From: Candidatus Pacearchaeota archaeon
GTDB taxonomy: Archaea > Nanobdellota > Nanobdellia > Pacearchaeales > GW2011-AR1
Assembly: GCA_018304145.1 (NCBI GenBank)
Contig: JAGVWU010000001.1
Location: 144-64,143, forward strand
Reading direction: 5' to 3'
Length of the DNA stretch: 64,000 nucleotides
In this document: one piece after another, positions 1 to 64,000 of the stretch
Numbering within the stretch: the first letter of the stretch is position 1
How the letters are laid out: every line of letters starts with the position of its first letter
Notes under the pieces: model-generated
Database searches by the model: none
What the model was told of the DNA's origin: nothing
What the model saw: the letters and a program-made list of their open reading frames with translations, nothing else
Position numbers and translations under genes: made by a program

Positions 1-38
1 TTATTACATTTTAAAGAAAAGAATAAAGGAATAATAAA

Positions 39-602
39 ATGAATATAGAAGAAGAAAAAGCATATATGAAAGAATATAGAGAAAAAAACAAAGACAGGAT
101 AAAAATACAAAATAATGCTTATATGAAATTATATAATCAAAAGAATAAGGAAATAATAAAGATAAGGAAGAAAAAATATCGTGAAAAGAATAGAGAAAGA
201 ACAAAGATAAGTAACAAAAGGTATTATGAAAAGAATAAAGATAGAATAAATCAAAGAAATAGAGAATATTGGAATAAGAATAAAGACAGGTTTCATATAA
301 AAAGTAAAGAATATCGTGAGAGGAACAAACATATTTTATCTTTAAAAAGCAAAAGAAATCGTGAAAAACTTATGCAAGATTTTCTTTCATATAAAAAAGA
401 TAAATGTTGTACTTTCTGTGGTTATAAGGAGTATCCTGAAATATTGCAGTTTCACCATAAAAATACTAAAGATAAATCTTTTGATATTTCAACCTTTAGA
501 AAAAAGAAATTAGCTTTATTAAAAACTGAAATGGATAAATGTATCTTATTATGCTCAAATTGTCATAGTTGGTTGCATTTTAATGAAAAGACAAATTTAT
601 AA
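39..602 (+). CDS. HNH-family endonuclease with N-terminal basic tandem-repeat region
   Basis: The C-terminus carries CxxC...FHHKN...CSNCHSWLH, a His-Asn-His (HNH) zinc-finger nuclease signature. The N-terminal ~110 aa consist of ~12-residue K/R/E/N-rich repeats (YxxKNKDRI-like). ATG at 39. Confidence 0.55.
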   Translation: MNIEEEKAYMKEYREKNKDRIKIQNNAYMKLYNQKNKEIIKIRKKKYREKNRERTKISNKRYYEKNKDRINQRNREYWNKNKDRFHIKSKEYRERNKHILSLKSKRNREKLMQDFLSYKKDKCCTFCGYKEYPEILQFHHKNTKDKSFDISTFRKKKLALLKTEMDKCILLCSNCHSWLHFNEKTNL

Positions 603-888
603 AATATATATTCTTTAGATTCGTATGGAAAAAGAGGTTAGAATGATAAAGAATAAAAACAAAGAGAAAATCCCACCCTATCCTTTTTGGAAGAAATTAT
701 TATGGTTTATTTTAGGTTTTATAATTGCTATGATGATTTTTTCCTGAATTATTCAACTCAACTTCAATTTGCATTATTTCTGAATTCAACAAAATCAATT
801 TTGCAAATTCTATTTTAGTCATCCAATAATTTCCTAATTCCCCATCATATCCTAATATTTATATAGTAAATCATCTTGTCAATTAAAA

Positions 889-2400
889 ATGGGGAAGAAG
901 ATATTTATATTTGCTATTGCTGTTCTGTTCTTGCTGACTCTGTTAATAAATATAAACAGCATAATATCTCAAACAAATCAAGATAATGACAATATTGAAA
1001 TCATTAAAATAATTGATATTTCTCCTCATACTCCTCCAATACTTATTCCAGTTGATTTTTCAATAGTCTTGGATAAATTTTATAATAATTTAACTTATCT
1101 ATGGGATTTTGGAGATGGAAGCTCACGGGCTATTACAGAAACCGGGGTCTTAATCCATACTTATCAAAGAAAAGGAGTTTATGAACTAAAAATAATAGTT
1201 TATAATTTAACAAACGAAGCAAATAAAACTGTGCAGATAAATGCAATTGCTCCTGGAGATTATATTAGTTCTATAATAGCCCTGTATAAAGAAGATTTAA
1301 ATAAACTTGATAGCCAAATAAATTCCCTTCCAGAATGGATAAAAGAGGAGGCTAAAAAAAATATAAGCATTAGTGATTTAAATTCAAGCATAATTGCCCA
1401 GGAAGAAAGATACAAAAATGCAACTTCTGATGATGAATATACAGACATAACAAAAAAATTATTGGAGATTGAAATTCCTTTTGGCTTTTTAGTAAGCGAA
1501 GAAATCAAGCCAACAGAGTGTTTTTTAAATGAAAACCAATTGGATTTGGAAGCCTTAAAAGAGATGGGTGCTGGAAATATTTCTGGCACAAGAGAAGATT
1601 ATTTTAAAGCAATTGAATTATGGGCTGTTGAAAATATCTATGTTTTATTTGAATCTAAAACTTATTCATATTATTACAGAGATAAGAACATAGAACCCTT
1701 ATTTTCTTATATGAAAATTAATTTTGAGCCTATAAAAAAAATTGATAAAATGTATTTGGTAATAAATGGAGATTCTGGAAAAATAATATTAAAAAACAGC
1801 ACTGAAATCAAGAAAAATCTTGGAAATGCAGCAGGAATAGTGATGAACAATTTGGACAGAGAGAAAAGTATAGAAATTTTATATCCTAAAAAAGTAAATG
1901 CCTTAAATTGCCATTTTTATTTTTCTCCAGATTTTAAAAAATTGGAAAAAAATGAAACTATCCTAGTTTGTGATAATGATGGTGTTTGTGACAGATGGGA
2001 AAACTATGTAAATTGCAGAAATGACTGCAAACCTTTCAAAATTACAATTACTTTGTTAATTATTCTTTTTGTATCTGCTTTTGCTGTTTATATTGCATTG
2101 CAAGAATGGTATAAGAAACGCTATGAATCTAAATTATTTTCAAATAAGAATGAACTATATAATATAATGAGTTTTATTAACAATTCATTAAAACAAGGTC
2201 TTAAAAAGTCAGATGTTTTTTACAAACTCAAGGAAATGAAATGGAATGGTGAACAATTAGGTTATGCATGGAACAAATTTCACGGAAAAAGAACTGGCAT
2301 GTTTGAAATTCCTGTATTTAAATGGTTTGAAAAAAGAAAAATTCAAAAAGAGCTTGAAAACAGGAACGGCAATCAGGTTTATAAGCGTAACAAATATTAA
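889..2400 (+). CDS. secreted / membrane-anchored PKD-domain protein
   Basis: N-terminal hydrophobic signal sequence. A WDFGDGS...HTY..G.Y.L.V.N PKD-domain signature lies near residue 70. A C-terminal TM helix (ITITLLIILFVSAFAVYIAL) is followed by a basic tail. Confidence 0.5.
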   Translation: MGKKIFIFAIAVLFLLTLLININSIISQTNQDNDNIEIIKIIDISPHTPPILIPVDFSIVLDKFYNNLTYLWDFGDGSSRAITETGVLIHTYQRKGVYELKIIVYNLTNEANKTVQINAIAPGDYISSIIALYKEDLNKLDSQINSLPEWIKEEAKKNISISDLNSSIIAQEERYKNATSDDEYTDITKKLLEIEIPFGFLVSEEIKPTECFLNENQLDLEALKEMGAGNISGTREDYFKAIELWAVENIYVLFESKTYSYYYRDKNIEPLFSYMKINFEPIKKIDKMYLVINGDSGKIILKNSTEIKKNLGNAAGIVMNNLDREKSIEILYPKKVNALNCHFYFSPDFKKLEKNETILVCDNDGVCDRWENYVNCRNDCKPFKITITLLIILFVSAFAVYIALQEWYKKRYESKLFSNKNELYNIMSFINNSLKQGLKKSDVFYKLKEMKWNGEQLGYAWNKFHGKRTGMFEIPVFKWFEKRKIQKELENRNGNQVYKRNKY

Positions 2401-2466
2401 ACAGCATAAGATTAATAAATACAAGACTCAATTAAAAAGATAGCAAAATGCGGATGTGATTTAAAA

Positions 2467-3102
2467 ATGCAAATACTAAGAGATTTCACAAAGAGAATTT
2501 TTAGCATCTTTTTTAAAAGAAAAAAGAATATCTCTCTTGGATTTTATGGGCCTCCAAATGCAGGCAAGACTTCTATAACAAACAGGATTTGCAAAGACTG
2601 GACTGGTGAAGAAATAGGCAAGGTAAGCAATATACCTCATGAAACAAGAAATGTGCAATTTAGAGAGGAAGTTGAGATTAAGTACAAAGAAAAAACAATG
2701 AAATTCAAACTAATTGACACTCCTGGAATTGCAACAAAAATTGACTATGAAAATTTTATGAAGTTTAAAATGAAAAAAAAACAAGCTCAAAAAAGAGCAA
2801 GAGAAGCTACGCAGGGCATAATTGAAGCTATAAAGTGGCTGGATGATGTGGATGCTGTTGTTATTGTTCTTGATGCGACTGAAGACCCTTATTCACAGGT
2901 AAATATAACTTTAATAGGGAATTTGGTTTCCAGAAAAATTCCGGTTCTTATTATAGCAAATAAAATTGATTTAAAAAAAGCAAACATAAAAAACATAGGG
3001 GCTGCATTTCCAGACTATGAAGTTGTTGGAATATCTGCAAAATTCGGGACAAACATGGAAGAATTTTATGAGGCTGTTTTTAAACTGGCAAAAAAAGCCT
3101 AG
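2467..3102 (+). CDS. small P-loop GTPase
   Basis: G1 GPPNAGKTS, G3 DTPGI, G4 NKIDL and SAK-like G5 motifs are all present. Length 211 aa. Confidence 0.7.
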   Translation: MQILRDFTKRIFSIFFKRKKNISLGFYGPPNAGKTSITNRICKDWTGEEIGKVSNIPHETRNVQFREEVEIKYKEKTMKFKLIDTPGIATKIDYENFMKFKMKKKQAQKRAREATQGIIEAIKWLDDVDAVVIVLDATEDPYSQVNITLIGNLVSRKIPVLIIANKIDLKKANIKNIGAAFPDYEVVGISAKFGTNMEEFYEAVFKLAKKA

Positions 3103-3163
3103 ATAAAGATTTAAATAGAAAAAATTCATTACTAAATATTGATTAAAAAAGAGGGAAAAAATA

Positions 3164-3553
3164 ATGAAGAAAACAAGCATAAAAGGGCTTACATTGCATT
3201 TCATGCCCTATAGCGAAATAGCAAAACTTGACACAGTTGAAAGAATAAAAAAATTATTAAAAATAATTCTTGACAATAAGGTTATTGTTTTGCAAGGCAA
3301 ACTGAAGCCTGAAGAAGAAACAAGATTAATTGAAGATACTATGATTATGATTGGGAATATAAAAGGATTCAAAGGTGTTGAGCTTGCTGTCATCTCCCCT
3401 GATTCTGAAAATGCTGGCTTTTTTGATAAAATGAAATTTGGTCTGGCAAAAGCCCTGGTTGGGCAACAGGCAGCCATAACAGTTATAGGTCCTGCAACAG
3501 TTGTTAAAGAAATGAAAAGGGACCCTAGAAAATTAGAAGTGATGATGAGATAG
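3164..3553 (+). CDS. conserved hypothetical protein, possible GTPase-associated partner
   Basis: Compact 129-aa ORF immediately downstream of the GTPase on the same strand, with normal residue composition. Resemblance to archaeal small proteins that co-occur with this GTPase type is from memory only. Confidence 0.4.
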   Translation: MKKTSIKGLTLHFMPYSEIAKLDTVERIKKLLKIILDNKVIVLQGKLKPEEETRLIEDTMIMIGNIKGFKGVELAVISPDSENAGFFDKMKFGLAKALVGQQAAITVIGPATVVKEMKRDPRKLEVMMR

Positions 3554-3563
3554 TCCCGTTTCA

Positions 3564-3591
3564 CTGTAAAATCTTTTGAATGATTTTACAG
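3564..3591. repeat. hairpin-palindrome CTGTAAAATC-TTTTGAATG-GATTTTACAG (GAAAATC family, conserved loop)
   Basis: Immediately downstream of the 129-aa gene. The loop TTTTGAATG matches the TTCTGAATG loops at 10913 and 13475. Confidence 0.55.
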
Positions 3592-3719
3592 ATACAGAAA
3601 ATTGGAAGTAATGATAAAGTAACTGAAATATTTACTATAAATTAAAGATGTTCTAAGTTGCATAATAATTTATATATACTCACTTTTTCTGAAGATTGTA
3701 TAAATACTAAAATCTAAAT

Positions 3720-4091
3720 ATGCCTCATAAATGCACACAATGCGGAAAATTGTATCCTGACGCAGCTTCAGAATTATTGAAAGGCTGTGAATGCGGGAGC
3801 AAATTTTTCTATTATATCAGAGAGGAAAAATTCCATGAACTTCAGGACATAGTTACTGAACTTAAGGATATAGACAAGATACAGATTGAAAAAGATATAA
3901 GAGAGGTAACTGAACAAAAACCTGATGAACCTGTTATTCTGGATTTGGAATCTGTAAAAATAATAGAACCTGGAAAATTTGAGATTGATATTTTGAATTT
4001 ATTCTCAAAAAAAAGAGTTCTTGTCTATGAATTAGAGGAAGGAAAATATATAATAGATTTGGCTTCGTCTCTTAAGAAAGATAAAAGATGA
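3720..4091 (+). CDS. Zn-ribbon protein
   Basis: N-terminal CTQCG...(15)...CECG four-Cys ribbon followed by an acidic region. Third gene of the GTPase / small-protein / Zn-ribbon same-strand trio. Confidence 0.45.
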   Translation: MPHKCTQCGKLYPDAASELLKGCECGSKFFYYIREEKFHELQDIVTELKDIDKIQIEKDIREVTEQKPDEPVILDLESVKIIEPGKFEIDILNLFSKKRVLVYELEEGKYIIDLASSLKKDKR

Positions 4092-4237
4092 TTTTTAATT
4101 ATTAGTTAATATCATGTGTGATAGGAAGAGTAAAGTCGGGTTTTTTAATCACATAACTCTTGCTTTTCTCACTCCACATTAATTTAATAATATTATATCA
4201 ACGGAAATAAATTTTTGGAAAATTTTTTCTTTGATAG

Positions 4238-4285
4238 ATAGGATAAGAAAGAGTAAATTATCCGAAAATTAATTTCTTATCCTAT
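4238..4285. promoter_or_regulatory. 13-bp perfect inverted repeat (ATAGGATAAGAAA ... TTTCTTATCCTAT, 22-bp spacer) about 100 bp upstream of trxA
   Basis: Read directly from the sequence. Lies in the 300-bp intergenic region before trxA. Confidence 0.4.
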
Positions 4286-4389
4286 AATTATATGAACAAC
4301 GTTTTTATTAATAAAAAAATATATTTTTCACAAGTAAAGTAAAAAGGTTTAAATACTAATTTTCTTAAGAAATAGTACAAGAGGCAAAA

Positions 4390-4716
4390 ATGGTTATTCA
4401 CATCAATGAAGATAATTTTGAGGAAGAAGTGAAAAAATCCGAAATACCGGTTATAATTGATTTTTGGGCTCCTTGGTGCGGGCCATGCCAGATGATGTCC
4501 AGTGTTTTTGAATCATTATCAAAAGAATATAAAAATAAAATTAAATTTGTAAAGATAAACACTGATGAAAATCAGGAACTTGCTCAAAAATTTGAAATTC
4601 GGGGAATACCCTGCCTGATAATAGTTAAGAGCTCTAAAGAGATTGATAGATTAGTTGGATTTTTATCTGAAAGTCAATTGAAACAAAAGATTGAGGATAT
4701 TTTAGAGAGGATTTAA
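4390..4716 (+). CDS. trxA: thioredoxin
   Basis: WAPWCGPCQ active-site motif. 108 aa. Confidence 0.85.
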   Translation: MVIHINEDNFEEEVKKSEIPVIIDFWAPWCGPCQMMSSVFESLSKEYKNKIKFVKINTDENQELAQKFEIRGIPCLIIVKSSKEIDRLVGFLSESQLKQKIEDILERI

Positions 4717-4850
4717 GATTTTGTTAATATACAAATTTAAATGAATATGACTTCGGTTTTTCAATTAAATATTTTTCATTGCTCAATTATTGCTTCACAC
4801 AATTTATCCTGCATAAACATTAATGATAATTATTTATATCCCAATTGGGT

Positions 4851-5285
4851 TTAAGTAGATGTTAAAACTGCTTGTTCAAGGGGCAAATGTAATCTTTTTG
4901 CAAGATCTAAAAGGTTATCCTGTCCTTCAGATAATAAAGTTACAATAATTTCTGGCATTTCAGTTGCTACTTTAATTTCAGGTCGTTTTGATTTTATTCT
5001 GCCAAAAAATTCTCTTCGTTTAGAATAGGTTATGATAATACCCCTAAATAAAAAAGATTTTTCATCGTAAAATTTATTTTGACAATTTATACCATAGAAA
5101 CCAGTATTTCCAAGAGGCAAACCCCGAGCTTCTCCAACAAGTCTTGGATATTCTAATTTATCTTTATCTTCCACCCTTATTCCTTCCCACTCCCTTCCTC
5201 CAAAATACCATTGTTCAACAAACCCTCTTATTGGATGAGCAGGTGCGACATCAGAGCTTATTTCTCTCATTAATATACCTAACAA
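4851..5285 (-). CDS. hypothetical protein
   Basis: 144-aa ORF with non-low-complexity composition (GFYGINCQN, C-terminal helix-rich segment). No family recognised. Confidence 0.35.
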   Translation of the reverse strand: MLGILMREISSDVAPAHPIRGFVEQWYFGGREWEGIRVEDKDKLEYPRLVGEARGLPLGNTGFYGINCQNKFYDEKSFLFRGIIITYSKRREFFGRIKSKRPEIKVATEMPEIIVTLLSEGQDNLLDLAKRLHLPLEQAVLTST

Positions 5286-5361
5286 ATATTATTTTTAAAC
5301 ATTATTGTGGTGTATTATTTTTAAAAATCAAATTTATATACTCTTCATTACATTATCTATT

Positions 5362-6267
5362 ATGGAAAAATATGATTTAATTATAATAGGGGCGGGCCCT
5401 GCAGGGCTTAGTGCTGCTGTTTATGCAGCAAGATACAAGCTTAAGACCCTCATTCTTTCAAAAAGCATGGGTGGGATGGCTGCTGTTGCTCACAAGGTCT
5501 GCAATTTTCCATCTTACACAGAAATAAAGGGCTTTGATTTAATGCAGAAATTCTTAAAACAAGTTGAAGAATTGAAGGTTCCAATAATCTATGATGAAAC
5601 TGTAAAAATTGAAAGAACAAAAAATGAGTTTTTAGTTATAACTAAAAATAAAAAATATAATTGCAAAAAAATTATTTTTGCAGGAGGTTGCGAGAGAATA
5701 AGGCTTAAAGTTAATGGAGAAGGAAAGTTTTTAGGAAAAGGAGTGAGTTATTGTGCAACTTGTGATGCTGCTTTTTTTAGAAATAAAATAGTATGTGTTG
5801 TTGGTGGAAGCGATGCTGCACTTACTGCTGCATTATTGTTGTCTGAATATGCCTCAAAAGTTTATATTATCTATAGAAAAGAAAATTTTTTCAGGTCAGA
5901 GCCTGCCTGGATTGAATTAGTTGAAAAAGAAAAGAAAATAGAGACAATATTCAATGAAGAAGTTGCTGAAATAATCGGTAAAAACAGTGTTGAGGAAATC
6001 AGGTTAAAATCAGGAAAATTATTAAAAACTAACGGAGTTTTTATTGAAATTGGCTCTGTTCCAGAAACAAAATCATTAGATTCCTTAAAGGTTAAAAAAA
6101 CAGATGCAGGATATATTATAACAGACAAGAATCAAAAGACAAATATAGCAGGATTATATGCTGCTGGAGATGTTATTGACAGCCAATTAAAACAGATTGT
6201 TACTGCGGCTTCACAGGGTGCTGTTGCAGCTTATTCTGTTTATCAGGAATTAAAGAGAGAGGAATGA
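5362..6267 (+). CDS. trxB: thioredoxin-disulfide reductase
   Basis: FAD-binding GAGPAG near the N-terminus, redox-active CATCD motif and a second GGSDAA dinucleotide motif. Start placed at MEKYDLIIIG rather than the upstream ORF start at 5305. Confidence 0.85.
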   Translation: MEKYDLIIIGAGPAGLSAAVYAARYKLKTLILSKSMGGMAAVAHKVCNFPSYTEIKGFDLMQKFLKQVEELKVPIIYDETVKIERTKNEFLVITKNKKYNCKKIIFAGGCERIRLKVNGEGKFLGKGVSYCATCDAAFFRNKIVCVVGGSDAALTAALLLSEYASKVYIIYRKENFFRSEPAWIELVEKEKKIETIFNEEVAEIIGKNSVEEIRLKSGKLLKTNGVFIEIGSVPETKSLDSLKVKKTDAGYIITDKNQKTNIAGLYAAGDVIDSQLKQIVTAASQGAVAAYSVYQELKREE

Positions 6268-6550
6268 TAATTAGAAATTAATTAGCTTTCTGAAAATATT
6301 TATTAAAAATAACCAAACTTTGTTAAGGTTATTTTTCCTACAAATTTTATTAATTTTACAATCCAGAATTTATAAAATCTGCAATCAAAGCAAAACTTCT
6401 CTTACAAAACTTATTGAACTTAGAATATTAACTATAGCTCTTAGAAATTTAGACTTGCTGAAAGCTGGTTAAATTTTAATTATTTTGCTTCAAAAACTTA
6501 AATTATATATCCTTAGTATAATTTAAATAATCCTCTTATTTATTTTTCAT

Positions 6551-7843
6551 ATGAAAAAAGAGATTAATTCTATTCTGAAAAAAGAGATTGAAAATATAAA
6601 ATTAGATAAAAAGACTTTTGATGAGATAAACAGAGTGTGCAGGGAATTTATTTATGTTCTAAAGAATCAATTAAAAAAGAAGAAAATAAAAGCAGAGGTT
6701 TTTCTCGGAGGAAGTTTGGCTAAAAACACTATAATTAAAAAAACTGAAAAAGACAAATATGATATAGATATATTTGTCAGATTTGATAAAAAGAGCTCTT
6801 TAAAAAAGACCTTGGAGAAAGATAATTTATCTGAAATCCTTGAAAAACTCCTTGATAAAAATGCTGTAAAAGTTCATGGTTCAAGAGATTATTATCAATT
6901 TCTTAAAAAAAATATAAGAATAGAAGTAATCCCTGTAAAGAAGATTAAAAATCCTGCGGCTGCTGAAAATGTTACTGATTTAAGCTATTTTCATGTTAAT
7001 TATGTTGTAAATAAGACAAAAAAAAATAGAAAATTAAGCAATGAAATAATGCTAGCAAAGGCATTTACATATGCGCAAAATTCTTATGGAGCAGAGAGTT
7101 ATATTCATGGATTTTCTGGCTATGCTCTTGAACTTTTGATATGCCATTACAAGAGTTTTTTAAAATTTATAGAAGCGGTTGCAAAATCTCAGGAAAGAAT
7201 TATTATAGATGATTCTAAATTTTATAAGAAAAAAGAAGAATTATTGATGGAAATGAATGAATCTAAGATTATTTCTCCTATAATTTTGATTGACCCTACA
7301 TTCAAAGAAAGAAATGCCCTTGCCGGGCTTTCAAAAGAAACTTTTGAAAAATTTAAAAAATCCTGCAAGGATTTTTTAGCAAATCCTTCTTCGTATTTTT
7401 TTACTAAAAAGAATATTTATGATGAATTAAAAAACAATAAAAATCTTAAAATAATTTCAGTAAAAACAAGCAAGCAAAAAGGCGATATTGCTGGAACAAA
7501 ATCAAAAAAATTCTTTGATTTTTTTGTTTATAATATTAAAAAGGAATTTGTTGTTAAAAATGGAGAGTTTGAATATGATGATGAAAAAAATATTGCTTAT
7601 TTTTATTTGATAGTTGATAAGAAAAATGAAGAGGTAATCAAAGGACCTCCGATTAATATTGTTGAACACCTCACAGGATTTAAAAAAGCACATCCTAATG
7701 TTTTTATTAAAGATGGAATTAGCTATGCAAAAATTGCCCATAATCTTTCATTCGAAGAGTTTTTAAAGAGGTTTTTAGAAAAAGACAAAAAGATTATAAA
7801 GGAGATGGGTGTTAGGGAAGTGAAGATTATTGATAAGAAATAA
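6551..7843 (+). CDS. cca: class I (archaeal) CCA-adding tRNA nucleotidyltransferase
   Basis: GGSLAKNT...DIDIFV (GS...DxD) nucleotidyltransferase motif near residue 55. Length about 430 aa, typical of archaeal CCA enzymes. Confidence 0.6.
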   Translation: MKKEINSILKKEIENIKLDKKTFDEINRVCREFIYVLKNQLKKKKIKAEVFLGGSLAKNTIIKKTEKDKYDIDIFVRFDKKSSLKKTLEKDNLSEILEKLLDKNAVKVHGSRDYYQFLKKNIRIEVIPVKKIKNPAAAENVTDLSYFHVNYVVNKTKKNRKLSNEIMLAKAFTYAQNSYGAESYIHGFSGYALELLICHYKSFLKFIEAVAKSQERIIIDDSKFYKKKEELLMEMNESKIISPIILIDPTFKERNALAGLSKETFEKFKKSCKDFLANPSSYFFTKKNIYDELKNNKNLKIISVKTSKQKGDIAGTKSKKFFDFFVYNIKKEFVVKNGEFEYDDEKNIAYFYLIVDKKNEEVIKGPPINIVEHLTGFKKAHPNVFIKDGISYAKIAHNLSFEEFLKRFLEKDKKIIKEMGVREVKIIDKK

Positions 7844-8059
7844 TAAATATTCCAATAATTATTAGATTAAAACTTTTGATAGTTCTTTTTTCATTTCTAA
7901 TCAAACATTCCTTTAATATTATTTCTGCTTCATCAAAATTACATCCACAGATATAATAAATCATCTCTTCAACTCTTTGTGTAAATTTTTCTTTATCCAT
8001 CTTTTTTATTTTATCTATTATCAAAAATTATTAATCTTTTAATGGTTTTGGTTGTAAAG

Positions 8060-8296
8060 TTAATCTCTTCTGGATATTCCTACTAAGGTTCCATTATTAT
8101 AGATTGCTAACACAGGTTTTCCTACTAACTCTTGAGGTGTAGAAGTTTCATAAACAGATAATAAATCTTTTATTTCAGGAGGATTTAAAAAAGCAACATT
8201 ATGATGGCTTCTTGGACCATAAACATGCACTCGACTAATTGTTCTTTCTACTACTCTTTTAATTTTAGTTGCTAAACATTCTTGTTCTGAGCCCAT
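8060..8296 (-). CDS. hypothetical small protein
   Basis: ORF 8060-8380 would overlap the TrmB 3' end. An internal start at MGSEQECL avoids that overlap. No family recognised. Confidence 0.2.
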   Translation of the reverse strand: MGSEQECLATKIKRVVERTISRVHVYGPRSHHNVAFLNPPEIKDLLSVYETSTPQELVGKPVLAIYNNGTLVGISRRD

Positions 8297-8327
8297 TCCA
8301 ATTATTTGATTTAATCTATATTTTATC

Positions 8328-9113
8328 TTATTTCTCGTCCCCAACAGCCTGTTCAAACATATATGACAATGATGAAGCAAAGAAGGGTGTGTTAAGCCAG
8401 ACAGCCATTTCTTCTGTTGGAGAATCTCCTTTTGAAATTATGAACAATATCTGGTCGTTGTCTGCTATAAAGAATTTAGCCTCCATCTTAATAGATTTTG
8501 CCTTGATTTTAAATTTATTGCCTATTTTCTTGACTTCTTTTTCATCTCCTGATAATGCAACTTTTATTTTCACATTTGAATGCTTTAATTTTTCAAAAAT
8601 AGAATAGAAAAATCTTGATTTTGCCTGAATTTCGTTTGCAGAAGAACAAATAATTACCTCTTTTTTTGCGCCTTCCAAAAGCTCCTTTATGTGATTATAA
8701 ATAGAGGATTTCCCTTTTATAGAACCTGAAATGTCTTCATGCTTCACGGGCTTTATCCCAACTGTATAAAGTTTTTCCAGTTCAGAATATTCCGGAGTGT
8801 CCCTTATTTTTGTGATTGTCTTTATTTTTTCATCAGCATTTCTAATAGCATTGGATTTTAATTTTTCAATTATTACATTTGGCTTTACTGCAATATACTT
8901 TACAGGTTTTCCAAGCTTCATAATTGCAAAACCTTGTTTTTCCAAACTTTCAAGAACATCATAAGTTCTGCTTCTTGGAACTCCTGAAATTTCTGCTATC
9001 TCTCCTGCGCTTGCAACACCCCTTCCAATCAAAGCAAGCCAGACTTTTGTTTCATAAATATTAAGATTAAAATGTTCCTTAATTTGTTTTATAAGTTCCT
9101 GTTTAATTATCAT
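8328..9113 (-). CDS. TrmB-family transcriptional regulator
   Basis: N-terminal winged HTH (KVWLALIGRGVASAGEIAEISGVPRSRTYDVLESLEKQG) typical of TrmB. 261 aa with a C-terminal effector-like domain. Confidence 0.7.
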   Translation of the reverse strand: MIIKQELIKQIKEHFNLNIYETKVWLALIGRGVASAGEIAEISGVPRSRTYDVLESLEKQGFAIMKLGKPVKYIAVKPNVIIEKLKSNAIRNADEKIKTITKIRDTPEYSELEKLYTVGIKPVKHEDISGSIKGKSSIYNHIKELLEGAKKEVIICSSANEIQAKSRFFYSIFEKLKHSNVKIKVALSGDEKEVKKIGNKFKIKAKSIKMEAKFFIADNDQILFIISKGDSPTEEMAVWLNTPFFASSLSYMFEQAVGDEK

Positions 9114-9114
9114 T

Positions 9115-9318
9115 TTATAATATTCTTTCCTCTAATTGAGGATTGTAAAGTGTTGATTGCAAAACTGGATGTCTAATTTTTTCAGCTGGCTGATTTAAAA
9201 ATTCTACTGTTTCTTCAGGAGTCATTGGTTTTGCAGATTCAGAAAATTTAAATCCTATTTCTCCCGAATAGGTTGTATTTAGTTGAGCTCTTGAATTATC
9301 CTTAACATCGGTTGTCAT
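9115..9318 (-). CDS. small hypothetical protein
   Basis: Its stop codon abuts the TrmB start codon, suggesting a translationally coupled position. No recognisable motif. Confidence 0.2.
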   Translation of the reverse strand: MTTDVKDNSRAQLNTTYSGEIGFKFSESAKPMTPEETVEFLNQPAEKIRHPVLQSTLYNPQLEERIL

Positions 9319-9425
9319 ATCTTTTTTTATACAAAAAGGGGTTTATAAATCTTATTGTAATGTTATTACTATATAATTAAAACAAAATCATAAAGTTTAT
9401 AAATAAGATTCATTGATTTTAGTTT

Positions 9426-10295
9426 ATGGAAATAAGGGTATTAAAAGGTTTCACTGTTGAAAATTGGAAACATAGATTTCTTCCGTCTGAAGATGTTTAT
9501 AGATTTTCTCAATCCGGCAAATCTGGGATTTTATCTGTTGCTGATGGAATAACAAGAGATCCTACTAACGGAACCTTGCCAAATTTAGATAGTATATTTG
9601 GAAAAGTTCAATTTGTTCTGGGTTATCCAAAACCCAGCCCTGCATTCTATGTTGCAAATATGTTTTGCAAATCTTTTAATTCTTATTTTGAATCAATGCC
9701 TTCTGGTAAAAGAATTAATGAAGATTCTATTTTTGAATCATTTAGAATTGCAAATCAAATTATAAGAAATTTTAATAATAAATTTTTTCCATATGCAGAG
9801 TTAGATTTTTTGAAAAGGGATTATACAGGATGTGTTGCATCAGGAGCTATTGCTGATGGAAGAGATGTTTTTTATGGTTATATTGCTGATTCGGGATTTA
9901 TTGTTTTGGATGATAAAGGGAATATAAGATTTAAAACTGAAAATGAAGGGCCAAACAGCAAAGGAAACATTGATGAAGATGTAGCTAAAAAATATAGGAC
10001 GGGATTTAAATTTCCTAAAGGAAGAACAATTATACGAAGTCAATATAGAAATAATCCTGACGAACCTCTTGCATATGGAGCTTTGACTGGACAAACAGAA
10101 GCTATGAATTACGTAAGAACGGGTTATTTTGAATTACAAGAAGGAGATGTTCCTATTGTCTTTACAGATGGTTTAGAAAGTGTTATACAAAGCCCTGAAT
10201 TTGCAGAAAAAATCAGAGAAAGAGATTTTAAAGGAATAAAAAAATTATGCAGGAGGAAAGTTAGAACTGAAGGTACTTTAGTTTGTGCATTATAA
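9426..10295 (+). CDS. PP2C/SpoIIE-like protein phosphatase (tentative)
   Basis: GILSVADGITRD resembles the PP2C metal-binding motif VADGMGG. C-terminal VFTDGLESV resembles the PP2C TDGL motif. Confidence 0.4.
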   Translation: MEIRVLKGFTVENWKHRFLPSEDVYRFSQSGKSGILSVADGITRDPTNGTLPNLDSIFGKVQFVLGYPKPSPAFYVANMFCKSFNSYFESMPSGKRINEDSIFESFRIANQIIRNFNNKFFPYAELDFLKRDYTGCVASGAIADGRDVFYGYIADSGFIVLDDKGNIRFKTENEGPNSKGNIDEDVAKKYRTGFKFPKGRTIIRSQYRNNPDEPLAYGALTGQTEAMNYVRTGYFELQEGDVPIVFTDGLESVIQSPEFAEKIRERDFKGIKKLCRRKVRTEGTLVCAL

Positions 10296-10821
10296 AATGA
10301 AATTCGATTTATCAAACCTATTAAAAATATCCATAATATTCCTGACCGGATTTTTAGCAGCTAATCTTTTTGGATTTTATTATGTATATGGCTCAGAGAT
10401 TCCTTTTTTAAAAAACTTTGGTTTTACAAATTTAAGTTACAATTCCGCTCCCTTTGATTTTATAAAAGAGAACCAAATAGAGGTTTATAATGACAGGATA
10501 ATAATAAGAATTGAAAATGCAAGTATTGGAAGCTATGCCCCTACTGGAAGCATGAGACCTATTCTTGATAAGGATTCAAATGGAATAAGGATAGTTCCAA
10601 AATCAGAAAATGACATTCATATTGGAGACATAATCAGTTTTGAGAATAGCTCTTTAGAAAAGACCTCTGAGAAATCAGAATTAATAATCCACAGGGTTAT
10701 TGAAAAGGGTATTGATGAGGATGGTGTTTATTTTATTACAAAAGGAGATAATAACAACATTAATGATGGAAAGATTAGATTTAATCAAATTAAATATCTG
10801 ACAATAGGTATGATATGGTGA
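10285..10821 (+). CDS. signal peptidase I (S26B / Sec11-type)
   Basis: N-terminal TM anchor. Catalytic-Ser box GSMRPIL (cf. SMEPT), HRV box and TKGDNN box. Confidence 0.7.
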   Translation: MHYKMKFDLSNLLKISIIFLTGFLAANLFGFYYVYGSEIPFLKNFGFTNLSYNSAPFDFIKENQIEVYNDRIIIRIENASIGSYAPTGSMRPILDKDSNGIRIVPKSENDIHIGDIISFENSSLEKTSEKSELIIHRVIEKGIDEDGVYFITKGDNNNINDGKIRFNQIKYLTIGMIW

Positions 10822-10883
10822 TAATATTTATAGTGAAAAACATAAATAATTGAGCAAAATCTTATGTTTTTCTCTCGACCAAA

Positions 10884-11021
10884 GAAAATCTTGAAGGGAT
10901 TTTCTGGGCCGTAGAAATCTTCTGAATGATTTCTCCGGTAGTCAAGGCATAACTGCTCAGTATTCAATGCAAGAAAATTCTTTCAGAAGAATTTTCTGCA
11001 CAGAAAATCCTGCAGATTTTC
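10884..11021. repeat. cluster of four tandem hairpin-palindromes (GAAAATC-loop-GATTTTC type)
   Basis: Hairpins at 10884-10904, 10913-10934 (loop TTCTGAATG), 10973-10996 and 11003-11021, read directly from the sequence. They lie between convergent genes. Confidence 0.6.
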
Positions 11022-11039
11022 ATGTGTCCTTGACTATAT

Positions 11040-11996
11040 TTAGACTAAATTAAGGCTAATCAATGCATAATACAAAATCATTCCAAGATAGATTCCCATT
11101 GTTAAAAAAGGCATTGCTGGATAGAATCTTTTCTTTTTTGCAAATAAGAATAACATCAGCAGGGCAAGTGCTGCAAACAAAGAAATGATTAATGAGGGGA
11201 TTATTGAGTGATAAGTTTTATAAAAAACTCCTGCTGCTATTATTGGAAAAATTACATCTCCTCCTCCTAAAATTGCAAGATTTATCTTTATTTTGGCTTT
11301 TTTAAACTGATTGTTTAAAACTTTTTCTCCTTTTTCAAGATATTTATCCTTTATTTGCTTTATTTTTAATTTTTCTTTTTTTTCAGCATATGGCAGGAAA
11401 AAACCTGTAAAAAATTTTAGATTTTCTATTTGATACTTAGCCATTTTTTGCATGAATTCAGAATGCCAGACTGCCCAGATATCATAAATTGAAATCAATA
11501 AAAGAAGTATCACTATTCCGAATGTATTGATTAATGGAACAAAAACAGCTGCTATTCCTGGATAAATCATTAACTCAGTCATGTTATGAACAATCATATT
11601 TCTTTTGAAAATTTTGAAATAAGCCAACGGGACTGCGAGGATTAATGCTATCAGGGAAACCATGCTTAATGAAATATTAAAATTTTTAATTAAAAGAAAA
11701 ATAACAACATTTATTGTCAAGCCAATGGCCATTGAAGTGACTGCAAAAAACCATATTCTTATGAAAGTTTCTGCTTTTATTTTTGTTAAAAGAAAAAACA
11801 AGCCTATTGCTATGACGAATGCTATCAGAATATTGATTATTGAAAAATTCTCTTTTACTTCTTCAGGGGGTTCCATCCCATATGGAAGAATCAGGCCATT
11901 ATTGTAAGTTTTGACAACAAAAAACCCAATTAGCTGAGTCAATAAAAACATTATTATTAAAATTGCAGTTATTTTTACGTTGTGTTTCATTCTCAC
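11040..11996 (-). CDS. presenilin / signal-peptide-peptidase-like GxGD intramembrane aspartyl protease
   Basis: Polytopic membrane protein with a YD motif (ISIYDIWAVW), a GxGD motif (LAILGGGDVIFP) and a PAL-like motif (PAMPF), in the order expected for the presenilin homologue (PSH) / SPP family. Confidence 0.6.
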   Translation of the reverse strand: MRMKHNVKITAILIIMFLLTQLIGFFVVKTYNNGLILPYGMEPPEEVKENFSIINILIAFVIAIGLFFLLTKIKAETFIRIWFFAVTSMAIGLTINVVIFLLIKNFNISLSMVSLIALILAVPLAYFKIFKRNMIVHNMTELMIYPGIAAVFVPLINTFGIVILLLLISIYDIWAVWHSEFMQKMAKYQIENLKFFTGFFLPYAEKKEKLKIKQIKDKYLEKGEKVLNNQFKKAKIKINLAILGGGDVIFPIIAAGVFYKTYHSIIPSLIISLFAALALLMLFLFAKKKRFYPAMPFLTMGIYLGMILYYALISLNLV

Positions 11997-12225
11997 AAGA
12001 AACTTAGAGTTTCTTCCAAGTAATTTTCCTCAGATAACAGATATTAACATATCTGTTGAACAAAAGAATTACTCATGAATAAAAACTTAAGTTAACTTCC
12101 TTTAAATTATATAGTAAAAAAGGTTTTTAAAGTTGCCTGCGTATATTAAATTGTTACAATGAATAAGTAATAAATATATTTTAAATCACAATAACGTTTA
12201 AAAAGCAATGGGGGATTAAATTAAC

Positions 12226-12810
12226 ATGCAAATTTTAGAAAGAACAAAAAATGAGATTGAGGCAAAGACAAGAACAATGTCTGATTTTTTGAAAATAGAA
12301 TATCTGGAATTGTGCTCAAAAAAATTTACAGATATTGAAATCCAGAGATTTTGTTATAAAGAACTGGCAAAACTTTATGAAAACAAATTTATGTATACAG
12401 AAGCCCTAAAATACATAACAAAGCTGAAAGGTGTTTGCATAATGCAGAGAGAGAAAGTTGATTGCTTGTTTAAGGAAATAGAATTATTAACTAAAAGCGG
12501 ATATTATGAAAAAGCAGATTTATCATTCAGAGAAGCTGTTAAAGAACTTAATGAAAATGACAGATTTGAACTAAAGAAAAGAATTACAGATGCTTACTAT
12601 GAAGAAGTTAAAAAATTGGAAAAATCCAGCAAATTTTCTGGAGTGATAAAGGTTTATGAAAATTTAATTCATTATGTTGTTGATAATGAAAGAATGCAGA
12701 TTAAAAGAAAAATGCTGGACCTTTATAAAAGATTGGGCAGAGTGAGAGAATCTATGCTGTTAGAAAAAGAATTAGAGGGGCATCCGGTTAAATCTGTTTC
12801 TGTGATTTAA
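12226..12810 (+). CDS. hypothetical protein (helical)
   Basis: 194-aa ORF with coding-like composition. No motif recognised. Confidence 0.35.
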   Translation: MQILERTKNEIEAKTRTMSDFLKIEYLELCSKKFTDIEIQRFCYKELAKLYENKFMYTEALKYITKLKGVCIMQREKVDCLFKEIELLTKSGYYEKADLSFREAVKELNENDRFELKKRITDAYYEEVKKLEKSSKFSGVIKVYENLIHYVVDNERMQIKRKMLDLYKRLGRVRESMLLEKELEGHPVKSVSVI

Positions 12811-12822
12811 TTAATATCTAAG

Positions 12823-13242
12823 ATGGCAAATTCAATACACGTTGGCTCAGCAGGAAGAATAATAACTGAAGGTCCCGCTGTTGATAAATTCACACTTCAT
12901 GGAGATTCTGTACAAAAATTTTATGATGTTCTAAGAGCTATAAATAATCCAAGATTACTTTTAGTTGGCTCTTCTTATTGGGGTTATAGTAATCATGATT
13001 TAAGTTATAATATAGAAGATGCTGCATTATATATTGGATTTTCAGCAGAATCTAAAAGAGTTAGAGGTCGGCTAAAAGAAATTAATTTTGCTGAAGTTAA
13101 AATTGGTGCTCAAACTAGAGAAAAAAGAGAAAAAGCATTAAGTAGACTAGAAGAAATCACTGGTTTTAGTTTTGCTGATCAAATAAGAAGATTAATTTAT
13201 GCTGAAGAAGAAACTTCACCAGAAGAAACAAAATCTGAATAG
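12823..13242 (+). CDS. hypothetical protein
   Basis: 139-aa ORF separated by only 12 nt from the previous gene. No motif recognised. Confidence 0.35.
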   Translation: MANSIHVGSAGRIITEGPAVDKFTLHGDSVQKFYDVLRAINNPRLLLVGSSYWGYSNHDLSYNIEDAALYIGFSAESKRVRGRLKEINFAEVKIGAQTREKREKALSRLEEITGFSFADQIRRLIYAEEETSPEETKSE

Positions 13243-13447
13243 AAATATTTTTATTAATCTTTATACTTTTTAGTTAATATTTATGCAGGTTTTGTTGTGA
13301 AAATAAAGATTGTTATGTTGTAAAAACAATTAACACTAAAATCCGAACCATTGATAATTAATTTACATGAATAATATTTAATAAGAATCTAGAATGCTTA
13401 TCTCAATCTAATTGTCTCTAAATTTCTAAGGATATTCGTCTCTGTAT

Positions 13448-13498
13448 ACAGAAAATTAAGAATTTTCTGTCCCATAAAAAATCTTCTGAATGATTTTT
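13448..13498. repeat. two hairpin-palindromes of the GAAAATC family (second has the conserved loop TTCTGAATG)
   Basis: CAGAAAATTAAGAATTTTCTG at 13448-13468 and AAAAAATCTTCTGAATGATTTTTT at 13475-13498. Confidence 0.55.
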
Positions 13499-13507
13499 TA
13501 GGTGCAT

Positions 13508-13576
13508 CGCATACTGAAACAAAAATCATCTTAGTCTTATAGTTTCTAAGTTACGCGGGACGTTTGTTTCAGTATG
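13508..13576. repeat. 13-bp perfect inverted repeat GCATACTGAAACA / TGTTTCAGTATGC spanning the aCPSF1 stop codon
   Basis: Arms at 13508-13520 and 13564-13576, read directly. Sits at the 3' end of the 13526-15412 gene. Confidence 0.5.
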
Positions 13577-15412
13577 CTGCAATTTGTAAATTGAAGAAGC
13601 TAAATCCAAGCATCTGCTTTGCTCTCCATGAACTATTATTATCCTGTTAGGATGCGGCTGGCATTTATTTGCAAAATCTAGAAGCTCTGTTCTTCCTGCA
13701 TGAGAAGTCAAGCCATCAATTGTAATCACATTCATATTGACTTCTATATTCTCTTCTTTTCCTTCAATATTCATCCTGACTTCTTTTACACCATCCTGAA
13801 CCTGCCTTCCAAGAGAACCGGGGCCCTGATAACATACAAAACAAATTTTGTTGTTTTTGTTTATTGAGAAATGCCTGAAATATTCCACAGACGCTCCTCC
13901 AACTAACATACCTGAAGTTGCAAGAACAACACAAGGGCCTCCTTCAATAACCTGTTTTCTTTCAGCAGCAGAACCGACTCTTTGAAAAACTTCTGAAATA
14001 AATGGATTATTGTTCTGAAAAACTTCTTTTCTGACCAGAGAATTTAAAAAATCAGGATAAGCTGTGTGAATTCCATTTATGTCCCAAATCATTCCATCAA
14101 TATATATTGGAACTTTTGGGAGAGAATTGTTCTTCATTGCTTCTGCTAAAATAAGCATTGTTTCCTGAGCTCTCCCTAATCCTAATTCAGGAATCAAAAC
14201 TTTTCCCCCTTGCCCTATGGTTTCTTTAATTTCATTAATCATCTGATCCTCTGCCTCTTTTCTTGGAGGAAGAACATTATTTTTCCCCCCATAAGTAGAT
14301 TCTATAATCATTGTTTCAAGCCTTGGAAAATTGGAAACAGCTCTTTCTAATAATTGAGATTTTAAAAATTTGAAATCTCCTGTATAAATCAGATTATGAG
14401 CCCCATTTCCAATATTTATATGGACTATTGAAGAACCTAAGGCATGTCCAGAATTATACAGAGTTATTCTCATGTCGGGAGCAATATCTGTAACTTCATT
14501 GTATTCAAGGCAAATAGTATGTTTAACCATTTCTTTTATATCTGTTGAAGAAAACAATGGAGCTGCTGCTTGTTTATACGCAACACCTATAAAATCAAGA
14601 GCTAAAAGAGCTGAAACATCTCTTGTGGGAGCTGTCATGTAAACAGGCCCTCTATATCCCATCTTAAATAAATATGGAATCAATCCGCTATGATCCAGAT
14701 GAGCGTGGCTTAAAATTATTGCATCTAATTCATTTATTTTAAATTCTGAAACATCCAAATATGGAAATTTTTCTTTACCCTTTCCAGCCACATTTATTCC
14801 ACAGTCCAGAAGAATTTTTGTTTGTGGAGTTGATAACAGAAAACAGCTTCTTCCAACCTGTCTTCCCCCTCCCAAAAATGTTATTCTAATCCATTCCTCA
14901 ACTTTTTCAGGATTCCATTCCTTGTAAATCTTTTTTCCCACGGAATTCAAGAATTTTTTTCTGGTATTATTGTTCTGATAAAGAACATCCCTTATATTTT
15001 CAGTTATTTTGCTTTCAATTGCAGGGCTTCTCTGAATCTGAGGTATCCATAAACTATTATCTTTGATTTCTTTTAAAATAAGCCCTGATTTTCCAATAAC
15101 CAATCCAGGCCTTTTTGCCTCAATAACAACAATGCTTCTTTGAGAATCAAAAAGAATAGCTGTTAATTCTGCTTCTTTAGGAACTGTCTCTCTGATTATT
15201 TTTTCAGTATCCTCTTCTGATTTTAAAAGTTTTTCATCTGCCCTTAATTCTATTCTTTTTTTAAATTTATTAACCAGCTCTTTGATTTTTCCTTCATTAT
15301 CCTTAAAAAATTCTATATCGTTTGTATAAAGAACAATATTAGCACCTTCAAAGTTCGCACTGCTTATTACTTTTGGTAATTCTTTCTGTATGTCTTTTAG
15401 AATATCTGCCAT
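13526..15412 (-). CDS. aCPSF1-type beta-CASP ribonuclease (KH domains + metallo-beta-lactamase)
   Basis: N-terminal KH GxxG motifs (VIGKSGLILKEI), metallo-beta-lactamase HAHLDHSG and the 628-aa length typical of archaeal CPSF1. Confidence 0.8.
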   Translation of the reverse strand: MADILKDIQKELPKVISSANFEGANIVLYTNDIEFFKDNEGKIKELVNKFKKRIELRADEKLLKSEEDTEKIIRETVPKEAELTAILFDSQRSIVVIEAKRPGLVIGKSGLILKEIKDNSLWIPQIQRSPAIESKITENIRDVLYQNNNTRKKFLNSVGKKIYKEWNPEKVEEWIRITFLGGGRQVGRSCFLLSTPQTKILLDCGINVAGKGKEKFPYLDVSEFKINELDAIILSHAHLDHSGLIPYLFKMGYRGPVYMTAPTRDVSALLALDFIGVAYKQAAAPLFSSTDIKEMVKHTICLEYNEVTDIAPDMRITLYNSGHALGSSIVHINIGNGAHNLIYTGDFKFLKSQLLERAVSNFPRLETMIIESTYGGKNNVLPPRKEAEDQMINEIKETIGQGGKVLIPELGLGRAQETMLILAEAMKNNSLPKVPIYIDGMIWDINGIHTAYPDFLNSLVRKEVFQNNNPFISEVFQRVGSAAERKQVIEGGPCVVLATSGMLVGGASVEYFRHFSINKNNKICFVCYQGPGSLGRQVQDGVKEVRMNIEGKEENIEVNMNVITIDGLTSHAGRTELLDFANKCQPHPNRIIIVHGEQSRCLDLASSIYKLQHTETNVPRNLETIRLR

Positions 15413-15485
15413 GCTATTTGATTAAAATTTATTAAATATCTCTAATAACTATTTACCACCTTAATTTTTTATTTTAAATTTAAAA

Positions 15486-16148
15486 TTACTTTATATTTTT
15501 ATATTCTGGAGTGATTTCTTGTGCGACTTCATGTTTTATACCTTTCTTTGTTATAGTGAACACATCAATTCCATTTCCACTTCCAGTGTCTCTTTGTGTT
15601 GAAGATTTTAGTGCTTCAATAACTAAATCTACTCCTTCTTTTATATCTATATTCTTTTTGTATTGTCTTTCCAATAAACCCAAAACATAGGGCATTCCAG
15701 AACCAAAATTAGCATCGTAATCTTCTACTTGAATAGCAGTTCCAGAAGGTTCTATTGAATAAAGTTCGGTTGTTCCATCTTCATTAAACCCTGCTACAAG
15801 AGTTCCAACAATTGAAGGAATCATTGTGGGCTGCCTGATGTTCCTGTAAGTAATCATTCCTATAAGATTAGCTGCCTCTTTAATGGTCGGTCTTTTCTTT
15901 GCCTTTAATTCTTTTAATCTTAATTCTGCTGCAATTATTTTCTTTTGCATTTCTATATCAGACATATTTCCTGTTCCAGCAATAACCAAATAGTCATTAA
16001 TCTGCACTGCTTTTTTTGCATTTTTCATTGCAATTAAATTTCCTGCTGTTGCTCTTCTATCAGAAGCCATTACAACTCCGTCCTTGCAGACTATTCCAAG
16101 TATGGTTGTTCCTGTCTTAAGAATACTATTTTTTAATTCATTATCCAT
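15486..16148 (-). CDS. psmB: proteasome beta subunit (with propeptide)
   Basis: Short propeptide followed by TTILGIVCKDGVVMASDRRAT, giving an N-terminal nucleophile Thr after processing. 220 aa. Confidence 0.85.
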   Translation of the reverse strand: MDNELKNSILKTGTTILGIVCKDGVVMASDRRATAGNLIAMKNAKKAVQINDYLVIAGTGNMSDIEMQKKIIAAELRLKELKAKKRPTIKEAANLIGMITYRNIRQPTMIPSIVGTLVAGFNEDGTTELYSIEPSGTAIQVEDYDANFGSGMPYVLGLLERQYKKNIDIKEGVDLVIEALKSSTQRDTGSGNGIDVFTITKKGIKHEVAQEITPEYKNIK

Positions 16149-16185
16149 TTTATTTAAAAATTCATTAGGGAATTTTTAAGCCACA

Positions 16186-16207
16186 AAAATCTTCTAAAAG
16201 ATTTTTT
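16186..16207. repeat. hairpin-palindrome AAAAATCTT-CTAAA-AGATTTTT (GAAAATC family)
   Basis: Downstream of psmB within the 590-bp non-coding stretch. Confidence 0.45.
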
Positions 16208-16739
16208 ATGTTTAAAAAAATTCTAAAACAAAAATGCTTTTGAATCCATTTAGAATTTATAATATTAGTGAGAAAAAAGGGTTTATAAAGTTTTCGAAGA
16301 AGAAAATTTTTGGATTTTTAACTTTAAAACTCTGGTGATATCCTGGTTATTCTAAAAAGCTTATGAACTTCAGAAGCACACATTCCCTCTAATCTTCCTG
16401 ATTTTTTTAGTTTATCAAATTCTGCTAATTTTTTATTTTGAGTATAAACAGGATGAATAAATTCATATGCTTTTTGCAGAAATTTTGTTAAATATTTTAT
16501 CATGATAATTGATATAGGGTTTAATTTCTGAGATTATAAAAACTTAGGTAACTCCCCTCCAATAGTAAAAAGCAGAAATGTTTTTAAATGAATTTTTGAT
16601 GAAGAGAATATGCAAGAAGAATTATAAAGAATCTATATTTATAAATAGTGTAACTAAAGTGTCTCACAATGTATTTTCAAGTTTTTGAAAAATGTCTCAG
16701 AGTGTGAGAAATTAACGGATTGTCAAAATATTATTTAGA

Positions 16740-17528
16740 TTAAGCTAACTTTCCAGAAATTAATAGAGGCTTGCAATAATTATTCCAAAGTTGATGTCCA
16801 TTTATATCAACAAGTTTTTGATGTTCTCTTATTAATGCGTTTACATCTCCATTATATGAATTAACAAGTAATTTCCCCGCAATTTGTGGAATATGTTCTG
16901 TTAAACTATGAGCTCTCATTGTCCTCTCAAAAAATTGATTTTCAGGATGCATGTAACTTATCGTTCTAAAGGCTTTTTCCCAATCATATTTCTCTGCCGC
17001 AAATCTTTGTTGTTCTAAGTGTGCTTGCCCTAATGGGGGAAAGAATTCATTTAAATTTAATTTAAATTCTCCAATCTTCAAAGGTTCAAGAATTCTATAG
17101 ACCAAATTTCCAAAACTCGATGAATAACCATTAAATTCTTTAAAGTCTTCAGGCCGAACTTTAATAGTTTCATTATCAACTACAACTACAGAGTGCGTTA
17201 CTTCTTCTGCTAACATCAAAGGATATCTTCCATTTGAAACTGCTCTATTGATTATTATGGCGTGATTATCTTTCCTGTATCTACAAGAACCAAAACTATC
17301 ATAAGTCCTACTTATAATGTCTCTTATAGCTTCTTCAGATGGAGATTCGGGATGAAACTCTAAAGTTTCTCTTACTTTCCAGCCCTCTTTATTTACATCT
17401 TCCACATTAAAAATTGCTAATATTGGCGGACCTCTCGAATCATTTTTAGAGAACAATCTAGACAGTTCTTGCCATTGTCTTTGAATATCTCCATATACAA
17501 ATTCTCTTGGAGATGTTTTAATATTCAT
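16740..17528 (-). CDS. hypothetical protein (orphan, isolated by long non-coding flanks)
   Basis: 262-aa ORF with normal residue complexity. Flanked by 590 bp and 190 bp of non-coding sequence, which is unusual in this compact genome. No family recognised. Confidence 0.45.
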   Translation of the reverse strand: MNIKTSPREFVYGDIQRQWQELSRLFSKNDSRGPPILAIFNVEDVNKEGWKVRETLEFHPESPSEEAIRDIISRTYDSFGSCRYRKDNHAIIINRAVSNGRYPLMLAEEVTHSVVVVDNETIKVRPEDFKEFNGYSSSFGNLVYRILEPLKIGEFKLNLNEFFPPLGQAHLEQQRFAAEKYDWEKAFRTISYMHPENQFFERTMRAHSLTEHIPQIAGKLLVNSYNGDVNALIREHQKLVDINGHQLWNNYCKPLLISGKLA

Positions 17529-17719
17529 TAGAAAGAAAAAAATATCCTATATATAAATCTTTGTATTATTAACTACTAATAAGTTACAAATATAACTATT
17601 TATGTCGTAAATTCTTTAATTTAGTTAAGGAGGTAACAAGAATTGTCATAAAACTTATTACATAAAGTATCATAAATCTTGTTACACGGTAATTTTATAA
17701 ATTATTACAAAAACAAAAT

Positions 17720-19768
17720 TCATTCAACCTTTGTAATACCATTCTCTTTCCTTATTCTTACAATATTGTCTACAAAGCTTTCTATTTTTTGTTCATGGCT
17801 TACTAAAATAAGCTGTTCTATATTTAATTGATTTAAAACATCCCTCATTTTATCCAGCTGCTGTTCTGAAAAACCATCTGTTGGCTCATCAAGAATAACA
17901 AGATTGGTTGTTTTTATGTTGCTGAGCATTGAATTTATTACCTGATTTAATGATAACCTATATGCAAGGGCAACTGAAGTTCTTTCTCCTCCTGAAAGAA
18001 AAGAATAATCCAATTCATAGTCCTGCTGTTCAATTACTGGAGAAAAATTATCATCTAACTTGGCTGAAAGAGAATCTGAAACAAGGATTGAAAACCATTT
18101 TGAAAACAGTTTAGAAAATTCCTCTTTAAGATTAAGCATTACCTGTTTTTCTGTAAAAAGGATTATGTCAAGGAATTTTTCCGAAATCCAGTATTCCAAT
18201 TCCCTTATTTTTTCTATTTTTTTCTTTAGCCCTTCCTTTTTTTCAATAGCCTGCTCTTTTTCTTTTATCTGCTGTTCTGAAAACTGAATTTCCTTATTTG
18301 TTTCTGCTTTTTTAATTGCAGACTCATTCTCTTTTTGTTTTGCTTCCCTTAATTCAGTATTTTTTTGTTCAAAAATAGAATCATATTTTGAATATTCAGT
18401 AATTGAAAAATCAATGGATTCTACATGGTTTTTCAGTAATTCCAAATCTTTTTCAAAGTATTTTTTTTGATTTTCCAAATCTTTCATCCTGTCTTCTTTT
18501 TCTTTTATTGTTTCTAATTTTATCCTCAAAAGTTCAAAATCTGATTTCTTTTTATTTAATTCTTCTTTATTATTTTTAATGGATTCTATATTCTGCAAAA
18601 GATACTTTTTCTTAAGATTAAAGGATTCTAAATTAATATCAATCACTTTCAAATCTTCATTAATTTTTGAAAGAATATTAGATTTATAATCAATCGGCAC
18701 ATCCTGAAGGCACGTTGGGCATTTTTTTAATGCAGATATTTTATTTTTCATATTCATCGTTTCCCTTTGTTTTGCATCCTCGGAATTAATCTGGCTTATT
18801 ATCTGAATGTATTCTTTTTGCAGGTTATCTTCCCTATTTTGTTCTTCTTTTATTTTTTTATTCAAAGAATCCAATTCCTCCTGCCTAAACATTATTTTCT
18901 TAGATTCTTCAATCTGAAGATTTAATGAATTAATGTTATTTTGAAGAGTCTTTGTTTGCTGTTTTTTTTCAGAAAAAAGCATCAAAGATTTGGATTTTTC
19001 ATTTTCAAGAACATTTTTTTGATTTATTTTTTCCTGAAGTATTTCCAAATCTTTCTCTTTTTCCACCCTTTTATGCACTAACTCTTCATGCTCCTGCTCT
19101 ACAATTTTCTTTTTTCTTTTTAATTCTAGTACAATTTCTTTTCTTTTGATTAAATCCTCTTTTAAGAAATCCAAGTCAAAAATCATTCCTTCGCTGGTTC
19201 TTATTTTTTCCCTTAATTTAGATGTTAATATAATAGAGTTCTCTACTATTCTTTTGTATTTATCTATTCCAAAAACATGCCTTAAGGTATTAAGCCTTAA
19301 TTCACCGGGTTCTAGAATAATCTGCTTCATTTCTTCCTGAGGAGTGTATACTGTAAATTTATATAACAGATTTGTTTTTTTGGAAAATTCTGAGGGATAG
19401 TTTAAAAGCTTCAGAACCCTGTTTTTAATTTCAGTCACGCTTTCTTCAAATTTTTCATTATCAATCATTATTGAAGCATAGTCCTGAGAAACTGTTTTTT
19501 TGACTCTTTTTAAGGTTCTTTCAATAATTATATTTTTATCATCTATCTCAAATTCCAAGATAACTTTTCCTTCATCATTTGCATTCCTCAATAGAGAAGT
19601 TCCTCTTTGGCCTGGCTGCAGGCCGAACAATGCAAATTCAATTGCTAGTAGAATAGTTGTTTTTCCAGAGCCTATATCTCCTGATAAAAGAGTCGAGCCT
19701 TTTGGAAAAACAACCTCCTGTTTTTCATAGCTTCTAAGATTTTCTATTGATATTTTTTTTATTATCAT
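17720..19768 (-). CDS. rad50: Rad50 DNA double-strand break repair ATPase
   Basis: Walker A LLSGDIGSGKTT, long coiled coil with a CPTC zinc hook, ABC signature LSGGERTSVALAYRL, Walker B LVILDEPTDGF and H-loop VSHE. Start placed at MIIKKISIENL. Confidence 0.85.
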   Translation of the reverse strand: MIIKKISIENLRSYEKQEVVFPKGSTLLSGDIGSGKTTILLAIEFALFGLQPGQRGTSLLRNANDEGKVILEFEIDDKNIIIERTLKRVKKTVSQDYASIMIDNEKFEESVTEIKNRVLKLLNYPSEFSKKTNLLYKFTVYTPQEEMKQIILEPGELRLNTLRHVFGIDKYKRIVENSIILTSKLREKIRTSEGMIFDLDFLKEDLIKRKEIVLELKRKKKIVEQEHEELVHKRVEKEKDLEILQEKINQKNVLENEKSKSLMLFSEKKQQTKTLQNNINSLNLQIEESKKIMFRQEELDSLNKKIKEEQNREDNLQKEYIQIISQINSEDAKQRETMNMKNKISALKKCPTCLQDVPIDYKSNILSKINEDLKVIDINLESFNLKKKYLLQNIESIKNNKEELNKKKSDFELLRIKLETIKEKEDRMKDLENQKKYFEKDLELLKNHVESIDFSITEYSKYDSIFEQKNTELREAKQKENESAIKKAETNKEIQFSEQQIKEKEQAIEKKEGLKKKIEKIRELEYWISEKFLDIILFTEKQVMLNLKEEFSKLFSKWFSILVSDSLSAKLDDNFSPVIEQQDYELDYSFLSGGERTSVALAYRLSLNQVINSMLSNIKTTNLVILDEPTDGFSEQQLDKMRDVLNQLNIEQLILVSHEQKIESFVDNIVRIRKENGITKVE

Positions 19769-20028
19769 ATTCGTATGGAAACCAAGGGTTTCACAAACAA
19801 AAAGCATTTATCTATCTTATTATTTAATTTGTAAATGCTTTTTGTTTCTAACAAGTCACCCTTCCTTTGAAGGTAACAAGTAATTTTCCTCATTATCATT
19901 TTATTTTTGTTAATGTTTATGCAGGACAGGTAAGGTAGTTGGAACATTAGTTTGTCTAGCTTTTTCATTTCACAACCCTCGATTACCCCTCTTCGCTTCT
20001 AAATTTATTGATTAATAATATTTTCATT

Positions 20029-21210
20029 TTACAACTCTATATTTAACACCTTATTTAATCCTGAAAATAATCTTGATTCAAAAACAGAGGAGTTTTCTCC
20101 CTCTTGTTTTTCTAAGCTCAAAGATTCAATCAATGGAAAAATTAATTTGTTTAAATTGGATGGGTTTTCTTTGTCATACTTTTTAACAAGAACATCTTCA
20201 ATTTTTTCCATTTCATAAGATTGAAGATTAACTTCAATTTCCTTTTTTCCTGCCTCAAGCTTGGAAGTGTTTTTTAAAAAGGAATATACCCCGTTTTTTT
20301 CAAGATAATCCTGAATTTCCTGGAATTTTATATCAGAGAGTTTTCCTTTTTTTAATTCTCCAAAAACTTTCAAAAGAACAATCCTATCTCTTAAATTCAG
20401 CCTTTTTAAGATTTCCAGGATTTGTTCTGTTCCTTTAAGAGCATCTTCCATCTCTACCTCTATCAGGTCCACTTCCTTTAATCTTATTTCTTTTCTTATA
20501 ATTTTAGTATAACCCTCTACATCTATTATGTAAAATGCCCCGTATTTTAGGTCTTCAAGCTCTTTAAAATTATTTGGAAAAGTCGGTCCTCCATACACAG
20601 CAGGTTTGTCATTGATTTCTTTTTCAAAATTAACATGAACATGTCCTAAGGCATAATAGTCTGCTTTTGGAAGTTCATTTAATGGAATTGAGTCAATTGG
20701 AATATTTTCAATTGCTTCTTTTATTGTTGTATGAAGCATTAGAATCCTAAAATAATTTGAATAAGGCTCTATTATCTCAATTTTCTTTAAAGAGCTCAAT
20801 TCCAATCCGGATTTTTTTCCAGGATAGCCGTAAATATAAAAAGATTTATGCATGATTGGTTTAAGAATAACTTTATCTTCATTTTCATCAAATTTGCAGA
20901 TTTCACAAAAACCTGATTTTTCCAAAACATCTAAGAAAGTTTTTCCTGAAACAGAATAATCATGGCTTCCTGCAATAATATAGGATTTTATCCCTGCTTC
21001 TTTTAATTTTCTGAATTCTGAGAAAGTATCCTTCAGGATTTCTATTGGGGGAAAGGGGCTGTCAAATAAATCTCCTGTGAAAAGAACAAATTCCACTTTT
21101 TCCTCAATACAGCATTCAATTGCTTTTTTAAAGGATTCTATGTTTAACAATTGCATTTCTGGCTGTCTCCAGCCTCCCAAATGGCTATCAGATATATGTG
21201 CAAATTTCAT
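20029..21210 (-). CDS. mre11: Mre11 nuclease
   Basis: Phosphoesterase motifs FAHISDSHLG, GDLFD, GSHD and GHVHV. Lies upstream of and co-oriented with rad50. Confidence 0.85.
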   Translation of the reverse strand: MKFAHISDSHLGGWRQPEMQLLNIESFKKAIECCIEEKVEFVLFTGDLFDSPFPPIEILKDTFSEFRKLKEAGIKSYIIAGSHDYSVSGKTFLDVLEKSGFCEICKFDENEDKVILKPIMHKSFYIYGYPGKKSGLELSSLKKIEIIEPYSNYFRILMLHTTIKEAIENIPIDSIPLNELPKADYYALGHVHVNFEKEINDKPAVYGGPTFPNNFKELEDLKYGAFYIIDVEGYTKIIRKEIRLKEVDLIEVEMEDALKGTEQILEILKRLNLRDRIVLLKVFGELKKGKLSDIKFQEIQDYLEKNGVYSFLKNTSKLEAGKKEIEVNLQSYEMEKIEDVLVKKYDKENPSNLNKLIFPLIESLSLEKQEGENSSVFESRLFSGLNKVLNIEL

Positions 21211-21278
21211 GTTCTTTTTACCTGAAAAACGTTATTTCAAGGATATATAAGAATGATTATAATAAGGAATATAATGGT

Positions 21279-21821
21279 TTATAGAAAGAATTCGTAAACA
21301 AACAGTTTCTCAAAGAACAGGTTTGTTTGATTTAAGAGTTTTATTTTATAGCCAAATTTTTTGGCTTGTTTTCTTATTATATCTGGTTTTGATAATGATG
21401 AAATTAACAAAAGGATTTTTCCATTTTTTTCTAGATGAGACTTTGCTTGTTTTAAGGACATGACAATAATCTCATAACCTTTTTTTCCTGCTGTTGTATC
21501 TTTTTCCTTATCATATTTGTTTTCAGGAAGATAAGGGGGATTGAAAATAATTAAATTAAATTTTTGTTTTTTATTGATATTTGAGAATAAATCACTTTTT
21601 ATTGCATTAAATCCCTTGAATTTTAGAAATTTGACTGCCTCGGCTGTAATATCTGCTGTTAAAATATTATTAAAACCTGATTCTCTGCAGGTTTTGGCTT
21701 GTATTCCAGAGCCAGAACCCATATCTAATATTTTAATATTTTTATATTTTATTTTTGATAGATATTTATTTAATGTTTCTGACATTAAATAAGAGTCTTC
21801 TGCTGGCTGGTAGATTTGCAT
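21279..21821 (-). CDS. HemK/Mtq2-like N5-glutamine (NPPY-class) methyltransferase
   Basis: SAM motif I ILDMGSGSGI and motif IV IIFNPPYL. 180 aa, typical of the archaeal Mtq2 / PrmC family. Confidence 0.65.
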   Translation of the reverse strand: MQIYQPAEDSYLMSETLNKYLSKIKYKNIKILDMGSGSGIQAKTCRESGFNNILTADITAEAVKFLKFKGFNAIKSDLFSNINKKQKFNLIIFNPPYLPENKYDKEKDTTAGKKGYEIIVMSLKQAKSHLEKNGKILLLISSLSKPDIIRKQAKKFGYKIKLLNQTNLFFEKLFVYEFFL

Positions 21822-21976
21822 TCTATTATGAAATAAAGAAGATTTTAATAGTTAATGATGATAGATTATTAAATTAATTATTTGGTTATGGCTTCTGTTG
21901 TTTTTTAATGAAAATGTTTCTTTCTTATTATTAACTCTTTCTTACCCCTTCTTGTCCTACCATAAATTAATAAATA

Positions 21977-22627
21977 TTAAGAGAAAAAAGCAAGTATCTT
22001 ATTCCTTAAAAGGATAGTGGATATTAAAACTCCTATAAGAAATAATAAGATTATTAATAAAATAATTTCTTTTTTATAATTTGATTTTTCAGGAGCTTCT
22101 TGAGCAATCTGAGGTTGAGATTGAGTTTGCAAGAGTGGTTGATGGGTTGGCTGAGGATATCTTGGAATTTGCATAGGTGTTTGTTTAGGTTGTTGAGAAA
22201 TTAAAGGAGGCTTCATTTGAATTTTAGGTGCAGAATTTGAAGAAATTTCTGACTTTATTTCACTATTAGTCGGAGTTCTTTGGGGCAATTGCTGAACAGA
22301 AGGATATCTAGGATTTAAATAAGAAAATTGCTGAATCTGCTGCAATTGACTTTGAGCAGGCAATTTTGGAGGGATGGGCATTCCTGAAATCATTGGTTGT
22401 GCAACTGGTGGACCAGGATTATTTTTTATTAATATATTTTTTTCTTCAGGCATAATTAGAAGATTTTTGTTGTTTGGAGACATTGGAACAAAACCAACAA
22501 ATTTTGAAGCATCTTGAACTTCATTTACAGGATATCCTGAATTAATCAGCACTCTCATTGCAGTTTCTAAACTCTCCCCCCTGTCAACAGCATTTCTTAA
22601 AGAAGTAACAATGTCTTCGTTTACCAT
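21977..22627 (-). CDS. Pro/Gln-rich protein with C-terminal TM anchor
   Basis: Folded N-terminal ~45 aa, then a long P/Q-rich low-complexity region, then a C-terminal hydrophobic helix (IILLIILLFLIGVLISTILL). Confidence 0.35.
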   Translation of the reverse strand: MVNEDIVTSLRNAVDRGESLETAMRVLINSGYPVNEVQDASKFVGFVPMSPNNKNLLIMPEEKNILIKNNPGPPVAQPMISGMPIPPKLPAQSQLQQIQQFSYLNPRYPSVQQLPQRTPTNSEIKSEISSNSAPKIQMKPPLISQQPKQTPMQIPRYPQPTHQPLLQTQSQPQIAQEAPEKSNYKKEIILLIILLFLIGVLISTILLRNKILAFFS

Positions 22628-22822
22628 TTTTAGTTAGTATATAAATAATACATAAGTTTTTATCCAAGTGAATTTGCAGATGATAAATTCATCGGTTATT
22701 TTATTATTAATTTATTAGGTGTAGCAAGAGCTTGATTCCTAAGCATTTTTTCAGTTTCGTTGATTTTATCATTAATTTCTCTCTTAACTTATACATTATT
22801 AAATTTGTTTTATTTATATTAA

Positions 22823-24163
22823 TTATTTGAATTCTAATTTTTGCTTATCGTGAATCAGATGAACATTTTTTTTATCTTTATAACCAAGCTCTTCTGCAAG
22901 CTCAACCATAGGAGCTGTTTTGTCATGACTTCCGTGAGCAGGCATTATATGTTCAGGGTTAATCAAGTTTATAAAATCTCTCAAGTCTTCTCTTCCAGCA
23001 TGCCCAGAAACATGGAGATTTGTGAATAATCTTACACCTCTCTTTTTTAATTTAGAATCTAATTTTTCCCTGTTTTCAATATTTATTTTTGTTGGTATAA
23101 CTGATGAAGAAAATATTACATGATCTCTTTCTCTGAACTGGAATGGAAGCTTGTTTTTAATTAATCTGTCCAAAATACTTCCAGGCTCTCCCTGATGCCC
23201 TGTGCACACAACCAGATGTTCGGCTCTCTGACTATTAATATGCCTTAGTTTTTTTTCAACTTGTTTCCTGTAAGCAACCAGCTCTATTTCTTTTCTAAAA
23301 GGGCACAAGTCAATTCCTGAAGCAGCACCCACATATCTATTCAGACTTCTACCAACAAAAACAACTTTCCTGTTTAATTGTTTTCCAAAATCAGTTATGG
23401 ATTTTAATCTTGCTATGTGTGAAGAGAAAGTTGTTACAAATAATCCTACATTTTTATTATCTGTTGTTAAAAGAACATCTTCCAAAAGAGTCCTTGCAAC
23501 TTTTTCACTTGCTGTTTTTCTTTCATCTCCAGAATACAAAGAATCAACAATAAGAACTTTGACTCCTTCTTTTGCAATCTCCCTTAATTTTTCATAATTT
23601 GGTTTTTGCCCCAAAATAGGATTATTGTCAAATTTAAAATCATTGGCATAAAGAACAACACCTTCATCAGTATGAAGAGCAAGCATAGATGTCTGCAAAG
23701 TCGAATGCGTGATATTAATAAAATCAAGTTTGTATTTTTTATTTTTTCCCTGTATATAACAGAAAGAATTAGGCTGTATAGTTTTTAGTTTATTATCAAG
23801 ATGATGCATTTTTTCATCATGCAAAAGAGTTTTTAAAACTTCAATTGTAAAAGGAGTTCCTATAATAGGACAATTATATCTGTGAGCCAAAAATGGAATT
23901 GCTCCAATATGGTCCAAATGTGCATGGCTTGGAATAATAGCACGAACTTTATTTCTTAATCCCAATCCGTCCAGCATATCATCAGACGGCACTGCTCCTA
24001 TTGCCCTTAGTCTTTTTTCTGTATAAACATTTTCAGACTCTTCTAATTCAACAATCGGGGGGAGGAACAAACCACAGTCAAAAAGAAAAACATCATCCTT
24101 TAATTCAACTGCAGTCATGTTTTTTCCAACTTCGCTAAAACCACCAATTCCGTAAATTTTCAT
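22823..24163 (-). CDS. RNase J-like metallo-beta-lactamase / beta-CASP ribonuclease
   Basis: IIPSHAHLDHIGAIPFL motif, N-terminal MKIYGIGG...FDCG. 446 aa, typical of archaeal RNase J / aCPSF2. Confidence 0.7.
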   Translation of the reverse strand: MKIYGIGGFSEVGKNMTAVELKDDVFLFDCGLFLPPIVELEESENVYTEKRLRAIGAVPSDDMLDGLGLRNKVRAIIPSHAHLDHIGAIPFLAHRYNCPIIGTPFTIEVLKTLLHDEKMHHLDNKLKTIQPNSFCYIQGKNKKYKLDFINITHSTLQTSMLALHTDEGVVLYANDFKFDNNPILGQKPNYEKLREIAKEGVKVLIVDSLYSGDERKTASEKVARTLLEDVLLTTDNKNVGLFVTTFSSHIARLKSITDFGKQLNRKVVFVGRSLNRYVGAASGIDLCPFRKEIELVAYRKQVEKKLRHINSQRAEHLVVCTGHQGEPGSILDRLIKNKLPFQFRERDHVIFSSSVIPTKINIENREKLDSKLKKRGVRLFTNLHVSGHAGREDLRDFINLINPEHIMPAHGSHDKTAPMVELAEELGYKDKKNVHLIHDKQKLEFK

Positions 24164-24306
24164 CTTAATTTTTTATTGATTTAATAATATTATGCAGGTT
24201 ATGAAGAGTGAAGTAAGTTAAATTTTATACTACTATAACCGTATAATATTATTTTTGATATTGCAATCCTCTTTTTATGGATATATTAATTACAGAAAGA
24301 ATGAAT

Positions 24307-25221
24307 TTAAATAGGTTTTGGATTGAAATCTTTTTTAAATTGTATTTTCCAAAATTTGTTTTTTGTGTCTATAATACAAGTTTCTCCAAGTGGAATTGTC
24401 AGATTAGGTTCTGAATGGCCAATTGGTTGATTCATAATAACCGGGCATTTAAAGTCTTGAAAAAAGTCTTTTAGGTAATTATTTATATTCTTGCCACAAT
24501 CTACAAAATTACCAAGAATAATCCCCTTAACATTATTAAACTTTCCTGCTAATTTAAGATGCCATAAAATATCCAATACCCAACCTTCTTTCATTTTTAC
24601 ATCTTCTATAAATAATATTTTATTATTTGTGTTAATTTCGTAATTTGTTCCTAATGACCTTTCGAGCAAGGTTAAATTTCCTCCAGCAATGTCTGCTCTT
24701 GCAAAGCCTTGTTTTAAAATATCTTGATTGTTTATAGCTATTTGATAATTCTTTTTATTAATAGCATCAAATAAACAAAGAATGGTTTTTTCATGATATT
24801 TTTTTATAGGTTTCCATAGATTTGGCCCATGCAAACATCTTTTTCCGGTTTTTTGATAGATAGTATTTAATAGAATAGTAATGTCACTATAACCTATTAA
24901 GGTTTTATTTGATTTTTTTATTAAATCATAATCTAAAAAAAGAAGTGTATGAACTGCACCCATTCCACCGATTATACTAAAAATAAACTTAGAATTTTTA
25001 TCATTGTATGCTAAATTAATTTCTTTAGCTCTTCGTTTATAATCTCCGGCATAATAATGATATTTATCAATAATGTCGGGAAGATAATTGACTTCAAAAT
25101 TCCAGTTTTTTAATATTTTTATTGCATTATTTAAAAGTTTTTTTCCACTATAACCTGAAGGAGAAATTAGAAAAGCATATCTTTTTTGATTAGAGATTTT
25201 ATTTTTATTTGAAACTGCCAT
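24307..25221 (-). CDS. LD-carboxypeptidase (peptidase S66, MccF/LdcA-like)
   Basis: GYSDITILLN matches the S66 catalytic Ser motif GYSDxTAL. Start placed at internal MAVSNKN so that it abuts the upstream ATP-grasp gene. Confidence 0.55.
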   Translation of the reverse strand: MAVSNKNKISNQKRYAFLISPSGYSGKKLLNNAIKILKNWNFEVNYLPDIIDKYHYYAGDYKRRAKEINLAYNDKNSKFIFSIIGGMGAVHTLLFLDYDLIKKSNKTLIGYSDITILLNTIYQKTGKRCLHGPNLWKPIKKYHEKTILCLFDAINKKNYQIAINNQDILKQGFARADIAGGNLTLLERSLGTNYEINTNNKILFIEDVKMKEGWVLDILWHLKLAGKFNNVKGIILGNFVDCGKNINNYLKDFFQDFKCPVIMNQPIGHSEPNLTIPLGETCIIDTKNKFWKIQFKKDFNPKPI

Positions 25222-25222
25222 T

Positions 25223-26140
25223 TTATGAACTGAATTTTCTTTCAACAGCTTGAACAATTGGGTCTGATAGATTATATGAATCAGTTTCATTTGCAGTTGT
25301 TGGCGGAGCAACACCTGTTCCAGAGCCATTTATTTCCAAAACATATTGTCCTCTGAAATCAACAGCCCCATAAAACATTCCTGTTTTTTCAATTACTTTT
25401 CTAGCAATTTCAATTTCTCTTGGTATGCCTTCCATTAAGTCAACGTTAGTGCATCTTTCTCTTCCAGGTTCCCCTTGTTTGAACATCCTTCTCCTTATTA
25501 TGCATTGACCATCTAAAAAAATATATCTTCTTTCTTCATTTGCTGGAATGTATTGTTCAAAAAGATATTCATCGATATCTTCAATTTTTTGCAAATCCTC
25601 AATTCTCTCTAAAAATTCAACACCCATGCTACATGCACCTATTCTTGGTTTTGCAATTATTCTTTCACCAGAAGCAACTAAATCTGAGAGTTCCTTTGGA
25701 GTTTTAATATCAAATCCATGTATCCATGGAAGTTCCAAAGTTTTTTGTTTTGGTTTATATTCATATGAAGTGCTTTCTGCTCTATTAAGAACAAGAGAAA
25801 ATTGTTTTTCCATTTGAAAAAGAAGGTCTATGAATCTTTTTGAAGCACTTGCTCCTTGTTCTTCATCTAAGCTGTACACAAAAAAAACATCACCTGATAA
25901 AGTTGCATCAGTTCTTTTTTTATAAAAACTACCATTACTAAATCCATAAGCACTTCTTGCATATAATCTGCCTAATTTATCATAGCAAATGTTTCTTGGA
26001 TGAACCACCTCTAAATCATGACCTCTTTTAACAAAAGCGTCAGCTAAAAATCTAGAACCCATATAACCCATTCCCTGCCCTTTTGCATTTGGGTCAAATT
26101 GGGTTTTAGCTTCTTCACTTAAACTGAGAGTAATCTTCAT
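25223..26140 (-). CDS. ATP-grasp ligase (GshB-like)
   Basis: IIAKPRIGACSMG, EQYIP...RYIFLDGQ and AVDFRGQYVLEINGSGTG follow the order of the ATP-grasp ATP-binding, central and C-terminal motifs, as in prokaryotic glutathione-synthetase-like enzymes. Confidence 0.6.
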   Translation of the reverse strand: MKITLSLSEEAKTQFDPNAKGQGMGYMGSRFLADAFVKRGHDLEVVHPRNICYDKLGRLYARSAYGFSNGSFYKKRTDATLSGDVFFVYSLDEEQGASASKRFIDLLFQMEKQFSLVLNRAESTSYEYKPKQKTLELPWIHGFDIKTPKELSDLVASGERIIAKPRIGACSMGVEFLERIEDLQKIEDIDEYLFEQYIPANEERRYIFLDGQCIIRRRMFKQGEPGRERCTNVDLMEGIPREIEIARKVIEKTGMFYGAVDFRGQYVLEINGSGTGVAPPTTANETDSYNLSDPIVQAVERKFSS

Positions 26141-26160
26141 TTTGTTAAATTTTAATTAAT

Positions 26161-27120
26161 TTAATACCAGAATATATTTTTTATAACCTTGTTAAATAAA
26201 ACCATGCCAGATTCTGCAAAATTCACCTCAGATTTAGATTTATTTAATATAGCAGAAATTATCATTTGCATCCTTTCAATATCATCTAAGCTGTCTACGA
26301 AATAACCTGCAGTAGGATTAACCTCTATAACATAAGGTCCTTTTTTAGTCATTATCACATCTGACTCGCTAAAAGACGCTCCAATAGCCTTGTTTGCTTG
26401 AATAGCAATTTCTCTTTCTGACTTATTTGCAGTATAATTCATTTCAATAGAACCGCCAGATGTTGATGCCATCCATTTATCCTTGGAATTTCTTGAAATA
26501 AAACTTCTTGCGTAAGAATATAGAAAATTACCCTCTACAACAGCCACCCTGCAATCATGTTCTCTGTTGGATTGAATAAATTTTTGTATTATAAAACCAG
26601 ATTTATAGCTTTGTTTTTTTGCTAAATCAAACATCTTATCCAAAGTATCTATTAATTCTTTTAATGAATAAACTTTGGTTACTTCATAACTTTTTCCACC
26701 GCAATTCCTCTTAACTACCAATGGAAATCCAAATTCTTTTATTGCTTTTTCTGAATTCTTTTTAATATCTCTTCTTGAACAAACAAAAATAGTTGGAGGG
26801 GTATTTATCCCATTTAATTTTAATTTCTTATATAATTTATATTTATTATAGTCTGCTAAAGATGCAGTGTAAGAATTAACACATCTTATCCCTTTTTTTT
26901 CAAGACTTTTTATTAATTTTAAAGTTTTGGATAGGGATTTAAAATCTCTTGAAGCAACACTGCTGTAAACCCTATTAAAAACTAAGTCAAAAGACAACAA
27001 GTCTTTTTCTGAAACATCTCTTATGTCAAAAAAACTGACAAAAGCTCCTTGTTCTTCAAATAATTCCTTGAATTTTGGTTCAGGAGCTTCTAGATCGTGA
27101 TGCAGTATTGCTATTTTCAT
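26161..27120 (-). CDS. ATP-grasp ligase (RimK-like)
   Basis: GFPLVVKRNCGGKSYEV, IIQKFIQ...DCRVAVVEG and VIEVNPTAGY are typical of RimK-type ATP-grasp ligases. Separated by only 20 bp from the preceding ATP-grasp gene. Confidence 0.65.
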   Translation of the reverse strand: MKIAILHHDLEAPEPKFKELFEEQGAFVSFFDIRDVSEKDLLSFDLVFNRVYSSVASRDFKSLSKTLKLIKSLEKKGIRCVNSYTASLADYNKYKLYKKLKLNGINTPPTIFVCSRRDIKKNSEKAIKEFGFPLVVKRNCGGKSYEVTKVYSLKELIDTLDKMFDLAKKQSYKSGFIIQKFIQSNREHDCRVAVVEGNFLYSYARSFISRNSKDKWMASTSGGSIEMNYTANKSEREIAIQANKAIGASFSESDVIMTKKGPYVIEVNPTAGYFVDSLDDIERMQMIISAILNKSKSEVNFAESGMVLFNKVIKNIFWY

Positions 27121-27395
27121 TTATTCATAAATACATTCCCCTCCTTTATCTGAAAATCATAAGGATTTTCAGTCTCTTTTAAAGGTTTAATTTTGGAAAA
27201 AACAAGTATCTATATTTAAATCTTTCGCAACTATTTTATAGTTATGATAACTTATATTTTAATCAGATTTTATTTTTAGATAATTCTTGATTTTATTTTT
27301 ATAGAACATTAACCCTTTAAAAATGTTTTTATAGCGGATTTTCGTAATTAAGCTATGAAAAAAGCTCTCTGTCAAAAAGAGACTTTGGAGAGAAA

Positions 27396-27719
27396 ATGAA
27401 AAAAAGAGATGATAAAATTAGAATAAGCCATAACAAAAAATTATTGGTGGTTATAATAATACTTATTTTTTTACTTGCTTTATTAATTTATTTTATTTTG
27501 AAAAACAGTAATCAAAATAATATTCCTGTTGAAAAAGAATGTGTTAATGATGAAGATTGTTTTGCTTCAGCATGCTGTCATGCTGAATTCTGTGTTGCAA
27601 AAGATAAAGCACCGATATGCGATAAAATATTCTGTTCGCAGGTTTGTTCAGGGCCTTTAGATTGTAATAAAGGACATTGCGGATGTGTTAATGGCAGATG
27701 TTCAGTGATTAAAAATTAA
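27396..27719 (+). CDS. Cys-rich small membrane-anchored protein
   Basis: N-terminal TM anchor followed by a ~60-aa domain with 14 Cys (CVNDEDCFASACCHAEFC...CGCVNGRC). Transcribed divergently from the ATP-grasp operon. Confidence 0.45.
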   Translation: MKKRDDKIRISHNKKLLVVIIILIFLLALLIYFILKNSNQNNIPVEKECVNDEDCFASACCHAEFCVAKDKAPICDKIFCSQVCSGPLDCNKGHCGCVNGRCSVIKN

Positions 27720-27861
27720 ATTTTATTAATAGATAATATTAAGAATAAATTAAAAGTAGATAATAAATAAACATTGGTAATGCAAATGAAAGACAAATCC
27801 ATTGCATATATACAAAATTTTAAGATATTAGAATTAATAATATAAGCTAGATAAAAAAGAG

Positions 27862-30621
27862 ATGATAAATAAAAAAATATTAATTTTATTTGTATTTTTA
27901 TTAATCATATTTGAAATATTCCTAATAAGCTCTTCTGAAAATGAGGATAAAATAGACTCTCATGTGTATGAGAGTTTAAAAGAAGATTATGAAGCGAAAG
28001 TAATTATTGAAATAAAGAATATTTCTTCTGAAATAGAAAAAAGAGATATTAAAAAAGATATTGAAGAAAAAATTGATGATAAAATAAAACATGATTTTGG
28101 AGACGAGATTGCTGTAGAAGTTTCAAAAGAAGAATTAATTGAATTAAAAAACAATCCTAATGTTGAGTCCATAAAATTGGACAAGCCCATAAGGGCTTTT
28201 TTAACAGATTCTGTTCCTTTGATAAATGCAAGCGCTGTCTGGCCGATAAAAATCAATAATTTTAATATAACTGGAATTGATGAAACTATCTGTATAATAG
28301 ACACTGGAATTAATTTTGCTCATTCTGATTTAATTGGGAAAAACAAGACCTGCATAATTGATTGTGTTGGAAAAGCATGTGTTGAAAACTGTTTAATTGC
28401 AGATGATAATGGACATGGAACTCATGTAGCAGGCATTGTTGCTGCAAATGGTGTTGCAAAAGGTGTTGCTGTTGGAGCTAATTTAATAGGGGTAAAGGCC
28501 TTGAATTCAGCTGGAGAAGGAAGCTCCAGTGATATTGATGCTGGAATTGATTGGTGCATTGCAAACGCAAATGCTTATAATATTTCTGTTATAAGCATGA
28601 GTTTAGGAACTGATTGTGATTTAACCCCCCAATATTGCTATAATGTTTATTGTGATTATGACTGGACAAGCACTGGAATAAAAATAGATAATGCAACTTC
28701 AAAAAATATTTCAGTTATAATAGCAACTGGGAATGATGGAAAAACAATAAATATTTCTGCCCCGGCCTGTATTAAAAACGCGACTGCTGTTGCTGCTACA
28801 AATAAAGATGATACAATTGCAAGTTATTCCAATAGAAACAGTCTTGTTGATTTTATTGCTCCTGGAACAAGCATAAGTTCAACAAGCAGTTCAGAAGGAT
28901 ATATCACTTATAGCGGAACATCCATGGCAGTCCCTCATGTTGCAGGAGCTTTTGCATTAATAAGAGAATTTTTCAGATTGCAGTATAACAGAAAACCAAC
29001 TTCTTTTGAAATATTAAAATTATTAAATTCAACTGGAAAATGGATAAATGATACTAGTGGAAACGGATTGAATTATTCAAGAGTTAATGTTTATTCTGCT
29101 TTAATTTCCAATGACAGCTCTGCTCCTTCTGTTAACTTAATTACTCCAACGAATGGAACCACCCAATTCAATACAAGTGTAAATTTAAGATGCAATGCTA
29201 ATGATGTCCTTTTATCAAATCTAAGTTTGTATGTATGGAATTCAACTAATAATGTTGTGAATATAACGAATCATACAACTATTGGCATAAACGCAGACGA
29301 GCAATTTATTTTGAATCTAAGTTATGGAGATTATAAATGGAATTGTCTTGCTTATGACAGCAAATCAAAATCAAGTTTTGCTGTATCAAATTTAAGCTTA
29401 ACAATTAGTGGATTAAGAGTTAATTTGATTTTTCCTTCAAATAATATTTATACAAATCAGAACAGAACCTTTAATTGCTCTGCAGAAACAGAATCTTCAA
29501 AAGCATTATCAAATATCACTTTTAATGTTTGGAATTCTTCTATGAATTTGATTTTTAATTCCACCAAGAATATTTCAGGAATTTCTAACTCTACTCTTTT
29601 TTATTATAATTTTACAAATGAAACAAGTTATTACTGGAACTGCAGGATATCTGATAATAATTCTGATTCGGTTTTTGGTGAATCCAATTTTACAATAGTT
29701 TATGACATAACAAAGCCGGATATTGGCATAATCAGCCCTGCTGACTCTTCATCATATAGTTCAAACTCCCAGTCAATAGATTTTAATTATAATGTTTCTG
29801 ATAATTACAATATTGCAAACTGCAGCTTGATTGTTAATAATGTTGCTAGTCTGACAAATTCATCTATAAACAATTTATCTTTAACACAAATTTTTACTCA
29901 GAGTTTTTCTCCTGGAAATTATAATTGGTCAATAAATTGCACTGATTTCTCTGGAAATTCAGAGAATTCCACTAATAGAAGTTTTTCAATCATCACTCCT
30001 CCAGCTCAGGTTGTTACAGCTTCTGGCGGTGGAGGCGGAGGAGGAAGCCCCTCAACCTTATATAAAACATACAATCCAAATATATCAGAAACTTCGGTTG
30101 GCTATACAAAAGAATTAAGCAAAAATGATAAAATACAATTTTCGTTCTTTGATTCAAACTCTATAAAACACACTTTGACTATAAATGAAATCAAGGCAGA
30201 TTCTGTGAATATAACAATTAAAAGCAATCCTCTTAATTTTTTGCTTGGAATAGGGCAGAGTATTAAATTGAATTTAAGTTCTGCTGATTATTATGATTTG
30301 TATATCAAATTAGACCTTATTGAAAATAATAAAGCCAAAATTACAATACAGACAATTCAGGAACAGATTCCTAAAATAAAGCAGCAGCCTGAAATCAGCG
30401 GAAATAATATAAAAGAAACTGAGAAACAATCTGAAGAGAATATAGATTATTTGAATAAGCAGATAAAAATTATCAAAATTTTCTTTTTTTCTGTTGTGAT
30501 AATATTTATAATAGTTATTGCATTGATATTATTGATTAAAAGAAAGCAAAATAAAAATAAAAAGAGCAAGATTAAAGAATATAAGGATGTATTTAATAAT
30601 CATCTTAAACCTAGAAAATGA
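27862..30621 (+). CDS. subtilisin-like serine protease (S8), cell-anchored
   Basis: Signal peptide. Catalytic triad boxes ICIIDTGINFAHSDL (Asp), HGTHVAGIVAA (His) and GTSMAVPHVAG (Ser). Repeated ~90-aa Ig/PKD-like modules, a GGGGGGGS linker and a C-terminal TM anchor with a basic tail. Confidence 0.85.
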   Translation: MINKKILILFVFLLIIFEIFLISSSENEDKIDSHVYESLKEDYEAKVIIEIKNISSEIEKRDIKKDIEEKIDDKIKHDFGDEIAVEVSKEELIELKNNPNVESIKLDKPIRAFLTDSVPLINASAVWPIKINNFNITGIDETICIIDTGINFAHSDLIGKNKTCIIDCVGKACVENCLIADDNGHGTHVAGIVAANGVAKGVAVGANLIGVKALNSAGEGSSSDIDAGIDWCIANANAYNISVISMSLGTDCDLTPQYCYNVYCDYDWTSTGIKIDNATSKNISVIIATGNDGKTINISAPACIKNATAVAATNKDDTIASYSNRNSLVDFIAPGTSISSTSSSEGYITYSGTSMAVPHVAGAFALIREFFRLQYNRKPTSFEILKLLNSTGKWINDTSGNGLNYSRVNVYSALISNDSSAPSVNLITPTNGTTQFNTSVNLRCNANDVLLSNLSLYVWNSTNNVVNITNHTTIGINADEQFILNLSYGDYKWNCLAYDSKSKSSFAVSNLSLTISGLRVNLIFPSNNIYTNQNRTFNCSAETESSKALSNITFNVWNSSMNLIFNSTKNISGISNSTLFYYNFTNETSYYWNCRISDNNSDSVFGESNFTIVYDITKPDIGIISPADSSSYSSNSQSIDFNYNVSDNYNIANCSLIVNNVASLTNSSINNLSLTQIFTQSFSPGNYNWSINCTDFSGNSENSTNRSFSIITPPAQVVTASGGGGGGGSPSTLYKTYNPNISETSVGYTKELSKNDKIQFSFFDSNSIKHTLTINEIKADSVNITIKSNPLNFLLGIGQSIKLNLSSADYYDLYIKLDLIENNKAKITIQTIQEQIPKIKQQPEISGNNIKETEKQSEENIDYLNKQIKIIKIFFFSVVIIFIIVIALILLIKRKQNKNKKSKIKEYKDVFNNHLKPRK

Positions 30622-30788
30622 AAGATTGTTCGCTTTACGACTCAACTAATGATGCTCGATTGTTTCCTCTTGCTCAACAATCTCGCTGATTTTTATTATT
30701 AATGATTTTTTTAACTCGACATCTAAGATGAAGAGCAAATTAAAGATAAGTAATTTATATAAACATCAATTAACTCTTTTTAATAAAG

Positions 30789-31067
30789 ATGAAACCACTA
30801 AAACCATCCCACAGAGAAAAGAAAAGATATATTTTGATTAAAGGCAGGGATGCTGACAAGAAAAATATTGATGAAGTTATTCTTGAATTTATAGGGGTTC
30901 TTGGTTATGCCGAAGCTTCGCCTAAAATTATAAAATCTGAAAAAGATAAGATTGTTTTAGCTGTAAACAGAGGAAGCTTGAACAAAATAAGGGCAAGTTT
31001 TTTAACCAGCAACAAAGATTTAAGAATTGAAAAAGTGAGTGGGAGTGTGGGAAAGGTGAAGAATTAA
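30789..31067 (+). CDS. RNase P protein subunit Pop5-like (tentative)
   Basis: N-terminal KPSHREKKRYILIKG resembles the Pop5 N-terminus (LPPS.R.K.RYI.F.I). Its position just upstream of psmA matches the archaeal exosome/proteasome superoperon. At 92 aa it is shorter than typical Pop5. Confidence 0.35.
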   Translation: MKPLKPSHREKKRYILIKGRDADKKNIDEVILEFIGVLGYAEASPKIIKSEKDKIVLAVNRGSLNKIRASFLTSNKDLRIEKVSGSVGKVKN

Positions 31068-31636
31068 GCGCTTGTTCTTGAGAAATCAAATAAAATTTTA
31101 AATTCATGAAAATCTTTTAAGCTGTAAAAGTTATCGCATCTTCTTGCAAGATGCTTGTCTCCAATACAAGCTGCGCAATTATTTTCAAGATCTATAAGGG
31201 GCAAATGAGTTCTTGTTTTTTTTTCAACCCTAATTTTATGACCGCAAATTTCATCAACAACATAAGTTATGCTTACATAATGCTCACATCCTTGATTTTC
31301 TTTTCCTGAACATTCCAAACATTTTGCATCTCCTTTTGATAATTGCATCCTTAAATCCCTTTTTCTTTTTGCTCTGCACCTTAGTGCACAAGTTCTATCA
31401 TAATAATCTTCACAATCTACATAAAAACTACAAGGATTTACAGAAACTTCTGCAGGATCTTCAGATTGTCCAGAGCTATTTGCTCCGTTGCATTGAAAGG
31501 CGCATTTATAGTTTATTGGTTCAAGATGGGATTTATGTAATAATCTTAAGTTATATATACATCTTCCAGAATTAATTTCTCTCGTTCCATGGTAAGTCCC
31601 TATAGTCTCTTCTGTAACCATTTCAAGCACTCTTTT
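31064..31636 (-). CDS. Cys-rich putative metal-binding protein
   Basis: More than 20 Cys in CxxC / CxC clusters (CAFQCNG, CALRCRAK, CLECSG, CAACIG). No radical-SAM CxxxCxxC. Start placed at internal MKRVLEM because the sequence upstream of it is AT-rich and promoter-like. Confidence 0.35.
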   Translation of the reverse strand, partial: KRVLEMVTEETIGTYHGTREINSGRCIYNLRLLHKSHLEPINYKCAFQCNGANSSGQSEDPAEVSVNPCSFYVDCEDYYDRTCALRCRAKRKRDLRMQLSKGDAKCLECSGKENQGCEHYVSITYVVDEICGHKIRVEKKTRTHLPLIDLENNCAACIGDKHLARRCDNFYSLKDFHEFKILFDFSRTSA

Positions 31637-31825
31637 CATATAATTTAAAAAAGAGAGTATATAATCATTTCTATAATTTATTGAGATAGGGGGTAAATTC
31701 GAAACCTTTAAAAATACACTTTTCTTACAATTTTTCGTAAGGAGAAACAAATAAGTTTCATTAACAAAGAAGAAATTCTTTATTATTTTCTTTGAATGAA
31801 ACAAAAATGATTATATTTAAGAAAA

Positions 31826-32545
31826 ATGGAAATACCAGACATGCAACATCAAGTAATGGGTTATGATAGAAGCGCAACCATGTTCTCGCCTGACGGGCAT
31901 ATTCTTCAGGTTGAATATGCTGAAAAAACTGTCAGATTAGGAACAGCAAGCATTGGAATAAATTGTTCAGATGGTGTATTAATAGTTGCTGACAAAGGAG
32001 TAAAAGACAGTTTGATTGTTCCTGAATCTGCTGACAAAATTTATGAAATAGATGAACATGTGATGGCAAGTGCTGCTGGATTTATCAGTGATGCAAGAAT
32101 TTTAATAAATCACATAAGAGTTTCTGCACAACAACACAGAGTTACTTACGATTCTCCTATTGATGTTGAAACAGTCATAAGGGAAATTGCAGACATTCAG
32201 CAGCAATATACGCAGCATCCGGGGGTAAGGCCTTTTGGAGTAGCGATAATAATTGCTGGAATTCAGGGCGGAGAATCAAAACTCTACACAAGCAATATAA
32301 CTGGAAATTATTTTGAATATCATGCTGTTGCAATTGGGGAAAATGATGAAAAAATAAAGGAAATCCTGAGAAAAAAATTCAGAAAAGATATGAAAATTGA
32401 AGAGGGAATAAAATTAAGCTTTGAAATTTTCAAGGAGATTATGAAAGACAAGTTTGATATAAATAGATTTAATGTTGTATATATAAATAAGGATGAAAAT
32501 AAACTTAAAAAATTAAAAACAGAGGATTTTAAGAAGTTTGAATAA
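31826..32545 (+). CDS. psmA: proteasome alpha subunit
   Basis: YDRSATMFSPDGHILQVEYA alpha-subunit signature. 239 aa. Confidence 0.9.
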   Translation: MEIPDMQHQVMGYDRSATMFSPDGHILQVEYAEKTVRLGTASIGINCSDGVLIVADKGVKDSLIVPESADKIYEIDEHVMASAAGFISDARILINHIRVSAQQHRVTYDSPIDVETVIREIADIQQQYTQHPGVRPFGVAIIIAGIQGGESKLYTSNITGNYFEYHAVAIGENDEKIKEILRKKFRKDMKIEEGIKLSFEIFKEIMKDKFDINRFNVVYINKDENKLKKLKTEDFKKFE

Positions 32546-32546
32546 G

Positions 32547-32804
32547 ATGAGACAAAGATTAGAAGTAAAATTATTGATAGGAAATAAAACCATTGTTGAT
32601 TTACAGGCTGAAACTGTTATTTCTCAAAGTTCTCCTGCAAATCCAATTAATATACTAAATATAGAAAAAGGTATTGATTTTGTAACTTCATATCAGCCTT
32701 TCAATGGAGTTCAAGATTTATATTTAAAATTAAGTAGGAAGGGTGAAGAAAGATCGCCTCAACATTACCAAATTCAAATTAAAGTAAAACCTAAAATAAA
32801 TTAA
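32547..32804 (+). CDS. small hypothetical protein inserted between psmA and SBDS gene
   Basis: 85-aa ORF that starts 2 nt after the psmA stop and ends 1 nt before the SBDS start. Composition is not low-complexity. No family recognised. Confidence 0.35.
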   Translation: MRQRLEVKLLIGNKTIVDLQAETVISQSSPANPINILNIEKGIDFVTSYQPFNGVQDLYLKLSRKGEERSPQHYQIQIKVKPKIN

Positions 32805-32805
32805 A

Positions 32806-33483
32806 ATGACCGACGTAATTTGCAGATACAAATCAGAGAAATTGAATTTTGAAACAATGGTAAATCTGGAAAATGCAATGAAAATGAAAAGGGGAGAGAA
32901 AATAAATATTAATGACGTTATTAGAGACAGGTTTGTTTATACTGACTTGAAAAAAGGCATGAGAGCAGGTTCTCCTGAAATGGAAAATGTTTTTGGAACA
33001 ACTGACTTTTTGCAGATTATGCAAAAGATTATCCAAAAAGGGCAATTAGAAACAACACAAGAATTTAGAGATGAAGCTCTTGAAACAAGAAGAAAACAAG
33101 TTGTGGAATTTTTATCTAAAAATGCAATGGATGCAAGAACTCTTCGACCTTTTACACCTGACATGATTGCAAATGCTATAAAAGAAGCAGGCGTTAAAAT
33201 TGACAACCAGTCTGTTGAAAAACAAATTGGAAGAATTATCGAGGAATTAAAAAAAATAATTCCAATCAAAATTGCAACCAAGAAAATAAGGATTAAGATA
33301 CCTCCTCAGTTCACTGGACAAACCTATGGCTTGGTTAATGAATACAAGGAGAAAGAAGAATGGTTTGCTGATGGAAATTTAGAGGTAGTTTTAAATATTC
33401 CAGTTGGCTTGCAGACAGAGTTTTATGATAAATTAAATTCCATAACACATGGAGCTGCTTTAACAAGCGAGATAAAAGAATAA
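32806..33483 (+). CDS. SBDS/Sdo1 family ribosome maturation protein
   Basis: MTDVICRYKS...VFGTTDFLQIMQKIIQKGQLETT matches the COG1500/SBDS N-terminal FYSH domain pattern. 225 aa. Canonical position after psmA. Confidence 0.65.
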   Translation: MTDVICRYKSEKLNFETMVNLENAMKMKRGEKININDVIRDRFVYTDLKKGMRAGSPEMENVFGTTDFLQIMQKIIQKGQLETTQEFRDEALETRRKQVVEFLSKNAMDARTLRPFTPDMIANAIKEAGVKIDNQSVEKQIGRIIEELKKIIPIKIATKKIRIKIPPQFTGQTYGLVNEYKEKEEWFADGNLEVVLNIPVGLQTEFYDKLNSITHGAALTSEIKE

Positions 33484-33627
33484 AATGATATCATTAATTA
33501 ATAAAACAATTAAAAGTGAAAAAATAGAAAGCCTAAGTTATGAATTGTAGGCAGAAATAAAAACAAATCACAGAAGCCACAAATTATTAAAATTAAACAT
33601 TACTAAAGATTAGAATAAAACAGTAAA

Positions 33628-34344
33628 ATGATATACAAAACAGAAGAAACAGAAAGTGAAAATAAGTTTGAAGAAAAAGAAACAAAAACAGAAAGAAGAC
33701 TGGTTATTCCCGGGGAAACTGTTGTCAGCGGTGAAGATTATCTTCCAGGAGATTTTACTAAAAAAGAAGGAAATGAAATTATTGCAAACAGATATGGGCT
33801 GGCTGAAATATCTGGAAGAGTTGTTAAAATAATTCCTATTTCAGGTGTTTTTGAGCCAAGAAGAGGAAATAATGTCATAGGCAGAGTCGAAGATATTAAT
33901 TTTTCCGGATGGATGATTGATATTGGAGGGCCTTATTCTTCATTCTTGCCTTTAATGGAATGCCCAAGATTCATAAACAGAAATAATATTGCTGAATTTG
34001 CAAATATTGGGGATGTCATTCATGCAAAAATACTAGGAGTCAAGAAAAGTGGAGCTGATTTAACTTTGAAATCAAGAGGATTAGGACCTTTAGAAGATGG
34101 AAGATTAATAAAAATAAATCCTCATAAAGTTCCAAGAGTAATTGGAAAAGAAGGAAGCATGATTAATATGATAAAGGATAATACAAAAACAGAAATAACA
34201 GTAGGGCAGAATGGATTCATATGGATAAAAGGAGAATTAGATGGAGAAGAAAAAGCTGAAAAATCAATCAATTTAATTGTTGAAGAATCTTCAAATGCAG
34301 GCTTGACTGAAAAAGTTGAAAAATTTCTTGGAGGGAAGAAATAA
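33628..34344 (+). CDS. rrp4: exosome RNA-binding subunit Rrp4 (S1 + KH)
   Basis: VIPGETV..GEDYLPG N-terminal domain, S1-like middle (GRVVKIIPISG...GNNVIGRV) and C-terminal KH GxxG (VIGKEGSMINMI). Canonical superoperon position. Confidence 0.75.
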   Translation: MIYKTEETESENKFEEKETKTERRLVIPGETVVSGEDYLPGDFTKKEGNEIIANRYGLAEISGRVVKIIPISGVFEPRRGNNVIGRVEDINFSGWMIDIGGPYSSFLPLMECPRFINRNNIAEFANIGDVIHAKILGVKKSGADLTLKSRGLGPLEDGRLIKINPHKVPRVIGKEGSMINMIKDNTKTEITVGQNGFIWIKGELDGEEKAEKSINLIVEESSNAGLTEKVEKFLGGKK

Positions 34345-34345
34345 A

Positions 34346-34537
34346 ATGGAACAAAAAAGAAAAAATTATTCATTATTTACGACTTATGATGGTAGAGGGA
34401 GAAGAGATATTGTATATCGTGAAGTTCGTGAAGGAACTGATAAAGTTTTTAATCAACCCACTGATTCAAGAGGAAAAAAATTATGTTCAAATGATCCTCA
34501 AATAAGATTAACTTTAGAGGTAAGAAATTGGATTTAA
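34346..34537 (+). CDS. small ORF between rrp4 and rrp41 (tentative)
   Basis: 63-aa ORF (MEQKRKNYS...) exactly filling the rrp4-rrp41 gap. Its stop abuts the rrp41 start. No motif recognised. Confidence 0.25.
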   Translation: MEQKRKNYSLFTTYDGRGRRDIVYREVREGTDKVFNQPTDSRGKKLCSNDPQIRLTLEVRNWI

Positions 34538-34538
34538 A

Positions 34539-35249
34539 ATGCCATACACAAAACGACCTGATAAGAGAAAATTTGATGAACTTAGGCCTATCAAAGCAGA
34601 AGTTGGAGTAATTCCAAATGCTGATGGAAGTGCTCTGTTTGCATTTGGTGGAACAGTTGCAATTGCTGCAATTTATGGTCCAAAACCATTGCATCCTCAG
34701 CATATGCAAGAACCTGACAGAGGAATTATAAGATGCAATTACAATATGCTTCCATTCTCGGTAACTGAAAGAGCAAAACCAGGACCAAACAGAAGGAGCA
34801 AAGAAATTTCAATGGTTGCTGGAAACGCATTAGCAAGTGTTGTTGATTTAACAAGATTTCCTGGAACTGTAATTGATGTTGATATATTAATTTTGCAGGC
34901 AAATGCTTCAACAAGATGCGCAGGAATAAATGCGGCTGCAATGGCATTGGCTCATGCAGGCATTGTTATGAAAGAAATGGTATCCAGTGTTTCAATTGGA
35001 AAAATCGATGATAAAATTGTTGTTGATTTAATAAAAGAAGAAGAAGATTGGGAAGAAGGAGAAGGTGCAACGGATATTCCATTTACAATGACCTCGAGGA
35101 CTCATCAGATAACTCATTTGCAATTAGATGGAAAAATACAAACTCATAGATTCAAAGAAGCAATGGAAGCTGCGAAAGAGGCTTGCAAGAAAATATTAAA
35201 ATATCAGGAAAGAGCATTGAAAGGAGAGAAGATTGATGAGACTAAATAA
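34539..35249 (+). CDS. rrp41: exosome catalytic subunit Rrp41 (RNase PH-like)
   Basis: KRPDKRKFDELRPIKAEVGVIPNADGSALFAFGGTVAIAAIYGPKP is a near-textbook archaeal Rrp41 N-terminus. 236 aa. Confidence 0.85.
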   Translation: MPYTKRPDKRKFDELRPIKAEVGVIPNADGSALFAFGGTVAIAAIYGPKPLHPQHMQEPDRGIIRCNYNMLPFSVTERAKPGPNRRSKEISMVAGNALASVVDLTRFPGTVIDVDILILQANASTRCAGINAAAMALAHAGIVMKEMVSSVSIGKIDDKIVVDLIKEEEDWEEGEGATDIPFTMTSRTHQITHLQLDGKIQTHRFKEAMEAAKEACKKILKYQERALKGEKIDETK

Positions 35250-35250
35250 A

Positions 35251-35565
35251 ATGGCCAAATATCAACAAGTAATAAGAGAACAATTAGAAAGAATGAATCC
35301 AGATGAATTAATGGCTCAATATCATTCATTAATTGATGTTTTCAAAGAAACAAGAGGAATTCCATTTGAAAGAAATCCTCAAACTCCAAGAGAAGAATTA
35401 ATTAGATTAATAGAAGCTGGACAAAGAAATTATTTAAAAGGTGAGATTACTGAGAGAAATATTTTAGATAGTTTAGATGTTTTAGCAGATCAATTAGTAG
35501 AATGGGGCGAAAGAACTGGAATGTCAGATAAACCTATTTTGGTTTCAGGAGGGCAAACACAATGA
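35251..35565 (+). CDS. hypothetical protein inserted between rrp41 and rrp42
   Basis: About 104 aa (MAKYQQVIREQLERMNPDEL...). It starts 2 nt after the rrp41 stop, and its TGA stop overlaps the rrp42 ATG (ATGA). It is Q/E/R-rich, unlike the surrounding K/N-rich proteins. No family recognised. Confidence 0.45.
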   Translation: MAKYQQVIREQLERMNPDELMAQYHSLIDVFKETRGIPFERNPQTPREELIRLIEAGQRNYLKGEITERNILDSLDVLADQLVEWGERTGMSDKPILVSGGQTQ

Positions 35566-36389
35566 AACTACCAAACATAAATAAAAGACGAATCATAACA
35601 CTTTTGAAAGAAGGAAAAAGATTAGATGGAAGAAAACCATTTGAACTTAGAGACATTGATATTGAAACTAGAGTTTCAATTAATGCTGAAGGAACTTCTC
35701 GTGTTAAAATAGGAAAAACAGAAGTTATTGTTGGTGTAAAAATGGACGTGCAAGAGCCGTATCCTGACCATGAAGACCAGGGAACAATGATAACATCAAT
35801 GGAATTTTCAGCTGCTTCTGGAGAGAGGCATGAATCAGGGCCTCCTCAAATGGATTCAATCGAAGTTGCAAGAGTTGTTGACAGAGGAATAAGAGAAAGC
35901 GGTTTCATTGACTGGAAAAAATTATGCATTAAAGAAGGAGAAAAAGTCTGGAGTGTTTTGATTGATATTTATTGCATTAATGATGATGGAAATGCTATGG
36001 ATGCAAGTGCTTTAGGAGCTGTTGCTGCATTAAAAGTTGCAAGATTTCCTGTGTATGATGAAAAAGAAGAAAGAGTAAAATTTGGAGAATTTACAGATAC
36101 TCCCTTACCATTGACTGAAAAACTGCCATTAACTTTAACTTTCCATAAAATAGGGGATAAATTAGTATTAGACCCAAATAGAGATGAAGAAGACTCTAGT
36201 GATGCAAGAATTACTTTAGCAGTTTCTTCTGTAAAAAAGGAAAAAATGATAAATGCAATGCAAAAAGGCGGAATAACTCCTTTTACAATTGAAGAAATGG
36301 AAAATGTTATTGAAGAAATTGAAAAAGCTTACGATAAGATATTGGCTGAAATAGAAAAAAAGATTAAACATATACTTAAGGAAAAGTAA
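35562..36389 (+). CDS. rrp42: exosome subunit Rrp42 (inactive RNase PH-like)
   Basis: KRRIITLLKEGKRLDGRKPFELRDIDIETRVSINAEGTSRVKIGKTEVIVGVK is typical of the archaeal Rrp42 N-terminus. 275 aa. Confidence 0.8.
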   Translation: MKLPNINKRRIITLLKEGKRLDGRKPFELRDIDIETRVSINAEGTSRVKIGKTEVIVGVKMDVQEPYPDHEDQGTMITSMEFSAASGERHESGPPQMDSIEVARVVDRGIRESGFIDWKKLCIKEGEKVWSVLIDIYCINDDGNAMDASALGAVAALKVARFPVYDEKEERVKFGEFTDTPLPLTEKLPLTLTFHKIGDKLVLDPNRDEEDSSDARITLAVSSVKKEKMINAMQKGGITPFTIEEMENVIEEIEKAYDKILAEIEKKIKHILKEK

Positions 36390-36407
36390 GTTTTATAAAG
36401 ATATATT

Positions 36408-36863
36408 TTGGAGTATAATAATATGGTAATTGAAAAACTCGAATTAAAATTTACAAAATATGAAATTGCAAGAATTTTAGGAGCTAGAAGTCTGCAATTA
36501 GCAATGGATGCTCCAATCCTTTTAAAATTAACAAAAGAAGAGGAAGAAGAATTAAATTATGATACCTTAAAAATAGCTGAAAAAGAGCTTGAGGCAGGTG
36601 TCCTTCCAATCACTGTAAAAAGGCCTTTACCTAAAAAATCAGAAAAAATAGTTAAAAAACTATCTGAAAAAGAAATAAAAGAAAAACTAGAAAAACAAGC
36701 TGAAGAAGAAAAAAAGCAAATGGAAGAGGAAAAAGAAGGGGTAAAAAATGAAGAAAAAGAGGAAAAAGAAATTACAGAAGAAGGGGAAATAATGGAAATA
36801 GCCAACCCCGAAGACGAAGCATTTTCAGAAAGTGAGAGTGAAAGTGAAGAAGAAATTGTTTAG
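36408..36863 (+). CDS. rpoK: RNA polymerase subunit Rpo6/RpoK with long K/E-rich acidic C-terminal extension
   Basis: KFTKYEIARILGARSLQLAMDAPILL matches the Rpo6/RPB6 core (TKYE.ARI.GARALQ). About 85 extra residues of KE-rich and acidic tail follow. Confidence 0.65.
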   Translation: MEYNNMVIEKLELKFTKYEIARILGARSLQLAMDAPILLKLTKEEEEELNYDTLKIAEKELEAGVLPITVKRPLPKKSEKIVKKLSEKEIKEKLEKQAEEEKKQMEEEKEGVKNEEKEEKEITEEGEIMEIANPEDEAFSESESESEEEIV

Positions 36864-36895
36864 TTCTTAGAATATAATTTATTCTGTTAAAATAT

Positions 36896-36925
36896 TTGTG
36901 GGGGGGTATTAATCCTTAGGATTAA
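36896..36925. repeat. TTGTGGGGGGGTA + 17-bp perfect palindrome TTAATCCTTAGGATTAA (copy A, putative recombination site)
   Basis: Palindrome at 36909-36925, preceded by a G7 run. The same palindrome recurs at 37894-37910. Confidence 0.6.
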
Positions 36926-36988
36926 GTTAGCTACATAAACCGAATAACTATAAGCTATTTTAGTTCAGGTTACGAATGGAGCGGTGAA

Positions 36989-37777
36989 CTAAACAGCTGG
37001 AAGATGAAGATAAACCTCTGCAGATCTGCTAGGAGTTTGTTTAAGTGGGATTACAAATCTTCTATCTTGCAATCCTAAATCTTCACTAGCCTTAAGAAGA
37101 ATATCGGGATTTGAATAACGTGGAACTATTCTACAAACTGGATGATCATGTTCACCTATAATTGATATTGATTGAGATAAAATTCCATGATTATTTTTCA
37201 GTTCATCTTGAAATTTACTGCAATATTGAGAATGACCTATATGTCCTGCTCCGCAATAAACTAATATTTTTGAAGATTGGTTAGTTTGTATTCTGGCTAG
37301 TAATCGTGCCCAAGCTTTATTTCTAACTTCTGGAGTTTCTTCAACATTGTCTAAATCTAATGCTATGACTTTCATCCCTGCGGATTTTGCAGCATCAATC
37401 ATTCCCAAATATAAATCTGGAAAGTTTTCGCCAAGCCGTGAGAATTCTTTTTGATGATAAGCCTTAATCTCATCAGGATTATCGCCTACACTGCAGTATC
37501 TGTCTATTGCTGGTTGCATTGATAATGATAACATTTCAGTTGCAAAATGTGTAATACCAAGACCCCAAAATTTGCTCATATTTTGTATGACTTCTTTTTT
37601 GGCTGCTTCACTGCCATGATACTCTCCAAAAAGAATTAGGGGTGCTAATCTAAAAAGAGGAGCATAATCTGCATCCTTTGGATTTGTTCTTTGAAGATAA
37701 GACAAAACTTCATCATAATTCGAATTAGAGTCATCAAATTCTTCTGTTCCAAATAGATTGTCTATAGTGTTGCTCAT
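36989..37777 (-). CDS. TraB/PrgY/GumN (TIKI-superfamily) protein
   Basis: LFGEYHGSEA (GxxH) near the N-terminus and VYCGAGHIGH (GAGH) near the C-terminus match the two conserved boxes of the TraB/PrgY pheromone-shutdown family. GC content is slightly higher than in neighbouring genes. Flanked by the two palindrome copies. Start placed at MSNTIDNLF. Confidence 0.45.
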   Translation of the reverse strand: MSNTIDNLFGTEEFDDSNSNYDEVLSYLQRTNPKDADYAPLFRLAPLILFGEYHGSEAAKKEVIQNMSKFWGLGITHFATEMLSLSMQPAIDRYCSVGDNPDEIKAYHQKEFSRLGENFPDLYLGMIDAAKSAGMKVIALDLDNVEETPEVRNKAWARLLARIQTNQSSKILVYCGAGHIGHSQYCSKFQDELKNNHGILSQSISIIGEHDHPVCRIVPRYSNPDILLKASEDLGLQDRRFVIPLKQTPSRSAEVYLHLPAV

Positions 37778-37884
37778 ATAAAAGGTTAAAATTAGAAGTT
37801 TATAAATCTTACTATATGTTACTACTACCTGATAACACATAATAATCCATTGCACAACAAATTTTCTAATATCTTGAGGAAAAA

Positions 37885-37928
37885 GTTGTGGACTTAATCC
37901 TTAGGATTAACTTATCGTGGGGGCGTTT
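37885..37928. repeat. TTGTGGAC + palindrome TTAATCCTTAGGATTAA (copy B) + TCGTGGGGGCGTTT (left copy of 14-bp direct repeat)
   Basis: Palindrome at 37894-37910 and 14-mer at 37915-37928, both read directly. Lies immediately upstream of the integrase gene. Confidence 0.6.
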
Positions 37929-37990
37929 GAGATTTGTTTGACACTCCTAACTAAGGCGGTTTTTAATAACAAAACCTCCTTATTTAAGGA

Positions 37991-39175
37991 ATGGAAGACA
38001 TACATAATTATAAACGAAGACTTGAAAGAACTCTCGAAAGGGTAAATAAACTTGATCTCTATCCAGAAGATAAGGAATTAATTTATAGATTCAAAGATCT
38101 TTGTATCTGTCAAAATATAAGTTATGGAAAATTAGATGCTTATCTATTCTATACAATAAAACTTACAAATTTCCTTCAAAAACCAATAAAGGAAGCCAAT
38201 AAAGAGGACATAATGAATGTTATAGCAAAACTTAATGAAACAAATTATAGTGAGCAAACCAAAAAATGTTTTAAAGTTTTACTTAAAAAATTATACAAAT
38301 ATATTAGAGGTATAGAAGGTAAAGGAGAATATCCTGAAGAGGTAAAATGGATGTCAACTACAATTTCTAGAAATCATCAAAAACTGCCTGATGAACTTAT
38401 TAATGAAAACGAAATAGAAAGTATTATTAGGGCTGCTCAAAATACGAGAGATAAAGCTTTAATTTCTATTCTTGCAGAATCAGGTTGCAGAGTTTCTGAA
38501 ATAGGTCTCATGAAAATAAAAAATGTTTCATTTGAAGAATATGGGACAAGAATAGCAGTTTCAGGAAAAACGGGATCAAGAAAAATATTAGTGATAAATA
38601 GTACACCTTATTTACAAGAGTGGATTAATCAACATCCATTAAATAACAATTCTGATTCTTTTCTATGGTACAATCCATTAAATAGCAAATATCTAAGTTA
38701 TACCCGAATTACCAGTATTCTAAAAACCGCAGCAAAAAGAGCAGGAATAAAGAAGAGAATTCATCCTCATTTGTTAAGGCATAGCAGAGCAACGAAAATG
38801 GCTACGGTAATGAGTGAAGCTTCCATGAAGCAATATTTTGGATGGACTCAGGGATCTTCAATGGCAGGAGTTTATGTTCATTTATCTGGAAAAGATACTG
38901 ATGATGCCATACTCAAAGCAAATGGAATTGAAATAACAAAAAAAGAAATGATTATAACAAAAATGAAACCTATTATTTGCAATAGATGTAAAACATCAAA
39001 CGAAGCAACAAATAGATTCTGTAAAATATGCGGTCTTCCTTTAACAAAGGAGATTGCAGAAGAAACAATAAAAGAAGATTCTGAAAAGAAAAAGTTTGAG
39101 GATATATTAGAAATTGCTTTATCGGATAAAAAAGTATTAGAAATGATTAAAGAGAAGATGAAAGTAATTTTATAG
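37991..39175 (+). CDS. tyrosine recombinase / integrase (XerC/D-phage integrase family) with C-terminal Zn ribbon
   Basis: Box I ESGCRVSEI (catalytic Arg), box II HPHLLRHSRATKMA (H-x-x-R-H) and catalytic Tyr in GVYVHL. C-terminal CNRCK...CKICG ribbon. Confidence 0.8.
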   Translation: MEDIHNYKRRLERTLERVNKLDLYPEDKELIYRFKDLCICQNISYGKLDAYLFYTIKLTNFLQKPIKEANKEDIMNVIAKLNETNYSEQTKKCFKVLLKKLYKYIRGIEGKGEYPEEVKWMSTTISRNHQKLPDELINENEIESIIRAAQNTRDKALISILAESGCRVSEIGLMKIKNVSFEEYGTRIAVSGKTGSRKILVINSTPYLQEWINQHPLNNNSDSFLWYNPLNSKYLSYTRITSILKTAAKRAGIKKRIHPHLLRHSRATKMATVMSEASMKQYFGWTQGSSMAGVYVHLSGKDTDDAILKANGIEITKKEMIITKMKPIICNRCKTSNEATNRFCKICGLPLTKEIAEETIKEDSEKKKFEDILEIALSDKKVLEMIKEKMKVIL

Positions 39176-40517
39176 GATTAAAATTTCCAAATTTTTCAAA
39201 AAATTCAGAAATAATCTTCTTAGCCTGATTATCTGTAAATTTTGATCTTGGGAAAAGCCCTGCCAAATCACCCCGATAATCTATTTCTAAAACAATTGGA
39301 TCTTCACATAATTTTGTGGTATCTCTTATTTTTATAAAATAAATATCAGTTATCTGCTTTTCTCTTTCCATTTTTGACCTTTCGATTATGCGCTTTATTT
39401 CGGGTCTTCTAAAAGAACCTCTTTGACCAAAGAGAATATTTCGGCTAATAATTTCTCTAATCTCCTCGCCTTTAACTGTTATAGGTTTGTAAATTAAAGG
39501 ATCATGATCAAAAACGCATATATCCCTGAGAAATTTTTTTGCTATAATTTTCATTTTCCCTCTAAAATCTATTCTATGAATTAACGTGGGATTTATTTCT
39601 CCAAATAGAATTTTGGCTAGTCTTTTTATCTGTCTTTCTTCTGTTGAAAATATAGTTATTGGAATATAATTTTTTCCTGATTTTTGTTCTGCCCATATTT
39701 CTATTTTATTAAAAGGTGGATAAATAATTTTATAAGGAAATCCTTTAAAGTTTAGTTTTATCACATTATTTTCTTTTTTTGGAATATAGTTAAGAATTAA
39801 TTTATTTTCTTCTTTTGTTATTTCTTCCATGTTATCTCTTATATATGGAAAATTTTTAATATTACTTAAAATGTGATCTAAAGAAGTATTTATAATTCTA
39901 AATTGAGATGCACAAACTATTAAGGGAAATGGAGCCTTTCTAACAATTGCTTTAAATTCAGCTTTATCACCAACTTGATTTAATATATCTTTTTTTAATG
40001 ATTTCATTTGATCAAGCATTTTTTTAAATCCCTGATTTTGTTGATCAGTTAATAAATCAATTTTTTGGTTTGTACTAACACATAATTCAGTAATTTTAGA
40101 TTGATATTCTTCCTCTATTTTAGCCCAGAGATGAGGATTAAGCCTTATTTTTTCTTTAAAAATATGATAAAACTCTGAGACTATTTTTTTTACATCTAAG
40201 TCCTTTTCTGTGGTGGTCTTTATATTTTCTCCAACAAGAGTTATACGAGTTAATTTATCAACACGAGGAATTTTAGAGTCCAAAACTAAATCTTTAACAG
40301 TTGGATTTTTTAGAAATCTTTTTATAAAATTCTTTGATTTAGGATATTTTTTAATCAATTCATTTAGAGTTTCCTCATAAATTTTTTCAAAGTTAGGTCT
40401 TAAAGCTTTATCAATTTTATTCTTAAAGAAATCATAAGCTACATTGGTTATAATTCCCAGAGCAGGATCTGTCAATCCCACAATTGCTAATTGGGCTGTT
40501 TTCTTAATGTCAACCAT
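39147..40517 (-). CDS. hypothetical protein
   Basis: 456-aa ORF, convergent with the integrase and overlapping its 3' end by about 29 nt. No motif recognised. Confidence 0.4.
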   Translation of the reverse strand: MVDIKKTAQLAIVGLTDPALGIITNVAYDFFKNKIDKALRPNFEKIYEETLNELIKKYPKSKNFIKRFLKNPTVKDLVLDSKIPRVDKLTRITLVGENIKTTTEKDLDVKKIVSEFYHIFKEKIRLNPHLWAKIEEEYQSKITELCVSTNQKIDLLTDQQNQGFKKMLDQMKSLKKDILNQVGDKAEFKAIVRKAPFPLIVCASQFRIINTSLDHILSNIKNFPYIRDNMEEITKEENKLILNYIPKKENNVIKLNFKGFPYKIIYPPFNKIEIWAEQKSGKNYIPITIFSTEERQIKRLAKILFGEINPTLIHRIDFRGKMKIIAKKFLRDICVFDHDPLIYKPITVKGEEIREIISRNILFGQRGSFRRPEIKRIIERSKMEREKQITDIYFIKIRDTTKLCEDPIVLEIDYRGDLAGLFPRSKFTDNQAKKIISEFFEKFGNFNPIKLLSSSL

Positions 40518-40579
40518 AATTTTTAAGGATAATCAAGTTTTTAGAATTTTCTAAATCAAAATTAATTAAAATTTTTTAA

Positions 40580-40849
40580 TCAATTTTCTTTATCCTCATA
40601 TATATACATCAAGAAAGGAATTCCTTCTTTTTCTCTTTTTATTTTTCTAATCCTTTTATCTAGTTCATCAAAATCTCGTGGATATTCTATTCGATAAGAA
40701 AATTTTGATCTTTTTTCTTTTAATTTTTGAAATTCGTTTATTAGATCCATTTTAAATCTAAGTACATTCCAAGCGCCTATACTTTCAGTATATGCCATTT
40801 TACCTTCAATCTCTATAATATTTTTTGGAGTTATAGCTTTCTTTTCCAT
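40580..40849 (-). CDS. small hypothetical protein
   Basis: 89-aa ORF with mixed composition. No motif recognised. Confidence 0.3.
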   Translation of the reverse strand: MEKKAITPKNIIEIEGKMAYTESIGAWNVLRFKMDLINEFQKLKEKRSKFSYRIEYPRDFDELDKRIRKIKREKEGIPFLMYIYEDKEN

Positions 40850-40956
40850 TTTCAGAGTATCACCTCTGAAATATATAATTCTTTAAATAAATTGGTGGAT
40901 ATAGTATATAACATTATAACACAACCCCTAGAGTTGCATATCCTTCGAACTATAGC

Positions 40957-40973
40957 ACAACCTAGGTGGTTGT
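40957..40973. promoter_or_regulatory. near-palindrome ACAACCTAGGTGGTTGT plus direct repeat ACACAACC(C)CTAG in the divergent promoter region upstream of the TrmB-like gene
   Basis: Read directly. A candidate operator in the 198-bp divergent intergenic region. Confidence 0.35.
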
Positions 40974-41047
40974 AGTTAAATTTAAAAATACCATCTTTCT
41001 GGTTAATTTATCCCTGTGGGAAAATGAGTTCTGTGATAATTTAGAAA

Positions 41048-41773
41048 ATGTCAAATCAAATAGAAACTTTAGATGCAAAACTACTAGGATTGAACAATTA
41101 CGAATTATCAGCTTATAAGTCATTGATAAAACTTGGTAAGAGCTCTGCGCCAGAGATAAGTAAAATTAGTACTGTTCCATATGGAAGAATTTACGATGTA
41201 TTGTATTCGCTTGAAGCTAAGGGGTATATTAAAACGATAACTGGTAAAACAAAATATTTCATTGCATCAGGTCCTAAAGAAATAATAAAACTAATTCAAG
41301 ATAAAAAGAAAGAGTTAGAGAATCTTGAAACAGAATTCGAAAAACTTGAACAAATATATGATACTAAAGAAGATGAACCAGTAATTATTGTTAAGGGTAA
41401 TAGAAATTTTCATAGAATTATCAAAGAAAAGCCTGAAGCAAAAAAATATCGTTATACAATAAAATATAATTCTGTAATAAATCCTGAATGGATTAAAGGT
41501 TATAAGAGTAAGTTAAGGAAAAAAATTGATATCAAGAATCTAGTAAGATATGATGAAAAAACAAAGAAAAATGTAATGAAATGGAAAAATGTTCTCCCTG
41601 AAATTAAAGCAATTGAAAATGAGGGAGTTGTGATGTCTTTAATTGACGATCATTATGTTATGATTGGATTGATTACTTCTAATTGTACTATTGTAATAAA
41701 AAATGAAGCACTTTGCAAGATTCTGAAAAAAATGTATCTTGCAACTTACGAAAAAGCAGAGGTGATAAAGTAA
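41048..41773 (+). CDS. TrmB-like winged-helix transcriptional regulator
   Basis: YELSAYKSLIKLGKSSAPEISKISTVPYGRIYDVLYSLEAKGYI is a TrmB-type HTH. First gene of a tightly coupled five-gene plus-strand operon. Confidence 0.6.
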   Translation: MSNQIETLDAKLLGLNNYELSAYKSLIKLGKSSAPEISKISTVPYGRIYDVLYSLEAKGYIKTITGKTKYFIASGPKEIIKLIQDKKKELENLETEFEKLEQIYDTKEDEPVIIVKGNRNFHRIIKEKPEAKKYRYTIKYNSVINPEWIKGYKSKLRKKIDIKNLVRYDEKTKKNVMKWKNVLPEIKAIENEGVVMSLIDDHYVMIGLITSNCTIVIKNEALCKILKKMYLATYEKAEVIK

Positions 41774-41774
41774 A

Positions 41775-42947
41775 ATGCAACAAAAACTTAAACAAAAACA
41801 ATCGAATCAAAATATTTCATGGAATAAATTAAGTTCAATTTCAAAAGTTTATCTTTTAGATATCTATAGAGATATTTTAGCAAATGAACAAATAAAAAAA
41901 TGCCAACTTTTGAATAATAGAGATGTTTATTTTAAAGATTCTAATATGACTTTACAAGGAACTTCTGTTTCAGGACTAAGCTCTCCGGCTATTTTAGATA
42001 GACCAATAATTTTTGATAAAAATAATTCTATCAAACAGAATCTTGATAAATTTACTTCAATTTTAGCAGAATGTTATTTAAAAAATATGAAAAATGATTT
42101 GAAAGTTTTCAAAAAAGCATTTCCTGATGATATTGAGCAATTCAGGAAAATTGGTACTTATTGGGTTGGACATATAAGTGCTAAAATGTTAGGATTAATT
42201 TTCAAGTTAGATATCGATATGGATAAACTTGATCCAAACAAATACAGAATCAATGTTCCATTTTATCAACTGATGAACAATTCTAAATATAGCAAATTAA
42301 AGAAACTATACTTAGAAAAAACTAATAATCATTCAATTAAATTTATATCAAAAAAAAGTTTTATTTTATCTGATTCAACAGGAGCAAGAGGAATTGTTAA
42401 TGACGTTAATTCAAAAGAAAGAAGTAGAATAAGAATTCTTGTTCCATCAAATGTTAATAATATTCTTTCAATAATTTCTAAATTAACTGTTAAGAAAATT
42501 AATTTATTAAAAAGCAAATATAAAGAAACTGAAAATTTAAATCTTAAATCATTGGCTTTAATCTGTAGTGATACAGATTCTCCAGAAGGAATTTATAGAG
42601 AATTGGAATGGCGTCCAATTGAGGGTTATCCCTTAACTCCTGGCTGTTTTATTCTAGGTTCAACAGGATCTTTGGATTTATATTGTTTACAAGCAAAATA
42701 TATTTACAGATTATCATTAGCTGCTCAAGAAGAAATGAAAAATAGTATAACCAGTAACATTAAAGGAAAATATACGCCTGTAGTTTGGTTCGGAGCATTA
42801 AGTCTTCACGCATTAACTGAGCATAAAATAGTTGACACTGAAAAATTATCAGAACTAAGATATGATGGAGATTATGATCCTAAAAAAGAGTTTTTACATT
42901 GGATAAATAGAGAAGGTAAAGAGTATCTTAAAGGAGATTTAAAATGA
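41775..42947 (+). CDS. hypothetical protein
   Basis: 390-aa ORF that starts 2 nt after the regulator stop, with an ATGA overlap onto the next gene. No motif recognised. Confidence 0.45.
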   Translation: MQQKLKQKQSNQNISWNKLSSISKVYLLDIYRDILANEQIKKCQLLNNRDVYFKDSNMTLQGTSVSGLSSPAILDRPIIFDKNNSIKQNLDKFTSILAECYLKNMKNDLKVFKKAFPDDIEQFRKIGTYWVGHISAKMLGLIFKLDIDMDKLDPNKYRINVPFYQLMNNSKYSKLKKLYLEKTNNHSIKFISKKSFILSDSTGARGIVNDVNSKERSRIRILVPSNVNNILSIISKLTVKKINLLKSKYKETENLNLKSLALICSDTDSPEGIYRELEWRPIEGYPLTPGCFILGSTGSLDLYCLQAKYIYRLSLAAQEEMKNSITSNIKGKYTPVVWFGALSLHALTEHKIVDTEKLSELRYDGDYDPKKEFLHWINREGKEYLKGDLK

Positions 42948-43780
42948 GAATATTAGTAATAGGTGATCTACATGGAGAATTTCCTGAGAGTGTTCGAGAA
43001 GTAATAAAAAAGGAAAAAATAGATTTAATCCTTTCAACAGGTGACTTTGCTAATTTTGATAACTATAGAAAAATAAAATTTGATAAAATAGATAAAACAA
43101 ACTTTGCTAAAAACAAAGTCAAAGATCATATTCAAAATGATGAATATCAAAAGATGATTAATGAAATTATAAAATCTATGGAAAAACCCTTAGAAGTTTT
43201 AGATTCTTTTAATATTCCTGTTTATTCAATTTATGGAAATCTTGATTATACAAACTATGAAGTTAACAAACATAAAATAAAATCTAATAGTTTAAACAGA
43301 ATTATTAAGAAATCAAAAAATATTAAATTATTCCGAGAAGGATTTGTTGATTTTGATGATTTACAAATATTATTATTTTCAGGATATAGAAAAAATTATT
43401 TAAAATATGCTCCAAAGAAAACAAAGAAAGTTGATAGATTAAATAAGGGTTGGAAAGACAGACTTTCAAAAATATTTTCACAAATCAAACCAAATAAACC
43501 AGTTTTATTTTTATTCCATGATCCTCCAAAAGATACTAAATTAGATTTGATAAATAATCCAAATAGCCCAATGAATGGAAAGCATGTTGGAGACGAGATT
43601 ATAAGAGAATTTATAGAAAAATATCAACCTCAAGTTGCTATTTGTGGACATATGCACGAAACACAAGGAACTGACCAGATAAAAAAATCTCTAGTTATAA
43701 ATGCAGGTTATGGAAGAGTCGGACAATTTTTAATTTTGGATATTAATGGTGATGAAATTAAATATGATTTGAGGAAATAA
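42944..43780 (+). CDS. calcineurin-like metallophosphoesterase
   Basis: MRILVIGDLHGEF (motif I), GDF (motif II) and GHMHE (motif V). Confidence 0.75.
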   Translation: MRILVIGDLHGEFPESVREVIKKEKIDLILSTGDFANFDNYRKIKFDKIDKTNFAKNKVKDHIQNDEYQKMINEIIKSMEKPLEVLDSFNIPVYSIYGNLDYTNYEVNKHKIKSNSLNRIIKKSKNIKLFREGFVDFDDLQILLFSGYRKNYLKYAPKKTKKVDRLNKGWKDRLSKIFSQIKPNKPVLFLFHDPPKDTKLDLINNPNSPMNGKHVGDEIIREFIEKYQPQVAICGHMHETQGTDQIKKSLVINAGYGRVGQFLILDINGDEIKYDLRK

Positions 43781-43781
43781 A

Positions 43782-44321
43782 ATGACAAAAACAAATTTAG
43801 TTTTATTGACAGGGCTTCCAGCAGCAGGAAAAAGTACAGTTGCACAGAGATTAGTTAGGGAAAATGGTTTTGCTATTTTATCCACAGATGATTTAAGACA
43901 ATCATTATTTCAGCAAACTTATGAAGAATTAGCAAAAGATGGAAAAAGAAAAGATGAAGTAGTAAGAAAGATTATTGATTATTCTAAATTACAGATTTTA
44001 GCAGCAGGTTGTGATTTGGTTATTGACTCAACTGCCCCTACAGAAAAATTCAGAAGGAGAATGTTAGAGCTACCAAAAGATCTTGAACAAACCATTAAGA
44101 AAACTATTTTATATGTAAGTGCTGGAGAATTTGTTAGAAATTCAAGACATATTTCTAGAGGAGGTTCTGGGGTTGCTTTGGAAACTATTCAAGGATTTTG
44201 GAAAGAGCCTCGAGATGGATTTTGTGGTGCTAGTTTATATTCTATTTATAATAATAGCGACAGTGATATAGGAAAATTGTATAGAGATGTTACAGATTTT
44301 TATGAGTGGTTGAAGGGATAA
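43782..44321 (+). CDS. P-loop kinase (AAA_33 / zeta-toxin / polynucleotide-kinase-like)
   Basis: Walker A LLTGLPAAGKSTVAQRL at the N-terminus and Walker B-like DLVIDST. 179 aa. Starts 2 nt after the phosphoesterase gene. Confidence 0.65.
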   Translation: MTKTNLVLLTGLPAAGKSTVAQRLVRENGFAILSTDDLRQSLFQQTYEELAKDGKRKDEVVRKIIDYSKLQILAAGCDLVIDSTAPTEKFRRRMLELPKDLEQTIKKTILYVSAGEFVRNSRHISRGGSGVALETIQGFWKEPRDGFCGASLYSIYNNSDSDIGKLYRDVTDFYEWLKG

Positions 44322-44372
44322 TTTTGGTATAAGAGTTGATAAGTTTAATAAGCCTTTATTTTATGTTTATAT

Positions 44373-45446
44373 ATGCCATCGGAATCTATTGAACATCTAG
44401 AATTGAAGCGAAAAGCGAGAGAAATCTTAACTAATAAATATGGATTTAAAGATAATGAAATAACTGAAGAATATCCTCATATTTTGTCTAATGGTGTAAG
44501 AATTGAAATTGACGTTTTCGCAAAGAATAGTAATGGATTAAAAGCGATTGAATGTGGAAGTGTTAGTAAGTTAAAATTAATTACTATGAAAAATGAATTC
44601 GGAAAAGAAAATGTTATTCATATTCCATACTCTGAAGCGGTGTTAAAATCATTATTTTATGGAGATAAAGATTTATCTTCAAAAAAACAATTACTAAAAG
44701 CAGTTTTTAATGAAGAAATTTATGAAAAATTAAAGGAAGATAAAGACTATGGGTTTCTAGAATATAATGATAAAAATAAGGATTATTTTTATATTGGAAG
44801 ATTTGAATCTTGGATGGCTTTTCCAACAAATAGAAGTATTATTGATGGCAGAAAATTAATGTATGAAATTAACTTTACTATTTCTTATATTGATAAAGAA
44901 ACCTATGAAATAACTATAAATGCTGAAACAAATGATTCTGTAAGTCAATATATTGAATTAACTGATAATACTAAAGACAAAATATTTGATGAATTAAAAA
45001 AATTACCTTCAAATTTTTTTACTCAAGATGGAATAAAATTCAAAACTGAAAAGAGAAGACTTCCACCTTTACCGAGAAATTGGGAGGTTACAGAACCTAC
45101 CCCCTGCAATCAACTAACAAAGGAAAAATTAATAGAAATAGAGAATAGATTAAAGTGGTATTTAAGCGAAGGTGGAAAATTTGAAGAATATCCAATACTT
45201 TCATTGGTAAGAATAAATGTTAGAAAAAAAGATTTAGCAAAAACCTTACTTATATTAAAGCCCATTTATTTACTATCATTTAAGTTTAAAACAAAAAAAG
45301 AAGAAAAAGCCGTTCATGATAGTTTGGAATCATTAAAACAGAGAAGGAATGCAATATTAAGTGGATTTATTCCAGAAGCAACACAAGAAGAATATGAAGA
45401 CCTTGAAGTTCAAATAGCAAAGATGCAAAAAGAATTAGATGAATAG
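44373..45446 (+). CDS. hypothetical protein (N-terminal region possibly restriction-endonuclease-like)
   Basis: 357-aa ORF. The N-terminal ~80 aa contain RIEIDVFAK ... AIECGS, which weakly resembles a PD-(D/E)xK core. Not secure. Confidence 0.4.
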   Translation: MPSESIEHLELKRKAREILTNKYGFKDNEITEEYPHILSNGVRIEIDVFAKNSNGLKAIECGSVSKLKLITMKNEFGKENVIHIPYSEAVLKSLFYGDKDLSSKKQLLKAVFNEEIYEKLKEDKDYGFLEYNDKNKDYFYIGRFESWMAFPTNRSIIDGRKLMYEINFTISYIDKETYEITINAETNDSVSQYIELTDNTKDKIFDELKKLPSNFFTQDGIKFKTEKRRLPPLPRNWEVTEPTPCNQLTKEKLIEIENRLKWYLSEGGKFEEYPILSLVRINVRKKDLAKTLLILKPIYLLSFKFKTKKEEKAVHDSLESLKQRRNAILSGFIPEATQEEYEDLEVQIAKMQKELDE

Positions 45447-45450
45447 AATA

Positions 45451-46020
45451 TTATTCTTCCACTTTATTACCTCTCCAAAAATAAAGGTCTAGATAGCATC
45501 TATCACAGTTATATTCTTCGTTTGAAACTTGCTTAGCAAATTTTTGTAAATTATAGCTGTCTTCTTTTATTAAACTCTTAATATTATTCCATCTTAATTT
45601 TATTCCTTTTTGTTCTGCCATCTCAACTAATTTCTTTGCATTTGGATTGTCTAAAGGAACTTCTAAAAAAGGAATTATTTTATTTAACCCATACTCTTTA
45701 GAGAGAAATATATCGTGTGAAGACTGAAATAAGAATATGTTCAACGCTTTTCTTGCTATTCCCCAGCTTTTAGAATGAATTTTTTCTTTCAGAAGATTAG
45801 TCTGTTCATCTAGTTTATTTAAAAAATCAGATTCAGATAAAGTATTATTAAAAATATTGAGGTCAAAACTTTTTAGAAATTCTCTTGTTAAGTTTATTGT
45901 TCCAGTAGGTTGTCCTCGTAAGGTGGATGGACCTATTGAAATGTTTGATATTCTTTTTTGAACTAACTTTATAAATGATACCATTTTAATTATTCTTCCA
46001 TCTCTTCCCAAGCACACCAT
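45451..46020 (-). CDS. hypothetical protein (last gene of the R-M-linked operon)
   Basis: 189-aa ORF overlapping the upstream Cas4-like gene by about 30 nt. No motif recognised. Confidence 0.35.
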   Translation of the reverse strand: MVCLGRDGRIIKMVSFIKLVQKRISNISIGPSTLRGQPTGTINLTREFLKSFDLNIFNNTLSESDFLNKLDEQTNLLKEKIHSKSWGIARKALNIFLFQSSHDIFLSKEYGLNKIIPFLEVPLDNPNAKKLVEMAEQKGIKLRWNNIKSLIKEDSYNLQKFAKQVSNEEYNCDRCYLDLYFWRGNKVEE

Positions 46021-46661
46021 TCACATTCTCCATGCTCATGTTTTCTAGGACAAGGTCCATTAAGTAGTTTAATTGCTTTCTTCCAAATGTTCTCGGCGTT
46101 TTTTACATCTATTTTCATCTTAACAAGTTTAGTCTCGAAGATTACTTCTCCAGTTTCCTTGACTTCTTTTGGATAATAAAACAACAAGAAAGAATAATCT
46201 TCGGTTTCATAACCATTTTCCCTAAAAAGATAGTTGTAAAAATCAAGTTGGTTTTGATAATGTTTGTGTGTATCTTCCTTTAATGGAAACCCACGAGTTT
46301 TATAATCTAATATAATTATTTTCTTGCCTTTTGTTAAAAGATTGTCTATTGCACCGTGCAATATGTTACCTTCATTGTCCTTAATTGAAATACCTTTGAA
46401 GTTGCTTCTCCAAACTTTAAGCAACTCAACATCATTAAACAAATTACAGTCTTTGCATTCCTTGTTTTCTCGAAGTTCAGGGGGAAGTTTACCTTTCTCC
46501 ATAAATTTATCAAAATGCTTTTTTAGAATTGCATCCATTCCACTTGGAAGGGATGGGAATATTGTATCTGGTCTTTTTTTCTCTTTATTATAATGCAACC
46601 AGAAACATCTAGGGCAATCTTCTATTAAGGATAAAGATGATGGTGAGAGTTTATATGGCAT
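45990..46661 (-). CDS. Cas4/RecB-like PD-(D/E)xK nuclease with Fe-S Cys cluster
   Basis: N-terminal Cys (CPRCFW). Motif II GAIDNLL, motif III IIILDYKT (D-x-K) and a tyrosine-containing Q/Y-type motif. C-terminal CPRKHEHGECEWC supplies three further Cys. This arrangement is characteristic of Cas4/AddB-type nucleases. Confidence 0.55.
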   Translation of the reverse strand: MPYKLSPSSLSLIEDCPRCFWLHYNKEKKRPDTIFPSLPSGMDAILKKHFDKFMEKGKLPPELRENKECKDCNLFNDVELLKVWRSNFKGISIKDNEGNILHGAIDNLLTKGKKIIILDYKTRGFPLKEDTHKHYQNQLDFYNYLFRENGYETEDYSFLLFYYPKEVKETGEVIFETKLVKMKIDVKNAENIWKKAIKLLNGPCPRKHEHGECEWCAWEEMEE

Positions 46662-46662
46662 T

Positions 46663-47772
46663 TTATTTATTATCTGTTGCTGTAAGAAATTTTTTTAATG
46701 TTTCTCCTCTTTCTTCGGCTTTTTTAGAAAGAACTTCGGATAAAGCATTATTTTTCAATTGAGGTATTGCGATTTTTATTTTTTCTCCCATTTCAACTCT
46801 AATCATTTTATTTATAATGTCTTTTTCTATCATTGGTGCTTTACTATACATCGATATAATAGAATATTTGTTTTGTAATATATTGCCTCTATCTTCGTTG
46901 CATTTGATAAATTTACAGTTTAATCCATAATTTATATAATTTTTATAAACTGTTTCTTTTTCAACTAAATGCCAATTCATTAAATCTATGTTAAATAAAT
47001 CATTCCACTCTTCATAATTAAAATCTTTTTTCATTGAAAGTGGTATACTCATCTCTATAGATTTCAGATATTTACTCGAAGAAATTAAGAAATTAAGTGG
47101 GTTGTTATAACTTCTACCCCTTTCTTTTAATTCTTTAAGATATGCTCTTAAATCTTTGTCTTTATGACCAAAAAATGTATCATCATCTCCTTTTATTATT
47201 TCAGGTGTTATGAATATTTTATCATCCTTCTCTTTTAATGCCCAAAGAAATAAATTATATTTTATCTCTTTTGCCTTTGAAGTTATTTCAGTTACACAAG
47301 GTTTTTGAGTTGCTAAAACAAATTCTTTATCTATAATATCTCCAACTAAACTTTTATAAAAATCTAATATTCTCATTCTTCTACCCTCGATAGTATTAGT
47401 AATTTCTATATTCTCAACAACTTCTTTTGAATATTCTTTTAAACCATTCATAATAGAAATTGCATTATGTGCTGATACACCTTCTTTTACACTTATAAGA
47501 ATTATATTTTTATTTCCATATAATAAAATATCAAAATTCTTTTCTTTGAAAAAAAATAAGGGTTCTGTCCTAACAAATTTAATAGGAGAATCATTTGAAT
47601 TAAAAGCAAAAATAATTATACCAATATCATTTATTTCACTACGATTAACTGCTATCTGACTATGAATGCTTCCCTCATATTCTTTTGATAATTTAGCTCT
47701 CATATCATCAACTTTCTTTTTAAGAATAATCTTCATTTTCTTACTGTTCTCGGAATTTATTTTGGAACTCAT
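46663..47772 (-). CDS. hypothetical protein
   Basis: 369-aa ORF tightly coupled to its neighbours (2-nt spacing on both sides). No motif recognised. Confidence 0.45.
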   Translation of the reverse strand: MSSKINSENSKKMKIILKKKVDDMRAKLSKEYEGSIHSQIAVNRSEINDIGIIIFAFNSNDSPIKFVRTEPLFFFKEKNFDILLYGNKNIILISVKEGVSAHNAISIMNGLKEYSKEVVENIEITNTIEGRRMRILDFYKSLVGDIIDKEFVLATQKPCVTEITSKAKEIKYNLFLWALKEKDDKIFITPEIIKGDDDTFFGHKDKDLRAYLKELKERGRSYNNPLNFLISSSKYLKSIEMSIPLSMKKDFNYEEWNDLFNIDLMNWHLVEKETVYKNYINYGLNCKFIKCNEDRGNILQNKYSIISMYSKAPMIEKDIINKMIRVEMGEKIKIAIPQLKNNALSEVLSKKAEERGETLKKFLTATDNK

Positions 47773-47773
47773 T

Positions 47774-48829
47774 TTAGTATATTATCTTTGTCAATTGGTC
47801 TATTTTTTCAGTAAGAAATCTGTGAAATCTTACTATAGAAACAAAACTTGATTTATATTTTGGGATAATTGTAAATCTCTTTCCGTCTGAAGTCATTGAA
47901 AATATATTTCCTTTCTGTTCATCAACAACATTTGAACTAAAAATAACCGAACCCTCTTCTAATTTAGTATTGTAAACACTAAAATTATTTTTTTCCATCA
48001 CTGTTAAAAACTCACGAAATTCTTCAAATGAAATGTCTTTTTCTATTTCAAAAATCACCTGTTTAGTTTCAAGAATTTCTCTACCATTTTCTTTTTTAAT
48101 ATCCATTTTTGCACTTTCCATCTCTTGATTATCTTTTATGACCATTTCTATAAATCTTTCAATAATATTATTCAAAAAATCCTCTACTTTTCCATAATAT
48201 AATGTATAATACCCTCTCTTGTTTATTTTGAATTTAAATGAATTTGGAATAACAAACTCGATAGCTTGTGGGAGAACACCATATACAAATCTCATTTCTT
48301 CAAAAGCTGTTTTGGCATCATCTCCTGTATATTCTATATCTCTATAGAACATAGGTCTCTTACATTCCTGTTTACCCATGTCCACTTTTTTACCGTGGAA
48401 GTAAGTCATATAACTTCCTTCAATCTTTAATATAATATCCTTCAAGTTATCAAAATAAGAGGGAGGTAGCCATAAATAGTATACATTTGGAATATTGTCT
48501 ATAATTCCAAATAGAGTTCTATACAAATCACTAATTCCATTAAAAGTGAAGATAAAATAAATTTCTTTATATTTTGAATGCCTTAATAAGTAATAATCTA
48601 CTTCACGGTTCTCTTTATGTAACTGATATATTTTTGAAAAATGAATTATTTCTCCAAAGGAGGAATTATCTATTATAAATTCATTTTCTTCTAATTTCTC
48701 ATAAATTGAATCTAATTCATCATTTAAAAAAATAGTAATTATTTGTAAATTTTTATTATTATCCTTTAAAGTATCATTACAAAGACCACAGAATGAACTT
48801 GCAGAATATTTTTGAATTGGTAATTTCAT
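47774..48829 (-). CDS. hypothetical protein
   Basis: 351-aa ORF, first gene after hsdR (100-bp gap). No motif recognised. Confidence 0.45.
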   Translation of the reverse strand: MKLPIQKYSASSFCGLCNDTLKDNNKNLQIITIFLNDELDSIYEKLEENEFIIDNSSFGEIIHFSKIYQLHKENREVDYYLLRHSKYKEIYFIFTFNGISDLYRTLFGIIDNIPNVYYLWLPPSYFDNLKDIILKIEGSYMTYFHGKKVDMGKQECKRPMFYRDIEYTGDDAKTAFEEMRFVYGVLPQAIEFVIPNSFKFKINKRGYYTLYYGKVEDFLNNIIERFIEMVIKDNQEMESAKMDIKKENGREILETKQVIFEIEKDISFEEFREFLTVMEKNNFSVYNTKLEEGSVIFSSNVVDEQKGNIFSMTSDGKRFTIIPKYKSSFVSIVRFHRFLTEKIDQLTKIIY

Positions 48830-48929
48830 TTTATTTTGACCTCTCTCAAACTGAATGTAATACTTTTTTATACTTTTTTGCTATTTATTCACTCACATAT
48901 AATAGTAAAATTATGCTCTTTCACACGTT

Positions 48930-51923
48930 TTACTTTTTATTCAGCCTCTTGTACACTTTATCTAGCATCCAGTCTTTGACAGTTTCTGCAAAATCTTTGT
49001 CATCCATTATTTTCTTAAATATGTCTTGATTTTGCTCCATACGGTCTATAACCTTATTGATAAATACATCTTGAAAACCATATTTAAAGTTCTCAACAGA
49101 ATTTGTTTTTGCTTGTTTTGAAAGTTTTTCGTCAGCAACAAGTTCTTCTTCAATTTGGTCAAAAAATAGTTTATCTGCTTCTGTAAAATCTGTTCCAAAC
49201 CTTTCATTTAAAATCTTAATTATTTCTGAAAGTTTTGCATATTCTTCTTTTTCTTCTCTTACCCCTGCAGTATTAAGTGGTTTTAACCATCCTTCTTTTC
49301 CTTTTTCTAGTGATATACTTCCCTCATTTATTTTTTGAAGTCTGTAATATTCTAATGCAACTTCATCACCAAGTTTAAATCTTTCAGATAAATCTTTTCT
49401 AGGCAGTTTATTTACTAATAATCTTCCATAAGCATAAAACTTTTCTAAATCACTGTCTTGAAAAGGCATAATTTGGGATAAAAAAGAATATACTCTTAAG
49501 AAAACAGTCAACATATGTTTAAATTCCTCTTGTTTTTCTGTTTTATCTATTGCTCTAAATCTTGAAACTGCTGGGTCTATATACGAGTTTAATAATGAAT
49601 GGTCTTTAATTGATTGATATTTTGCTGATTTAAAAAACACTTTACAGAAGTTTTCGACATCTAACTTATCAATAACCCCTCTTTCTTCTATCTTATATTT
49701 TAAGTCATAGAGTTTATTTGGGTCTGTTGTTTCTTCAAGGAGTGTAATCTCATAATAGGGTTGGAAAGCATTAATTATATCTGAATCATCATTTACAAAA
49801 TCTAAAATAAAGGTATCTTCTTTTCCCGGACAAGTCCTATTTAATCTTGATAGAGTTTGAACTGCTTTTATTCCTGATAACTTTTTATCCACATACATAG
49901 TATGCAGAAGTGGTTGGTCATAACCTGTTTGATATTTATCAGCAACTAACAATAATTGGTATTCATTAGTATTAAATTTATCAGGAAGTTCTTTTTCACC
50001 AAACTGATTCATTTTTGGTTCTGTATATTCTTTTCCATCTTTTACTATTCCTGAAAATGCAACAATAGCCTTGATGTCGTTATATTTATTCTTTTTAAGA
50101 TAATCATCAAATTCTCTCTTGTACCTAACTACGTGAAGCCTTGAAGGAGTAATAACCATTGCTTTTGCCTTACCTCCAATTTTTTTCATTGTAACTTGTC
50201 TAAAATGCTCTATCATAACTTCTGTTTTTTGTGCGAGATTATGAGGATGTAAAGCAACAAATCTTGCTATCGCTCTTTTTGCCTTTTTCTTGTTTATTTT
50301 TGGGTCATCTTCGATTTGTTTGGATAATCTAAAGAAAGTTTGGTAGGTTGTATAATTTTTAAGAACATCTATAATGAAACCCTCTTCTATTGCCTGCCTC
50401 ATAGAATATAAATGAAATGGTTCTGGCTTTCCAGTTATTTTGTTTTTAACACCAAAAATTTCAAGGGTTTTTGCTTTTGGTGTTGCAGTAAATCCAAAAA
50501 AACTTAAATTTTTATGCATCCCTCTTGCTTCCATAGATTTTCTTATTTCATCTTCTGTATCTACTTGTTTTTCTAGTTCTGTTGAATCTTTTTTTATTGC
50601 TTCATCAAAATCTTTATAACTCAAGACTTCTTTCATTTTTTTAGATGCCTCTCCACCTTGTGAAGAGTGTACTTCATCTATAATCAGAGCATAATTTCTT
50701 TTTGGAAGTTCACCTATTGTTTCAATAATATAGGGGAATTTCTGTAAGGTTGTTATAATAATTTTTGTTCCAGACTTTAATGCTTCAGATAGTTGTTTGG
50801 AATTTTTATCTATTTTTTCAACTACTCCTTTTTTATGCTCAAACTGATAAATAGTATTTTGAAGTTGTTGGTCTAAAACTAATCTATCAGTAACTACAAT
50901 AATTGAATCAAATACAGGTTTGTCTTTTTTATTGTGCAAACTTGATAATCTATAAGCAAGCCACGCAATAGAATTACTCTTGCCACTTCCTGCTGAATGT
51001 TGAATCAAATAGTTTTTTCCAGTTCCATTTTCTTTTGTATCTGCCTCTAATTTTAGAACACAATCTAATTGATGGTAACGAGGAAAAAGCATTGATTCTT
51101 TTTTTATTGTTTTTCCTTCAATCTTAAATTCTTCAATTTGGATGTGCATAAACCTTCCAACAATATCCATAAAACTATCTCTCTCTAAAATTTCTTCCCA
51201 TAGATAAGAAGTTTTGTAACCTTTGGGATTTGAGGGATTTCCAGCACCATTTTCAAAGCCCTTATTAAATGGCAAGAACTTAACATCTCCTTCAAGTTTT
51301 GTTGTTAAAAAAATATTATCTGTATCAACAGCAAAATGAACTAATGCTCTTTTCTTAAACTGGAATATTAATTCATTGGGGTCGCGATCTTCTTTGAATT
51401 GTCTTTTTGCATTTTCAACATCTTGTCCTGTAAATTGATTTTTTAATTCAATTGTAGCGATAGGCAGTCCATTAATTGAAATCAACATATCAAGAGAATT
51501 TTCATTCTTCAAGCTGTATTTTACCTGTCGTGTCAAGGTCAACTTATTCATCTGATATAATTTTTCTGTCTGGGGATTTAACCCACTCGCAGGTCTAAAA
51601 AAAGCAATCTTAAATCTTACCCCATAATCAATAATTCCATTTCTTAAAACATCAAGTGTACCTCTGCTATCAAGTTCCTTAACTAATCTTTGTAAGAATT
51701 TTGTTTCAACATCTACTCTATGAATACCAGATAGTTTTTTCCATTCATTTGGTTGACTTTCTTTAATAAAAGAAAAAAGAACATTTGTATCCAATGCAAT
51801 TTCTTTATTGAAATCTTTTGCATTTCCTTTAAGAAAACCACCTTTATCTTTACCTGTTAAAAAATCCTCTATAGCTGTTTCAAAAGCTTTTTCATTTGTT
51901 ATTGACACCATCTTTTTATTCAC
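48930..51923 (-). CDS. hsdR: Type I restriction enzyme R subunit
   Basis: SF2 helicase motif I QHSAGSGKSNS and motif II IIDEVH. 997 aa. N-terminal nuclease region. Overlaps the hsdS 3' end. Confidence 0.85.
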   Translation of the reverse strand: MNKKMVSITNEKAFETAIEDFLTGKDKGGFLKGNAKDFNKEIALDTNVLFSFIKESQPNEWKKLSGIHRVDVETKFLQRLVKELDSRGTLDVLRNGIIDYGVRFKIAFFRPASGLNPQTEKLYQMNKLTLTRQVKYSLKNENSLDMLISINGLPIATIELKNQFTGQDVENAKRQFKEDRDPNELIFQFKKRALVHFAVDTDNIFLTTKLEGDVKFLPFNKGFENGAGNPSNPKGYKTSYLWEEILERDSFMDIVGRFMHIQIEEFKIEGKTIKKESMLFPRYHQLDCVLKLEADTKENGTGKNYLIQHSAGSGKSNSIAWLAYRLSSLHNKKDKPVFDSIIVVTDRLVLDQQLQNTIYQFEHKKGVVEKIDKNSKQLSEALKSGTKIIITTLQKFPYIIETIGELPKRNYALIIDEVHSSQGGEASKKMKEVLSYKDFDEAIKKDSTELEKQVDTEDEIRKSMEARGMHKNLSFFGFTATPKAKTLEIFGVKNKITGKPEPFHLYSMRQAIEEGFIIDVLKNYTTYQTFFRLSKQIEDDPKINKKKAKRAIARFVALHPHNLAQKTEVMIEHFRQVTMKKIGGKAKAMVITPSRLHVVRYKREFDDYLKKNKYNDIKAIVAFSGIVKDGKEYTEPKMNQFGEKELPDKFNTNEYQLLLVADKYQTGYDQPLLHTMYVDKKLSGIKAVQTLSRLNRTCPGKEDTFILDFVNDDSDIINAFQPYYEITLLEETTDPNKLYDLKYKIEERGVIDKLDVENFCKVFFKSAKYQSIKDHSLLNSYIDPAVSRFRAIDKTEKQEEFKHMLTVFLRVYSFLSQIMPFQDSDLEKFYAYGRLLVNKLPRKDLSERFKLGDEVALEYYRLQKINEGSISLEKGKEGWLKPLNTAGVREEKEEYAKLSEIIKILNERFGTDFTEADKLFFDQIEEELVADEKLSKQAKTNSVENFKYGFQDVFINKVIDRMEQNQDIFKKIMDDKDFAETVKDWMLDKVYKRLNKK

Positions 51924-53250
51924 TCCTTAAATCAATTTTACCTGTGACTGCCTCGTATATCAATGAAGTCTTATACTCATTTAATAGCTCTATCTCTTTT
52001 TCTATTTTACTAACGGTTTTATCTATTTTAGAGGTTTCGGTTTCAATGTAATATACAATTTGTTGTTGCTCTGGAAGGGGTGGAATAGGAATAAATATCT
52101 CTTTAACATTACTGCTATTTAAATGTGGATGGAGAGCTCCTGTTTGTATAGATTTTAAACTATGAAATCCAAAATTAGAATTTAAAAGAAAGGAAAAGAA
52201 TTTGCTATTAATAGTCTTTTTAGGTGTAATTAAAATAAGTGCGTGGCAATTACAACCTACAAATTCTTCATTTACTACTGCTACTTGACCAATATCCCCA
52301 GTTTGTACAATTAAAATATCATTTTTTTGTAAAATAGACCTTGAATGTTCATTTGACCATTCTTCAGAAACATAATAAGGATGATTGAATATAATTTGAT
52401 TGTTTTTAATATGCAATGATTGTATATATCTTATTCCCTTATCTTTTAGAATGTCTCTCGTTGGACCAACATAACCATTTGTAATTTTATCGCAAATCCT
52501 ACTAATTATTGAAGTTTCCCACTTTTCAGGTATAAATCCAATCCATTCTATTCCTGAATCTTTCATTTTTGCTTTTGTATTAATACCTTTTGTTACAGAA
52601 TTATTAATTAAAGATTGTCTTTTTTCTTTTAATAATTCAATTAATTTTTCTTTTTTAGAAACTAATTTTTCAATAAATAAAGTATATTTATCAAGATATT
52701 TTGATATTATTTCTTGTTCTTTAAGTGGAGGTAATATTACCAAAGCATTTCTAAATTCATCTCTACCCAAAATTTGTCTTGTAGTTCCCTTACAATTAGC
52801 AGAAAAATAAAAAAGAACATTAGGATTATTACACAAATATTTTTTATAAGAATGATTGACTTCATTTTTAAATTCAAATCTTAAAACGTGATAACTAAAT
52901 ACAGTATTGGGTAATTCACAATCAATAACAGCTGATAGTCCAATATCTATTTCTGTTTCAGAACTGGGGGTAAATATTAAATCTCCTTTTTTAACAGGAT
53001 GTTTTTCTTTTTGTTCTTCTGATACAGAAACAACCATATATTCCCTTTTATCATCTAAAACTTTATCCTTATTTCCATAAATATTCATATAATTAATCAT
53101 TTTTACTAACGGTTGATTGGGCAGTGTTTTTTTATCTATACCACTGGATGAAAATTTACCAATATTTCCTAATCTTGTCACATCCCAATCTTCAGGTATT
53201 TTTCCAACCCAATTAATTAAAGAATCCTTGTATTTTGGATATGGTTTCAT
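51916..53250 (-). CDS. hsdS: Type I restriction-modification specificity subunit
   Basis: Two target-recognition halves, each followed by a conserved LPPL(K/P)EQ(E/Q)xI repeat. N-terminal INWVGKIPEDWDV is typical of HsdS. Confidence 0.75.
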   Translation of the reverse strand: MKPYPKYKDSLINWVGKIPEDWDVTRLGNIGKFSSSGIDKKTLPNQPLVKMINYMNIYGNKDKVLDDKREYMVVSVSEEQKEKHPVKKGDLIFTPSSETEIDIGLSAVIDCELPNTVFSYHVLRFEFKNEVNHSYKKYLCNNPNVLFYFSANCKGTTRQILGRDEFRNALVILPPLKEQEIISKYLDKYTLFIEKLVSKKEKLIELLKEKRQSLINNSVTKGINTKAKMKDSGIEWIGFIPEKWETSIISRICDKITNGYVGPTRDILKDKGIRYIQSLHIKNNQIIFNHPYYVSEEWSNEHSRSILQKNDILIVQTGDIGQVAVVNEEFVGCNCHALILITPKKTINSKFFSFLLNSNFGFHSLKSIQTGALHPHLNSSNVKEIFIPIPPLPEQQQIVYYIETETSKIDKTVSKIEKEIELLNEYKTSLIYEAVTGKIDLRSE

Positions 53251-53251
53251 T

Positions 53252-54973
53252 TTATTTAATGATTTCTTTCATCATACCTTCAGTTTGTTTTTCTAATTCT
53301 AAAATATCTTTCTTTATTTGTTCAAGAGTTCTTAAAGGTTTAAATTCGTAGAAATATTTTGTAAAGCTTATTTCATATCCTTTTCTTGTTTTTGTTTCAT
53401 CAATCCAAGCATCAGGATTATAGGGTAAAACCTCTCTTTCGAAATACTTTTTTATATCTTCTTTAAGAGGAACATTTTCTGTATCTCTTAAATCTGAGTC
53501 TGATTTAGGTTTACCATTTTTATCTTTAACGACCTTCCCATTTTCAATCAAAGGTCTTTCAACTGTAATTTGCCAATATCCAAAATCCTCATTATCAAAA
53601 ATCTTACAATATTTATTTTCCTTGAAATCTCCATAGATATTTGTTATTTCTTCAATATGATTTTTTCCAATCTCATTTCTTTTGTTGCCTAAACTTTTTT
53701 TCATCTTATTATAAAAACTAATAGCATTAATCAATTGAACCTTTCCTTTTCTTTCTTTAGGTTTCCTATTTGTAACAATAAAAACATAAGTAAAAATCCC
53801 AGTATTATAGAAAAGTTGGTCAGGCATAGCAATAATTGCTTCAAGCCAGTCATTTTCAATTATCCATTTTCTTATATCACTTTCCCCACTTCCTGCACCA
53901 CCTGAAAATAATGGAGAGCCATTAAAAACAATACCAATTCTTGAACCACTATTTGAAGGTTTCATTTTAGAAATCATATGTTGCAAGAATAATAAAGAGC
54001 CATCACTGATTCTCGGAAGTCCTGCACCAAATCTTCCCTCAAATCCATTTTCTTCATACTCATTTTTAATCTGCTTTTCAACTTTTTTCCATTCAACTCC
54101 GAAAGGTGGATTTGAAAGCATATAATCGAACTTTTCATTTATTAACCCATCATTTGAAAAAGAATTTCCAAGAATAATATTTGACATATTCTGCCCTTTA
54201 ATTAACATATCAGATTTACATATAGCATAAGATTCAGGATTAAGTTCCTGACCAAAAACCTCAAGTCTTGAATCTGGATTAAATTCACGCAAATATTCTT
54301 CTGCAATGGATAACATTCCACCAGTTCCACAGGCAGGGTCATATAGCGTCTTGACAATTCCTTCTTTGGTAAGTATATCTTTATCATCCATAAACAAAAG
54401 ATTAACCATAAGTCTTATTACCTCTCTAGGTGTAAAATGCTCTCCTGCTGTTTCATTAGATAGTTCTGAAAACTTCCTAATCAACTCTTCAAAGATATAA
54501 CCCATCTGAATGTTGTTAACCTTACTGGGATGTAAATCAATTTCAGAAAACTTTTGTATAATCAGGTAAAGCAAGTCTGCCTCATCTAATTTGTTGATGT
54601 GTTCTTCAAATCCAAAGTGTTCTATTATCTCTCTTGCATTATCTGAAAATCCGTTTATGAAATCTTTAAGGTTTGCGGCAATATGTTCAGGGTCGGATTT
54701 AAATTTTTCAAAAGTGAACTTGCTCTTGTTATGAAAGTTTAACCCTGCAATGTTGTTCAATACTGGGTCTATGTTTTGAATTTTCTTTTCTTTTATTTTT
54801 GGAAGATAATCCAAGACCTTTTGTTTGGTTGGTTCAAGAACACAATCCAGCCTTCTTAAAATTGTTAGGGGAAGAATTACTTTGCCATAGTCTGCCTGTT
54901 TATAATCACCTCTTAATAAATCTGCAACACTCCAGATAAAGTTCGCTAAATCATTTACTTTTATTTGTTCCAT
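53252..54973 (-). CDS. hsdM: Type I restriction-modification N6-adenine DNA methyltransferase subunit
   Basis: N-terminal HsdM domain (FIWSVADLLRGDYK), SAM motif I DPACGTGGML and catalytic NPPFG. Start placed at MEQIKVNDL. The upstream ORF start at 55039 is less likely. Confidence 0.85.
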   Translation of the reverse strand: MEQIKVNDLANFIWSVADLLRGDYKQADYGKVILPLTILRRLDCVLEPTKQKVLDYLPKIKEKKIQNIDPVLNNIAGLNFHNKSKFTFEKFKSDPEHIAANLKDFINGFSDNAREIIEHFGFEEHINKLDEADLLYLIIQKFSEIDLHPSKVNNIQMGYIFEELIRKFSELSNETAGEHFTPREVIRLMVNLLFMDDKDILTKEGIVKTLYDPACGTGGMLSIAEEYLREFNPDSRLEVFGQELNPESYAICKSDMLIKGQNMSNIILGNSFSNDGLINEKFDYMLSNPPFGVEWKKVEKQIKNEYEENGFEGRFGAGLPRISDGSLLFLQHMISKMKPSNSGSRIGIVFNGSPLFSGGAGSGESDIRKWIIENDWLEAIIAMPDQLFYNTGIFTYVFIVTNRKPKERKGKVQLINAISFYNKMKKSLGNKRNEIGKNHIEEITNIYGDFKENKYCKIFDNEDFGYWQITVERPLIENGKVVKDKNGKPKSDSDLRDTENVPLKEDIKKYFEREVLPYNPDAWIDETKTRKGYEISFTKYFYEFKPLRTLEQIKKDILELEKQTEGMMKEIIK

Positions 54974-55110
54974 ACCCAAACACCTATTATTATTACTATA
55001 ATAGGTTCTATTTAAAGTTATTTTAGACCATTTAGCCACCTAGTGCAAAGCTTTGCTTCTTATGGCGGCTTTTTTATATTTTTTGTTAATTTTATATTAT
55101 ATAAAATGGA

Positions 55111-55139
55111 AAAGCCACCTAAAAAGCTTGGTGGCTTTT
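55111..55139 (-). terminator. intrinsic-terminator-like hairpin (GCCACC-N-GGTGGC followed by T-run) directly after the VirB4-like gene stop
   Basis: AAAAGCCACCTAAAAAGCTTGGTGGCTTTT. On the minus-strand RNA the stem is followed by a U-run. A second related hairpin (AGCCACC...GCAAAGCTTTGC...GGCGGCT + T6) lies at 55042-55086. Confidence 0.5.
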
Positions 55140-58127
55140 TTAGCTATTTAAAAATAGTTTTTCAATTTTATTTTGAATATATCTATTATCAGTTGTTTCT
55201 GCTAAGTTTGAATAGGAAGGACCTATTTTTTTATTAGTCATAACAAAAAACCAATTTTTTCCATAAAGTTTATTATTATTCTTTACTTTTTCCATTAATG
55301 CTTTTCTGTTTGTTTCTAAAGTTTTCCCAGTTTCAACTTCTATTGCATATTTTTGACCTTTTACTTCAAATATAATGTCTGGTTTTATAGTTTCATACAT
55401 TTTTACTTTGTCAGTAAATTTTTTAATGAAGTAATATAGCTGATAACACATAAAAGCATGAGGAAGGCTTTCATTAGATCTTGGAAAAACCATATATCTT
55501 TGTAATTTTTTTGTTTTAAAACTTTTTGCTTCAAATTGTTTATAACCTTTTGATTCAAGATAAATTATATCTTCTGTAGATAGTTTGCTCATTCTAAAAA
55601 TACCTCTTTCTTCGTTTAGAGTTATATTAATTTCTTTTTGCTCTTGTTTTATTGGTTTTTGTTCAATTGGTTTTTTATTATTTTTTAAAAGTATTTCATC
55701 TGCATTAGTAGTTATTATTTCATGCTCTTTTTCAGAAGCTACTATTTTTATTTTAGAGTGATCATCTTCCATTATAAGAAGCCCTTCTCCAACCATTGCT
55801 GTTAATAATAAAACTCTTTCAGAACCGCTTAAATGAAATATTTTTTGTATACTTTCTATTACAGCAGGTTTTTGTCTTAATAATAATGTGTAAGAACTGT
55901 TTGCTAAAACAGATCTTCCAGCCTTGGAGTTTAACATATCTTCTACTTCTTGATTGATTAAGAATAGCCCCATATTAAATTTTCTACAGGTTTTAACTAT
56001 TTCAAATAAGTAAGAAGAATCTTGAGATCTTGAAAGTAAAGCCCATGCTTCATCAATAACTAATATTTTTCTTTTAAGATCTCTTTTCATTTTTGTGTAA
56101 ACATAATCTAGAACAAGAAACATCATAGTTGGTTTAATTTGTCTAGGTAATTTTCCAATATCAAAACAAATAAAATCATTATCAAAATTAATGTTTGTAT
56201 GTTGATCAAGAAAAGAAAAAACTCCTTTAACATAAATATTCATCCTATTAATTAAACTTCTTATAGATATTTTTTCAAGACTTGTAGCTCTTTTTTCCAT
56301 TATTATCAATCGCTTTAATACATCTTGCATTCTTGGAGGGGCATATTCCCAAGTTCGAGGATTATTCATAATAATTCCTTTTTTCTCATAAGCGTCTGTT
56401 AATGCTTTGTCAAGAAATGTTTTTTGAGGCTCTGATAAATCACCTAACATTATGGGCATTAATTCCATTAATGCAAGACGCTTTTCAGGATAAGTATGAC
56501 CCATTAAATCTAATGGATTTATTATTGTATCAGAATCTCTTGCTAAATCTATTCTTTGACCTTGAAACTTTTCAACAAGACCTGCATACTCTCCCTGAGG
56601 GTCAATTATGATTACTTTTGTTCCGCTTAATAAATGTCTTGAAATTAATAATTTTGCAAGATAACTTTTTCCTGATCCAGAAGAAGCCAAACAGACTCCA
56701 TTTGCATTGGATAATTTGAATATATCTCTTATAATTGGAATATTACTTTTTCCAAGACCAAGCCAAATACCTGTAGGGTCAAATTTAAAGAACTGAGTTG
56801 TAAATGGAAAAAATGCAGATAGTGCAGAAGTAGGAATATTTCTTTTAACATTAAGAGAATTATCAATGAATGGGAGACAAGATTTGTATCCTTGAACCAT
56901 TCTAAACAATGGTTGTCTTGGAATTATTAACATTGAGTTTAATTCTGATTCAACTGTTTTTGTTAAGAGGTCAAGTTCTTTTTTACTGGGGGCTTGACAA
57001 TTGATAAATAAACTTACATTAAATAGTCGTTCTTCTCCTTTTTGTAGATTTTCAAGAATTCCTAAAGTGTCTCTATATTTAATTTCAAGACTAGGATTTA
57101 ATTGATTCTTTATTTTTGCTGAATATAAATCTGCTCTTTGTTTTTGTAGTTCTTTATTTAAGTTTACCATTGTTGTTTCAATGTTACTCGTTTCTATTTG
57201 TATTGAAATGTTAAAATTTCCAGAAAAACTGATTAGTCTATCTAAAAATCCAGTTTCAACTTTTCTTGGGTAACCATGAGCATAAATTGTACGATAAAAT
57301 TTTCCATCAATTTCTAAGTGATCAATATTATTCTTTATTTCTCTTGGAAGAATAGAAATATTATTTCCGGCATAAAATATTTGCCTAAATAAACTATCAA
57401 AATCATTTTTGTTCAATCTTTTTGTTTTAAGATGTAAACTGTTTAATCTTTCTTCACAAATCTTAACTTGATTTTCAATATTAGTTGTTTCCTGGATAAC
57501 TACATAAAAATTTCTATTCAAAACTTTATTTTTTGAAATCAACTCTACTAAATGAGTTTTATATTCTTCATAAATTGCCATATTTTCTTCTGATTGATTA
57601 ATATTTTCTTTTAGATTATCAAGATAACTTTCTAAAGAAAGTTCTTCAGTGGTTATTAAAATCTGAAGTGGAAAATCAAGTGAATTAAGAAATTTTTGAA
57701 ATGATAATGTTATTGCCTCTTGCTCATTTGTTGGTTTTATCTGAAAATTTAATGATTCAACTTTTAATACTGCTAATTTTTTCTTGTTAGAATAAATTAC
57801 TTCTTTTTCTATATTATCCAGTCTAATAAGATTTTGAATATCTTTTTGCTTATTTATATGCCTAAATCTATACCAGCTTATCCAATTTTTCAGATGTTCT
57901 AAAAAATTAAAGAAAATAAAACCTATTCCTATCAAAGCAGGTATTAAAGCTAAAAATATTCTTATATATAAGTTAAAATGAAAACTAAAAATAATAAAAA
58001 GTGATATTGGAAAAAATAAAAAAGCCCATACTAATTGCTTAAAATCAAGCCCAAAAACAATTATTTCCTTATATTCAAGTTGTTGAGGTATTTCATACAT
58101 ATTATATTGCTCCAATAGTTTTTGCAA
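55140..58127 (-). CDS. VirB4/TrbE-family conjugation ATPase with C-terminal restriction-endonuclease-like (PD-(D/E)xK) domain
   Basis: N-terminal TM helices. Walker A LASSGSGKSYLAKLL and Walker B ILVIDEAWALL in the C-terminal half, as in VirB4. A final ~130-aa domain carries KPDIIFEVKGQKYAIEVETG (hhhD...ExK / IEVE), resembling Hjc/NERD/Mrr-type nuclease cores. Confidence 0.6.
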   Translation of the reverse strand: MQKLLEQYNMYEIPQQLEYKEIIVFGLDFKQLVWAFLFFPISLFIIFSFHFNLYIRIFLALIPALIGIGFIFFNFLEHLKNWISWYRFRHINKQKDIQNLIRLDNIEKEVIYSNKKKLAVLKVESLNFQIKPTNEQEAITLSFQKFLNSLDFPLQILITTEELSLESYLDNLKENINQSEENMAIYEEYKTHLVELISKNKVLNRNFYVVIQETTNIENQVKICEERLNSLHLKTKRLNKNDFDSLFRQIFYAGNNISILPREIKNNIDHLEIDGKFYRTIYAHGYPRKVETGFLDRLISFSGNFNISIQIETSNIETTMVNLNKELQKQRADLYSAKIKNQLNPSLEIKYRDTLGILENLQKGEERLFNVSLFINCQAPSKKELDLLTKTVESELNSMLIIPRQPLFRMVQGYKSCLPFIDNSLNVKRNIPTSALSAFFPFTTQFFKFDPTGIWLGLGKSNIPIIRDIFKLSNANGVCLASSGSGKSYLAKLLISRHLLSGTKVIIIDPQGEYAGLVEKFQGQRIDLARDSDTIINPLDLMGHTYPEKRLALMELMPIMLGDLSEPQKTFLDKALTDAYEKKGIIMNNPRTWEYAPPRMQDVLKRLIIMEKRATSLEKISIRSLINRMNIYVKGVFSFLDQHTNINFDNDFICFDIGKLPRQIKPTMMFLVLDYVYTKMKRDLKRKILVIDEAWALLSRSQDSSYLFEIVKTCRKFNMGLFLINQEVEDMLNSKAGRSVLANSSYTLLLRQKPAVIESIQKIFHLSGSERVLLLTAMVGEGLLIMEDDHSKIKIVASEKEHEIITTNADEILLKNNKKPIEQKPIKQEQKEINITLNEERGIFRMSKLSTEDIIYLESKGYKQFEAKSFKTKKLQRYMVFPRSNESLPHAFMCYQLYYFIKKFTDKVKMYETIKPDIIFEVKGQKYAIEVETGKTLETNRKALMEKVKNNNKLYGKNWFFVMTNKKIGPSYSNLAETTDNRYIQNKIEKLFLNS

Positions 58128-58932
58128 CGATTGCGGTTTTTGCGATAGGTCCCATGACTTTAGAAGCCGCTTTAATCAATACAAAAAGCAAAAGGACAAA
58201 AGTAGAGATTATCACAAGATCAAAAGATCCTATAACAATTAAAATTTTTATATCGCTTAAAGAATTAAGTAGTAATAATCTTGAAGCAGTTAAGAATATC
58301 AAAGAGTAAAAAAATGGTAGAAAGATTAAAACCATTAATCCATTTATTATAAGTTTGCCGTAATTATGCAGAGGACTAATAAAATAAAAGAATATACCTA
58401 TTGCAAAAAATATAACTCCTGAACTAACAGCAATATATCTAATCATAAGAATCAATGATGTAATAATCAAATGAATAATGTATAAACCTAAAAATATTAT
58501 TTCTAAAGCTAGATTGGAAAAACTTTCAGATGTATAATTAAAAAAATCATTTCCAGCTATATTCAATACTCCTTTTGTTAATCCTGATGAGATCAAAAGA
58601 ATTAATTCATAAATATAATAACTGGTCTGAACCAGAACTATCATTATTAAAGTATTTTTTAAAGAGGTTTTTGCTTTTTCTCTTTCTTCTGGACTTTCTC
58701 CAGATATAATAAATTTGAATCCTATCCAAATTAGCAGTAAACCATAAAATAAAGATAAAACATAAATAATAACTCCCCAGACATCTGCAAATATTGAAAT
58801 ATTTACAGGTTCTGATAAGAGTTTATAATTAAGATTCAGGAAGGGTTGTAGAGCCATGTTGATTAAATCTACGATAAAACCAAACAAGTACTCTATAACA
58901 CAACCTCCCGGATCTGTAATGCTGCAACTCAT
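58102..58932 (-). CDS. polytopic membrane protein (VirB6/TrbL-like candidate) with TrbC-like N-terminal motif
   Basis: Seven or more predicted TM helices. N-terminal IISGESPEEREKAKTSLKNTLIMIVLV is paralogous to the adjacent 123-aa protein. Confidence 0.4.
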   Translation of the reverse strand: MSCSITDPGGCVIEYLFGFIVDLINMALQPFLNLNYKLLSEPVNISIFADVWGVIIYVLSLFYGLLLIWIGFKFIISGESPEEREKAKTSLKNTLIMIVLVQTSYYIYELILLISSGLTKGVLNIAGNDFFNYTSESFSNLALEIIFLGLYIIHLIITSLILMIRYIAVSSGVIFFAIGIFFYFISPLHNYGKLIINGLMVLIFLPFFYSLIFLTASRLLLLNSLSDIKILIVIGSFDLVIISTFVLLLFVLIKAASKVMGPIAKTAIVAKTIGAI

Positions 58933-58933
58933 T

Positions 58934-59263
58934 TTAATTTCCTAAAATCAGCTTAACCACAAAAGGAGCTGCCCAGATAACCATCAGACCTATGATAACA
59001 TACATTACCATATTTTTTGCTTTCTCTCTTTTTCCTGGATCTGATCCACTCATTATATAAGTGATTCCAGCAAACAACAATACTAGACCTGCAATCATTG
59101 TGACTGCATATTTTACAAGGTCGTAAATTGTTTGTAATGGTTTTAGTATTTGGTCAAAATCGCTATTTGATGCAGCTAAAATAAAACTAATCTGAAACAA
59201 AAGCAATACAAATAAAAAACAATAAATCAACAATGCTTTGTTTTTTGGTTTTCCTTGTGCCAT
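58934..59263 (-). CDS. VirB2/TrbC-like pilin-like small membrane protein
   Basis: About 110 aa with an N-terminal signal/TM segment, a mature region and a second hydrophobic helix (MSGSDPGKREKAKNMVMYVIIGLMVIWAAP). This topology matches TrbC/VirB2 pilins. Confidence 0.4.
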   Translation of the reverse strand: MAQGKPKNKALLIYCFLFVLLLFQISFILAASNSDFDQILKPLQTIYDLVKYAVTMIAGLVLLFAGITYIMSGSDPGKREKAKNMVMYVIIGLMVIWAAPFVVKLILGN

Positions 59264-59463
59264 TTTATTACCTCCTGAAATTTTTTCTTTTCTTTGTACT
59301 TGCAACTTAAAACATTAAAGCAAGTCTTGCAAAAGTCTGCTTCATCTGTTCTAAGTTCCTTTCCGCATAAGATGCATTTTTTCATGAAAACTTTATTTTT
59401 GAGAACTTTATATAATACCGAGTGAAACTTTTTGTACAAAATTTTGTACAAAAAATTGTACAA
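59227..59463 (-). CDS. small Zn-ribbon protein (tentative)
   Basis: CILCGKEL...CKTCF four-Cys ribbon in a 78-aa ORF. Overlaps the start of the downstream gene. Confidence 0.25.
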   Translation of the reverse strand: MYNFLYKILYKKFHSVLYKVLKNKVFMKKCILCGKELRTDEADFCKTCFNVLSCKYKEKKKFQEVIKWHKENQKTKHC

Positions 59464-59633
59464 TCTTTTTCACTCGGACATATTTAAGAAGTATAATTTT
59501 ACCTTTTTTATGCAAAATCAAAATAATGATTCAAAAAATAAAGAAAAGAAAGACGAGTTAAATAACGAGAATAAAACTTCTCTTCCAAAATGGATTCTAA
59601 TTTTAAAAAAAGCGTTAGAGGAGGATAAAAATA

Positions 59634-60671
59634 ATGATTCCAATAAATAAAATCTATAATTGTGAGGTATTAGAAGGATTAAAAAAATTACCTGATAACT
59701 CAATTGATTGCATAGTCACAAGTCCTCCCTATTGGAATCTTAGAGATTATAGAGTTGATAGTCAAATTGGTTTAGAAAATCATCCTGACGAATATATTAG
59801 AAAAATTATTGATATTATGAAAGAATTTAGAAGAGTTCTAAAACCAACTGGGACAATTTGGTTAAATCTTGGTGATTCATATTATAAAAATAAAGGAAGA
59901 GATTGTAAATCTAATTGGCTTCAGCATAAACAGAAACTCCTTATTCCTTTTAGAGTTGCTATTAAATGCCAAGATGATTTAGGTTTGATTCTTAGAAACG
60001 ATATAACCTGGATTAAACAATGGTGCAATTTTAAAACAAAAGATTCAGCCGGAAGTGTTACACCCACATCTGTAAAAGACAGATTAAATACTCATTCTGA
60101 ATCAATTTTCTTTTTTGTTAAAGATAAAAAATATTATTTTAATATTGATAAAATAAAAATTCCATGCAGAGATTTAAAAATTAAAACTGGAAAAAATCCT
60201 GGTGATTCAATTATTTTTCCTTTAGAACCAAGTAGAGAGAAACATTATGCAATGTTTCCAAAAACACTGCCTGAATTTTGCATTAAAGCTGGTTGCCCTG
60301 AAATGGTCTGTAAAAAATGTGGAACTCCCTTATTAAAAATAAAAGTTGGAGGAAATATTAATTCATTTAATTTTAGAGTGAGGGACGTTAAAAAAGGTAG
60401 AATCAAAAGTTTGGATAGAAGAGCTTCTTCAAAAGAGACTAAAAAATATAATGAAAAGAGTTATATGCCTAAATCTAAAGAAAAAATCATCCTGGCTTGT
60501 TCCTGCAATTCTGGGTTTAAACCAGGGATTGTTTTAGATCCTTTCATGGGTTCTGGAACAACTGCATTAGTTGCTAAAAGACTAAACAGAAATTTTATTG
60601 GTTTTGAATTAAACAAAGATTATCTTAAAATTATTGAGAAAAGACTATCTCAGGAGTTTTCTAATGAATAA
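59634..60671 (+). CDS. beta-class DNA methyltransferase (N4-cytosine or N6-adenine), orphan
   Basis: Motif IV IVTSPPYW precedes motif I DPFMGSGTT, the beta-class order. An internal CKKCGTPLL insertion is present. No obvious cognate restriction enzyme adjacent. Confidence 0.8.
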   Translation: MIPINKIYNCEVLEGLKKLPDNSIDCIVTSPPYWNLRDYRVDSQIGLENHPDEYIRKIIDIMKEFRRVLKPTGTIWLNLGDSYYKNKGRDCKSNWLQHKQKLLIPFRVAIKCQDDLGLILRNDITWIKQWCNFKTKDSAGSVTPTSVKDRLNTHSESIFFFVKDKKYYFNIDKIKIPCRDLKIKTGKNPGDSIIFPLEPSREKHYAMFPKTLPEFCIKAGCPEMVCKKCGTPLLKIKVGGNINSFNFRVRDVKKGRIKSLDRRASSKETKKYNEKSYMPKSKEKIILACSCNSGFKPGIVLDPFMGSGTTALVAKRLNRNFIGFELNKDYLKIIEKRLSQEFSNE

Positions 60672-60918
60672 TCAAAGTGAGAAACCTAGATTGGGTTTAT
60701 ACAACTTACTATTTAGAAGATTAGATGAATTACAAAGACAAAGTAAAAAAGAAATAATTCCGTTTCCAATGGTGTTTGTAAAATTATGCAGTAATTTTTC
60801 TATAAAGAAAAATGAATGTTGGGAATTATTATTTTTAATAAGAGATATGGGAATTATTGAGATTATTCCGCATCATGGGATAAGGTTGAAAGAAGAAATT
60901 AATTTTAAAATTGGGTAA
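60664..60918 (+). CDS. small hypothetical protein
   Basis: About 84-aa ORF overlapping the MTase stop. No motif recognised. Confidence 0.25.
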   Translation: MNNQSEKPRLGLYNLLFRRLDELQRQSKKEIIPFPMVFVKLCSNFSIKKNECWELLFLIRDMGIIEIIPHHGIRLKEEINFKIG

Positions 60919-60996
60919 TTTATAAGATTACAGTTTATTAGAATGAATTCTTAAAGATTAGCAAAGTTTATTTACGAATATCATTTAATATATTAT

Positions 60997-61347
60997 ATGG
61001 TATGTAAAAATATTAAAGAATTTGAACAAAGATGGGAGGACATAAGTAAAAAGATAGAAAAAAGTAGTTTAACCAGAAAGCAAGCTGGTGGAATAGTTAA
61101 AAATTTCTTTGAAGAAATTAAAATATTTAGTGTTAATAATCATCTTTATGGGAAAAAAGAAGAACCATTTGATTTCTTCTTTGCAATAACCGAAATTAGC
61201 ACTTCTCTATATGTTTCTTTACAAATAGCTATATCTAATTATGAAGAAAAACATGGAATTACATTATTTGCAAAAATTTTTGGAAATAGAGAATTTAAAA
61301 TAGATATAAACGCAATAAAAAATGAAATTAATAATAAATTCGTTTAA
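60997..61347 (+). CDS. hypothetical protein
   Basis: 116-aa ORF, last gene before the right-hand direct repeat. Confidence 0.3.
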   Translation: MVCKNIKEFEQRWEDISKKIEKSSLTRKQAGGIVKNFFEEIKIFSVNNHLYGKKEEPFDFFFAITEISTSLYVSLQIAISNYEEKHGITLFAKIFGNREFKIDINAIKNEINNKFV

Positions 61348-61457
61348 ATTCAATAGTCCACCACTATTCTCTAAAATAGGGGTCTTTAAATACTAATTTG
61401 TCCTCGGTAAATTAATTATAATAAACACTTTGGGGTGTTAAACAAATCACTTGAACC

Positions 61458-61471
61458 TCGTGGGGGCGTTT
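61458..61471. repeat. right copy of 14-bp direct repeat TCGTGGGGGCGTTT (putative attR)
   Basis: Exact match to 37915-37928. Embedded in AT-rich non-coding DNA. Confidence 0.6.
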
Positions 61472-61710
61472 ATCTTAAAACTAATCTATATTTTGGGAAA
61501 CCAAAAGATTTAATATTTATAATTAATTCTTTTTATAGTGAGAAAAATGAAATGTCTGTAATTAACAAGAATATAGATAAAACTATTAATACAATAAAAC
61601 CTCTTTTTAACATAATAACTAAATGAAATGTATATTTATAAATTTTCTTCTTTTTTGTTATGAGAATATATTTTAGTATAATTTTTAAATATTAAATTAT
61701 TGTATTTATC

Positions 61711-62148
61711 ATGGAGAAAAAAAGAGAAAAAACAAAAATACGCAACAAAAATCTGCATCATGCTTTTGTTAAAATTCTTTTGAAATCTCCTGTTACTAAT
61801 ATCAAATTTTCCAAAGGAAAAATTTCTCTTAATTTTTTCAATCATAAAATCTCAGATAAAATTAGCATCAAAAGAGAAGACCATGTTGCAGAATGGAGCA
61901 GAAAAAGAAAAGAAATATTCATAGACAGAAATTTTAGTGAAAAAGAAAAGGAAAAATCCTTCAGGGCATTATGCATACATGAACTGATTGAAAGATTTTT
62001 ATCAAAAACTTTTGGGCTTAATATTGATAAAGAAGCGCATCTTGTTGCAACACAGAAAGAAAAAGAATATTTAAAAAATATAAAAGGAAACTGGAGAAGT
62101 CATGAACTAAAAGTATTCTGGGACTGGCATAAGCTCGGAGAACACTGA
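61711..62148 (+). CDS. hypothetical protein
   Basis: 145-aa K-rich ORF. No motif recognised. Confidence 0.3.
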   Translation: MEKKREKTKIRNKNLHHAFVKILLKSPVTNIKFSKGKISLNFFNHKISDKISIKREDHVAEWSRKRKEIFIDRNFSEKEKEKSFRALCIHELIERFLSKTFGLNIDKEAHLVATQKEKEYLKNIKGNWRSHELKVFWDWHKLGEH

Positions 62149-62870
62149 TGAAATTTGAAAAAATAAAAATCAATAGAAAACTTTTTTATTGGACCTGGAG
62201 AGACCTGCCATTTTTGCCATATGCCTGGCTGGAAGAAAAAGACTTGAAAGATTTACCTAAACCTTTTCTTTTGACGGAAATCCATCCTGATTGTCCTATA
62301 GGTCTTGAAACACAAGACAAAGAAGATTTTACAAATATGATAAAACTTCCGGATAGTTTTGATAAATTAAATTTAGATAAAAGTTTAAGAAAGGATTTGA
62401 AAAGAGTTGAGAAAAAGAATGAGAATATAAAATTAATATATAATGAAAAAGATGCTCTTGATAAAAGCAAAAAATGGTTCTTGGAATTATGGAAGGAAAA
62501 CAGGAAAGATTTTCAAAGAAGGCTTAAATTATGGAAGGAAAAATGCTATACTATTAGTGCATACCTGAACAAAGAGCTTATTGCAGTCCATATTGCAATG
62601 AAAGAAAAAAATACTATTTTCTACTTTGGCTGCTGGTGGAACAGAAAATACAAAGACTTATCCACTCCGACTTTTTTGCTTAAAAAAGACTTAGAAAAAG
62701 CAATAAAAGATAAGATTAAGTATTATGACTTGGAAATTGGTGATGAATTTTACAAGAAAAAATGGGGGGTTATTGAAAAGCCTACAAAATATTATGCAGT
62801 ACTTACAAAAGAACTGGCTGATTATCTGAGGATTAAAGATTATGTTGAAATAAAACAAAGTCAAATATAA
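62148..62870 (+). CDS. hypothetical protein, possibly GNAT-fold (FemAB/acetyltransf_6-like)
   Basis: C-terminal YYDLEIGDEFYKKKWG resembles the conserved end of BioF2/CelD-like GNAT proteins. Weak. Confidence 0.3.
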   Translation: MKFEKIKINRKLFYWTWRDLPFLPYAWLEEKDLKDLPKPFLLTEIHPDCPIGLETQDKEDFTNMIKLPDSFDKLNLDKSLRKDLKRVEKKNENIKLIYNEKDALDKSKKWFLELWKENRKDFQRRLKLWKEKCYTISAYLNKELIAVHIAMKEKNTIFYFGCWWNRKYKDLSTPTFLLKKDLEKAIKDKIKYYDLEIGDEFYKKKWGVIEKPTKYYAVLTKELADYLRIKDYVEIKQSQI

Positions 62871-62891
62871 ATAATGAATTATATTTGTGGC

Positions 62892-63701
62892 TCATTTCTT
62901 AAAAGCAGGAGTTTTTGCTGCAAAAGGCTTTATTGTGCCTCCATGAAATGGCTTTGATATTTCTATTTTAGTGGTATTAGGCAGAGAATTTATAAAATTG
63001 CTAATTGAATAATTTATTTTTTGAGAAGAAGTTATAATTTCTAAAGCAGGAGTAACTGGAACATTTGCATAAGGAAAAGAACTAATTGGAGTAATTACTG
63101 GTTCATCTGCAATCTGATTAGCAGGAGGATTTACTATGACTGGAGTTTGCACAAGAGAAACAACAAAAATTGTTGCTCTCATAAAATTATGGAAATTGCA
63201 ATGATAATTAAAAGTTCCGGGAGAATTAAAAGTATAGCTAAAACTATCTCCGGGCTGTAAAACAGGGGAATTTAATTCACTTCCAGAATCTGAAGTTACA
63301 GTATGTATTGTGTTATCATTATTTGTCCATGCAACACTGTCTCCAATATTTATTGTCAATGATGAAGGGGAAAATGCAAAATTAATAATATTTACTGGAG
63401 GATCAGACAATTCTAAATTTTTTGAAGTTTCAGGCATAATAATTGTAATAGAATTATCTAGAGATTTAAAATCACCAAATCTTTCAGATTTGTACCGCAC
63501 CTTAAAAGGTGCAGTTTGTTGTGAATTTGGTAAGCCCTGTGAAATAAACCCAGTAACCTCCTTAGCTCCAAATTTAAAGTTGGAGTTTATTTCTCCGAAA
63601 TAAAAAAAAGTGCTTCCTGAAAAAAACTGCAAAAAGACTATTAACACAAAAATAATTATCAATATAATAATCAAAAGAATTATCTGATTTTTTTTATTCA
63701 T
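62892..63701 (-). CDS. membrane-anchored cupredoxin (plastocyanin/halocyanin-like blue copper protein)
   Basis: N-terminal TM anchor. Type-1 copper ligand pattern H(TV)...C(NF)H(NF)M (IHTVTSD ... YHCNFHNFM) within a C-terminal beta-rich domain. Confidence 0.65.
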   Translation of the reverse strand: MNKKNQIILLIIILIIIFVLIVFLQFFSGSTFFYFGEINSNFKFGAKEVTGFISQGLPNSQQTAPFKVRYKSERFGDFKSLDNSITIIMPETSKNLELSDPPVNIINFAFSPSSLTINIGDSVAWTNNDNTIHTVTSDSGSELNSPVLQPGDSFSYTFNSPGTFNYHCNFHNFMRATIFVVSLVQTPVIVNPPANQIADEPVITPISSFPYANVPVTPALEIITSSQKINYSISNFINSLPNTTKIEISKPFHGGTIKPFAAKTPAFKK

Positions 63702-63763
63702 TTTATTAAATTCTAATGATTTTAATTCCAATATAAATATATTGTTATAGCAGGATAATAATT

Positions 63764-64000
63764 TTAATCATCTTCATATTCCGCATCCTCTTCATCAGAT
63801 TTGGAAATAGTCATATTTTTTATAAAGCTGGTTTTATTCTGAAGTTCTGATAAAGCAACATTCTGGTTTAAATCTCTTATATAATAAGTATCAAGCAGAG
63901 AATTTGCAGTGGCTGAATGTCCACTTCCTTTTCCATTTTTTGTATTATAGAGAGATGTTGCATCTATCCCACATCCTTTTAAAATCTCACTTTCTCCTCC
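63764..64000 (-). CDS. partial CDS (C-terminal end only, runs off the window)
   Basis: Open minus-strand frame ending ...SKSDEEDAEYEDD-stop at 63764. The N-terminus lies beyond 64000. Confidence 0.3.
   Translation of the reverse strand, partial: GGESEILKGCGIDATSLYNTKNGKGSGHSATANSLLDTYYIRDLNQNVALSELQNKTSFIKNMTISKSDEEDAEYEDD

Follow-up and report, generated by a model that had tools for sequence, protein, structure and literature searches.

Organization of the locus

The window, that is, the whole 64-kb stretch of DNA that was analysed, contains a cassette of three genes on the minus strand. The first gene encodes a RimK-type ATP-grasp ligase (27120..26161, 319 aa), the second encodes another ATP-grasp ligase, here called the core ligase (26140..25223, 305 aa), and the third encodes an S66 peptidase with a Ser-Glu-His triad (25221..24307, 304 aa from the likely start). 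A 107-aa Cys-rich membrane-anchored protein is encoded divergently on the plus strand (27396..27719). All four open reading frames were confirmed at the positions where an earlier sequence-only reading of this DNA had placed them, and so were the 275 bp between the divergent frame and the start of the RimK-type gene, the spacing of the ligases (exactly 20 bp, 26141-26160) and the GYSDxT serine motif (here GYSDIT) of the peptidase on the same strand. The mechanically delimited frame of the peptidase (24307-25329) overlaps the core ligase by 107 bp. Translation of the peptidase probably begins at the ATG at 25221, which comes one base after the stop codon of the ligase (25225-25223). With intergenic distances of 20 bp and 1 bp on one strand, the three cassette genes form a translationally coupled operon.

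The promoter of the operon presumably sits in the AT-rich spacer of 275 bp (27121..27395) that separates the RimK-type gene from the divergent frame. The ATG at 27120 is preceded, at a distance of about 20 nt, by a GGAGG motif, and TATA-like runs are seen farther upstream. The only open reading frames in the spacer are low-complexity ones of 27-38 aa with TTG starts, and no credible frame for a precursor peptide was found in it.

The 107-aa protein has 12 cysteines rather than the 14 counted previously. It has no match in Pfam, and its NCBIfam match to heavy_Cys_CGP is weak (E 0.005; 16 bits, with the cut-off at 200). In the 11 genome loci L005-L015, tblastn at E<=1e-5 gave no match. Among all loci there is a single homologue (L034, 51% identity), located about 0.9 kb past the downstream end of the cassette, which is a different position from that in the window. 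A role of the protein as a partner of the cassette is not supported, and we judge that it is not part of the cassette.

Two ligases and a peptidase

The product of the first gene matches the Pfam RimK domain (PF08443, 7e-17; 62 bits, with the cut-off at 21), and also ATP-grasp_3 and Dala_Dala_lig_C. It scores 109.5 bits with the NCBIfam model rimK_fam (TIGR00768), where the cut-off is 143.4. Since the former cut-off is passed and the latter is missed, the protein is classed, as far as its sequence tells, as a divergent member of the RimK superfamily and not as a RimK orthologue. No equivalog cut-off of NCBIfam is reached, those of the cofactor ligases included: the scores are 54 bits against 300 for CofF, 80 against 350 for MptN, and 80 against 276 for LysX. 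The top sequence matches in PDB are Ddl (3r23, 3e-10), ArgX (3vpb, 1e-7) and RimK (3e-5). The nearest characterised relatives of this enzyme (RimK, LysX, ArgX) modify proteins, not small molecules. Its family comprises only 39 clusters at 90% identity, sharing contigs with the core ligase, and is a small DPANN-restricted subfamily. Positions K137, R191, R205, D254, E266 and N268, which include the ATP-binding lysine, the Mg2+ ligands and two arginines, are invariant across 31 homologues.

The core ligase has no match in Pfam or NCBIfam at E<=0.01, and no sequence match in PDB even when a profile of 43 sequences is used. Its family, for which no model existed before, amounts to 45 clusters among 5.8 G proteins; a set of 1.84 G proteins contains 38 representatives at E<=1e-30. 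However, the AF2 model of the protein (pLDDT 89.1, pTM 0.87) is most similar in Foldseek to glutathione synthetase of E. coli (1gsa, 8e-14, TM 0.71/0.69, rmsd 4.6 A), followed by PsnB, RimK and ArgX. The predicted structure thus has the three-domain ATP-grasp fold of the GshB type. The label 'GshB-like' given in the sequence-only reading holds for the structure and is not borne out by the sequence models, all of which are blank. Membership in GshB by sequence (TIGR01380/PF02955) was rejected, as the curated cut-off is missed; a precomputed PF02955 match exists for only 5 of the 45 homologues. Residues K164, E203, R205, R217, D261, E269 and N271 are invariant in the homologues. In hhalign the core ligase aligns with the RimK-type ligase (96%, 18% identity), and the two are distant paralogues.

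The peptidase contains both Pfam S66 domains (PF02016 and PF17676, 3.5e-29 and 6e-29). Across 40 homologues, Ser112 (GYSD), Glu206 (FIED) and His269 (GHSEP) do not vary. Taken together, the catalytic residues of the ATP-grasp and S66 types are seen to be intact in the sequences of all three cassette proteins. No signal peptide is visible in the S66 sequence. The closest solved structures by sequence are the MccF-like protein of B. anthracis (3e-28) and LdcA (2e-15). The AF2 model (pLDDT 94.5) is LdcA-sized, with TMt of 0.85-0.87 and rmsd of 2.1-2.6 A to 1zrs and 6uuk. The target-normalised TM falls to 0.74-0.79 for MccF, whose inter-domain loop is missing here (positions 137-156, 20 aa, against 140-187, 48 aa, in BaMccF). 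The subfamily includes about 52 clusters at >=43% identity, after which identity drops sharply to bacterial S66 proteins at <=38%. This S66 enzyme is, by all appearances, a carboxypeptidase-type hydrolase dedicated to the cassette. The assignment to LdcA proper was rejected, as it scores 105 bits with the equivalog NF008424, whose cut-off is 378, the clade is separate and there are no murein genes nearby. The assignment to MccF immunity proteins was also rejected, as the nucleotide-binding loop is absent and neither mccA nor mccB-like genes turned up.

An LD-carboxypeptidase had been described as unexpected in such an organism. This was an overstatement: 'muramoyltetrapeptide carboxypeptidase' genes are already reported as abundant in Pacearchaeota and interpreted as murein scavenging in the available part of PMC11537232, which does not mention any linkage of these genes to ligases.

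The cassette in other DPANN archaea

The comparison of the cassette covered 30 non-redundant lineages of DPANN archaea, from the Pacearchaeota, Woesearchaeota and Aenigmatarchaeota. It is rare. The gene order is the same in the 30 lineages, with ligases down to about 25% identity to those of the window. The RimK-type ligase lies upstream of the core ligase in 24 of the 26 evaluable loci, and S66 lies downstream in the same operon in 23 of 27; the core ligase is the constant partner of the S66 peptidase. The genes flanking the cassette are otherwise unrelated between lineages, and such an arrangement goes well past what chance could produce. The three families are similarly small (45, 39 and about 52 clusters) and occur on common contigs. 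The three genes are a real functional unit made of co-extensive, cassette-specific subfamilies. The unit assumed in the sequence-only reading is thereby upheld, as the ligases reach no cofactor-ligase cut-off and the peptidase stays beside them in most of the relatives. In three lineages (the L020 group, L025 and L037) S66 is not adjacent to the ligases, so the hydrolase is not strictly required.

A number of accessory genes were observed in divergent relatives. In seven lineages, including Aenigmatarchaeota, an Asp-type racemase (TIGR00035) stands first in the operon and overlaps or abuts the first ligase. These racemases score 162-225 bits (PF01177/TIGR00035) against a cut-off of 93, the CuyB model also being above its cut-off, and the substrate may be Asp, Glu or cysteate. 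The catalytic cysteine motifs CNT[AS]H and GCTE are present in all seven. No racemase was found beside the cassette in the window or in its closest relatives (L005-L010), nor anywhere in the 64 kb. The L025 locus has a third ligase of the GSP_synth type between the two ATP-grasp genes, L027 has an opine dehydrogenase between the ligase and S66, and the core ligase is duplicated in L028. An Asn-synthetase plus Dph6-like amidotransferase is encoded downstream of S66 in L011 and L043, and a papain-like or C39-like peptidase (DUF3335) in L013 and L018. S66 of L015 is fused to a DUF1861 domain, which we take to be a glycosidase-like beta-propeller. A regulator of the AsnC/Lrp type adjoins the cassette in six lineages.

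Possible function and comparison with known systems

Most likely, the cassette serves to produce and break down a short acidic peptide, without ribosomal synthesis. The best overall explanation, to which we give about an even chance, is a DPANN-specific cassette of stand-alone ATP-grasp ligase(s) plus a dedicated S66 hydrolase that would build and hydrolyse a peptide. The sequence-only reading had suggested the synthesis and trimming of a non-ribosomal oligopeptide, and the racemase, GSP-synthetase-type ligase, opine dehydrogenase and amidotransferase of the relatives favour this. Together with the AsnC/Lrp regulator, these genes are the reason to assume small-molecule logic, and they argue against cofactor tailing, murein recycling proper and graspetides. 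As the substrate we infer a small molecule and not the tail of a protein.

Each ligase would convert a carboxylate to an acyl-phosphate and then add one amino acid. The two ligases would jointly assemble a short peptide or a peptide-like amide without the ribosome, similar to the assembly of glutathione or of the D-Ala-D-Ala and D-Asp parts of murein. S66 would then hydrolyse one bond of the product, for mobilisation, length control or recycling. This bond probably differs from whichever one the ligases are forming at that moment. A ligase and a hydrolase co-expressed for one product look futile, unless different bonds are involved or the regulation is post-translational. Characterised relatives of S66 cut either the C-terminal bond between an L- and a D-residue or an Asp/Glu-X amide, and the enzymes of the MccF clade act on Asp/Glu-linked amides. 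The acidic residues are suggested because gene 1 matches the RimK family and S66 is nearest in sequence to the MccF-clade enzymes; the Asp/Glu-type racemase of the relatives would likewise imply Asp or Glu. One residue may be a D-isomer, at least in the racemase-bearing lineages. There is no adjacent racemase in the cassette of the window, and therefore a D-residue is only a candidate feature in this organism. We infer the acidic and D-residue content of the product, the bond cut by S66 and the physiological role from the genes; the product may serve as a compatible solute or an amino-acid reserve, or be a small peptide that protects the cell or a bioactive one that is exported.

It seems unlikely that the ligases append acidic, possibly D-, residues to the C-terminus of a target protein, from which S66 (in some lineages, DUF3335) would remove them. 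Known C-terminal taggers are RimK acting on bS6, LysX and ArgX acting on LysW, and TTL/TTLL acting on tubulin. Gene 1 is in the RimK family, the fold of gene 2 has ArgX and RimK among its closest structural matches, a ligase with a trimming peptidase follows the logic of RimK/RimB, and the papain-like peptidase of L013 and L018 would fit as well. Moreover, ftsZ occurs within 0-4 genes of the cassette in five lineages, in four different arrangements, for which the small-molecule model gives no explanation. However, the FtsZ tails end in ordinary peptides (...GLDDLS or ...GIDFL) with no acidic runs, and ftsZ is absent from the 64-kb window. Conserved neighbours of the cassette include no carrier or target gene such as LysW, the bacterial protein bS6 is not known to have an archaeal counterpart, and the racemase, opine dehydrogenase, GSP-synthetase-type ligase and AsnC regulator typify small-molecule metabolism. 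Slightly less probable again is murein salvage, in which S66 would trim D-Ala off the stems of imported bacterial muropeptides, and the racemase and ligases would convert or re-use the peptides. The combination of S66, a papain-like peptidase and a racemase/epimerase resembles the murein-peptide operon ykfABC of B. subtilis, the fold and size of S66 fit LdcA, and the S66-DUF1861 fusion of L015 points the same way. So do the lytic transglycosylases carried by Woesearchaeota (PMC9723730) and the scavenging interpretation of the Pacearchaeota S66 genes in the available part of PMC11537232. On the other hand, catabolism has no role for ATP-consuming ligases, and no Mur ligase, transporter or glycosidase is present in the window or conserved beside the cassette. 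The score of S66 is far below the LdcA equivalog cut-off, its clade is apart from bacterial LdcA and nearer to the MccF type in sequence, and the cassette is rare, while a scavenging trait ought to be widespread among these lineages.

The resemblance of S66 to the microcin-C immunity proteins and their homologues, which are its top sequence matches, makes it conceivable that the ligases produce a di- or tripeptide or an aminoacyl conjugate of the Trojan-horse type against hosts or competitors, and that S66 protects the producer by cleaving it in the cytoplasm. Stand-alone ATP-grasp ligases do make the dipeptide antibiotics bacilysin, tabtoxin and rhizocticin, and the tailoring genes differ between lineages as they do in biosynthetic gene clusters. 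We nevertheless consider this quite improbable: S66 lacks the nucleotide-binding loop of MccF, neither an adenylating nor a warhead-forming enzyme is present, no exporter is conserved beside the cassette, and no signal of conflict systems, from PADLOC or otherwise, was found. The analogy to graspetides (RiPPs of the microviridin type) drawn in the sequence-only reading did not survive and is very improbable. Two adjacent ATP-grasp enzymes would there close macrocycles through side-chain esters or amides in a ribosomal precursor, and S66 would trim it. PsnB, MdnC, AMdnB and PruB are indeed among the Foldseek matches of the core ligase, and L013 and L018 have the C39-like peptidase. However, the fold resembles PsnB and MdnC (TM 0.56-0.62, rmsd about 8 A) less closely than it resembles GshB, there is no precursor frame in the spacer, no small frame conserved between lineages was found within 0.9 kb of the cassettes, and a racemase of free amino acids is unsuited to a RiPP. 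Least credible of all is tailing of cofactors, namely the addition of F420 or methanopterin glutamyl tails by CofF/MptN-like ligases that happen to neighbour an unrelated peptidase. The matches of gene 1 to MptN and CofF are well below the cut-offs, gene 2 has no match to either model, the cassette-specific peptidase is syntenic in relatives, and the window contains no F420 or H4MPT genes.

The proposed peptide-building cassette combines features of several known systems. Its S66 shares with LdcA and MccF the two-domain fold, the Ser-Glu-His triad and the cytoplasmic location, and by analogy may cleave an amide bond that is C-terminal or aminoacyl. Its clade stands apart, at <=38% identity to bacterial S66, and it misses the equivalog cut-off of LdcA and the inter-domain loop of MccF. 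Unlike LdcA and MccF, it is genetically tied to ATP-grasp ligases; we found no paper describing this pairing or the combination of two ligases and S66.

In Pseudomonas, RimK/RimB pairs a ligase with a trimming protease (PMC7343187 and PMC11957791). Similarly to RimABK, the system for poly-alpha-L-glutamylation of the ribosomal protein bS6, the cassette has a RimK-family ligase co-transcribed with a peptidase that would remove the addition of the ligase, and acidic amino-acid chemistry. However, RimB is a retropepsin-like aspartic protease, archaea have no known counterpart of the target bS6, gene 1 is below the rimK_fam cut-off, and RimABK has no counterpart of the second ligase or of the racemase of the relatives.

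GshB, Ddl and the D-aspartate ligase Aslfm have the ATP-grasp fold in common with the core ligase, and add single amino acids stepwise and independently of the ribosome, as is proposed here. In Enterococcus and Lactococcus, Aslfm is encoded together with a racemase, and in the relatives the Asp-type racemase is likewise directly upstream of the ligase. The differences are that the cassette ligases are not members of GshB, Ddl or any NCBIfam equivalog at the sequence level, that there is no murein context, and that two ligases in series (three in relatives) are accompanied by the S66 hydrolase.

Finally, cyanophycin synthetase with cyanophycinase and the NAGGN system (Ngg/AsnO) are examples of ATP-grasp non-ribosomal amide synthesis from acidic amino acids. 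The cyanophycin dipeptidase CphZ is an M14 enzyme and not an S66 one. The cassette has no Mur-ligase-type domain, S51 peptidase or GNAT domain, and nothing in it points to a polymer. The synthesis is linked in the genome to cyanophycinase, a serine hydrolase, in the first system and to AsnO, an Asn-synthetase-like amidotransferase, in the second, and an amidotransferase of this kind downstream of S66 in the L011 and L043 cassettes recalls NAGGN.

Operon layout and genomic context

The cassette occupies the minus strand of the window and consists of three genes. Gene 1 (27120..26161) encodes a RimK-type ATP-grasp ligase of 319 aa, and gene 2 (26140..25223), which follows after a 20-bp gap, encodes a protein of 305 aa. 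Gene 3 encodes an S66 peptidase, the likely start of which, according to one gene caller and the homologue alignment, is the ATG at 25221, 1 nt past the gene 2 stop; the longest S66 ORF begins further upstream, at 25329, and overlaps gene 2. Thus the two closely spaced ATP-grasp ligases and the S66 peptidase on the same strand, described in the sequence-only reading, are indeed present. RNase J is the next gene, 143 bp beyond the S66 gene. Upstream of gene 1 is an AT-rich spacer of 275 bp, common to the divergent gene of a 107-aa protein.

The window has a G+C content of about 29%, and its genes, among them those for the exosome, the proteasome, Rad50/Mre11, RNase J and aCPSF, are what one expects of a DPANN archaeon. 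The same sequence recurs on a JGI contig of 71 kb and in many further assemblies, and homologues with a named source belong to MAGs of Pacearchaeota, Woesearchaeota and Nanoarchaeota. No murein, cofactor or transporter context was observed in the rest of the annotated window, which holds housekeeping genes and a mobile region only. This mobile or defence region (37991-39175 and 46663-58932, minus strand) contains genes for a phage-type integrase, a PD-(D/E)XK/Cas4-like nuclease, a TraC/VirB4-like ATPase of about 990 aa and a complete type I restriction-modification system (HsdR, HsdS, HsdM), which points to a conjugative-type element integrated into a DPANN genome. The protein encoded at 21977-22627 (minus strand) has 216 aa, no Pfam match, a C-terminal transmembrane helix and, in its middle, a long low-complexity stretch rich in Pro and Gln.

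The divergent 107-aa protein (27396-27719, plus strand) had been described as a membrane-anchored mini-protein with 14 cysteines. The transmembrane helix is predicted, but the cysteines number 12; the protein has no Pfam match. It is not a regular partner of the cassette: among the loci examined, a cassette-near homologue was found in L034 only, where it lies downstream and is not divergent. In the window it is followed by a gene for a 919-aa S8 subtilase (27862-30621, plus strand), which has a signal or anchor at its N-terminus, repeat domains rich in Asn and Ser, and a transmembrane helix at its C-terminus. Together the two look like a surface-protein (protease) pair unrelated to the cassette.

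Conservation of the cassette and its enzymes

Scanning one genome for each GTDB species yielded 11 loci with cassette relatives (denoted below by L numbers, with coordinates within the locus), and a metagenome scan yielded 18 more. Further loci were collected by exact-protein look-ups, some homologues being reachable only by a full HMMER search of 1.84 billion representatives. Merging at a gene 2 identity of at least 90% left 30 lineages. The S66 gene follows the core ligase, gene 2, in the same operon in 23 of the 27 loci that extend far enough; in L014 it is nearby on the other strand, and in three (the L020 group, L025, L037) it is missing. The RimK-type ligase is directly upstream of the core ligase in 24 of 26 loci, the exceptions being L027 and L029, and thus synteny in other archaea, proposed as a check on the sequence-only reading, is observed. 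The flanks otherwise vary from lineage to lineage. The trio is therefore a real unit, and its minimal conserved pair, seen in L027 and L029, is the GshB-fold ligase with the S66 peptidase. The families are of similar size, with 45 clusters for gene 2, 39 for gene 1 and about 52 for S66.

Gene 1 matches the Pfam families RimK, ATP-grasp_3 and Ddl_C and stays below all NCBIfam cut-offs (rimK_fam, 109.5 vs 143.4 bits; LysX, 80 vs 276). Its ATP-binding Lys, two Arg and the Asp/Glu/Asn ligands of Mg2+ are invariant in 31 homologues. Gene 2 is its distant paralogue (hhalign 96%, 18% identity), for which neither Pfam, NCBIfam nor PDB gave a sequence match, even with a profile of 43 sequences; a ferritin in PDB at E 0.07 is noise. 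The ATP-grasp signature is nevertheless seen in the gene 2 alignment (K164, E203, R205, R217, D261, E269, N271). The AlphaFold model is confident (pLDDT 89, pTM 0.87), and the closest structure is E. coli glutathione synthetase 1gsa (TM 0.71), followed by the graspetide ligase PsnB, RimK and ArgX.

Gene 3 contains both S66 domains and an invariant Ser112/Glu206/His269 triad. In sequence it is nearest to MccF-like proteins of Bacillus and Listeria (3e-28), LdcA being further away (2e-15, 1.5e-11); the 48-residue inter-domain segment of B. anthracis MccF is reduced to 20 residues. In the model (pLDDT 94.5) the best superposition by size and rmsd is with LdcA structures (TMt 0.85-0.87, 2.1-2.6 A), and the score on the LdcA equivalog is 105 bits against a cut-off of 378. 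The approximately 52 clusters of this subfamily, at 43% identity or more, often share contigs with the ligases, and beyond them identity drops abruptly, to at most 38%, with bacterial (Omnitrophota, Firmicutes) LD-carboxypeptidases. Because of this sharp gap and the agreeing family sizes, the sequences indicate a subfamily dedicated to the cassette and not a stray murein enzyme. In one Pacearchaeota lineage a C-terminal DUF1861 domain is fused to S66 (L015 8975-10828, 5.7e-37). A link to cyanophycin through CphZ as an S66 enzyme was discarded, CphZ being an M14 zinc peptidase in its paper.

Accessory genes in divergent cassettes

Most can be learned from the more divergent cassettes. In seven lineages, including two Aenigmatarchaeota-type contigs, the operon opens with the gene of a PLP-independent racemase that falls in the aspartate-racemase subfamily. 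These racemases score 162-225 bits on TIGR00035 (cut-off 93) and retain both catalytic cysteine motifs, and the gene overlaps or abuts that of the first ligase. Three of them (L011 6364-7092, L013 6289-7095, L015 6171-7040) also pass the NCBIfam equivalog "cysteate racemase CuyB" (195-229 vs 190 bits), and because of this the D-residue could be D-cysteate instead of D-Asp or D-Glu. No homologue of the racemase, ftsZ or DUF3335 genes was found elsewhere in the 64-kb window.

Other additions are a glutathionylspermidine-synthetase-type third ligase between the two ATP-grasps in L025, which lacks S66; an opine dehydrogenase between ligase and S66 in L027; a second copy of the core ligase in L028; a fused Asn-synthetase/Dph6-like amidotransferase continuing the cassette in L011 and L043; and a papain-like DUF3335 protein in L013 and L018. 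RimB was dismissed as a DUF3335 relative, since it is retropepsin-like; the writer/eraser logic alone carries over. All these genes are of types found alongside the small-molecule metabolism of amino acids and peptides, the predicted racemase substrates being free acidic amino acids.

An unusually long AsnC/Lrp-type regulator of about 318 aa (about 314-322) flanks the cassette in six lineages. Pfam HTH_AsnC-type/HTH_24 motifs and the AsnC_trans_reg domain are present in L027 (3961-4917), L028 (4884-5840, minus strand) and L029 (6704-7672, minus strand), and tblastn similarity identifies the regulator in L011 (5330-6268), L033 (2959-3879) and L034 (256-1200), all on the minus strand. The regulators are mutually 23-26% identical and suggest amino-acid-responsive control of the cassette. 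In L027, on a contig that may be archaeal or bacterial, a full-length RelA/SpoT-type (p)ppGpp synthetase/hydrolase (4964-6952; HD, RelA_SpoT, TGS, ACT) is directly upstream of the ligase, opine dehydrogenase and S66 genes. The S66-less lineage L020/L021 has, on the strand opposite to the two ligases and about 0.7 kb upstream of them, a gene (6187-6456, minus strand) for a PP-binding (acyl or peptidyl carrier) protein of 89 aa.

The ftsZ gene is 0-4 genes away from the cassette in five of the 30 lineages, in four arrangements, namely upstream of it, immediately downstream, behind DUF3335 and on the other strand (L010/L022 5170-6249; L013 10573-11646; L018 10628-11701; L015 14161-15240, minus strand; L045 1396-2463). 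The proximity may be a remnant of ancestral synteny or reflect a functional link. Between DUF3335 and ftsZ, two related lineages, and no others, have a conserved small acidic ORF (L018 10458-10556, L013 10346-10507; 72% identical), that of L018 encoding 32 aa, MRKKLIKLLQN..EE..E..LLHVAM.

Possible functions and known systems

The operon structure and its conservation, the folds, the catalytic residues intact in all three enzymes, the cassette-specific subfamilies and the accessory gene set are directly supported. The reading we prefer, and hold to be about evenly balanced between right and wrong, is that the ligases of the operon build a short acidic peptide or amide, one bond of which S66 hydrolyses. 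Each ligase would add one residue via an acyl-phosphate intermediate, a D-residue being incorporated in racemase-bearing lineages. By analogy with LdcA (the C-terminal bond between an L- and a D-residue) and MccF (Asp/Glu-X amides), S66 would cut the product after an L- or acidic residue. We infer a small molecule as the substrate, not a protein, and with it these residue types, the scissile bond and the physiological role; the product could serve as an osmolyte or as a store of amino acids under feast/famine control, or it could be a protective or an exported bioactive peptide. Against this stand the lack of an adjacent racemase in the window's own clade, with none within 64 kb, and the nearest characterised relatives of gene 1, which are protein modifiers. 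Moreover, co-expressed ligases and hydrolase need different bonds or regulation, and the recurrent ftsZ linkage is left unexplained.

The similarity to RimK and ArgX and the ftsZ neighbourhood would fit a cycle of protein C-terminal tagging, RimK/RimB- or TTL/CCP-like; with no conserved target or carrier gene and with ordinary FtsZ tails, this is rather unlikely. Tubulin tyrosine ligase and TTLLs belong to the same superfamily as the ATP-grasp ligases, and a specific version, which we regard as very doubtful, would make the cassette a reversible modifier of the C-terminus of the tubulin homologue FtsZ or another DPANN division protein. The ligases would attach to the tail a residue that is acidic and perhaps of D-configuration, and S66, joined in some lineages by the papain-like peptidase, would take it off, a prokaryotic counterpart of the tubulin tyrosination/glutamylation cycle. 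The clue to this version is the nearby ftsZ in five of the 30 lineages; however, the 64 kb of the window contain no ftsZ, and common descent of the gene order could account for the linkage. Acidic tails were looked for at the FtsZ C-termini and none was seen.

Salvage of murein peptides agrees with the LdcA-like architecture of S66, and Pacearchaeota "muramoyltetrapeptide carboxypeptidase" genes have been read as murein scavenging in metagenomic work (PMC11537232). It is unlikely, as it leaves no role for ATP-dependent ligases and the S66 clade is distinct and misses the LdcA equivalog. The MccF similarity would also fit a toxin together with MccF-type immunity, but S66 lacks the MccF loop and there are no exporters or warhead enzymes, which makes this quite improbable. 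Graspetide maturation, an analogy drawn in the sequence-only reading, is hardly plausible: no precursor-peptide ORF was found in the upstream spacer or around any of the loci, where only near-identical lineages match each other. Ligation of cofactor tails, which that reading had itself opposed to its proposal, is barely conceivable given the scores of gene 1 on CofF (54 vs 300 bits) and MptN (80 vs 350) and the syntenic S66. There is no signal of a defence system and no match to PADLOC defence models.

If the acidic-peptide reading is true, the cassette offers a clear genetic entry point to the synthesis, without ribosomes, of archaeal peptides that contain D-amino acids, and a new ATP-grasp subfamily undetected by current Pfam/NCBIfam models. 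The Pacearchaeota carboxypeptidase genes would then be re-read, this S66 clade at least being the hydrolytic arm of an endogenous ligase pathway. The enzyme set (two ligases, racemase, hydrolase) is compact and open to direct expression and assay. To DPANN archaea, whose genomes are tiny and from which most biosynthesis has been lost, a conserved, ATP-costly module of three to five genes for peptide building is therefore likely to matter.

No paper in the literature searched, a scope outside which the neighbourhood survey of Iyer et al. 2009 falls, pairs RimK/ATP-grasp with LD-carboxypeptidase, MccF or S66. What appears undescribed is the core ligase family, invisible to curated sequence models, the dedicated S66 clade, and their fixed combination, often with an Asp-type racemase, which is DPANN-restricted as far as named sequences show. 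Every part falls in a known superfamily, and the ligase-plus-peptidase logic has precedents in RimK/RimB and in cyanophycin synthetase with cyanophycinase.

Follow-up and report, generated by a model that had tools for sequence, protein, structure and literature searches.

Gene content of the exosome/proteasome locus

The window analyzed here is a stretch of 64,000 nt from a Pacearchaeota (DPANN) archaeon, described as a tiny groundwater archaeon, and it contains an exosome/proteasome superoperon. The gene order given in the earlier note (Pop5-like, psmA, SBDS, rrp4, rrp41, rrp42, rpoK) was borne out, coordinates included, and the three small ORFs placed in the psmA/SBDS, rrp4/rrp41 and rrp41/rrp42 junctions exist with the sizes that had been read from the sequence (85, 63 and 104 aa). 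The locus is composed of the following features (position, strand, content and evidence):

30789-31067, + strand: Pop5-like gene (RNase P component 2-like), 92 aa, first gene of the cluster; weak NCBIfam match
31064-31804 (or 31064-31639), - strand: Cys-rich gene between Pop5-like and psmA; ORF and a homologue in the related locus L009
31826-32545, + strand: psmA, proteasome alpha subunit; Pfam Proteasome (1.3e-49) and Proteasome_A_N (1.5e-11)
32547-32804, + strand: ORF-A, predicted 85-aa orphan gene filling the psmA/SBDS junction; open frame, codon score
32806-33483, + strand: SBDS orthologue; Pfam SBDS_N, SBDS_domain_II and SBDS_C
33484-33627, no strand: non-coding spacer SBDS/rrp4, 144 nt; ORF-free
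33628-34344, + strand: rrp4, exosome cap subunit; Pfam KH_6, KH_1, ECR1_N_2 and RRP4_S1
34346-34537, + strand: ORF-B, predicted 63-aa orphan gene filling the Rrp4/Rrp41 junction; open frame, codon score
34539-35249, + strand: rrp41, exosome RNase PH ring subunit; Pfam RNase_PH (4.9e-31) and RNase_PH_C
35251-35565, + strand: ORF-C, predicted 104-aa acidic helical protein in the Rrp41/Rrp42 junction; open frame, codon score, family
35562-36389, + strand: rrp42, exosome RNase PH ring subunit; Pfam RNase_PH (2.3e-27) and RNase_PH_C
36408-36863, + strand: rpoK; NCBIfam RpoK (3.2e-18), match confined to residues 14-73

The Pop5-like assignment is weak (NCBIfam RNase P component 2, E 5e-5, under the curated cut-off); the position of the gene is kept in most relatives. 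At the other end, rpoK carries an acidic C-terminal tail of ~75 aa and is the last gene syntenic with the closest relative, L001 (~85% nucleotide identity, Rrp41 96% identical at the aa level), whose alignment stops at 36890. A tyrosine integrase is located 1.1 kb downstream of the operon, at the point where this synteny ends. The SBDS/rrp4 spacer is the sole junction from psmA to rrp42 that is roomy enough for an internal promoter, and the same junction is occupied by a CsrA-domain gene in 10 relatives.

Coding potential of the three small ORFs

All three ORFs start one base past the upstream TAA (TAA-N-ATG). ORF-A is bounded by TAA-G-ATG at its 5' end and TAA-A-ATG at its 3' end and ORF-B by TAA-A-ATG at both ends, so that each stops one base ahead of the next ATG, and the stop of ORF-C overlaps the start of rrp42 (ATGA). 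Stop/start overlaps had been described on both sides of ORF-C; the one with rrp42 was found, but on the rrp41 side the ATG start leaves a 1-nt spacer, and an overlap arises there only with an upstream TTG start at 35233.

Small size, the lack of homologues for ORF-A and ORF-B and the low confidence of the ORF-A structural model would all suit frames that are open by chance in enlarged non-coding spacers, or errors of assembly. However, the probability of the frame staying open in dinucleotide shuffles is 0.00045 for ORF-A, 0.00345 for ORF-B and 0.00015 for ORF-C, which gives a joint chance of ~2e-10. The in-frame codon log-odds amount to 0.39, 0.46 and 0.53 bits per codon, respectively, compared to a mean of 0.35 (sd 0.13) for real 63-codon gene chunks and a mean of -0.09 (maximum 0.36) for spurious ORFs, and the signal is confined to one frame, the other five scoring negative throughout. 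Since the JGI, ENA and Logan assemblies, which are independent of one another, give 100% identical DNA, the small ORFs are not an assembly artefact. In addition, ORF-C has a conserved family (see below), and among the junction ORFs of relatives 93% of those on the same strand score as coding compared to none on the opposite strand. We therefore regard the artefact explanation as barely credible and, given the open-frame odds, the codon signal, the assembly identity and the strand contrast, as effectively refuted. It is very unlikely that the three frames are open by chance, and on the sequence evidence ORF-A, ORF-B and ORF-C appear to be real protein-coding genes.

GC content and codon usage of the small ORFs fit the host. 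The Q/E/R-rich composition noted earlier for ORF-C was confirmed (Q+E+R 28.8% versus 16-20% in its neighbours; K+N 7.7% versus 11-16%), with an R/(R+K) ratio of 0.69 compared to 0.33-0.39 in the neighbours. ORF-B is likewise Arg-biased (0.64) and basic (pI 9.8), and ORF-A is basic (pI 9.6) and predicted to be beta-rich. ORF-C contains no Cys and ORF-B a single one.

Junctions in related genomes

In L001 the operon is intact, and at all three sites the junctions are direct and lack the small ORFs. Its psmA/SBDS junction measures 2 nt in place of the 258 nt of ORF-A, and its Rrp41/Rrp42 junction holds a promoter-like 40-nt element where ORF-C sits in the window. The Rrp4/Rrp41 junction is direct in both L001 and L069, neither of which has ORF-B. 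Neither a search of 5.8 billion proteins nor the 52 related loci or the viral contigs yielded a homologue of ORF-A or ORF-B, the single database match of ORF-B being ORF-B itself carrying one substitution, and family and profile searches with both gave no match. None of the three inserts could be traced to a donor sequence. ORF-B is specific to the lineage of the window, and the absence of ORF-A from L001 could mean either that the window's lineage acquired the gene or that L001 lost it.

The earlier note had called insertions in this operon unusual, which does not hold for this lineage: across 51 related loci, 81 of 234 operon junctions (35%) are expanded, i.e. have a gap of at least 150 nt, and in 90% of these, plus-strand ORFs fill at least 70% of the gap. 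When the three of the window are included, the junction ORFs of the relatives sort into 78 families, of which 69 have a single member, and only 1 of 63 junction ORFs has a Pfam match. Many relatives carry no spacer at these junctions. Junction genes in Pacearchaeota are thus rapidly gained and lost, and as dozens of unrelated small ORFs occupy equivalent junctions, operon position is weak evidence of function. This apparent lineage-wide hot spot, for which the loci examined offer few recurrent gene pairs outside the operon as a comparison, deserves more attention than the three ORFs themselves.

The ORFs could be selfish or horizontally moving cassettes (derived from viruses, plasmids or integron-like elements) that target junctions, perhaps via TAA-A-ATG microhomology. 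The same 7-nt syntax bounds nearly all junction ORFs, relatives of ORF-C occur in several unrelated contexts, the Arg/Lys usage of ORF-B and ORF-C is atypical, and the tyrosine integrase lies at the L001 synteny break. However, TAA-A-ATG is simply the usual gene-junction syntax of these genomes, and GC content and codon usage of the inserts match the host. Repeats, attC-like sites, terminal inverted repeats and nuclease or recombinase domains were not found in or around the inserts, PHROG, PADLOC and viral-contig searches gave no match, and each recurrent junction-ORF family is confined to one junction. On balance we consider a mobile origin of this kind unlikely.

ORF-C and its family

ORF-C belongs, as judged from sequence similarity, to a small, previously unnamed family of putatively helical proteins with the motif QY(H/Q)SL...G(I/L)PFERNP...ELI..I..GQ. 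We identified nine relatives with 39-88% identity. The AlphaFold model comprises four helices (pLDDT 72.8 overall, 80-93 across the first 60 residues). Fold and family searches with ORF-C gave no match. For ORF-A, a single-sequence AlphaFold model was uninformative (pLDDT 42). Family members are present at the Rrp41/Rrp42 junction in the window, L065, L069-71 and L073, and the family holds this place in three related lineages; the homologues in L069-71 and L073 are 39-51% identical. Others have an RpoL-like gene as neighbour, lie close to SOD/RFC genes or are surrounded by unannotated genes. All members known at the Rrp42 junction share a C-terminal tail with GG (GGAGG at the DNA level), which none known elsewhere has.

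In a neighbour-joining tree L001 is nested within the clade that carries ORF-C at Rrp41/Rrp42, and ORF-C has therefore been lost in L001. For the same genome pairs we observed dN/dS values of 0.48-1.0 for ORF-C compared to 0.04-0.2 for Rrp41/Rrp42; by part, the values are 0.3-0.65 for the N-terminal 62 codons and ~1 for the C-terminal part. ORF-C goes back to the ancestor of a small clade, diverged rapidly under weak constraint and was lost in the nearest relative. The N-terminal domain is conserved under some purifying selection. Together with the place beside rrp42, which ORF-C keeps in four lineages, this would fit a genuine function, perhaps one linked to the exosome.

The small ORFs had been suggested to encode lineage-specific accessory factors. 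They are indeed genuine lineage-specific genes in otherwise direct junctions, but the part of the suggestion that concerns the exosome or proteasome is poorly supported. On this reading one or more of the proteins, most plausibly ORF-C, would be a lineage-specific subunit that binds and modulates either the exosome, at its Rrp41/Rrp42 ring, or the proteasome. The shared junction of the ORF-C homologues, the well-modelled N-terminal helical domain with its dN/dS below 1 and the tight coupling to rrp42, provided by the ATGA overlap together with a Shine-Dalgarno motif inside ORF-C, point in this direction; the basic ORF-A and ORF-B (the latter Arg-rich) would suit RNA binding, and the CsrA domain at another junction of the operon in relatives is a true RNA-binding domain. 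On the other hand, the nearest relative keeps an intact operon without any of the three ORFs, and such absences speak strongly against an essential role. Furthermore, relatives of ORF-C are also found away from exosome genes, its constraint is 3-10 times less than that of Rrp41/Rrp42, other genomes place unrelated ORFs at the same junctions, and none of the three ORFs resembles Csl4, DnaG or another known partner of the exosome or proteasome. Comparison of orthologous junctions refutes the suggestion for ORF-A and ORF-B, which have no homologue anywhere searched and whose junctions are direct in L001 (that of Rrp4/Rrp41 also in L069), whereas ORF-C escapes outright refutation owing to its homologues in L069-71 and L073. 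We consider an accessory role quite unlikely.

Alternatively, it could be the act of translating the ORFs, and not their products, that matters. As translated spacers they would set how efficiently reinitiation occurs and thereby the stoichiometry of SBDS, Rrp41 and Rrp42, which would explain the weak constraint at the protein level. Consistent with this, the stop-start junctions are flush at both ends, the 3' end of ORF-C contributes an AGGAGG located 8 nt upstream of the rrp42 ATG, and the GG tail with its GGAGG is kept in L069, L073 and even an unrelated-looking ORF of L009. The C-terminal dN/dS of ~1 and the promoter-like element of L001, which suggests an alternative means of driving rrp42, fit as well. 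However, codon usage of the ORFs is fully gene-like, the N-terminal domain of ORF-C is conserved as protein even in family members outside the operon, a spacer needs no 63-104 open codons in an AT-rich genome and many relatives manage without one, so that a purely cis-acting function appears decidedly improbable.

Probable passenger genes in a conserved operon

Taken together, our findings suggest that ORF-A, ORF-B and ORF-C are probably lineage-restricted orphan passengers of the superoperon and not dedicated subunits of either machine. Because the flush junctions leave no room for a promoter, they would be transcribed on the operon's polycistronic mRNA, and their spacing suggests translation by termination-reinitiation at TAA-N-ATG or ATGA. 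A Shine-Dalgarno scan revealed GGAGG in the last codons of rrp4, 10 nt upstream of the ORF-B start, and the AGGAGG in the last codons of ORF-C; the rrp4 motif directly precedes rrp41 in relatives, but ORF-B in the window. A newcomer gene in a long, co-directional, constitutive operon could be expressed without a promoter of its own, and the strongly conserved flanking genes could act as homology arms for exchange between strains. A single mosaic contig (L065), possibly an assembly chimera, hints at such spread by homologous recombination.

Several known systems resemble this arrangement. Flexible genomic islets, a pangenome concept, have conserved core-gene flanks and are exchanged by homologous recombination. 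Variable content within conserved flanks, non-homologous content at the same site in related strains and the hint from L065 are alike, but here the unit is a single ORF of 60-130 aa within an operon rather than a multi-gene island, and recombination is only hinted at. Phage 'morons' and small phage ORFans are also small, fast-evolving genes between conserved, co-directional and tightly packed genes, and their presence or absence differs among close relatives. Phage morons typically carry their own promoter and terminator. The ORFs of the window have room for neither, the genome is cellular, and no PHROG or viral-contig similarity was found. Integron gene cassettes likewise form same-strand arrays of small, mostly orphan ORFs with high turnover; here, in contrast, attC-like sites and intergenic space are absent, no integron integrase adjoins the array and the ORFs are interleaved with essential core genes. 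Finally, known archaeal exosome partners (Rrp4, Csl4, DnaG) and canonical superoperon members (Rpp30, L37Ae, RpoP and others) have their genes within or close to the same superoperon, but ORF-A, ORF-B and ORF-C do not resemble them by sequence, profile or fold, and from their Cys content neither ORF-C nor ORF-B is a zinc-ribbon protein like L37Ae or RpoP.

ORFan genes of E. coli and B. subtilis frequently insert into native operons, where they use the promoter already present (Price, Arkin & Alm 2006, 'The Life-Cycle of Operons', PMC1480536). The genes described here are similar in being homologue-less, lineage-restricted and joined by insertion and, presumably, in native-promoter expression and in functions not necessarily related to the operon; the annotation of flhE and btuE was misled by operon position (PMC1480536). 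Compared with those ORFans (PMC1480536), the genes of the window have an archaeal host and an operon that is among the best conserved in that domain, they are internal and flush with both neighbours instead of being appended to the end, and the density of such genes is high (35% of the relatives' junctions, 78 families).

An additional minus-strand gene

The Cys-rich gene between Pop5-like and psmA was not mentioned in the earlier note, though it is real. It is missing from L001, and family searches with it gave no match. A homologue with 32% identity (E 9e-25) lies at the equivalent site in L009, and in L066 the gene is called as 191 aa. Its true start is likely the ATG at 31639, which gives 191 aa.

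Small genes at three junctions of the superoperon

The window is AT-rich (~30% GC) and its nearest relatives are metagenome-assembled Pacearchaeota/Nanoarchaeia (DPANN) genomes. We analyzed the following features of the exosome/proteasome superoperon:

30789-36863, plus strand: superoperon with Pop5-like gene (92 aa), psmA, SBDS, rrp4, rrp41, rrp42 and rpoK
31064-31639 or 31064-31804, minus strand: Cys-rich gene (191-246 aa) between the Pop5-like gene and psmA
32547-32804, plus strand: ORF-A, 85 aa, psmA–SBDS junction
34346-34537, plus strand: ORF-B, 63 aa, Rrp4–Rrp41 junction
35251-35565, plus strand: ORF-C, 104 aa, Rrp41–Rrp42 junction

The five genes psmA, SBDS, rrp4, rrp41 and rrp42 are all matched by Pfam and lie co-directionally on the plus strand in the canonical order, which the window has in common with about 50 related loci. 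Every canonical gene in 30789-36863 was confirmed by Pfam/NCBIfam except the 92-aa Pop5-like gene, for which the Pop5 match is below threshold (E 5e-5, NCBIfam). The canonical occupant between the Pop5 gene and psmA is Rpp30. Upstream of psmA in the window Rpp30 is absent and the minus-strand Cys-rich gene stands in its place. This gene has no family match and is not present in L001, the closest relative, but it can be considered real because a 32%-identical homologue occupies the equivalent site in the related locus L009; similar Cys-rich ORFs were found at the same position in two further loci (L004 and L020). The earlier note had listed the canonical genes and the three small ORFs correctly, but had overlooked this gene. 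We also considered a conserved stretch in L001 as a remnant of the Cys-rich gene and as evidence of a deletion. This was rejected: since the gene probably starts at 31639, the stretch is more simply explained as the shared upstream region of psmA. At the other end of the operon the Rrp42–RpoK junction is direct (18 nt), and RpoK (36408-36863) has a Glu-, Lys- and Ser-rich tail of ~75 aa, the RpoK models matching residues 14-73 only.

The small ORFs described in the earlier note were recovered at the junctions and with the sizes it gave (85, 63 and 104 aa). Each of them starts one base past the upstream TAA; a single base separates ORF-A and ORF-B from the following ATG, and the stop of ORF-C is part of an ATGA. 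The spacing is thus 1 nt or a 4-nt overlap on either side, on the same strand as the native genes. On four counts the three ORFs are more than chance open frames. In dinucleotide shuffles the probability of the frame being open was P = 0.00045 for ORF-A, 0.00345 for ORF-B and 0.00015 for ORF-C. Using a codon log-odds score trained on the long ORFs of the window, we obtained in-frame values of 0.39, 0.46 and 0.53 bits per codon for ORF-A, ORF-B and ORF-C, while the other five frames were all negative; the reference values are 0.35 ± 0.13 for 63-codon pieces of real genes and -0.09 (maximum 0.36) for spurious ORFs. A 12-kb region is 100% identical across the JGI, ENA and Logan assemblies, which derive from different samples. 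Among the places in which the genome was encountered repeatedly are JGI 3300025317, SRR2177952, SRR3989314 and the Hainich H43 samples. The unusual composition of ORF-C (Q/E/R-rich and K/N-poor), to which the earlier note had drawn attention, holds as well, with an R/(R+K) of 0.69 compared to about 0.35 in the neighbours, and ORF-B is Arg-biased in the same way. Scans of the 64-kb window were negative for tRNA genes and, at the gathering threshold, for Rfam families. Elsewhere in the window we observed only one other small ORF lying flush with its neighbour (9115-9318, minus strand, 67 aa), located 1 nt from the adjoining 261-aa gene.

The same junctions in related genomes

A scan with Rrp41 resulted in 64 loci, about 52 of them archaeal with the same operon. 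When all window proteins were compared to the related loci by tblastn, every canonical gene was found, but ORF-A, ORF-B and ORF-C were not. The gene-by-gene alignment with L001 (Rrp41 96% identical at the amino-acid level, about 85% nucleotide identity) shows how the three junctions differ.

Junction lengths in the closest relative (L001) and in the window
psmA–SBDS: L001 2 nt; window 258 nt
Rrp4–Rrp41: L001 TAATG overlap; window 193 nt
Rrp41–Rrp42: L001 43-nt spacer; window 310 nt

The native gene pairs are thus adjacent without an additional gene at all three sites in L001, and at Rrp4–Rrp41 also in L069, another relative. None of the 52 related loci contains ORF-A or ORF-B, and ORF-C is missing in L001 as well as in every GTDB representative locus. 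With direct junctions in L001 and no homologues, ORF-A and ORF-B show the outcome that the earlier note had named as refuting its suggestion of exosome or proteasome accessory factors, whereas the junction comparison does not turn out this way for ORF-C.

Database searches define a family for ORF-C

For ORF-A, a search of 5.8 billion proteins gave zero homologues, and the sole database match of ORF-B was itself with one substitution. ORF-C matched itself and an 88% variant in a first search, and an exhaustive phmmer search of 1.84 billion representatives then gave nine small relatives (52-111 aa, 39-88% identical, E-values from 6e-53 to 5e-5), whose neighbour genes are archaeal wherever the context is readable. 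The alignment of these 10 sequences contains the invariant residues L20, Q23, Y24, L27, F39, E40, R41, P43 and L50. ORF-C fits the definition of the family used here, a protein of 80-110 aa with these residues and an N-terminal helical domain. Judged by these alignments, ORF-C represents one new small protein family, defined here and unnamed. AlphaFold predicts four helices from the ORF-C alignment (residues 9-14, 17-35, 47-62 and 68-89), with a pLDDT of 72.8 overall and 80-93 in the first 60 residues. The structure prediction proposed in the earlier note for the 104-aa and the 85-aa protein was informative for ORF-C, but not for ORF-A, where the single-sequence model was unusable (pLDDT 42).

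No similarity to known proteins emerged for any of the three ORFs. Searches in Pfam, NCBIfam, PHROGs and PADLOC gave nothing, as did PDB sequence searches with ORF-A and ORF-B, and scans of viral contigs revealed no relatives. The ORF-C family profile gave only noise against Pfam and PDB sequences (E at least 0.005), its model found nothing usable in PDB and BFVD with Foldseek (best E 0.29-1.6), and a metagenome scan with the profile returned only the already known Hainich contigs. Faint Rho-N-terminal-like matches of ORF-C (E 4-7) were disregarded. Likeness to Csl4, DnaG, PAN or assembly chaperones was found at none of the levels compared (Pfam, NCBIfam, PDB sequence and PDB fold). Nothing found here ties the ORFs to exosome or proteasome function, and co-occurrence across the relatives fails for all three. 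What stands of the earlier note is that they are real and lineage-specific genes; the suggested link to the two complexes is not supported.

History and constraint of ORF-C

Members of the ORF-C family occupy the Rrp41–Rrp42 junction in four lineages, including the loci L069-71 and L073, in which Rrp41 is 85-91%, Rrp42 80% and ORF-C itself 39-51% identical to the window. Other members are located away from exosome genes: (i) in L072 the relative precedes an RpoL-like gene; (ii) in L075-77 it lies amid unannotated genes with a prepilin peptidase nearby; (iii) in L078-80 it adjoins SOD/RFC genes; (iv) L074 holds a further member. From a concatenation of five operon proteins, neighbour joining gave the topology (((window, L065), L001), L069), L073. 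This places L001 inside the ORF-C-bearing clade, and we therefore infer that ORF-C was present in the ancestor of the clade and was lost in L001.

Pairwise dN/dS values of ORF-C range from 0.48 to 1.0, compared to 0.04-0.2 for Rrp41/Rrp42 in the same genome pairs at similar dS; within ORF-C the first 62 codons show 0.3-0.65 and the C-terminal part about 1. Given these high values relative to the neighbours, ORF-C is a real but weakly constrained, fast-evolving gene. The contig L065 (noted at 1-450) equals the window from roughly codon 21 of ORF-C onwards and across rrp42 and rpoK, but 12 positions differ within the first 20 codons, and upstream of ORF-C a non-coding stretch and a divergent gene replace rrp41. 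For this 2-kb contig there are two readings, a rearrangement or recombination mosaic on the one hand and a chimera on the other.

At the Rrp41–Rrp42 junction of L009 we found a 101-aa ORF (6692-6997) that shares the AGGIQ tail, its last 22 nt being nearly identical to those of L073. Comparison with the ORF-C family gave an E of 9 in hmmsearch and a probability of 0.6% in hhalign, so that a diverged ORF-C is not demonstrable here; the ORF could be either a relative diverged beyond recognition or an instance of a shared rrp42 translation-initiation region.

Junction ORFs are common across the lineage

For a census we analyzed the junctions from psmA to rpoK in 51 related loci, defining a junction as expanded if the gap is at least 150 nt. 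The earlier note had regarded insertions into this operon as unusual, but 81 of 234 junctions were found to be expanded. Outside the operon, recurrent gene pairs are few in the loci used. In 90% of the expanded junctions plus-strand ORFs (at least 40 aa) fill at least 70% of the gap, with a median coverage of 94%. These ORFs are coding-like (mean 0.39 bits per codon, 93% above 0.2), while minus-strand ORFs in the same gaps are not (mean -0.24, 0% above 0.2). Together with the three of the window, the junction ORFs fall into 78 BLASTP families, 69 of which are singletons, and each of the nine recurrent families is confined to one junction. Only one of the 63 non-CsrA representatives has a Pfam match, a cupin.

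The largest family encodes a CsrA-domain protein (Pfam PF02599, E 1.1e-18) at the SBDS–Rrp4 junction of 10 loci (L003, at 3756-4118, L005, L007, L010, L011, L014, L022, L024, L025 and L026), with lengths of 79-127 aa and in some cases two genes in tandem. CsrA, a regulator of bacterial type that binds RNA, is here encoded within an archaeal exosome operon. The same junction in the window consists of a 144-nt spacer and contains no CsrA-domain gene. Another family, of 124-141 aa and with no Pfam match, was found between Rrp42 and RpoK in at least seven relatives (L003, L008, L011, L013, L015, L024 and L025), and an ORF in L069 (1989-2390) is probably a further member.

Expression and translational coupling

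There is no room for promoters or terminators around ORF-A, ORF-B and ORF-C, and they are probably co-transcribed with the operon. A GGAGG motif in the 3' end of rrp4 lies directly before rrp41 in L001 and L069, and 10 nt before ORF-B in the window. In the last codons of ORF-C (…SGGQTQ) an AGGAGG lies 8 nt upstream of the rrp42 ATG; the GG tail with GGAGG also occurs in the L069 and L073 members at the Rrp42 junction, but is missing from the ORF-C relatives known elsewhere. The ORFs would be translated by termination-reinitiation, in which case each of them would have become a link in the coupling chain.

In L001 we observed two copies of a ~40-nt element, at 2264-2300 (SBDS–Rrp4) and at 3728-3770 (Rrp41–Rrp42), the second exactly at the site of ORF-C in the window. 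Its inverted repeat CCTTTT..AAAAGG is followed, ~23 nt upstream of the ATG, by TTTTATCCAAAAAC. Searches of the window and of the other loci turned up no copy. The element looks like a candidate internal promoter for leaderless rrp4 and rrp42 transcripts. With such a promoter-like element at two junctions of L001, close relatives may drive rrp4 and rrp42 differently.

Origin of the junction genes

ORF-A, ORF-B and ORF-C are most likely orphan passenger genes in the operon and an instance of a known phenomenon. In E. coli and B. subtilis, ORFan genes insert into native operons, rely on the promoter already there and may differ in function from their neighbours, with flhE and btuE as cautionary cases (PMC1480536). 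ORFans in native operons (Price et al. 2006) are the closest described phenomenon to the three ORFs: ORF-A has no homologues, ORF-B only itself and ORF-C ~9 small relatives, all three lie on the same strand with operon-like spacing, and the native pairs are adjacent in L001/L069. Less close parallels are phage morons and the flexible islets found between core genes.

We also considered integron-type or other mobile cassettes. The boundaries show only the generic TAA-A-ATG, and this is no special cassette signature, TAA-A-ATG/ATGA being the ordinary form of gene junctions in these genomes. Integron cassettes are excluded because attC-like sites are lacking around the three ORFs, and searches of the window and all loci for paralogues, source sequences and repeats of the inserts gave chance-level short matches only, with no donor found.

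For the passenger genes, the junctions of a long, constitutive and co-directional operon would accept inserts on the same strand and provide their expression at no extra cost, and the conserved flanks may allow junction genes to spread by homologous recombination; the mosaic contig L065 is the sole hint of recombination. A broader and rather improbable reading is that the stop-start junctions of the Pacearchaeota superoperon serve as a nursery or landing pad. About one third of them would hold translationally coupled orphan ORFs, belonging to 78 families in 52 genomes, that are acquired, change beyond recognition and disappear within the time in which species diverge. The conserved flanks would act as arms for recombination and the operon as a cost-free platform for expression, and ORF-C and the CsrA-domain genes may have been recruited as modulators of RNA decay.

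For annotation, the case is a warning: a small protein is not an exosome or proteasome subunit simply because its gene lies in a well-known operon, and guilt-by-association would mislabel ORF-A, ORF-B and ORF-C. The ORF-C family, with its confidently modelled N-terminal helical domain, is directly testable for exosome binding. More interesting as a lead is how densely junction genes occur across Pacearchaeota and how they turn over, along with the CsrA-domain genes that relatives carry at one junction. With six conserved genes, five junctions and dozens of genomes, the operon is a small and easily aligned system in which to follow how small genes arise, diverge and disappear in ultra-small archaea, and it would also reveal how new genes become part of translational coupling, e.g. 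by a Shine-Dalgarno sequence in their last codons.

Elements bordering the operon

Synteny with L001 ends just past rpoK, where the window continues with 36890-39175:

within 36890-39175, minus strand: gene with weak Cofac_haem_bdg match, 288 aa, just after rpoK
37991-39175: tyrosine recombinase/integrase, followed by a 456-aa unknown

The integrase is a gene of its own, located 1.1 kb past the operon, and 36890-39175 may be an integrated element bordering it. Further downstream, 48930-55039 (minus strand) contains three large, tightly packed genes of 997, 444 and 595 aa, which by their size and arrangement look like a putative type I restriction-modification system.

Follow-up and report, generated by a model that had tools for sequence, protein, structure and literature searches.

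Two exact copies of the 17-mer TTAATCCTTAGGATTAA (hereafter PAL), a palindrome of 8-1-8 architecture whose central T is unpaired, are found in the window, i.e. the whole 64-kb stretch of Pacearchaeota DNA analysed here. The initial annotation reported these two copies, and no other was detected in the window when up to two mismatches were allowed. The TTGTGG described ahead of each copy is also present, at 36896 and 37886. The G-run said to accompany it precedes copy 1 (TTGTGGGGGGGTA) and is absent upstream of copy 2 (TTGTGGAC), where the G-run TCGTGGGGGCGTTT (37915-28) sits instead 4 nt downstream of the palindrome. The palindromes enclose a single ORF (36989-37855, minus strand), and an integrase gene on the plus strand adjoins this segment, as had been noticed. 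The claim that the enclosed gene is slightly richer in GC is weak, the 37-38 kb bin having a GC content of 0.337 and the neighboring exosome operon likewise 0.33-0.34. There is next to no chance that the pair is a fortuitous repeat or an assembly artefact. The host genome is AT-rich and two short contigs break at 36904, but only 0.11 copies are expected from dinucleotide shuffling (0 of 100 shuffles match the observed number), 23 contigs of independent assemblies show the very same arrangement, and the context of PAL is conserved in at least about 50 other genomes.

Table 1. Features of the palindrome-bounded segment and of the adjacent element (positions in the window)
Feature	Position	Strand	Remarks
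site0	36896-36908	+	degenerate tRNA-Arg 3'-end core (TTGTGGG + GGGGTA); left, attL-like cassette junction
PAL copy 1	36909-36925	+	inner palindrome, left terminus of the cassette; T-PAL-S context
S module, truncated	36926-36993	+	from an alignment of 21 S modules; 3' end of the cargo ORF overlaps the S end
Cargo gene	36989-37777	-	ChaN/Tiki/EreA-superfamily protein; likely ATG at 37777, 262 aa
E module GAGGAAAAAGTTGTGGAC	37876-37893	+	right inner cassette end, conserved; holds the second TTGTGG
PAL copy 2	37894-37910	+	inner palindrome, right terminus of the cassette; E-PAL-Q context
site1 TCGTGGGGGCGTTT	37915-37928	+	right att core of the cassette (Q) = attL of the ICE
ICE body	37929-61457		VirB4/pilin/type I R-M element
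ICE-side arm GATTTGTTTGACAC	37931-37944	+	pairs, inverted, with 61435-61448 when attP is reconstructed; conserved in L227
Tyrosine integrase of the ICE	37991-39175	+	394 aa, C-terminal Zn ribbon; Pfam Phage_integrase (9e-24) and zinc ribbon
TrmB-family regulator of the ICE	41048-41773		
HsdR/S/M, type I R-M of the ICE	48930-55039		
VirB4/TraC ATPase of the ICE	55140-58127		
Two VirB2/TrbC-like pilins of the ICE	58102-59305		
N4/N6 MTase of the ICE	59634-60671		
ICE-side arm GTGTTAAACAAATC	61435-61448	+	followed by ACTTGAACC, tRNA T-arm-like
site2 TCGTGGGGGCGTTT	61458-61471	+	attR core of the ICE

The integrase gene belongs to a conjugative-type, ICE-like element of about 23.5 kb, delimited by the exact 14-mer TCGTGGGGGCGTTT at both ends (site1 and site2), which also encodes a metallophosphatase, a P-loop kinase and a Cas4-like nuclease in addition to the genes of Table 1. 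These boundaries have the properties of an att pair: the core is directly repeated at both ends, the integrase gene adjoins one of the two sites, starting 62 nt past site1, and the dyad of the reconstructed attP is centered on the putative 7-bp overlap TCGTGGG. A sister element (L227), whose integrase is 95% identical, has the same core and the same ICE-side arm, and on the other side PAL is replaced by a second palindrome, PAL2. More than 1300 homologs of the integrase are found in Pace-, Woese- and Nanoarchaeota, and homologs adjoin tRNA 3'-end repeats, including those of tRNA-Ser and of other tRNAs; to our knowledge, no member of this large family has been characterized. All 23 contigs bearing the integrase show the same integrated arrangement, and neither an empty site or excised circle nor an alternative integration site was recovered among them. 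The Rrp42-RpoK region could be compared with 80 metagenome loci (50-80% amino acid identity), none of which contains PAL, the core, ChaN, tRNA-Arg or conserved downstream genes. The window carries an insertion relative to these relatives, which are too divergent to define the exact empty site. The ICE is an element separate from the palindrome-bounded segment, inserted into the right-hand core of the latter. The composite left boundary suspected at the outset, due to tandem or sequential integration, is supported, the 1-kb segment being an att-bounded module of its own with the integrase element in its right att core.

This segment is not unique. PAL occurs in the same stereotyped context in at least about 50 assemblies of Woese-, Pace- and Nanoarchaeota, at no fewer than 64 loci; these figures are lower bounds drawn from a biased census, since the genome collection was scanned with the exact 17-mer only. 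Among the archaeal loci listed, only two types of left flank (T and E) and two types of right flank (S and Q) are observed. T is the 3' end of tRNA-Arg(GCG) and Q a second copy of this tRNA 3' end. S is a conserved module of roughly 115 nt with motif repeats at +38, +58 and +91, and the E consensus, GAGGAAAAAGTTGGGGAG, is found to the left of PAL in 30+ loci. A left end consists of the tRNA 3' end (TCGTGGGGGCA)-PAL-S, and a right end of E-PAL-GTAA-TCGTGGGGGCA. The two ends of a T-PAL-S...E-PAL-Q pair are separated by 0.6-2.7 kb and hold between them 1-3 functionally unrelated genes, which may point either way (HAD, SAM-MTases, ParE, MazF, racemase and unknowns). These cassettes are often arrayed behind tRNA-Arg(GCG), as in L030, L040, L054, L071 and L091, and a sister family has PAL2 at the same position, likewise at the 3' end of tRNA-Arg. 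The two palindromes of the window are thus the end pieces of a 1-kb gene cassette devoid of an integrase, which belongs to an apparently undescribed family: neither PAL nor S-core strings were found in the literature consulted, which also returned nothing relevant on DPANN or Woesearchaeota integrases, tRNAs and cassettes.

Other origins were considered for these repeats. A palindrome found at many unrelated loci was to be taken, according to the initial annotation, as a generic repeat; the 17-mer does occur in at least about 50 genomes, yet its copies are homologous cassette ends. A dispersed repeat of the REP/MITE type was likewise rejected, as the flanks of PAL are fixed in the archaeal loci listed, T or E on the left, S or Q on the right. 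The bacterial and viral matches to PAL are devoid of the T/E/S/Q context and look fortuitous or unrelated; a viral origin was discarded on this ground for all 8 IMG/VR matches. As for a structured RNA, RNAalifold applied to 21 S modules returned the PAL hairpin alone, and nothing but noise came out of permissive Rfam scans over 36800-38050 and 61300-61750. An apparent covariation of GTTAGCT/AGCTA with ATCTC/GAGAT in S was dropped, the registers being different and the motifs missing in several members.

The window cassette is located downstream of rpoK and not at a tRNA. Its left end (36896-36993) has the order core-PAL-S, and its S, which aligns with 20 other S modules, contains the near-invariant TACATAAACCGAATAACT at 36932-36949 and one GTTGAAC-like repeat (GGTGAAC, 36983-36989). 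Its right end (37876-37928), GAGGAAAAAGTTGTGGAC-PAL-CTTA-TCGTGGGGGCG, follows the family arrangement E-PAL-4 nt-TCGTGGGGGC, and CTTA separates PAL from the putative 7-bp overlap TCGTGGG (37915-37921). Site0 takes the position occupied in other genomes by TCGTGGGGGCA, the 3' end of tRNA-Arg(GCG). It matches TCGTGGGGGCGTTT at 11 of 14 positions, and GTGGGGG is present only three times in 64 kb, in site0, site1 and site2, always on the plus strand. The 7-mer of site0 is however TTGTGGG instead of TCGTGGG, at 6 nt from PAL versus 4 nt in the consensus, and no tRNA was detected upstream of site0 or elsewhere in the 64-kb window with ARAGORN or with Rfam at the gathering threshold. This copy therefore departs from the family in lacking both the tRNA-Arg(GCG) 3' end and an undamaged left core at 4 nt from PAL. 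Owing to its degenerate left site it is probably a fixed fossil and, in the absence of a tRNA, it may never have moved by the route proposed below.

The most plausible explanation, which we regard as probable, is that the palindromes represent the element-side arms of both att sites of a 1-kb non-autonomous integrative cassette, the right core of which was later used by the ICE. Such a cassette, lacking its own integrase, would naturally target the 3' end of tRNA-Arg(GCG) in Pace-, Woese- and Nanoarchaeota, and its integrated copy would have the form [TCGTGGG-GGCA]-PAL-S...cargo...E-PAL-GTAA-[TCGTGGG-GGCA]. Strand cleavage and exchange at TCGTGGG would be carried out by a tyrosine integrase acting in trans, of the Zn-ribbon type of about 440 aa encoded at L098 and L216, and PAL, probably with the S repeats, would be bound by this integrase or by a dimeric accessory protein. 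In these presumably autonomous relatives, the integrase of about 440 aa with its Zn ribbon adjoins the joined site: the full E-PAL-GTAA-C-PAL-S lies directly upstream of the gene at L216/L217, and L098 has the order tRNA-Arg-PAL-S-int. The link to a cognate integrase is confined to these two independent loci (L098; L216/L217). The idea that an integrase always accompanies the cassettes was rejected, homologs of the window-type enzyme being found near PAL at 3 of the 64 listed loci, two of them as short XerA-like proteins. Subsequently, the 23.5-kb element, with a related integrase and different arms, would have used the tRNA-Arg-like core of the right cassette end, still intact, as its integration site; the 14-bp repeats at 37915 and 61458 would result from this event. 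The sequence architecture, its recurrence among genomes, the common core, the dyad geometry and the variety of cargos are observed facts; the order of events, the binding of proteins to PAL, mobilization in trans and the exact point of crossover are inferred. Three sequences are predicted: a circular cassette junction, ...GAGGAAAAAGTTGTGGAC-PAL-CTTA-T[C/T]GTGGG...-PAL-GTTAGCTACATAAACC; a cassette-only state after excision of the ICE, PAL-CTTA-TCGTGGGGGCGTTT-ATCTTAAAAC; and an empty site, AAAATATT-T[T/C]GTGGGGGCGTTTATCTTAAAAC.

The position of the crossover can be approached through the geometry of the joined sites. Once the ends are joined, PAL-4 nt-TCGTGGG-4 nt-PAL forms a dyad whose center is the 7-bp putative crossover. 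In a dyad scan, both types of attP were centered on TCGTGGG, with 15/22 (ICE arms) and 16/22 matches; 500 shuffles averaged 10.5 and never exceeded 15. The initial proposal that PAL is itself the core site of a tyrosine recombinase is not borne out: the best joined-site dyad is centered on the adjacent TCGTGGG, with PAL as the arm on either side at a distance of 4 nt, and the sister ICE has the same core beside a different palindrome. A refined version of this idea places the crossover inside PAL, as a 5-7-5 core (TTAAT-CCTTAGG-ATTAA) resembling a tRNA arm, and has circular E-PAL-S cassettes inserted by PAL x PAL recombination into a tRNA-Arg-PAL-GTAATCG... platform, in an integron-like manner. 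Several observations are in its favor. All four combinations of flanks exist, as expected for attB, attP, attL and attR sites sharing PAL, with T-PAL-Q in L029, L065 and L080 and E-PAL-S in L030, L066, L071, L072 and L111, besides T-PAL-S and E-PAL-Q; neighboring cassettes share one PAL in L071; and the polarity of the central base is uniform within each array. Our own model needs an additional PAL x PAL event to account for the E-PAL-S and T-PAL-Q junctions (at least about 9 cases). A crossover within PAL is nevertheless rather unlikely. It leaves unexplained the second tRNA 3'-end copy in flank Q, which is expected if the core is TCGTGGG, and it does not predict the E-PAL-GTAA-C-PAL-S junctions (L032, L216, L035, L019). 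The symmetry of PAL-4-TCGTGGG-4-PAL and the same center in the ICE attP favor TCGTGGG, the ICE and its sister have demonstrably recombined in the core and not in PAL, and a near-palindromic overlap would leave orientation unfixed.

Two readings unrelated to cassette integration were also weighed. PAL could serve a dimeric regulator as operator, or act as an insulating terminator hairpin, conserved for the control of transcription at the cassette borders. The perfect 8-1-8 palindrome has the classical shape of a dimeric-HTH operator, PAL copy 2 sits between the divergent promoters of the ChaN and integrase genes, TrmB-family regulators are encoded in the ICE and near other PAL loci, and a T-run within E comes after PAL when the minus strand is read. 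This reading is improbable given that the distance between PAL and the tRNA-Arg-like core is fixed at 4 nt in at least about 60 loci, whatever the cargo or its orientation, that PAL is present at both cassette ends and, beside integrase genes, symmetrically on either side of the core, and that no conserved regulator gene accompanies it. The second reading, a chromosomal dif-like site of XerA duplicated or captured at the junction, had been put forward from the start and is already contradicted, to the point of being hardly tenable. XerA-like recombinases of 275-281 aa are indeed encoded 1-3 kb from PAL in L019 and L058, and the best NCBIfam model for the window integrase is XerA, although far under the cut-off (123 versus 220 bits). 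A dif site is however expected in a single copy per replicon, whereas PAL recurs several times within a genome, on different contigs and in tandem arrays: the window has two copies, and a MAG elsewhere may have it on as many as three contigs or in three copies. PAL is moreover always beside the tRNA-Arg 3'-end core, its architecture is 8-1-8 and not the 11-6-11 of Xer sites, and it is absent downstream of rpoK in the 80 related loci. We know of no similarity between PAL and the dif arms of Pyrococcus or Sulfolobus.

The enclosed gene had been identified as TraB/PrgY-like, proteins of this family being regulators of conjugation in enterococcal plasmids. Its product matches Pfam PF04187 (ChaN/Cofac_haem_bdg) at 1.4e-8, over the gathering score, and does not match TraB_PrgY (PF01963) even at E<=0.5, an outcome that the initial annotation had named as refuting its proposal. 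An identical protein is named 'ChaN family lipoprotein' at NCBI, and the PDB sequence matches, the MARTX RRSP domain and HopBA1, both belong to the ChaN/Tiki/EreA/TraB-PrgY fold class. The protein is accordingly a member of this superfamily, and its assignment to the TraB/PrgY family itself is not supported. The gene has its own TATA box, TTTATAAA, at 37799-37806. The block comprising the ORF and its promoter (36987-37827) is 86% identical at the nucleotide level to L231, where the homolog resides in a different, unrelated att-bounded element (16-bp repeats) at another tRNA, distant from conjugation genes. The ChaN gene is one of many swappable cargos and travels freely, which argues against a PrgY-type regulator. 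For annotation purposes, it should be neither assigned to the element of the 37991 integrase nor named a PrgY-type conjugation regulator.

The arrangement can be compared with three known systems. Pavlovic in 2004 and Bellanger in 2011 are said to have described CIME-ICE accretion, in which cis-mobilizable elements lie beside ICEs of the ICESt1/ICESt3 type in Streptococcus. The window presents the same layout: an att-flanked segment without integrase or transfer genes, its sole gene being ChaN-like, stands in tandem with an ICE inserted in the att site of its neighbor; site1 is common to both, and the cores form three direct repeats, site0, site1 and site2. The host is here an archaeon, and the cassette is not a decayed ICE; it represents a distinct family with its own conserved ends of about 150 bp (PAL, S, E) and many cargos. 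It has only a 7-14-bp core in common with the ICE, not the arms, its left core is degenerate in the window, and co-mobilization is putative. A 2026 paper on 'phage-ICE tandems' appears to touch on the same subject.

Integron cassettes are comparable in other respects, as small units, mostly of one gene, with conserved, imperfectly palindromic recombination ends and no recombinase of their own, a cargo of great diversity in which toxin-antitoxin and methyltransferase genes abound, and arrays stacked at one anchor. The PAL cassettes differ from them by the absence of IntI, the integron-integrase NCBIfam models scoring 42.6 and 20.4 bits versus cut-offs of 265 and 435. No attC of the R''/L''/L'/R' type is present: the GTTRRRY/RYYYAAC pair is absent on inspection, and Rfam and RNAalifold gave no attC-like structure past the PAL hairpin. 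They are anchored at the 3' end of tRNA-Arg, with a copy of the tRNA 3'-end core at each junction, have their own TATA boxes, are found in both orientations, and possess a far longer conserved end (about 17+115 nt on one side). The survey of archaeal integrons by Ghaly et al. 2022 (PMC9668308) relied on canonical attC models and makes no mention of an anchor at tRNAs.

The third comparison is with the tyrosine integrases directed at tRNA genes. In these enzymes, including the archaeal ones of the pNOB8/pTN3 type, the crossover takes place in a 7-nt segment between symmetric arms; a classification of them is reportedly due to Williams in 2002. The tRNA 3'-end target, the short direct repeats that rebuild the tRNA, the attP dyad around a 7-bp overlap and the integrase gene adjoining attP are all found here as well. 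The differences reside in the very short identity block (11-14 nt, i.e. the last 3 nt of the T stem and the acceptor strand), in arms that are perfect palindromes (PAL, PAL2), in the C-terminal zinc ribbon and in the abundance of integrase-less derivatives.

The genomes of DPANN archaea are tiny, and the way in which these archaea acquire accessory genes is poorly documented. An odd pair of palindromes has been turned here into a defined architecture which is searchable, countable per genome and testable in vitro. It also provides a concrete attP/attB model for an integrase family of more than 1300 members, with TCGTGGG as candidate 7-bp overlap and palindromic arms 4 nt away. We tentatively put forward, as a possibility short of an even chance, that the Pace- and Woesearchaeota possess a lineage-wide gene-capture system, analogous but not homologous to integrons. 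Arrays of 1-3-gene cassettes at tRNA-Arg(GCG) would be built on the module E-PAL-4-TCGTGGG-4-PAL-S of about 150 bp and shuffled in trans by a Zn-ribbon integrase, and larger conjugative-type elements would land on the terminal tRNA-3'-end copies, as in the window. Provided that the cassettes are mobile, they would offer the Nanoarchaeota a route for the exchange of accessory genes, for instance toxin-antitoxin pairs, methyltransferases and hydrolases, and the stacking of integrative elements at one site would be explained, because each cassette would regenerate the tRNA-3'-end landing pad.

An exact-match search of the 64-kb window detects the 17-mer TTAATCCTTAGGATTAA, an 8-1-8 palindrome (hereafter PAL), at two positions, against 0.11 copies expected from shuffles, and finds no further copy with up to 2 mismatches permitted. 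The initial annotation of two exact copies around one gene, with an integrase next, is therefore real. TTGTGG is present upstream of both copies as it had described, but the accompanying G-run (TTGTGGGGGGGTA) is restricted to copy 1; at copy 2, a G-rich block, TCGTGGGGGCGTTT, sits 4 nt downstream of the palindrome. This 14-mer is repeated exactly at the far end of a conjugative-type element (ICE), and the heptamer GTGGGGG has only 3 copies in the 64 kb, both strands counted (36898, 37917 and 61460). The integrase belongs to this separate element of 23.5 kb. The left boundary had been read as composite, through sequential integrations, and rightly so: an integrase-less cassette adjoins the ICE, which is itself bounded by the exact 14-mers. 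The best NCBIfam matches of the ICE conjugation proteins are the Mycoplasma/Firmicutes ICE families Mbov_0397, CD1110 and Mbov_0395; neither a relaxase nor a coupling protein could be identified in the ICE.

Features of the cassette, the ICE and their left neighbor (window coordinates)
Feature	Position	Strand	Remark
RpoK (Rpb6) homolog	36408-36863		end of SBDS-Rrp4-Rrp41-Rrp42-RpoK operon; stop codon 33 nt from first motif (cassette left core)
Cassette	36896-37928
PAL copy 1	36909-36925		T-PAL-S site
Single ORF	36989-37777	minus	262 aa counted from likely ATG
PAL copy 2	37894-37910		E-PAL-Q site
ICE	37929-61457
Tyrosine integrase	37991-39175		C-terminal zinc ribbon; right of PAL copy 2
TrmB regulator, Cas4-like nuclease			between the 14-mers
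Type I R-M system			between the 14-mers
DNA methylase			between the 14-mers
Large ORFs	39147-40517, 41775-42947, 44373-45446, 46663-48829		no family match
VirB4/TraC ATPase	55140-58127		best NCBIfam matches are ICE conjugal ATPases
Two VirB2/TrbC-like pilins	58102-59305		between the 14-mers
Right 14-mer	61458-61471		exact repeat

A scan for exact PAL matches, with one genome per species, returned at least 119 stretches, at least 64 of them with a fixed context (about 50 assemblies among the matches listed). Nearly all assemblies with this context are labelled Woese-, Pace- or Nanoarchaeota among the matches listed; the remaining ones listed there (Pelagibacter, Bacteroidota, others) have no fixed context and resemble coincidental or unrelated occurrences. 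The Pelagibacter loci are L005, L023, L026, L031, L041, L048, L079, L083, L084, L108, L110 and L120; in many genomes of this group the 17-mer lies in a conserved stretch with identical flanks (...AAAAAACTAGGAGTTAT-PAL-TTAATTTAAAGAGCAG) and, lacking the archaeal context, is therefore an unrelated conserved site. Context-bearing cassettes also occur in L046 (DAOTCN010000002.1, a contig of 379 kb), L098, L114 and L116, whose contigs are attributed to Candidatus Paceibacterota bacterium, Bacteroidales, Iainarchaeum and Methanosarcinales, most likely through mis-binning or through confusion of the names Pacearchaeota and Paceibacterota.

Among the matches listed, PAL has two types of left flank, T (...TCGTGGGGGCA) and E (GAGGAAAAAGTTGGGGAG), and two types of right flank, S (GTTAGC or ATCTCC followed by TACATAAACCGAATAACT..., about 115 nt conserved) and Q (GTAATCGTGGGGGCA). 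T is the 3' end of tRNA-Arg(GCG), and the gene end called by ARAGORN falls exactly at PAL in L016, L044, L080, L100, L065 and L098. T-PAL-S sites are paired with E-PAL-Q sites at a spacing of 0.6-2.7 kb, again among the matches listed, with 1-3 genes inside in either orientation. The cargos comprise a HAD hydrolase, several SAM methyltransferases, ParE and MazF toxins with antitoxins, an Asp/Glu racemase, nucleotidyltransferase/HEPN-like pairs and unknowns, and arrays of 2-4 units each are found in L030, L040, L054, L071 and L091. Since the two window copies are a T-PAL-S and an E-PAL-Q site, the unit that they delimit is itself a cassette of the PAL family.

The gene in this cassette had been taken for a PrgY-like regulator. 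This role is unsupported: the only Pfam match of the protein is Cofac_haem_bdg/ChaN (Tiki superfamily, 1.4e-8), with no TraB_PrgY match even at E<=0.5, and its PDB sequence matches are the MARTX RRSP domain and HopBA1. Only two other related protein clusters were found, one of them 81% identical and located in L231/L232, where the gene directly follows a different, intron-containing tRNA and has as its borders the two copies of a 16-bp repeat from the tRNA 3' end (GGCGGGGCTATAAATT at 933 and 1805); PAL, S and E are absent from this element. Nucleotide similarity with the window (86%) covers exactly the ORF and a promoter of about 50 nt (window 36987-37827). Two different one-gene elements, both att-bounded, thus carry the same gene as cargo, which argues against a specific tie to the adjoining conjugation genes. 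The one-gene insert occupies L231 830-1820 (also L232); ARAGORN calls the anticodon of its tRNA 'stop', which is implausible, and upstream there is an incomplete second copy of the 5' part of the tRNA. These loci indicate that, in these archaea, mini-elements at tRNA 3' ends are built on several unrelated chassis.

The window is an AT-rich archaeal chromosome (about 29% GC), and no tRNA gene was found in its entire 64 kb. In NCBI, proteins identical to those encoded here are assigned to a 'Candidatus Pacearchaeota archaeon'. The left site of the cassette is degenerate, with TTGTGGG in place of TCGTGGG and a spacer to PAL of 6 nt rather than 4 nt. In 80 related Rrp42-RpoK loci, PAL, the core, the ChaN gene and tRNA-Arg are all absent from the region downstream of rpoK, so that cassette and ICE are inserted at a secondary site rather than at a tRNA. 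As the arrangement is identical in 23/23 integrase-carrying contigs, the window copy is regarded as probably fixed. In a distant host relative (Rrp42 52% identical), an integrase homolog lies directly downstream of rpoK (L199 4131-4802), a hint that insertions may recur in the rpoK 3' region. The RpoK homolog itself carries a strongly acidic, low-complexity C-terminal tail of about 70 residues (EEKKQMEEEKEG...SESESEEEIV). Two short contigs from independent assemblies, L002 and L003 (window 36904-40390 and 36904-40006; JGI 3300009031 and ENA ERZ5996431), both begin at 36904, within the G-run of the degenerate left core, and depart from the window sequence at their other ends, the terminal 271 nt of L003 being GC-rich and foreign. 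These breaks could reflect junction heterogeneity in the population, or low-coverage assembly breaks or chimeras.

The window integrase has 1300 homologs, the best 120 of the 1300 being at least 50% identical; all named homologs among those checked adjoin a tRNA, with a repeat of its 3' end immediately ahead of the integrase gene. Upstream of window-type integrases in L211 (9774-10000) and L213 (9638-10000), a tRNA 3' end plus TTTTGAAAAAGT has a second copy 70-100 nt downstream, with only non-coding sequence in between; the pair resembles an 'empty' att-att unit, or minimal remnant, beside the integrated element. When the inner flanks of the window ICE are joined, the best dyad symmetry of the resulting attP (15/22) centers on TCGTGGG, at the extreme of 500 shuffles (mean 10.5, maximum 15). 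A sister element (L227/L228), whose integrase is 95% identical, agrees with the ICE in core and element-side arm (91% identity over a 116-nt compared stretch, almost entirely from the core rightward); on the opposite side of its core, another palindrome, CTTAACCTAAGGTTTAA (PAL2), stands at the same 4-nt distance. ICE recombination consequently takes place in the core, the palindrome being part of the neighboring sequence, and the earlier reading of the palindrome as the recombinase core is unsupported. The sequence right of the last 14-mer (GCGTTTATC...) is similar to the one that normally adjoins Q on its right in other genomes, which fits insertion of the ICE into a pre-existing cassette end, although both may have come in together.

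Abutting units or joined ends read E-PAL-GTAA-TCGTGGG-GGCA-PAL-S (L032, L216/L217; degenerate in L035 and L019). The palindromes are symmetric in this joined site (dyad 16/22), each 4 nt from the TCGTGGG that is also the center of the ICE attP. The full site lies directly upstream of a Zn-ribbon integrase of about 440 aa in L216/L217 (32-36% identity to the window integrase), followed by primase-like and resolvase genes; the order in L098 is tRNA-Arg-PAL-S-integrase. A sister integrase subfamily has PAL2 at equivalent positions, likewise at a tRNA-Arg 3' end. PAL2 (TTAACCTAAGGTTAA and variants) holds the position of PAL relative to the TCGTGGGGGC core, with its own integrase subfamily, in L218-L224 and L227 and also left or right of cores in L029, L043, L075, L088, L102, L070 and L097; PAL-type and PAL2-type units are interleaved within the same arrays. 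The S module contains GTTCAAC/GTTGAAC-like motifs at fixed offsets (+38, +58, +91; 5x the shuffled frequency), a pattern that resembles putative arm-type protein-binding sites; no consensus RNA structure was found for S.

On this basis, TCGTGGG would be the 7-bp overlap for strand exchange, with predicted cut sites bounding it. PAL, PAL2 or the GTGTYAAACAAATC of the ICE would serve as a family-specific, presumably protein-bound arm on the element side, S and E as outer arm regions, and integrase-less units could be non-autonomous derivatives or satellites mobilised in trans. About 9 junctions among the matches listed, E-PAL-S or T-PAL-Q, have no core in between. They would require a secondary PAL x PAL deletion, or else PAL is itself able to recombine; this alternative is unlikely, given the dyads centered on TCGTGGG and the core shared by the PAL2-bearing sister ICE, and exchange in the core is preferred. 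Nor is PAL a dif site, as had also been proposed: it is present in multiple copies and in arrays, and its geometry is 8-1-8.

In streptococci, CIME-ICE accretion places an att-flanked, integrase-less element beside an ICE with which it has its core in common; the window cassette and ICE are arranged alike in these respects. The PAL family is similar to integron cassette arrays in cargo and stacking, but differs by its own promoters, both gene orientations and a tRNA anchor; membership tests for integron identity failed, with no IntI and no attC architecture. The literature, searched with partial coverage, yielded no motif strings and no description of such cassettes, so that 'undescribed' is provisional. 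The wider result is a recurrent family of palindrome-armed, putatively mobile cassettes at tRNA-Arg in Nanoarchaeota, which would represent a variant of an already known type of system.
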